Assembly: GCA_963693365.1 (NCBI GenBank)
Contig: CAVNZM010000008.1
Location: 6,086,830-6,150,829 of the forward strand
Direction: 5' to 3'
Length of the DNA: 64,000 bases
Origin: Amoebidium appalachense
Taxonomy: Eukaryota > Protista > Ichthyosporea
The notes under the pieces are model-generated. The model did no database searches and was not told where the DNA came from. It saw only the letters and a program-made list of their open reading frames with translations. Shown here one piece after another: positions 1-64,000 of this stretch (position 1 is the first letter of the stretch; each line of letters opens with the position of its first letter). Position numbers and translations under genes: made by a program.

Positions 1-261
1 CACAACACAATCTACAGATGTACTCGCTCGCGACTATTGGCGAGCCATCCTTTTGAGAACAAAACTAGGCCATTTTGAAATAAAGGAAAGACAACGAGTG
101 AGGCTAGCCAATCACGCTACCTCTCAGATAAACAGAGGAGAGCAAACAGAAATAAAATACAATAAGTTCTTATCAGGCAAGAGAGCCAGGTGTGCACAGA
201 TCTTCAGATATCTGTGCCCACAGAAACAAGGGAGAGAGAGATAGGGGGGGGGGGGGGGGGG

Positions 262-301
<40 letters not shown>

Positions 302-393
302 ACAAAGGAGGAAAGCAGACACGAATACAAACAAGCTAGGACACATACATACTTCAAGGCTCTTGCTGTCATACATGGTGACGTATTCCAACA
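1..393 (-). mobile_element. Partial LTR of the same copia family, inverted and cut by the window start
   Basis: Reverse complement of the first ~390 bp of the LTRs at 1893 and 8035. On the minus strand it starts TGTTGGAATACG at 393 and is flanked by AGCAC (394-398). Confidence 0.95.
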
Positions 394-1191
394 GTGCTCC
401 CTTTCACACTAACCCAACCGGGACAGGTATACGTTTATGTTTTTTAATCTTGCCTCGACTGTGCAGTGTAGTATTAATGAGTGTGACTTGAGTTCTTTGC
501 GGCGGCAAGAGCTGCACAAGAGATTTTCAAAAGAACTTGTTTTCAACCCACTTCAGGCAGCTAATACTTAAAGAATGATTTTAAAACTATTATTATTATT
601 CTGTGATTCTGTTACCTGTCAGTCTATTATTCTGTCAATGATTATCATGTCATGCTTCAATATAAAGGCATGTTACCGACAAATTTCACACAAAAGAAAT
701 TTGAAATTTTTTCGCGTTTTTTCTACCCCCGCGCATCTCATGAGGCGCTAGGGTAAACGTTGCATCGGCCGAGAACCTGCGTCAAGACCTATCACCATAC
801 AAAATTTCAATCGATTTGGGCCAACGATTCCCACGATTTGGACCAACGGTTGTCAAGTTTCTGCATAACATTATGCTCGATTCGCCATAATCTCATAGCC
901 GATCAACTAGTGAATATTTTTTTGTGTAAAACGTTTCGGTAAAATGCCTAAATCTAGTGTAAAGAAGTGTTTGACCACTAGCTTACTATCGGATAGTCGC
1001 CACCACTTCCTGGAATATGATCGGAGCTTTTTTATGCCATGAATCTCTCCAAAAATAACCATGGTCCCCACGAACATAAATTTTCCTATCTGCCTATCAG
1101 TGACATGAGCAAGTTAACAGCATATTATCACAAGTTGCCAGAATCTGAAGCCAACCTAGGCTATTGCTAATCAGCCTCAAGGGCAACTCAC

Positions 1192-1536
1192 CGATAGTGA
1201 CACCCACAGTCTCACTCGTAGCTCTGCCGCAGTGACCGAAGCTGAAGGTCAAGGTGTCGCCAGGGATGACGCTCAGATCCTGGTACAGAGTGCTGGCTTG
1301 GTTTGCCTGAATCTCAGCGAATTTGCGCCCCTCCAGTGCCGGATAGCTCACGGCACCGACAGTGAAATTATCAGCCCACAACTCGACAACTCCCTCCGTA
1401 CTCCTCCACCCGGGCACACTAGGATCTCCAAAAAAACCTTGTTTCTGTGAAGCATCAAAGGCCGGGTTTTCGAATCCGCCGTTGATGAGGTTGTAGGCAG
1501 ACTCGGTGCATGGGGGAAACTCGTCAGGCGGAAGTG
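1192..1536 (-). pseudogene. Inverted exon (repeat unit A1) of the carbohydrate-binding/EGF/PAN gene
   Basis: cag|...|gtgagt, phase 1-1, 345 nt. Encodes LPPDEFPPCTESAYNLINGGFENP...WRSTEGVVELW...EGRKFAEIQANQ...LYQDLSVIPGD...VTIG, paralogous to the plus-strand exons at 10678, 12968 and 14846. Confidence 0.9.
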
Positions 1537-1892
1537 CTGCATGGGAGGATGTGTCATTCCTAGCATTGCATTGGGCCCTAGCGTGTCATTCTGGAAATTA
1601 AGACCGGGTAGTTATGTTCCGGGTGGACATGATATCAAGAAGTGCAAGAAGTTGTTCTCTCTCAAGAGTTGGTATCTATGCTAAACTGTAACTTGCGGCA
1701 TAATTCAAGTGTTCTAGCCAAAAACCGATTGCCACTGCTGTCACGTGTACGTGGCTCCTCAAAAATCCTATGCTTCACGGCAGTAGGCGGAGGGGAGCCC
1801 TCTGGGGGTGGGGAGGGGGGAGGGGGGGGGGGGGGGGGGGGAGAGAAAGAGATAGAGGGGGGAGAGAGAGAGGAGGGGGGGAGGGGGGAGGG

Positions 1893-1985
1893 TGTTGGAA
1901 TACGTCACCATGTATGACAGCAAGAGCCTTGAAGTATGTATGTGTCCTAGCTTGTTTGTATTCGTGTCTGCTTTCCTCCTTTGTG

Positions 1986-2016
<31 letters not shown>

Positions 2017-2763
2017 CCCCCCCCCCCCCCCCCGTATCTCTCTCTCCCTTGTTTCTGTGGGCACAGATATCTGAAGATCCGTGCACACCTGGCTCTCTTG
2101 CCTGATAAGAACTTATTGTATTTTATTTCTGTTTGCTCTCCTCTGTTTATCTGAGAGGTAGCGTGATTGGCTAGCCTCACTCGTTGTCTTTCCTTTATTT
2201 CAAAATGGCCTAGTTTTGTTCTCAAAAGGATGGCTCGCAAATAGTCGCGAGCGAGTACATCTGTAGATTGTGTTGTGCATTCCTGTCTGTTAATATATGT
2301 GTGTTGTGATTGGACAATAGATATATATGGAATTCGGTTTATTGCAAAGTGTCTTCACTTTGAGAGTGTCGACTTTTAGGAAATATATGTATTTAAATAA
2401 GTTTCTTTATAGAGACGAACATAAATATATATGTGAGCTAATAGTGACTAGATGTATAATTACTTAATTTATTTAAGTAAGAGTTTCTACACTTTAGTTT
2501 AATCGGAAGTTGGAATGCGTATGCTCTGTCGGAATGTGTTTTTCTATCTTCTGATAGAACCGATTGGTTCTCCCTCTTTAGTTGTGATAAGGTGATAAGT
2601 CGCAAGTACAAAAGGAACCGAGAGCACAATAAAGATTCAGTTGTTGTTTGAAATCTTTTCAATGTCTCGTGAACAACTCCGATTGCCCTCTCATTAATGT
2701 GTAAGTTGTGTTTTACATGACACCTCTGTGCACTCTGCTCCCTTAGACCCGTACAAAACAACA
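1893..2763 (+). repeat. 5' LTR (871 bp)
   Basis: TGTTGG...CAACA. Nearly identical to 8035-8935 and contains an internal (TC)n-Cn tract. Confidence 0.95.
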
Positions 2764-2778
2764 GGTTATGGGCCCAGT
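2764..2778 (+). promoter_or_regulatory. Primer-binding site GGTTATGGGCCCAGT (half tRNA-iMet type)
   Basis: Directly follows the LTR. Matches the Drosophila copia PBS, which is complementary to the anticodon-arm region of initiator tRNA-Met. Confidence 0.9.
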
Positions 2779-2881
2779 TTCGCACGCTCTCGCAACACAT
2801 ACTCTCGCTGCAATCCAAAATATTCAAATTTGAATACCGATCTGATTCCTCTCTCACGCATCATCTGACTGATTGATCACC

Positions 2882-5494
2882 ATGTCGGAGAAACCTGCGT
2901 ATCTCAACCTCACCCCCTGGAAAGGGGATGACACCACGGACAAGAAGTCCGGCAAACGTCTCACCTATTATGAGTGGGAACCCGTCATCTTCAGGTACCT
3001 ACGTACCACCACCGCGGCCAAGTTAGTGCCCGTCATCAAGGCCCCCGAGTGGGTCGACCCTTCCGACGAGAATGAGTGGCACGGCTATGACACTGAGGAG
3101 GCCTACACCGAGGCTTCCAACCTCCTTGAACAGATGTTTACTCAACTCGTCTCCAATGATGAGCTGTATAACTCTGGTCAAATCCACGATGATGTGTCAC
3201 CTGCCCAAGCTTTCCACAACCTCCGTATGACCTATGCGGCTGAACGTGAAGATCGTGCTCGTCAAATCCTCCTCGACTACCATGAGCTTGAACTCAAAGA
3301 CTTCAAGACCGTCACGGCCTACCTAACCATGGCACGCCGTCTGTGCACTACCCTGCACATCCTCGAAGAGCCCATTCCTCACAAGACTATGGTTGATAAC
3401 TTCTTCATCCACCTCAAGAAGAACCGTAAGTTAGTTTGTACCGACATCCAGGCCATGATTGCCGACTACTTCCGTCGTACCATTAACTACGAGACCTACA
3501 ACCGTCTAATCAGTGACATCAGAGCTGCAGAGATCCGTGAAGGTCTCATCGACTCTGGGTCCGGGTCCTCCTCCACCGTCCGAACAGCACGTGCCCTGCA
3601 AAGCCGTGTACTCACCAAGGACGACCTCAGACACCGGATCCCCCGACGTGACAGCTCCGTCTCCCGTCACCCCCGCGGTCGTCCCACCGATCGATCCCCC
3701 TCAGTTGACCGTGATTACTCACGGTCCCGTTCCCCCGGCTATCGTTCCCGGTCACCCTACCCCCCACGTAAAGGGGGTAACCGTCATTCCCAGCCACCCC
3801 GAGCCAAGACCACTGGCTCCCTCGACTGTGCCTACTGTCACGAAGACCATCATGTCACACAGTGTGACAAACCTGGCTGCTCAATTGCCCGTCGCCACCG
3901 TGCCAACACCAAGTCTGGAAAAGAGGTGCATTTTGCCCTCGTGTCCACCACGGCCTCCCTACCCATGGACCCCTGCTGGGACTCGGCTTCAAACGTCCAC
4001 GTGTGCCCAGTAAAAGAGTACTTCTCTACTCTTGAGCCCGGGCCATGCCCCCCGACTGACGTCCACGGCCTCGGCATCGTCACTGCACATCACCGTGGTG
4101 TCATCAACCTGGCCGTCACCTACAACGGAGTAACATCAGTACTGAGCCTCAACACCCTCTATGTACCCGACTCCCCAGCCTTCCTGATATCACCCTCAAT
4201 GGCCTCCAAGTCGGGTCTCCTTGCCCACCTCGATGATGAGGATGCATTCCCATCATACCTCTACACTCGTGGTGGCAACATCGTGTGTTCCCTCACAGGC
4301 ACAGATGGACTGTACTTCATCACTGACTATGAGATACGTCCCTCCATCCCTCGGACCGTCACTGCTCTGGTAGCCAACGTCAAGGTCAACAATGATCCTC
4401 AGCTCTGGCACCACCGTCTCGGTCATCGTGCCCTGTCCACCCTCACCAAGATGGTGAGAGGTGACCTCGTGACAGGCCTCCCCTCATCCCTCTCAGTGGC
4501 TGACACCACTGACTGCTTCGGTTGTGTCTCCGGCAAGACCACCAAGGCCCCATTCTCCGGCACCAGAACCCAGTGCCCCTTCCCCGGTGCCAAGTGGCAC
4601 ATGGACTTCTTCGAGCCTCCCTGTGCCTCCTATGGTGGCTACAAGGTGGCCCTCGTGTGTACCTGTGATCATGCCTCCGGCTACACCATCGTGTACCTCC
4701 TCCGTGATCGATCCGAAACTCTCGAATACGTCAAGGCCCTGGTTGAGACTACTGACAAGCAACCCGACAAGGTGGTGACCCACTTCCGTTCAGACTCTGG
4801 GTCCGAGTTCACCTCCCACGCTATGGAGCAGTACTGCCAGTCCAAGGGCATCATTCAGGAATTTGCCCCGGTTGACTGCCCCCAACTCAACGGCTTCGTT
4901 GAACGTAAGATGAGGGATCTGCAGGAGATCATTCGGTGCTTCCTTCATCAGGACAAGGCCGACTCCCTTTCCCCCAAGCTGTGGGGAGCTGCTCTCAAGC
5001 ATGCTGCCTACATCATCAACGTGACCCCGGCCAGAGCTGCCAATGGCCGTACACCGTTTGAAATTTTCTACGGTGTCAAGCCTGACCTCTCCCACCTGCA
5101 CGTGTTCGGCTGCCCAGCCTATGTACACGTCCCTGCATCCAAACGAGACAAGTTGGCCTCTACCGTCAAACTCGGCACCTACGTGGGCTGGGATATCACC
5201 AACAAAGCCCACAAGATCATGAATCTACGTGGCAACACGGTCAACCTCTACCGCGATGTCGTCTTCGACGAATCACAATTCACCACGGCATCCAATCAGA
5301 TTTCTGTGCAGGCCACCAATCAGACGACCTCAATCGATTCATCCCTGCATTCCAGAAATTCCAATTCCGATGACGATGAAATTCCGTCGGTGATTATCCG
5401 TCGTTCCCCCCGTCGTGTACCTGCCCCCGTGGCTCCACCCACCCCCCCCCCCCACCGGCCAGCAACCCCTGCTGCCGGCCCCTGCCGTCAATGA
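2882..5494 (+). CDS. Copia gag-protease-integrase (5' part of the polyprotein)
   Basis: Zn knuckle CAYCHEDHHVTQC, protease WDSASNVH, GAG-pre-integrase LWHHRLGH...CFGC, integrase WHMD...FRSDSGSEF...LNGFVERK, and LHVFGCPAYV. Joins the next ORF across a C12 run at 5442-5453. Confidence 0.95.
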   Translation: MSEKPAYLNLTPWKGDDTTDKKSGKRLTYYEWEPVIFRYLRTTTAAKLVPVIKAPEWVDPSDENEWHGYDTEEAYTEASNLLEQMFTQLVSNDELYNSGQIHDDVSPAQAFHNLRMTYAAEREDRARQILLDYHELELKDFKTVTAYLTMARRLCTTLHILEEPIPHKTMVDNFFIHLKKNRKLVCTDIQAMIADYFRRTINYETYNRLISDIRAAEIREGLIDSGSGSSSTVRTARALQSRVLTKDDLRHRIPRRDSSVSRHPRGRPTDRSPSVDRDYSRSRSPGYRSRSPYPPRKGGNRHSQPPRAKTTGSLDCAYCHEDHHVTQCDKPGCSIARRHRANTKSGKEVHFALVSTTASLPMDPCWDSASNVHVCPVKEYFSTLEPGPCPPTDVHGLGIVTAHHRGVINLAVTYNGVTSVLSLNTLYVPDSPAFLISPSMASKSGLLAHLDDEDAFPSYLYTRGGNIVCSLTGTDGLYFITDYEIRPSIPRTVTALVANVKVNNDPQLWHHRLGHRALSTLTKMVRGDLVTGLPSSLSVADTTDCFGCVSGKTTKAPFSGTRTQCPFPGAKWHMDFFEPPCASYGGYKVALVCTCDHASGYTIVYLLRDRSETLEYVKALVETTDKQPDKVVTHFRSDSGSEFTSHAMEQYCQSKGIIQEFAPVDCPQLNGFVERKMRDLQEIIRCFLHQDKADSLSPKLWGAALKHAAYIINVTPARAANGRTPFEIFYGVKPDLSHLHVFGCPAYVHVPASKRDKLASTVKLGTYVGWDITNKAHKIMNLRGNTVNLYRDVVFDESQFTTASNQISVQATNQTTSIDSSLHSRNSNSDDDEIPSVIIRRSPRRVPAPVAPPTPPPHRPATPAAGPCRQ

Positions 5495-7313
5495 CCACGT
5501 ACCTGGTCATCTCACCCCGGTTCGTCCTGGGTCTCCGGAGTTCCACTCGGCCCCGTCCAGCCCCGTGTTATCCAACTCCCCCCTCAACACGGCACCCATC
5601 CCTGGCTTCCAGGCCCCCATCCCCGACCACCGAGTGTCTGTCCCAGACACCCCCCCGGCCCCTGAGCCCCTCCGTACCGTCCCCCGTCGTTCCTCCCGTC
5701 TCTCCTCCCGGCCTGCCATGGCTATGGTGAGCATCTCCCGACCCAGCCTTGATGTGTCTCAGCTGCCCCGGTCAATTCAGAAGCTGTGCTGTGGCACCAA
5801 GGGTGATGAAGTGGTAACTGCCCTCACTGCCGAGTACAAGGCTTTCATCGACAAGGACATCTTCGACGTAGTTGAGCCCCCCTCCGATGCCAACATCATC
5901 CGATTCAAGTGGATTGTCACGGAGAAGGTCCTCAACTCTGCTGGTGACACCAAGATCAAGGGTCGTGGTGTGGCCAAGGGTTTCACCCAAGTCTACGGTG
6001 TTGACTACGGTGAAAACTCTTCCCCCGTCGTCATGTCCTCCTCCGTCCGTGCCCTGCTTGCCCTCGGTGTGCAACAGGACCACGAGATCCATCAACTCGA
6101 CATCAGCACGGCCTTCCTCAACAGCCCCCTCGACGAGACTTTGTACATGGAGCAACCTCCTGGTTTTATCCTCCCTGGCAATGAACACAAAGTCTGGAAA
6201 CTCAAGAAGGCCCTCTACGGACTCAAGCAGGCATCCCTGGCATGGTACGAGTTCTTCAACTCTATTCTCATTGCCCACGGCCTCACCCGTCTCCGTTCCG
6301 ATCCGTGTGTCTACTTCCGTCAGTTCCCCAACGGGCACATCATCCGTTCGGGCAACTACGTTGATGATGCCATCATCACCTGCACACGGAACTCCACCAT
6401 CATGCAGGGGCTTGTTCGTCACATCACGAAGTCTGCCGAGTGCAAGGTCGGTCTGCCAGACATCTTCCTCGGCACCCAACTGCTGTACACCCGTGACTCC
6501 CTCAAGCTGCTGCAGTCTTCCTACATCAAGGACATCATCACCGACTTCAACCTGGTCGATGCCAAGCCTAAGGCCACCCCTATCCCCGTGGGCACCATCA
6601 TCAACGAGACCTCCCTCTCATCCCTGCCCACCACCGTCCCCTACCGTGAACTCCTCGGCCGTCTGCTGTGGGTTGCTCGGTGCTCCCGGCCTGACATCTC
6701 GTATGCCATTGGCTACCTCGGCCGATTCAGCTCCAAGCCCACCAAGACTGCCTGGGAGCTTCTCCTCCGTGTCGTTCGTTACCTGCTCGGCACCATCAAC
6801 CTCGGCCTCTACTACAAGAAGAAAGCCCCCAACAGCAAGGTGCCCATCCTTGAGTGCTACTCGGATTCTGACTTTGCTGGTTGCCCCACCACCCGTCGTT
6901 CCACGTCTGGGTACGTCATCCTCCTCGAAGGCTCCCCCGTCACCTACCACTCCAAGCTGCAGACGATCACTGCAACTTCCACGTGTGAGGCCGAGCTCCT
7001 GGCCCTCAATGCTGCCGTGCAAGATGTTGTCTGGCACCGTGATCTACTCAAGGAGCTGGGCTACCCCATGACCGAGCCCACCCCCGTGTACTGTGACAAT
7101 CAGTCCACCATTGCTCTGGTCCACTCCAACACCATCAAGCACCGGACCAAGCACATTGCCGTTCGTTACTTCAACACCAAGGACTACATCAACAGTGGGG
7201 ACGTCACTGTCACCTACATCGACACCAAGAAGAACCTGGCCGACATCTTCACCAAGCCTCTGGCTGGTCCGGCCCACGACACACACCGTGCCAACCTCAG
7301 TCTCCGTGACTGA
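5415..7313 (+). CDS. Copia reverse transcriptase-RNase H (3' part of the polyprotein)
   Basis: KGRGVAKGFTQVYGVDY, QLDISTAFLN, LKKALYGLKQAS, YVDD, YSDSDFAG, STCEAE, CDNQS, RTKHIAVRY, NLADIFTK. Confidence 0.95.
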   Translation: MYLPPWLHPPPPPTGQQPLLPAPAVNDHVPGHLTPVRPGSPEFHSAPSSPVLSNSPLNTAPIPGFQAPIPDHRVSVPDTPPAPEPLRTVPRRSSRLSSRPAMAMVSISRPSLDVSQLPRSIQKLCCGTKGDEVVTALTAEYKAFIDKDIFDVVEPPSDANIIRFKWIVTEKVLNSAGDTKIKGRGVAKGFTQVYGVDYGENSSPVVMSSSVRALLALGVQQDHEIHQLDISTAFLNSPLDETLYMEQPPGFILPGNEHKVWKLKKALYGLKQASLAWYEFFNSILIAHGLTRLRSDPCVYFRQFPNGHIIRSGNYVDDAIITCTRNSTIMQGLVRHITKSAECKVGLPDIFLGTQLLYTRDSLKLLQSSYIKDIITDFNLVDAKPKATPIPVGTIINETSLSSLPTTVPYRELLGRLLWVARCSRPDISYAIGYLGRFSSKPTKTAWELLLRVVRYLLGTINLGLYYKKKAPNSKVPILECYSDSDFAGCPTTRRSTSGYVILLEGSPVTYHSKLQTITATSTCEAELLALNAAVQDVVWHRDLLKELGYPMTEPTPVYCDNQSTIALVHSNTIKHRTKHIAVRYFNTKDYINSGDVTVTYIDTKKNLADIFTKPLAGPAHDTHRANLSLRD

Positions 7314-8023
7314 CCCGTGCACTGGTGTTCATCATCGAGTGGTTTCTGAGTAGGTTGGGGCCCTGGACAGCAGTTGACACACCTACGGTGATCAAGATGC
7401 CTCCCAACGAAAGTCTACTACTCCTCATCGTTTCTCTTCATCAGTGGGGACTCAGTCTTACATCGTCATATGTGTGCATCTTCAGTGGGGAATTATTCTC
7501 CCCCATCCGTCATTTATTTATATTCATATCCCACCATATATATTGGTTTTCTTCTATATTCGACTTATATATATGTCGAACTGGGATGGCGTCCCAGTAT
7601 AAATAATTATCTATAGCCATGACGTGCTGGTTGACTGCCAGTCTAAACCTAGTCCACGGGATGCACCTTCCCCGTGTCTTAACTGGTTGACCACCAGTCT
7701 ATAAATCAGTCCACAAGATGTTCATGTCTTGTGTTTACCTGGGTGGTCCCCAGTATAAACCATTAGCCACCAACACGTCACACATACACTAGTGTTTCCT
7801 ATATATATATATATATATCGCTGATAACCACCATAATTTCTTATTTCGAGTCTTCAGAGGCAACCGTCGTTGTGTGCCTCTTCAGTTTTGATTCTCTCCT
7901 TCCCACCTCAAGGATCTTCGGTTTGCATCCTCGAGTGGGGAAACTTGAGTGTGACGGCCCCTCCTGTGTTTGGACCTCATCTACCGTCACATCAACAGAC
8001 ACGAGAACACAAACTTCAACCCC

Positions 8024-8034
8024 TTGAGTGGGGA
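8024..8034 (+). promoter_or_regulatory. Polypurine tract TTGAGTGGGGA
   Basis: Directly precedes the TG of the 3' LTR and resembles typical copia PPTs. Confidence 0.8.
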
Positions 8035-8126
8035 TGTTGGAATATGTCACCATGTATGACAGCAAGAGCCTTGAAGTATGTATGTGTCCTAGCTTGTTTG
8101 TATTCGTGTCTGCTTTCCTCCTTTGT

Positions 8127-8164
<38 letters not shown>

Positions 8165-8935
8165 CCCCCCCCCCCCCCCCGTATCTCTCTCTCCCTTGTT
8201 TCTGTGGGCACAGATATCTGAAGATCTGTGCACACCTGGCTCTCTTGCCTGATAAGAACTTATTGTATTTTATTTCTGTTTGCTCTCCTCTGTTTATCTG
8301 AGAGGTAGCGTGATTGGCTAGCCTCACTCGTTGTCTTTCCTTTATTTCAAAATGGCCTAGTTTTGTTCTCAAAAGGATGGCTCGCCAATAGTCGCGAGCG
8401 AGTACATCTGTAGATTGTGTTGTGCATTCCTGTCTGTTAATATATGTGTGTTGTGATTGGACAATAGATATATATGTGTGATTGGACAATAGATATATAT
8501 GGAATTCGGTTTATTGCAAAGTGTCTTCACTTTGAGAGTGTCGACTTTTAGGAAATATATGTATTTAAATAAGTTTCTTTATAGAGACGATCATAAATAT
8601 ATATGTGAGCTAATAGTGACTAGATGTATAATTACTTAATTTATTTAAGTAAGAGTTTCTACACTTTAGTTTAATCGGAAGTTGGAATGCGTATGCTCTG
8701 TCGGAATGTGTTTTTCTATCTTCTGATAGAACCGATTGGTTCTCCCTCTTTAGTTGTGATAAGGTGATAAGTCGCAAGTACAAAAGGAACCGAGAGCACA
8801 ATAAAGATTCAGTTGTTGTTTGAAATCTTTTCAATGTCTCGTGAACAACTCCGATTGCCCTCTCATTAATGTGTAAGTCGTGTTTTACATGACACCTCTG
8901 TGCACTCTGCTCCCTTAGACCCGTACAAAACAACA
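8035..8935 (+). repeat. 3' LTR (901 bp)
   Basis: TGTTGG...CAACA followed by AGCAC (8936-8940). Has a ~25-bp internal duplication near 8475-8500 that the 5' LTR lacks. Confidence 0.95.
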
Positions 8936-9118
8936 AGCACACCGTGCACATGCATAAAGCTGACACTCAGATATACAAGCAGTAACACTATGCCAAACCG
9001 TATAAGCCACCGAGGCTCAATGCTGTATGCCTCACATGGAATGACATTAGCATAGCTGCATCACGAAACAAGTCTCCCTCGCATGGCCTCCGACTTACGC
9101 TTTCCCCCTATATCTCAG

Positions 9119-11229
9119 GGCCCCCTGACTGGACCAAGATGGTCGTGCTTCAGTACTTCACCACCCCCTATCTCACGTGGAAGCGCTACAACGTCACCTG
9201 GAAAGTCCCTGCCGGCATCTATCGTGCCCGATTGGGCTTCAAGGCCATTGTCGGCAGTGATGCGAGCGGCACAATGGGCAACCTAATTGATGATGTGATT
9301 TTGACCCCTGCGCGCTGCGTACCGGGTAAACCCCCCCCCTTCCCCCCAACCCCCAACCCCCAACCCCAGCCCCACCCATTACCCTCCTCCCCCTCTCCTC
9401 CAGTCCATACCCCCCCCTCCTCCCCCTCCCCTCTTCGCCCTTCCCCGGAAACACACACACACACACACACACAACACACACATGGCATTGCGGGCGCACA
9501 CACCATATCTAAACACTTAGTGCTCAGACCCAGGGATCTGGATTGATTCAACTGAGATGTAATAATCAAGTGAAAACAGGCCGTGAGATTGATCCACATT
9601 AGTAATCACTTTTGTGCACAACCGATGGCAGTGCTTTGTCTTTAAATATCTGCATGTGCCCATCTAAGGTTTTGTGTAGGCTTGCGCTGTGAAGGATAGC
9701 CTACGCTGTCCAAAACAAGCGATAAAATGTATGTGGTGGCGATCGTGATGCCGAAAACTTACGGAATGATTGGGGCATCCTTTTTCCTTGGGATGCAGGA
9801 CAGTATCGTACTATGTTATGGTTATAAATTGGCTGATTAGTGATCAAGGAAAGAACGAGAAATAATGAGAAATCCACCTGTAAATGAAAATGGAAAGTCG
9901 GGGGGCCATTCTTTGCCTACGACGGATAGAAATGTGGTGGCATTGAAATTTAAGCACGAAAATCTGGAACGCATAGCCAATGGCCGTTGCCAACCTTACG
10001 CACAAAAGCTTTGGGTTTAGCGTCACTCAATACACACCTAGGCTAAGATCGAATCTGCCGCACGCCGGTGATCCGATCGCGACAGGGAAGGAGGGGAACA
10101 AATGAATGTTGAAAAACATAATTTTTTTTGGTTAAACATGGTGGATTCAGGGTACACAGACCAAAAGGGTTGTTTGTTAATGCTAACATTCTTGCATGCA
10201 GGTGCCAACGAGTGTGCGCTGGGAGCGCACAAATGCTCTGCAACAGCAACTTGCTTCGACACAGCCAGTTCGTACTTGTGCCAGTGCAACGGTGGCTACG
10301 TCGGGGACGGCGTCAACTGTGACGGTAAGCCAGCGCCAAGAATGACTGCCAGTTGACCTTTAACGTGTCTTTGTGGTGCCAACGCAGACCTAGGTGACCT
10401 CACAGTAAGAGAGAAAGGATACTGCATGTTTAGAAAAAACATTTACAATGTTCTCATTGACTCAGTGTGATGTTATGTTGCTAGAACACCCATGCACCAG
10501 TCACGGGAGAAAAGATGCAGTTTTTAACGGAGAGAAGATTTCACGGAGAAAAATGGACACCTTTGCGTACTTTACAACGGCTGCTAGATGCAGTTATACG
10601 CACTTCGAATACTTTAAGACCCACACACATTACTTATAATGAAAACTCACTCTGGCAATTCTCTGTTTTACCCGCAGCTCTTCCCGCCGGTGTGTTGCCT
10701 CAGTGCACCGACCCAACATACAACCTCATCAACGGTGGATTTGAGGACCCACCCATGTTTCCGGGCACAACAAGTATACTTCCCGACGCCTCCTTCAATG
10801 GCTGGCGAAGCACAGAGAAGAACATTGAAGTCTGGTCTAACGGCTACCGGGAACTCTCCACTAACACAACGGAAGGAAACCAGCTGGCAGAGGTTCAGGC
10901 CTACCAGTTCAGCATGCTCTACCAGGAGATCAGCGTGATTCCAGGCGATGTCATGTCCATTGAGTTCTCGCACAAGGGGAGACTTGTGGCAGACACGATG
11001 ACCGTGAGCGTTGGTAGGATCCCCTGTTCATAGAAGATAGAATGTCGCGCTGAGTGGCATAGTTGCACTATCCCCCACCAGTACTCTACAATCGGTTCAG
11101 TAATTGCATAACCATGTGTTTTGTTGAGTCTCGGTCTGCTTGCCAAAAGGTTACAAGGGTGAAATATTTCAATGTTTTCTTTCATTGTTTTTTTTTTTTT
11201 TTTTCTTTCCCTCCCATTTATTTTATTGA

Positions 11230-11277
<48 letters not shown>

Positions 11278-11485
11278 AAGGGGGGGGGGGGGGGGGGGGG
11301 GGGTGAGGCTGTGCTCTCCCTCTTTGATCGGTATTTTGGTTGTGAGAAACCCCTATATGGCCCTGTCAGTGATTTGCACGCCAAACAGTTAACACTGAAC
11401 ATGCTTGTGTGGGACTTCCCCACGTTCACCCCCCACCCCAATCCCCCCCCCCCCCCCCCTCCTCCTCCTCCCCCCCCCCAACTTG

Positions 11486-11537
<52 letters not shown>

Positions 11538-13303
11538 CCCATTCAAAAGCCTTTCTCCCATCGGGACCTTCACCACTTCTCCCAGTGCCTGGCAGCGCTA
11601 CAATGCCACATGGACTGTGCCTGCCGGGGTCTTCCGTGCATGTGTTGCGTTCAAGAGCGTGGCAACCCCTGCTATCCCTAACCCGGACACAGGAAATCTC
11701 ATTGACGATGTCGTGTTTTCTCCTGTCCGCTGCAAACTACGTACGTCCTCCCTTGCTTCCCCTTCCCTTCCCGGCCCTCCCTACTACCCTCCTTGTATCA
11801 CACGTAAACACTCTACCTGCCAAGATGGATATGTTTAGAAGTCTGGCCTCTCTCCCCCTCGTCGGTACATAGTGACTCATTCACATGTTCTTTTTTTTGT
11901 TTATCTTTCACTCCTCTGAATTATGCACTAGCTCTTTTAGTGGTAGTAGCATAGGCAATCAAAGCCTCACTCCCCCCCTCCTCCCTCCCCCCCCCTCCGG
12001 CTGCAACATCTCAGAATTCTCTGGGTTTATATTTGCTCAGCTCAAATCCCTGCCCCACCCCCCACGTGATTGCTTGATGTATAGCGAATGCACAACAACT
12101 TCCTTTTTCTTGTTGGCAATTTCAGTGGTTGGTGATTTCTGGATTGTTTGATTCATCATTTGTGTTGGTCATCTACTGAAGCTTCAGCTTAGAAGTTTTG
12201 CTATGCCTACCTTCAATCTTTCTCCACCAGGACCCCTCTCCTCTTCAATTCTTTCACTCCCTCCATTGCCACTCCCCCCCCCCCCCCCCCCCCAAAAAAA
12301 AAAAAAAAAAAAAAAAAGAAGAAGAAGCAACCACCACCACTACTACCCACACACCCAACTATCCACGTTGGCACAAAAAAATTAGAACAGCACCACACAA
12401 GTCTTTCACAAATTACATTAAACATCTGGCACGCACAGTAACGCTGCACTATACCCACCATCGCCAACCTGCACCTGCTTTCACTCTCTGATTAATACTG
12501 ACCAAAATGCACAGCGGCCGACTCCTGCAGTGCAAATACACACAACTGCCATGCGCAAGCAAGCTGCCTTTCAACGTCGGACTCATTCACGTGCACGTGC
12601 AACGGCGGATACGTCGGCGATGGCGTCACCTGTCAGGGTAAGAGCCAGTATTGACCCACCTACATGTCGCAATGCATTTTGGGTTTCCAAAGTTTGGAGG
12701 TTGCTCAATAATGTGATTATGAAAGCTATTAATGCCACGGTAGTCAAAAAAGACATACATGGCTACCCAAGATTATTGTGTTCTTCCAGGTATATTTTCA
12801 TTCACTGATTGCCAGTATGTTGTGAAATATAAGAGTAAATTTGGGAAGATGTGCGCAAGATGTAGCCCCAGCTGCTTCACATTTTTGTTCACATTAGGTC
12901 TGAGAAGGGATTCGTACATCTTTTCTTCATAGCACTCATACTCACAATTGCCTTTAAACCTCCACAGCGCTGGCACCCAACACCTTCCCATCCTGCACTG
13001 ACAACGCCTATAACATTCTTAACGGTGGCTTCGAGAGCCCCATCATGCAGAACGGGACAGTTATGATTGAGGACCAACGCTTTATTCCCTACTGGCGCAG
13101 CACGGAGTCCAACATTGAGATGTGGAGCAGCGTGTTCCTTAACACAACTGCCCCCGAGGGACGGCAGTTTGCTGAGATCCAGGCCTACCAGTACAGCATG
13201 CTCTATCAGGACATCAGCGTGATCCCTGGGGACACCCTCTACTTTGCCTTTTCCCACAAGGGCCGCAATGGCAACGACACTTTGGCTGTTACCATTGGTG
13301 ATG

Positions 13304-13349
<46 letters not shown>

Positions 13350-15333
13350 GGCCCCCCTCTCCCCTTCCCCCTTCCCCTTTCCCCCTTCCAATCGGCATGT
13401 GTGATTGTAACTAACTTAGTCTATTCAGCCTGTGACAGTCCAACCTATTCTTTCATTAATACCGTTTAACGTTAACGTATGTGCAACCCCCTCCCCCCCT
13501 CTAGTACATCTTTGTGGCTTTTCAGTGTTTCTATTCCGAACCGCTCCCCCCCCCCCCCTCCCCCCCCCCATTTTTTTTGCAAAGCTTTACTTGTCCCTTG
13601 CCTCCCAACTTAGTCTGTCATCGCCACTCATGTCTCCCTCGCCAAATGCAGGCCCAGCCACCAACATGGTTGAGCTTGGCCGGTTCACGACATCCCCGGC
13701 TGCATGGCGGCGCTACAACGTCACATGGACCGTCCCTGCTGATGTCTATCGTGCACGAGTCGGTTTCAAGGCCATTCCAAGGCTGGGCTTCTCAGCCAGT
13801 ATTGGAAACTTTATCGATGATATTGTGCTGACACCTGCTCGCTGTTTGCCTGGTGCGTATCCCATGCCATCATGATGCATGTTTGGTTCAACAGCTTGGT
13901 ATGTACCACTTTCTTCCTGTTGACTGATAATTCATTGTTTCGTGTAATGTATCAGAAAGAAACCCTCTGCAGTTGCTTGGCAATCTATAATGAATTCAAG
14001 TTGGGCCCGCAGACAGATCCTGACGTGATCGGAGCTGGCACCTTTTTTGTGCTTCTCACGTTCCCGAAGCTAGATCATGTAGCATCTGTATCAGAATTCA
14101 GTCCAAAGCAATTGAGATTTTACCGTGCATGTGGGGCTGATTAGCTAATTTGATTGCCTGATCCAGCTTCGAGGTCGTGTATTCTGTAAACTCCATCAGT
14201 CATAATATGTGGACTCTATGATGAGTCAAAAATGATGGCCCCATGATTTTGCTAACCCATACGTCACCGCAGGTGCGGATGAGTGCTTGCTGGGAACCCA
14301 TAAATGCGCCTCCACTGCCTCGTGTGTTGACACGGCCAGTTCCTACACGTGTCAGTGCAACGGCGGCCATGTGGGCGACGGCACCACGTGCACAGGTATG
14401 TTTCTTTGGTGTTTCAGGTTGTTCTGGATATGTTTGGTATTAGGGTCTGAGGCAGCATTTCCCTGCTTACTGTGGATAATGAAGGTGGCAGGATGAAAGT
14501 TTATGACGTCAATGATCATGCCGCTGCTGGAGTTCGGCTTTTATTGCCGTTCTCTCAGTTTAATAAATGACGTGCCGAGAAAGCATCGTACATTACCCTA
14601 CTGCAGTGATTTTTTTATTTTTGGGGGGGGGGAGGGAGAGGAGGGGGGGGGTTGTTCGGGGAGGGCCCCAGGCTGGTCCCATTCAGACCCCAAAGGTTGC
14701 CTTTGTCGTTCAGTCTACTCTCACCCCCTCTTTATATCCCCTTTCCCCTCCCTTTTTCCTTCTTCACAAACCCAAAAGCAAACCATCCTTCATCCAATCT
14801 TTACCGTGGCTTCTCGATGTGCTGACACAAAGTTGTCGACCGCAGCCCTAGGGCCCAACGAGGTGCCACCCTGCAATGTCACCTACTACAGCATCTCCAA
14901 TGGCGGTTTCGAGTTCCCCGTCATCAACAACAACTCGGTTTCCATCTTCGACGACAAGACAGTCACCAGCTGGCGCAGCACAGAGTCCAAGGTGGAGCTG
15001 TGGTCTACCTCATTTCTCAACACAAACGCACCTGAAGGTCGGCAGTTTGCTGAGATCCAGGCGTACCAGTACAGCATGCTCTATCAAGACATCAGCGTGT
15101 TGCCTGGAGACACTTTGTTGTTTTCGTTTGCTCACAAGGGCCGTAATGGGAATGATACGTTGAATGTGACGATTGGTAAGTTGCTATGACATATCCCTTT
15201 AAAAGAGTCCGATTTTTGATATGGCAAGAACGGATTAGAAATTCGAAAGTCACTCGTTTCAATGAACACACATCTAGCCACAAACACACCTAAACACACA
15301 CACATACACACACACACACGACACACACACACA

Positions 15334-15372
<39 letters not shown>

Positions 15373-18300
15373 GGTTGTGCTAGGCCGTCTCCGGCACTGG
15401 TCTATTCACTCGGAAGCTGTTTGTTGGTTCTATTATTACAGACCAAACTTGTACAGGTCAGCATCATTGAATCACACAAACAATCCCAGGCTGACATATA
15501 CCCACACAAACGCACAGGTGCGGTCACCAACATGAGCACCTTGGGCCAGTCGCACACATCGATTCAGTCGCACACATCGATTCAGTCGCACACATCGATT
15601 CAGTCGCACACATCGATTCAGTCGCACACATCGATTCAGTCGCACACATCGATTCAGTCGCACACATCGATTCAAATGTCGCTCTTTATTATCTGCTAAT
15701 AAATAGTATCCTTCGCGCATCCACCCCTAAACCAGGCCATCCGTGGCCCTAAGGGCCGGGGAACACCCCCATCCATGTCATGGCACATGCCTATAATCGT
15801 TTCAGAACCTCTTTCAAAGTTCCATCTACACCCATCACACATGTGCGACCATTAAAACGTCCAGCAGATACACCTACCACAGATGCACAACCAGAAAAAC
15901 ATCGCCTTAGACTAAGCGCAACACCTATTTACAATACACTACCCATTCAGAATAACACCACACCACTCCGTAGAAACACAATAACAACCATGCCGAAACT
16001 TTCGGTTGATACAGTACTGGCAGAACTTGCCCTCGTTAAGAAACAGCTAAATGAGCTGTTACCACTCAAGAACATGATAGAAAAACTCCAAACAGAAAAT
16101 ACCCAACTCAAGCTCACCATTGATTCACTCACAGCCCAGCTAAACATTAGTGGATCGCAAAACCCCAAAACTCATGAGCAAACATCTCGCGACGGAGACA
16201 TTTCCACCCCAACACAAAACAACACAGGACCGGAAGCACAGCTCCCGGCAGAGTTCCTAGAATATGCGAACTCTCGTAAAACACCCGAGCTCCGCCAAAT
16301 TGCCAAGGAAACATATGCCAGCATTCTTGCAGGCAACGAGTACCGCCGCAACTCCCCTCCCAAACCGCCGGCTAAGGGGAACACCCAAGCAAACGGTAAC
16401 ATCAACATCCCACCCAAATACGAGAGGGTGTATTTCAAAGTCAAGCACGGCAGACGCCCACACAGGGCCATCTGGTCCATCTTCAAGGCTCTCGGCTTCC
16501 GGTGCTCTCGCATCCTTTGTCTGTCCTTCATTGGATACGATGTGCTGGAAGTAGCAGTACGGGGCGACTATAACCGTGCGTTCATCCGTGACGCGACAAA
16601 GGGGTGTGGAAGCTTCTTCACCCACCTCCCAAGCTACGACCCATGCGCGCCGGAAAACATTCAGAAAGCAGACAAAGAACGTAAAGTGTCTGCTAAGAAT
16701 GCGTGCGCCACACGTTGTCGTGTACGCATCAGCAAGGCAAAAGAGTTCCTCGCAAAGTTGGAAAACGATGCTACGAGCGTGATAGACACGGACACGAAGG
16801 AACCAATGTTTTCTGGTGAGAAACTGCTCGAGCGCAAACGCCGATGCGAGATGGAAATCGAGCTCTTCTGCGAACTGTTCGCGCTGGCGGAAGGTCGTGC
16901 ATACGACCCCGTAAGCGACAAGTGGGAACCAACCCCACAGGTGTCGGACCAAACCGATGCCTAATTTATCCTTCTTCTTCTGGAATGCTCGGACACTGGG
17001 CCCCCAAAAGGGCCTCCCCCCCGGGACACTCGACGATAAAATCAGCTACATACAACAACAGACAAACAACCACACGTTTACAGTGATTTGCGAAACACAG
17101 TTTAAAAACCACCACAAATTCAACTCTACATTGGTCGACACATCCACACACCCCGGTTACGCGAAAAACCGAGGCATTATTGTACTTGCCGCACCACACG
17201 TGAGAGTGAAGTGCAAACCGGTAGCAAAAACGGAATTCTCGGTTTCTATAGAGTTTCTTTCTAATGTTTTTTACTTTTGTATATTACCCACCATCTATGT
17301 CGGTTGTCGAATTGACTCACGAGTTGTCACAGTTACCAATGTCCACTGTTATTTTAGGTGATTTTAACACGCGACTCCACCACACAGACACACTGCAAGT
17401 GAGTGTCGGGTACCCATCTAAGCCCCCGGAGCGTGCTATCCCTTTGGCAAGGTATGTCCAAAGTCACACTTTGCGGTTCCCTCAAATATCCCATGCCCAC
17501 AACACCGACTGGGGAGTGGCCTTTTGGCCATCAACCATGTCAAAACTCTCTCTCCCTCCTAACCTCTCTAGGTCATCTGACCACTCTCCTATCCTTTTCC
17601 TACCTAAGATCTCCCTTGATCTGCTCCCCCCTCCCCCTCCCACCTTTCGCCTCCGTCTATCCCAGCTTAAGTCACAGTGGGGTAGAGTTGATGTATGTGT
17701 ATGCTATGCTACGAAACACCCTATATATATGCGCCTATTAGAATCTGCACAAGCCAGGCCAGATTCACATCTCGTACTAGATACATGCACTAACTTTATT
17801 GTTGATGATTTGATAGATCTCGGTGATTATGCTGGCGGTGGTAGGAAGGAATATCCCGATGCTCTCTTGTTACCAAACACCACTCCCGCTAGACTAGGTG
17901 AACCCCTGTCTCAAAAGGAAAGCTTGCGCCGGCTTGCTAGTATGAATCGATTTGGCCCCCCTGCTCGTATTATTGGTGATACCACTGGAGACCCCCTCAT
18001 AGACTCTGATAAGTATTTCTCGGAACTGTTTAAAGATAGGACCCCCGCTCAGAAACCTATTGTGTGGCCTGTAGACCCATCTATCCCCATAGAATCGATC
18101 CTCCCCTTTTTCAGTCCCGATGCCATATGGTCTGTGATATCTAGTTATAGCTCTAGTAAGTCTTGTGGACCTGATGGACTCCCTGCTGGGTTTCTTAAAA
18201 TCCTTGTTCCCTCCTACCCACAAAAGGAAAGTGATCGTGCTATTAAACCTGATCTTACTATCATGTTAAGCTCTCTCTTTTCTTGGTGTGTTAAATGTGG

Positions 18301-20156
18301 ACATGTCCCGTCATCTTGGTTAGATACCTTAGTGATCCCCATAGTTAAGAAGGACTCTGAGGGCCCCATATCATCCTTTCGCCCCATTACACTAACCCAG
18401 GTTGTTCGTAGATTCTTTGAAGCTTGCTTACTTAGGTTATTTGCACATCACCCTAGGTTTCAATCTATTCTTCACATACACCCATGCCAATCCGCTTTTC
18501 GTAAAAACAATTCATGTTATGTTCAAATAATGGCACTGCACGATTCTATGCAAGTTGGTGCACAATATGTTGGCTTTATTGATTGGAAAACTGCTTACGA
18601 TTCTGTCTCCCCTGGTCTCCTATGGGAAAAGCTTGCTGCACGGGGTGTACCACACTGCATTGGTGTTCTGTTAGAAGCACTCTTGTCTCAAACCTATGGT
18701 AGAGCTGTGGTTAATGGGCATCTTTCATATGGTTTTGCTCGTACTAGAGGTCTCTTGCAGGGTTCATTGCTTAGCCCCTTTTTGTTTAACCTATTTATAG
18801 ATGATTTGGCTGTCAAGATTTACGCCGAAAACGATGACCCTATTAATAACTTTCCGCCTGCACTTCTCTATGCTGATGATCTGTCCCTCCTTGCCCGTAC
18901 CCCTAGACGCCTGCAAAGATTGTTCGATGTAGTGTCAGAGTGGTGCAAGGCAAACCTTATGATCCTTAACATAGACAAATGTGGTGTTCTTGTACCTGAT
19001 ATAGCTAACAATTTACACACATTTACATTATCATCTAAACCTGTACCTATAGTTCCAGAATACAAATATCTTGGTGTTCCGGTTGATTCTGTTGGTGTTA
19101 TGTTTCCCCATATGGTCGAAAAGAGGGTAGAGTTGGCTCGTAAGCGGTTAGCTTTCTTCTCGGCTAATATTTTTAAAGACACACCCCTCCATCCTTCTAT
19201 TAGACTTACATTTATTCGCACTTTTGTCTTCCCGGCATGTGAATATGGTTTACCCCTTCTCGCCGCTTGGATCAAGAAAGAGAGAACTAGAGCGCTTAAA
19301 CCCTTGGCAAATTTCCTTGAAGCAGAAGTTGCCTCCTTTCTATCTAACAACTGTTGTAAACCTGGGCCTGTAACGCTCTCGATATATGGTCTGGTCCCAA
19401 TAGCTGCTAGAGTATCCTATCTCGCGCTGAAATTCAATAAGCACATAAGCCGCTTAAAGAAGTATTTGCCCTCCCACCCTCTCTTCTCTATCCGACCTGT
19501 CCCCTCCTCACCTCTCCCCTCTTTCCTCCCCTCTCTCTCCCCTTCTCCCCTGGGCACAAATACAAATAAACCCCGCAATAGTGTGTGTGTGACTTTGGAC
19601 TGCCACTTACTTATTAAACATGTACACAATCACAAGATAATCACGCAATATAACAAATGGAAAAAGATACCACACGACACTAGACCCGATGAAAGCATAC
19701 ACCTTGAAAAACTAAGCCTTATGTCTCGTTTTATATATACTGACCGCCTCAACCATATTGCCAAATATGGCACTCGCAAGTGTATAACACCTAAATACAT
19801 ATTACCTTCCTGTAGAACTGGTCTTTCTCTAGCTGATGGTATTATTGATCAATTACCACGCTTTTACTGTACACGTGCTATACAGTGGAGATCTAATAAG
19901 TATAAGGTGGCATCATTTGCATGCCCAAACAACACACACACACACCAGTTTAACCGGTCATGTATCGCCAAATGTAGTTTGATAGACCACATAATACCGC
20001 AACACACACACGTCACATTCACAACAGACACCCAGAAAGATAGCCTACCTGTAAATTACAACATCCTTGATTTTATACTAAACACGCGTAACTACGACCT
20101 GTTTATTAGATGTATTGATTGGCTTGAGAAACACATCACTACAAAATTATAGCGCA

Positions 20157-20223
<67 letters not shown>

Positions 20224-20255
20224 CCAGCTGATACCGAGTGTCCCGAGGGGAGCCC

Positions 20256-20309
<54 letters not shown>

Positions 20310-21168
20310 GGGGAACCCCAACTAATTGATTTCTCCTTGTAGTCTTTATGGTGTCTCGTAGAGAAAGTAAACCCTGATATATAGTCACCACCCGACATCT
20401 ATGTACGTGATCATGATATACCGCTGAGGGGATATTCCGAGCAAACCCCCCCCCCCCATACCTGAGACTGGTTCTCTTTGCCTCGAGTAAACAGCGTAAA
20501 CCCCTTCACCACATCACCTGCAGCCTGGCGGCGCTACAACGTCACATGGACGGCGCCTCAGGGGGTGTTCCGTGCTCGCCTGGGCTTCCAGGCCGTGCCT
20601 CCACTCGGCACTCTCCCGTCCAGCACAGGCAACCTGATTGACGATGTCAGCCTCATCCCCCTTCGCTGCATCTACGGTGAGTCCCCCAACCCTTACTCGG
20701 TTCACACAGACACTCAATTGAACCCGATGGCATTGCTGTTTCGGTGGGACACGCACAAACTAGACTGCGAACCATGGTTTGGGGCTAGAATTGTTGGCCG
20801 CAGGCACAGGTTTAGCCTATGATTGGTACATAATAGAATAATATTAAGTTAAACGCATACACACACCGTGCGACATACATTTGAAGTCCTTTCAGGCCGA
20901 AGACTTCTAATCGTCGTTGCTAACGGGATCATACCCCCCCCCCCCCCCCCAAAAAAAAAAAAAAAAAAAAAAGAAAGGAAATGAAGAAAGAGAAAGAAAG
21001 AAGAAGAAAACGGAAAAGCACTCCTCAGTGCTGCACAAGCATGTGCCCTTGCCAATATCTCCAAAATCAAATATACGACAACAAAGCATAATACTGAGGT
21101 ACATGCACGCAAACACACACACGCACACGCACACACACACACATACACACACACACGCGCGCGCGCGC

Positions 21169-21257
<89 letters not shown>

Positions 21258-21262
21258 TGACA

Positions 21263-21294
<32 letters not shown>

Positions 21295-21519
21295 GCACCC
21301 TCCAAGGTTCTCGAGAACTTTGGCTGCCTCAATACTCCGCTTGTTTCTACTACCACTGCCGACACGCCAGCGTGTGCCATGCGATGCAAAACAGACGCAG
21401 CGTGCCAACGGTTCACCTACTCAGCAACGACCAAGGCATGCAAGACATATGACGTGTGTACCCAGCCCGACCCCTCCGCCCAAGGCACCGACATGTACCA
21501 ATTTATGGCGGTCCGTTAG
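9119..21519 (+). CDS. Modular extracellular-type protein: repeats of a CBM/DUF642-like beta-sandwich plus EGF-like domain, C-terminal PAN/apple domain. 5' end lies outside the window; probably disrupted
   Basis: GT-AG exons, all with phase-1 introns: 9119-9325, 10202-10324 (EGF), 10678-11013, 11537-11740, 12515-12637 (EGF), 12968-13297, 13652-13852, 14273-14395 (EGF), 14846-15175, 15518-15549 + 20505-20676 (split by the LINE), 21296-21519 (PAN, CAMRCKTDAACQRFTYSATTKAC, TAG). Confidence 0.88.
15547..15672 (+). repeat. 7 x 18-bp perfect tandem repeat CAGTCGCACACATCGATT at the LINE 5' end
   Basis: Read directly from the sequence. Confidence 0.97.
15780..16964 (+). CDS. LINE ORF1 protein with coiled coil
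   Basis: 394-aa ORF with heptads (LALVKKQLNEL...LKLTIDSL) immediately upstream of ORF2, overlapping it by ATGCCTAA. Confidence 0.85.
   Translation: MAHAYNRFRTSFKVPSTPITHVRPLKRPADTPTTDAQPEKHRLRLSATPIYNTLPIQNNTTPLRRNTITTMPKLSVDTVLAELALVKKQLNELLPLKNMIEKLQTENTQLKLTIDSLTAQLNISGSQNPKTHEQTSRDGDISTPTQNNTGPEAQLPAEFLEYANSRKTPELRQIAKETYASILAGNEYRRNSPPKPPAKGNTQANGNINIPPKYERVYFKVKHGRRPHRAIWSIFKALGFRCSRILCLSFIGYDVLEVAVRGDYNRAFIRDATKGCGSFFTHLPSYDPCAPENIQKADKERKVSAKNACATRCRVRISKAKEFLAKLENDATSVIDTDTKEPMFSGEKLLERKRRCEMEIELFCELFALAEGRAYDPVSDKWEPTPQVSDQTDA
16957..20152 (+). CDS. LINE ORF2 (APE endonuclease + reverse transcriptase), frameshifted in a T6 run near 17267-17272
   Basis: APE motifs FWNAR, ICETQ, ILGDFN, SDHSPI. 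RT motifs GPDG, FRPITL, QSAFR, FIDWKTAYDSV, GLLQGSLLSPFLFN, LYADD, YKYLG. Removing one T fuses the 134-aa and 962-aa ORFs. Confidence 0.93.
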
Positions 21520-21652
21520 GCTGCCAGACACTTTGGTGGCTCTTTGATTCGATTGATTTTAAGAGCCTATGGTATTGCGATTCAATCACTGGTGCCTGAA
21601 TGTTTATGTTTTGAGGCAGTCCGAGAGAAGGCGTATCTTGATAACTCCACAT

Positions 21653-22306
21653 CTATGAAAACTACTCCGGGACGTGTGTTGCCTCTAGGGGGACATCCCC
21701 TTAATCGAAAGTGAACCTGCAATTGTTGTAAACCACGGCAAGCCCCCAGTCATCAATTTATTGATCCGTGAGGTCCTTGTGCCCAAAAAATGGGGGAAGT
21801 CTTCGCCCCGTGAAAAAACAGCACGTATGTGTGGATCAATGGGGGTTGAGTGTGGGTGTAGGTGGGTGGGTGAAAAGAAAATATAGCTGTAAGGGCTGTA
21901 GGTGCTCAACACAAAAGATGTGTTTGTAGCTTACTGATCTGCTAAAAACTGTCGTGCTTATATACCTAAGCCTACCGATCCGAGCCAATCAAAATTGATC
22001 TAGTGATATGTGAAATCTGATCCGAGCCAATCAAAATCGGTCTAGTGATATGTGGAATCTGACGTTTTGATTGGCTAATAGGTGCCCGTGTGCGGGCAGC
22101 CAACCGCGAACTGCTAAAACACGAAACGAAGCCTACATGGTTATGTCGATACCGAACACCCATCCTACGTGTTTACCCAGAAAAATGTTTATGTCAATAA
22201 ATCCCACAAATAAAACCTCTATGAAAACTACTCCGGGACGTGTGTTGCCTCTAGGGGGACATCCCCTTGGACGAAAGTGAACCTGCAATGGTTGTAAACC
22301 ACGGCA
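21653..22306. repeat. Pair of ~90-bp direct repeats (split-direct-repeat-like) enclosing a 2 x 42-bp CCAAT repeat
   Basis: CTATGAAAACTACTCCGGGACG...AACCACGGCA occurs twice. GATCCGAGCCAATCAAAA occurs twice at ~21977-22060. Confidence 0.9.
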
Positions 22307-22334
22307 CGAGATTAGTATGCTTGCTCCAAAGGTT

Positions 22335-23140
22335 TCACTTAAGAATAGAGGCGAATACACGTTTGGTAGTGGCAGCAATGGAGGCCGGGCGAAGTCGAGT
22401 ATAGATCAGGAAACAGTCGGAGGACCATCTGCCGAGTTGTTTGATCCGGGAGTCGTCGACCCCGGCCTCAGCCAGGGCTGTGGCCCCCCCAATTCGGAGG
22501 CTGTGGCCGGCAAACCGGGAGGGTGAGAGGCCAGCCCGTGAGAGGAGGGCACGGAAGTCGGCAGAGAAAGCACCCTTGGTGTAGGGAATGCCACCGAGAC
22601 TGAACAGGGGGTCGTCGGGTTGACCGGACGTTGTATCCAGGAACTGCCGGAGGATATGGGGGAGAAGTGGGTGAGAGGCAGGGCAGCTAGGGTGACGTTG
22701 ACACCTCGGGCCTGTACATCCATCTTGGAGGTTGGCAGGTGGAGGGTGGCATGGGACAAAGTACCGGTGGGGGTGTAGCTGAAGGTCACGTCCTTCCGTT
22801 TAACGTGACGGGACGGGTCGAAGGAAGCCAGGGTCTTGGAGGTAAATTCCCCCGAACGGAGGAGACCACAAAAACCGACGATGAGGACCGTCCATAGCCG
22901 GAGATTGGCCGAGGAGGCCTTGGTGGGGCACTGGCCATGGAGTAGGCCGAGGTGGGAGGGCAGGAGGGGCTCCCTGGTAGATGATCGGGGCCGGATGTTG
23001 TGAGAAAGCTGCCGTCTGCCCACCCCTTGTAGGAACCAGGCCAGGGACTTGTCGTGGGGGTAGGGAGCAGGGAGGCCCATGTCGAGGTGGAGTCTGGTGA
23101 TGGCCGAATTGTAGCCGGCCAAGGAAGAGGCCTGTACCCC
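22335..23140 (-). pseudogene. Tyrosine recombinase, frameshifted near 22670 and 5'-truncated
   Basis: GFCGLLRSGEF and LPTSKMD, then in a shifted frame GHSLRIGGATALAEAG...IKQLGRWSSDCFLIYTR. This gives the R, K, HxxR, W, Y catalytic set of DIRS-type YRs. Confidence 0.9.
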
Positions 23141-24506
23141 TCGAAGGTGGCGTCGGTAGCAGGTTGTAATACTATGATGTTTACGAGGGTATCACGGTAG
23201 CCGGCACGCACAATGAACACTGTGTAGCGACGGCCAATGAAGAGCATGTCTGGAATCATTCGTCACCGAGGGTGTAGAGACGGTCACGCATGGTGCTGAT
23301 GTTGGCCGGCACCATGGTGAAGGCTGCCGTGGTCAACTCGGACTCGTCGGTACCCTCAGGTGCAGGGTCAGATGCCACCCGGGGGGGGCGGGTTGGGTGC
23401 AGGGCCGATGCTGCGGCAAGGGCTGCCATAGCCTGGGTAGCCCCGTGGGTCTGGGCCACTGACTCGGCATACGTTTTGACTTTCTCGGACACGCACACAC
23501 GGTCTTGGCGTCCACAGTAGTGCGGTACACCTTAGGGTTCGTTGTGGGTCTGAACTTGGGAGACCCCGGGGGAGTTGGTAACCCACCGGGGGCTGCCTGT
23601 GCTGCAGGGGCCGGGCCCGCATGGGCAGGGCCATGGGGGGGTGCCCGGCCTGCTTCGAGCTGCTGTAAGCGCTACTCCATTCGTTGCATGAGAAGGTCTG
23701 TTTGGTCCTGTTTGGCTTTAGATTCGGTGACTTGGGCTGTTAAGTCGGTGATTTGGGTGCGGAGAAGATCATGATGCTTCATAAGGTTCTCTACTGATTT
23801 CCCAGCTCTGTCGGGGATCAGAAGCAAAATTTCCCTCGTAATAAAACTATTAGCTGGCTGCGCGGCCGGTTGTGCCTTACTAAACCGGCCTCGGGAAAGA
23901 GAATATCCGCCCGGCTCTGTTTCGTTACCCTCCTATCCGGGGATTCCGCTTCCCGTTGACGTTTGCGGCTCGTCGGTGTCCCGGGGGGCTCCGTGGACCT
24001 GGATACCTCCTGAGAGGCCATGGATGGGTTCGTTTTGCCCTTTTAGGGGCCCAATAGAAGTGGATGGATGAACGAAGTGGATGGATGAATGGATGAACGA
24101 AGTGGATGGATGAACGTTACTACTGCCCACCCCCCCATTTCAGATTCAAAAAATGCCTTATCATACTTAGGTACTGTCAGAGTGCTAATTGCTCACTTAT
24201 TGACACTTATTATAACTTTCTGAATATGGCCTAGTTAGCATTTGAAAAAAAATCAGGGTTATCATTACTACAGTTATTGATACAAAGCATTCCGAAGAGC
24301 CGACTTCGATCGCGGCCTGACCCCTCAGGACTTGTGAATTCTCTGCATCACTCATGAGTAGCATGGCATCGATCACAGCCAGATTCACAGATCTCGGTGT
24401 TCATTATTATTATCCGTGGGCATTGCCCCCCCCCCCCCTCCTCCGAGGCTCCTCCCTGCATATATGCATATGTTACACCAGTTACGTTTACTTTATTTAC
24501 AACTTC

Positions 24507-29509
<5,003 letters not shown>

Positions 29510-30820
29510 GGTGTTGGTAGGGCTGACGGGTAGACACGAGGTTAGTGCGCAAAGGAGAGTGGCAAGATGCGTGACAAAAAATTTGATACCGAGAACCCGT
29601 GGCTGTACGCGTATGTGTAGAAAAAGGCTAAGGGGAACACGTGAGGAGGGGGAAGGGGGGGGAGAAAGAAGGGGAGGGGGGGGGAAGGGGGGGGGGGGGG
29701 GGGGGGGGATAGTATGCCATAAAGAGGGAGAGAGGGTGTGCATGTTTGTGTCCAACCAGAGGGTTTAATAACTACGACAGTCGTAAGCATCTGTAAAAAG
29801 TTGTAAAGTAACACTCTTACGTTGAACAAGAGGCGACCTGTGGTGAAGATCAGACCCATTTTGCCACACCACCAGACTATGTTCATACGCTATCACCAAC
29901 AAATTCTAAAGTTCAAGTAACATGCGCTATTTTCGACAGCTCAAACCCTGAAAAAAGATACATGTAGTAAGTTAATCGTGGCCGTGAAAGCCTCTTCCGT
30001 AGTAACATCCAACAAACTGGAACTAATAACCCGGTGATGGCCCCCTCCTCCGGTGCCCATCCTTAGTGGAACCCACTGACCCAGGCACTGAGACTTGAAC
30101 CTCACCGCACAAAATTTTAGTTCTTCTACACTGCAAAGCGTAAAGGTGGCTTACCTATTGACTCGTTGACTCGGTTGGTGACTTCGGCTTATAGTCCGAC
30201 TGAATTCAACTGACAGCTCGGAAACGCGTAAGTATAGTTGTAAACTCATGAAACCGTGACCTGTTGTTTGTTGTTGGCGGGAACAATCTGGTATGGCTAA
30301 ATAGTCTTTGCCTGGAGACAGTATTGGCCACTTACATGTTTTTAAAAAACTCTATATATGGTAATGGTGCGTGATTGACGAATCAGGCCGCCTTTTTGTC
30401 AGATAACGGTAAAGGCGTTTGTTATTTCGCTAATCACAAGGGGCCACGTTTAGTACTAAATAGATTGCGCAAATCGTATGGCGCACACATCGCTCACCGG
30501 ATCCAACTTCGAATTCAAAAACCCACGTGTTTTCTTGCAAGTTCTTCAGCCCACACACCGTACGGTGATGTTAGCCTATAGATAACTATGATACTGTTAT
30601 TTGTAATACTTACGAATATTGGTCGATATCTCCTGGAAATACGCCTGTCAGAAAAGACTAGCACCCTTCTTGCTGTTTTCTTGTCTTTCCTTTTTTCCCC
30701 TCCTCGTTCTTTGGAACAAGGAGGACCTAGCCACTCCGGTTTAGCTCACTCACATTCATTTCGCTTCGATTATCCCGGTCTAGTGGTTATTTTCCCAACA
30801 ATAATAAAAAAACGTTGAGG
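29510..30820. promoter_or_regulatory. Probable bidirectional promoter region (cyclophilin / TSTD2-like)
   Basis: About 1.3 kb, largely microsatellite-poor, between divergent start codons. No specific sites called. Confidence 0.45.
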
Positions 30821-42015
<11,195 letters not shown>

Positions 42016-42785
42016 TGTATCTCAGTGGCGGGCCAGAAGTGAGCGTGAGAGCGTGGGACGTGTTTCCACTTGCCCTTTGTTTATCTCTTTTTTTTGTTAT
42101 TGTTGTTGTTGTTGTTGTTGTTGTTGTGTGTGTATGTGGGGGGGGGGGGGGGGGGGGGGGGTGCTTTTGTTTTGTTCGTTTGCTTGCTATTTAATGCACA
42201 GTGTGTTCCTTTTTGGTGTGGTGGGGGAGGGGAGAGAAGGGGGGGGGGGGCTTCCGAATGTATTTATCGATACGGAACTGAGACCCTGAAATCTTGAAAA
42301 ACATGCGTACAGTAGTGAGTTATCACATGTTAGCGCATACCCTAAGGCCAGCACCCTACTAATGCTTGTTTTATTTTTGGCGGGCACCTCAGTAATGATA
42401 TATTCGTAGTATTCAATAATAATCAATTTAACAAATCCAATTATACTATTGCTTAATGTTATTGGTATTGTATTGTAGGCCAACGCTGTGGTGACTTCGA
42501 GTCTTTGCCCCGAGGAGCAAATATCCCCCTATAGGCCATTCGTTACATATGGCGCACCGGCCCCATTTGATTGGCTGGGCTTGAGGGCACATTCATATGC
42601 CCTAAGATACGGTGAAGGTTAGGCTCTAATATTAGTCAGACGTCCACATGTACATGAACAGAAAGACCACCATCAAAATGAAAGAGTAAAAAAAAAAATT
42701 TGCAAGTGATATAAAAAATGGCCCTTCGGGTTCTCGTACACACAGACCCACCTAACCCAGCACACACATACACACACACACACGT

Positions 42786-42832
<47 letters not shown>

Positions 42833-44152
42833 ATTAGGTACTCCCCCTCTCTGGCTTTCGAGACTTTCTTTCTCTCAGTCACTCGAGATCTGTCTGTTTC
42901 ATTCTCGAGCTCTTAATTCTCTCTCTCGTGCTCCCCCAGCTAGCTAGCCTCTTCTCACCCCCCCTCCTAAGCTTCATCCCCTCCTCCCCCCTCCCAAACC
43001 CACCAGCCCCCTCTCCTCCCCTGAGTCCGACCCCCCCCCCCCCCCCCCCCCCCCTCCCTGCCCCCCCCCTCCCTCTCCCGCCCCGCCCAAAAAAAAAGAG
43101 AGACAGAAAGAAAGACACACATACACACACATACAGACACACGTACACACGTACACACTGATACACAATATATACGCCACGTGGACGGTGTCCAACAGCT
43201 GAACCCCCAATCACATGCCACAAAAATAAACCAGGCGAACAAAAAGGAAAAAAAATAAAAATGCAGTACTCCGCCAGGTTCTGCACATCTGCACACAACC
43301 GAATACCTGGGCAGGCCCTGTATGTACAGGTTGGCCCACTTACTCACTGCAAAAAAATTCATCTGTTTTGCAGCGTCATGTTGGCCACAAATTTGCGCAG
43401 CACTGCTTGGGTCAGGGGTTCAAATATCACTTACAATCCGGATCCATGTCTCATGCTGCCTATTAACAGCTTGATCAGGTTATAGGGCCCGGTGTATATA
43501 CCTGTAGTACTGTAAGCCTACACTGCCCTTCACCCCGGGCCAGTGGCTTACACTACTGGGCCCCTCTACTGTGCAAGAACAAGTGTTTACTTTCGCCGTG
43601 CCCCTCTTCTGTGTTGTGGGGGCAATACAAATACATAACAAGTAATAATCATTGGCTAGGCATCTAGCCATTATGAAAAAAGGTGCTGTTTAGACAACCG
43701 ATAAGCACATGAAGGAGTGATATGGCAGCAGCTGCTCAAAGTCGACATCTAGAAGGGAAGAAAAAAGAAAAACGAAGAAGACCCGCGAGTGCAAGCCATT
43801 TCAAACCGCGCAGCCTTGTGAAGCTTAATTAGGCCCCCACTATCCTGAGTTATGCTAATACAACTGTTCACTGTCTTTTGCTCTACACATCGAACAACGT
43901 TCATTCCGTATGTTCTCTAGGATTCTTGTATGTGGTGATTGGAGACGATGAAAAAGGGCAACACCACACATGATATTGTTTGTTTACACCTGAATGGCGG
44001 ATTCCTTTCCACCGGCTATCGCGAGTATTCACAACCCATAATTCACCTCAGTATTCTTGTATCACTAACGTGAACATTGCTTTTACGGCGCCAACAGGCA
44101 GCCCAGAAACCCTATCTTCATTATAAAAAGGAGGGATTTTCCGAAATGATTA

Positions 44153-54804
<10,652 letters not shown>

Positions 54805-55958
54805 TCCAAAACAGGGGGGGGGAGGGGGGGTAGGAGGGGGGGGGGGGGGGGGGGGGGTTACGATGTGCTTGATAGAAAAGAACAGGGGGGGGGGGGGGGA
54901 GGGGGGGAGGGGGAGGAAGAGTATAGAGGGGAATGTTTGGAGAATAATGTAAACCCCTTTTAATTCTTCTGATAGCCCCTTTTATGATTGGCAAACGAGT
55001 GCAGCAGCGGTAAACAAGTGTTCGGTCACTGCGAGATGCGGAGCCACATGACCTTTGAAAGGGAAAGCCAAAATGACTCTTTCCAAGTTATACGAATGGT
55101 TCAGAGTCCTGCAGGCGACGGCTCCAAGCGGACGCGGTTTACAATAGCTTCAAATACACACGCGCAAAACGCTTCAGTTGATGATAGGGCAGTCAAGCAT
55201 GATATGTAGGGACGGTTGTGTGTGCACCTTGAAATAAACACGTGCACACCAGCTACACCAGAGCACATTCCTCAGTGATTGCGCAAACAGCAATTCAACC
55301 AGTCAGATCACAGTACTTATCAGACCGATCTCTACCCAATCACAAATCGTTTTCAGTGGATCACGGGTCAGTCGCTTCTCATAGCTGTTTTGACCCGAAT
55401 CGCATCAATCGCATCAAGGCCTGTGATGCCATTGATCGGATATCTGCGATCGCCAGATCGATTCAGATAAGCGCCCGTTATTCCGAAGTCACTTTGCGAG
55501 TTGGCAAGTGGCCATGGAACAAAGCGGATGACATTGTGGAACAAAGTGGTTATAGTGTCACGTTCATTTATATGTATTTGTATGTAATACAGTAAGTAAA
55601 TGTAAAACATGCAGACACGTTAAAGAAACCTGCATCTTATAGTCTTGACAAGCGCAGGGAGGCTGCTCGATATCTATATTCTGTCATATATACGTGCCAT
55701 AACTAACTCAAAACATTGGAATTAGACAGTGCATGGTTCGCATAACCCATCCGAGGGGTCTTTACGGGGTCCACCCCTAGAGCTGTTACACAGTACGCCA
55801 AGACCACCACCGCATGTGCAGGGAGCATAGGAAACCGAGGCAGACATCCTTTCGCTCATTTTTAGGCTGCACTACTCTAGGTTGGGAAAAAAGGAACGTC
55901 TAAGTCCCCCTGATTGCTCCAAAGTCTCTGCTTTGGGATTTTGGCCGCACGAGGCAAC
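54805..55958. promoter_or_regulatory. Probable bidirectional promoter region (methyltransferase fusion / Mlx-like)
   Basis: About 1.15 kb between divergent putative start codons, mostly free of microsatellites. Confidence 0.4.
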
Positions 55959-63600
<7,642 letters not shown>

Positions 63601-63704
63601 GTAGAGTCCCCCCCCCCCCCCTCTCCGTCCCCTTCTCTCGGTTTTTGCTTCTATTTTTTTTCTTATTTCCTGCCTTACACCTCTCACCCAGATGAGTGCA
63701 CACA

Positions 63705-63773
<69 letters not shown>

Positions 63774-64000
63774 CCCCCCACAACCCACCACCACCACCAC
63801 CACCTCCTCCTCCTTCTCCCCCCTTCTCCCCTCCCCCCGCCTCCCCCTCTTCTCCCCCCGGTGTCTGTTCTCTGGTGATTGCCTCGATCCCCCTCTACTT
63901 CCTATCAGCCTCCACCCCAACCATCCACATACCAGACGGGGATAGAAGTTATAGAAGAAAAAGAATTCTGCCAGAATCTGCACGGGGGAAAAAGGAGGGG

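Follow-up and report, generated by a model that had tools for sequence, protein, structure and literature searches.

Results

Loss of CGC and GCG from the Copia coding region

In the window (the whole stretch of 64,000 nucleotides analysed here), the coding DNA of a Copia retrotransposon is rich in CpG yet nearly free of the triplets CGC and GCG. The depletion, its confinement to coding DNA and its recurrence in an unrelated recombinase element are established here, together with a milder footprint in host exons that consists of C-to-T changes only. Positions 2882-7313 contain 252 CpGs, just 11 of them in CGC or GCG, as an earlier note on this DNA had perceived by eye (CGT 114, CCG 114, TCG 70, CGG 67, CGA 65, ACG 63, CGC 6, GCG 5). 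Its further claim that both triplets are missing from about 5260 to 7313 is borne out: all 11 lie at or before 5253, within the first piece of the reading frame, and none of the 118 CpGs from 5260 on has this context.

As a control, synonymous codons were permuted with the protein and codon usage held fixed. CGC is then expected 58.0 ± 4.8 times (6 found) and GCG 31.9 ± 3.9 times (5 found), or about 90 against 11 in total, and none of 2000 shuffles reaches the observed count of either. Under a first-order Markov model, CGC (0.10) and GCG (0.14) are the lowest two of all 64 trinucleotides. All codon phases take part, with NCG before C in 0 of 83 cases, NGC before G in 0 of 28, C before Ala in 2 of 62 and G before CGN in 0 of 86. 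The loss is context-specific and strand-symmetric, withstands control for codons and amino acids, and is made largely by synonymous choice, which agrees with the proposal that it came about through codon choice. The coding sequence is strongly biased to C/G-ending codons (GC3 0.70). The near-equal loss of CGC and GCG makes one-strand editing or an RNA-level cause unlikely.

The Markov observed/expected ratio (O/E) of CGC/GCG is 0.12 in the Copia coding sequence, 0.16 in the recombinase coding sequence and 0.99 in the LTR, and each of the 28 lowest among 187 sliding windows overlaps the Copia or the recombinase element. The promoter region retains the motif, with 19 CGC/GCG CpGs across both LTRs and the leader. 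A strong depletion of the 3' untranslated part (2 of 23 CpGs, P = 1e-3) was dropped, since GpC is scarce there, which brings O/E to 0.44, and only two sites are involved.

Structure of the Copia element

The features of the window are listed in Table 1. The Copia element has paired direct LTRs with TG...CA ends, the order protease-integrase-RT and an RVT_2-type RT. The 3' LTR differs from the 5' LTR by 5 substitutions and 2 indels. The primer-binding site after the 5' LTR presumably resembles the half-tRNA-Met primer site of Copia elements. In the first piece of the reading frame, PF13976, PF00665 and PF25597 score above the curated cut-off and PF22936 below its own.

Table 1. Mobile-element features in the window and their CGC/GCG content
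Feature	Positions	Strand	Basis and remarks
5' LTR, TG...CA, 871 bp	1893..2763	+	CGC/GCG 7/22 CpGs; Markov O/E 0.99
Primer-binding site and 5' leader	2764..2881	+	CGC context in 5/6 CpGs; read from sequence
ORF piece 1: gag, protease-like beta-barrel, GAG-pre-integrase, integrase core, SH3-like	2882..5494	+	Pfam
12-C run, reading-frame break in this copy	5442..5453	+	frames of the two ORFs
ORF piece 2: linker, Copia-type RT, RNase H-type C-terminus (by eye)	5394..7313	+	PF07727 E 7e-59; CGC/GCG 0
3' untranslated part, purine-rich tract at end	7314..8034	+	CGC/GCG context 2/23 CpGs
3' LTR, 901 bp	8035..8935	+	CGC/GCG 7/21 CpGs, no depletion
LINE ORF1 and RT-bearing ORF2	15753..20149	+	O/E 0.79 (ORF1), 0.85 (ORF2)
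Frameshifted tyrosine-recombinase gene, second mobile element	22338..23191	-	PF00589 E 2e-7

The coding region had been described as a single ORF, but two were found in different frames, with the break at the 12-C run. The earlier statement that the target was lost while the protein stayed intact is borne out for the loss; the gag-pol frame is broken at this run in this assembly. The length of the run differs in one contig of run X20 and shows no difference in three other runs; the break may be an assembly error or a private indel. Where a 5-bp target-site duplication would be expected, the two outer flanks of the element are unlike, and its 3' flank is the outer flank of an inverted LTR at 1-393, a match which suggests that segment 394-1892 was inverted after insertion. 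Among the protein-search matches listed, no relative of the element exceeds 42% identity, and no named close relative turned up for the element or for a host exon; neither a metagenome scan with its own RT nor a viral-contig scan gave a match.

Other elements and host exons in the window

The comparison within the window covered three mobile elements and, on the host side, 32 exon pieces delimited by hand (1556 codons, more than half of them from a single EGF/DUF642-like repeat gene, with approximate limits and Pfam matches for some pieces only). The earlier note held that host exons and LINE ORF1 use CGC/GCG freely. Instead, host exons contain 98 against 141.5 expected (O/E 0.69; 0 of 1000 shuffles), and LINE ORF1 is mildly depleted as well. 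The LINE has G before CGN in 9 of 55 cases. The tyrosine-recombinase fragment, which we take to be DIRS/Ngaro-like, contains 2 CGC plus GCG against 23.3 expected, and G before CGN in 0 of 16 cases.

In host exons, the C:T ratio at the codon end is 8:38 before Ala, 84:100 before the remaining codons that start with G and 334:109 before non-G. Judging from composition, this graded C-to-T footprint fits CGC/GCG-biased methylation in this species. For host non-coding DNA the Markov O/E runs from 1.09 to 0.73 depending on masking, of which strict masking is biased downward; there is little or no neutral CGC/GCG loss in this DNA.

Comparison with other Copia elements

From 80 metagenome Copia RT regions, 76 were tested and 4 were left out for having fewer than 200 stop-free codons. 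The median CGC/GCG O/E of the 76 is 0.66, and the lowest is 0.48 among the 41 regions with at least 15 expected. The RT region of the window's element has 0 against 27 expected (z = -8.1; next most extreme region -4.2), with other CpGs at O/E 1.01, and none of the 76 other regions pairs such a loss with other CpGs at normal levels. A bias common to Copia elements was rejected: the 5 of 76 loci with zero CGC/GCG expect fewer than 10 each, and their other CpGs are at O/E 0.17-0.81.

Drain to T versus avoidance

Copia has G before CGN in 0 of 86 cases against 63 of 322 before other C-starting codons; the figure for host exons is 14 of 44 (Fisher 5e-8). The Arg codons CGC and CGT stand at 4:61 in Copia and 18:8 in host exons (Fisher 2e-9). 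Where Arg is conserved in 50% or more of the homologs, Copia uses CGT 15, CGG 3, CGA 2, CGC 1 and AGG 1 times; CGC thus makes up 1 of 21 CGN codons (P = 1e-6 given the preference for C in the element itself), and 0 of these 21 are preceded by G (P = 0.01). Where a G-ending codon does precede Arg in Copia, both cases use AGR.

Before Ala, host exons show C3/T21/G15 against a baseline of 22/5.7/12.2, so the lost C is replaced by T alone. Copia shows C1/T22/G22 against 34/4.2/6.8, with T and G equally used, and the recombinase has G 6 against 1.5. Compared directly, the G:T counts of Copia and host do not differ significantly (Fisher 0.50), and the contrast comes from setting each of the two against its own baseline. 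A pure drain to T predicts 6.7 G before Ala in Copia where 22 are found (lnL -61.6 for drain, -51.9 for avoidance). However, of three silent classes, two are described by pure drain at least as well as by avoidance, namely NCG before C (lnL -70.2 vs -72.7) and Gly before G (-14.3 vs -14.7). The products of deamination exceed expectation (TGC 89 vs 59, GTG 96 vs 73, CAC 132 vs 110, and GCA too), G before Cys occurs 13 times against 5.9, and compared with homologs the Copia protein is slightly higher in His and Cys and slightly lower in Arg. Judging from these products, deamination contributes to the loss, as the earlier note had offered under long-term deamination, but alone it is insufficient given the missing G before CGN, the conserved Arg codons and the replacement by G.

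Methylation

Passages of Sarre et al. (2024, PMC11244446) put 5mC in Amoebidium at about 70% for CGC/GCG and about 20% for other CpGs. They report that young TEs of Amoebidium appalachense are methylated whatever the CG context, that it is methylation outside CGC/GCG which correlates with silencing, CGC/GCG methylation being widespread, also on active genes, and that promoter methylation predicts reactivation. The widespread CGC/GCG mark is there untied to expression and given no role past enzyme preference. The earlier statement that 5mC is concentrated at CGC/GCG and silences mobile DNA agrees with these passages in its first half and disagrees in its second, as silencing tracks non-CGC methylation.

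Run X20 looks like a cytosine-converted library. In a single 271-bp stretch, four G outside CpG read as A at about 99.5% whereas G within CpG is unchanged, a pattern absent in control run X16, and within this stretch 5mC is restricted to CpG, as in an Amoebidium-type host. Four non-CGC CpGs and one CGC of the Copia family are mostly protected, as seen from contig depths in run X20 alone with the library type inferred. TCGG at 2887 is converted in 249 of 4042 depth, and ACGG, CCGG and ACGT are unconverted in a contig of depth 1468. At non-CGC CpGs, the bulk of the family's copies appear to be methylated. All three CpGs spanned by one X20 contig (depth 249) are converted, which leaves a minority of molecules unmethylated around the start codon. 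The suggested escape from silencing is, in its simple form, unsupported, because silencing tracks non-CGC methylation, the LTR (7 of 22 CpGs) and leader (5 of 6) keep CGC/GCG, and the family's non-CGC CpGs are mostly protected.

Discussion

We propose, at about an even chance of being right, that the Copia coding DNA was cleared of CGC/GCG by selection among copies against a methylated, hypermutable triplet, and shedding of a mutational target is most likely what happened rather than escape from silencing. If the host methylates CGC/GCG by default, the triplet would be a deamination hotspot; such a host would be Amoebidium-like, with about 70% 5mC at CGC/GCG and about 20% at other CpGs (figures from passages of PMC11244446). 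Transposing copies would be in an "active gene" state, with CGC/GCG of the body methylated and the promoter and other CpGs largely unmethylated, and silent CGC/GCG would drain to T. At protein-changing sites (Arg CGC, G before Arg CGN) the host would purge mutants and keep the motif. A transposon copy would be unselected between jumps, each such site would cut its odds of remaining functional, and lineages using CGT, G-ending codons before Ala and A, C or T before Arg would leave more descendants. The strength of this selection (mutation rate, waiting time) is assumed. Several points count against the explanation: the LINE in the window should carry an equal load yet keeps the motif, neutral loss from non-coding host DNA is slight or absent, two silent classes are described by pure drain at least as well as by avoidance, and the G:T counts before Ala do not differ significantly between Copia and host. 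Highly expressed host genes may also have CGT as their optimal Arg codon, the cyclophilin gene having CGT 3 and CGC 0 in a tiny sample.

In a refined form of the earlier note's proposal, avoidance might also be direct, if methylated CGC/GCG in the body seeded all-context methylation or hindered transcription, and motif-free copies stayed active longer. The nearly total loss, its extension to classes that deamination cannot clear silently, its occurrence in two unrelated elements and the minority of molecules unmethylated near the start codon all speak for this. We nevertheless consider it unlikely, as non-CGC CpGs in the bulk of the family's DNA are protected in run X20, active genes are widely CGC/GCG-methylated and TEs are methylated in any context, and promoter methylation predicts reactivation (passages of PMC11244446), yet LTR and leader retain the motif. 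Neutral long-term deamination alone, with amino-acid changes tolerated and the motif unselected, would account for the excess of TGC, GTG and CAC, for G before Cys, for the shifts in His, Cys and Arg and for the two silent classes that fit drain. It is quite improbable in view of the conserved Arg codons, the G before Ala and the undepleted non-coding LTR, which would be expected to decay first. A translational codon or codon-pair preference independent of methylation agrees with the C/G-ending bias, the confinement to coding DNA and the cyclophilin counts; we give it hardly any credence, since a triplet and its reverse complement are absent in every phase, over unrelated codon pairs, and host exons retain Arg CGC and G before CGN.

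By analogy with restriction-modification, CGC/GCG methylation could mark self, and an unmethylated motif on free double-stranded cDNA would be cut or flagged. LTR and tyrosine-recombinase elements are thought to form free DNA intermediates. Both depleted elements come from these classes, the LINE, which copies in place, is spared, and the loss is strand-symmetric; the mark is also given no role beyond enzyme preference in passages of PMC11244446. Under such sensing, elements of the LTR and tyrosine-recombinase classes would have rid their genes of the motif by recoding, as phages shed restriction sites, and LINEs need not have. Still, the LTRs and leader are in the cDNA and freer to change, yet retain their 19 CGC/GCG CpGs, and each class is represented by one element; we see this candidate mechanism as a long shot. 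That the self mark would extend to incoming viral DNA, with unmethylated CGC/GCG destroyed or silenced as a defence in a close animal relative, is very improbable.

Two unrelated retroelements with about 90% motif loss in coding DNA, beyond that of host exons, imply that the mark costs mobile DNA something, and the role of the widespread CGC/GCG mark becomes testable. If shedding of a mutational target is true, the Copia element would be a near-complete case of a process proposed for fungal RIP-like systems. CGC/GCG O/E could moreover mark long-resident versus recently arrived elements from sequence alone.

Comparison with known systems

The motif missing here is the hypermethylated context of the Amoebidium appalachense methylome, and the X20 pattern of the Copia family fits the all-context methylation of young Amoebidium TEs (passages of Sarre et al. 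2024, PMC11244446). The words "depleted" and "Copia" are absent from the main text of that paper, which in the text examined describes no sequence-level motif loss in TEs, and a literature search covering titles, abstracts and passages, with few subscription papers, found no report of CGC/GCG loss in Amoebidium TEs.

In structure the element is like Ty1/Copia, with LTRs, integrase ahead of RT and an RVT_2 domain; its compositional signature, absent in the 76 other Copia RT regions, is not. ONSEN, a Copia element of Arabidopsis, likewise is without the host's symmetric methylation targets, its LTR promoter being cleared of CG and CHG (passages of PMC3907296). Unlike ONSEN, the present element retains targets in LTR and leader, and one CpG sub-context is cleared from the coding body. 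Promoter escape of the ONSEN type does not agree with the CGC/GCG content of LTR and leader, nor does avoidance of maintenance methylation agree with CpGs mostly protected in run X20 (one run, contig depths).

In Pucciniomycotina, TEs carry TpCpG RIP-like hypermutation (Horns et al. 2012, PMC3318451), and the discussion of a 2017 paper on Microbotryum Gypsy elements (PMC5381629) suggests that selection may favour variants rid of target sites. As in these passages, a trinucleotide-specific CpG target would bear on retrotransposon fitness. There, however, the process is repeat-targeted and targets persist (35 in a 938-bp amplicon; PMC5381629). A RIP-like process would predict loss from all repeats by C>T only, whereas here LTR and LINE keep the motif and G replaces as often as T. 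Unlike in RIP-like systems, the target in the window would be a genome-wide default mark, shed from coding DNA to about 90% while LTR and LINE repeats are spared.

Structure and copies of the Copia element

The element at 1893–8935 is a Ty1/Copia LTR retrotransposon, whose coding region carries protease-like, integrase and RVT_2 domains in the Copia order, and no protein relative exceeds 42% identity among the matches listed in protein searches. Between the two LTRs there are 5 substitutions and 2 indels; 3 of the 5 substitutions are transitions at non-CGC CpGs. The reading frame is broken in two at a 12-C run (near 5442–5453), the length of which differs in one contig of the sequencing run X20 and shows no difference in the other three runs; the break is either an assembly error or a private indel. 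The family is present in all four runs examined, and run X6 yields thousands of short contigs, mostly at least 95% alike, as expected of a multi-copy family.

The window opens with another, inverted LTR of this family; the sequence on its outer side is identical to that 3' of the main element. One host exon (1100–1585) is read from the minus strand, unlike the remaining exons of its gene family, which are on the plus strand. The segment 394–1892 looks inverted through recombination between opposed LTRs, or mis-assembled. The host gene itself is split by the Copia and LINE insertions. Further on, host genes are intron-rich, with long homopolymers and CA-repeats in the introns.

Features of the window
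Feature	Position	Strand	Remark
LTR of the Copia family	1–393	-	inverted
5' LTR of Copia element	1893–2763
3' LTR of Copia element	8035–8935
Host gene, repeated EGF and DUF642-like modules	8986–21516; 1100–1585	+; -	C-terminal PAN domain
LINE ORF2	within 15753–20149
Tyrosine-recombinase element	21540–24300	-	incomplete
Tyrosine-recombinase gene	22338–23191	-	frameshifted; PF00589
Cyclophilin	within 24500–64000	-	signal-peptide-like N-terminus
TSTD2-like gene	within 24500–64000	+
TTLL12-like gene	within 24500–64000	-
Methyltransferase-like gene	within 24500–64000	-	named by eye
Q/P-rich gene	within 24500–64000	+	named by eye

Loss of CGC and GCG

In the Copia coding region (2882–7313), 11 of 252 CpGs are in CGC/GCG context, with none beyond 5253. 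Shuffling of synonymous codons predicts 58.0±4.8 CGC and 31.9±3.9 GCG, compared with 6 and 5 observed, and none of 2000 shuffles was as low for either. The near-absence amid other CpGs described in the earlier note is therefore confirmed and persists under the codon control. Pooled CpGs number 251 vs 328, so nearly the entire CpG deficit belongs to this context. Every codon phase is hit: NCG before C (0/83), NGC before G (0/28), C before Ala (2/62) and G before CGN (0/86). C is preferred in all four-fold boxes other than Arg, where CGT (61) far outnumbers CGC (4). C is also slightly low ahead of other G-starting codons (C:T 125:75 vs 538:89). Site 3893, one of the 11, reads CGT in all four runs, and thus looks private to the window copy.

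The depletion is absent from the LTR (7/22 CpGs) and leader (5/6 CpGs). TCGCA occurs four times on the plus strand of LTR and leader (1893–2881) and is absent from the coding region; it may be a promoter element that maintains CGC in this part.

Of 187 sliding windows, each of the 28 with the strongest depletion overlaps the Copia element or the tyrosine-recombinase gene; in the latter, CGC+GCG number 2 vs 23.3 expected. The signature is real, unusually clean, and common to two unrelated retroelements. The truncated recombinase element, which we take to be DIRS/Ngaro-like, is CGC/GCG-poor in its coding part and less so in its flanks, and has split direct repeats at ~21650–21750 and 22225–22310 (by eye).

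The window Copia RT has 0 CGC/GCG vs 27 expected, with other CpGs at an observed/expected ratio (O/E) of 1.01. Metagenome contigs supplied 80 further Copia RT regions: in 76 of them (4 with fewer than 200 stop-free codons were left out), the median O/E is 0.66, and it falls no lower than 0.48 in the 41 where 15 or more sites are expected. Five AT-rich regions (L044, L045, L054, L057, L075) have zero CGC/GCG, but only 3–10 are expected, and their CpG loss is general.

Contrary to the earlier note, host exons do not use CGC/GCG freely: O/E is 0.69 for host exon pieces cut out by hand-set coordinates (98 vs 141.5; 1556 codons). LINE ORF1 gives 0.79 and ORF2 0.85. Host non-coding DNA ranges from 1.09 to 0.73 according to how it is masked. 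ORF2 is AT-richer (GC3 0.40) and depleted in non-CGC CpGs (O/E 0.68) rather than in CGC/GCG, opposite to Copia; its endonuclease-like start sits in a different frame.

Methylation context

For Amoebidium, the available text of PMC11244446 places 5mC at ~70% of CGC/GCG and ~20% of other CpGs, as the earlier note held. Silencing, which the note tied to that context, correlates there with non-CGC/GCG methylation: young TEs are methylated whatever the context, active genes carry CGC/GCG methylation in bodies with low promoter methylation, and the silencing readout in the accessible part of PMC12344493 is likewise non-CGC methylation. The motif lost would therefore be the default mark rather than the silencing mark, and simple escape from silencing is not supported. 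Host exons do show the graded footprint that a CGC/GCG-biased methylome would be expected to leave: C:T is 8:38 ahead of Ala, 84:100 ahead of the remaining codons that start with G, and 334:109 ahead of non-G.

In X20, G>A and C>T changes are in excess and loose ends carry A in place of G, so it is probably a cytosine-converted library. At 2772–3042, G>A stands at ~99.5% for four listed non-CpG G, whereas in TCGG (2887) conversion of the G reaches 249/4042 depth units; control run X16 has none of these changes. By difference counts, one contig (depth 1843) has exactly its 7 non-CpG G changed with ACGC and TCGG kept, another (depth 1468) exactly its 10 non-CpG C changed with ACGG, CCGG and ACGT kept, and a third (depth 249) all three of its CpGs changed. 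If the library is converted, these contig depths (single run, 9 of 57 pieces listed, with an 80% likeness filter biased toward methylated molecules) indicate methylation at non-CGC CpGs in most Copia-family molecules and its absence in a minority.

Deamination, selection and alternatives

Deamination has a share in the loss. Its products TGC, CAC, GTG and GCA exceed expectation in the Copia coding region (G before Cys 13 vs 5.9), and in two silent classes drain fits equally to or better than avoidance. These points favour neutral decay by itself, which we nevertheless rate as quite unlikely. Under the genetic code, CpG deamination cannot convert CGC to CGT, nor remove G before CGN, without protein change. 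Host exons keep both classes (Arg CGC:CGT 18:8; G before CGN 14/44), while Copia has 4:61 (Fisher 2e-9) and 0/86 (Fisher 5e-8), so deamination is insufficient alone. At conserved Arg sites (Arg in at least half of aligned homologs; 88 homologs searched), 1 of 21 CGN codons is CGC and 0 of 21 are preceded by G. Before Ala, T alone replaces the lost C in host exons (G 15 vs 12.2 baseline, P 0.25), whereas in Copia G is as frequent as T (G 22 vs 6.8, P 3e-6); compared directly for G:T, Copia and host exons do not differ significantly.

We infer that selection among copies acts against CGC/GCG in coding DNA. Mutational load is the likeliest agent, with about an even chance of being right: Copia copies would sit unselected between jumps, so that each hypermutable non-silent site would cut a waiting copy's survival. 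Against load stand the spared LINE, the slight degree of loss from non-coding DNA of the host, and a strength of selection that is assumed. Direct avoidance of CGC/GCG as a seeding mark is unlikely, though less so than a mechanism that senses free cDNA by its unmethylated CGC/GCG, which is as unlikely as decay alone; codon preference is very improbable.

Comparison with known systems

Among the papers listed in literature searches, none describes TEs of Amoebidium as having lost CGC/GCG, although the figures and data tables of PMC11244446, outside this scope, could bear on it; the loss is not described in the accessible parts of PMC12695648 and bioRxiv 10.64898/2026.05.21.726589. The Copia loss resembles, as far as the available text of PMC5381629 and PMC3318451 goes, a shedding of target sites that has been proposed under RIP-like TpCpG hypermutation in Microbotryum. 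However, the Copia case fails as RIP, because the LTR and LINE repeats keep CGC/GCG. ONSEN, in the accessible part of PMC3907296, has an LTR without CG and CHG, the reverse of the arrangement here. The signature shared by Copia and the recombinase element is a new form of methylation-target shedding.
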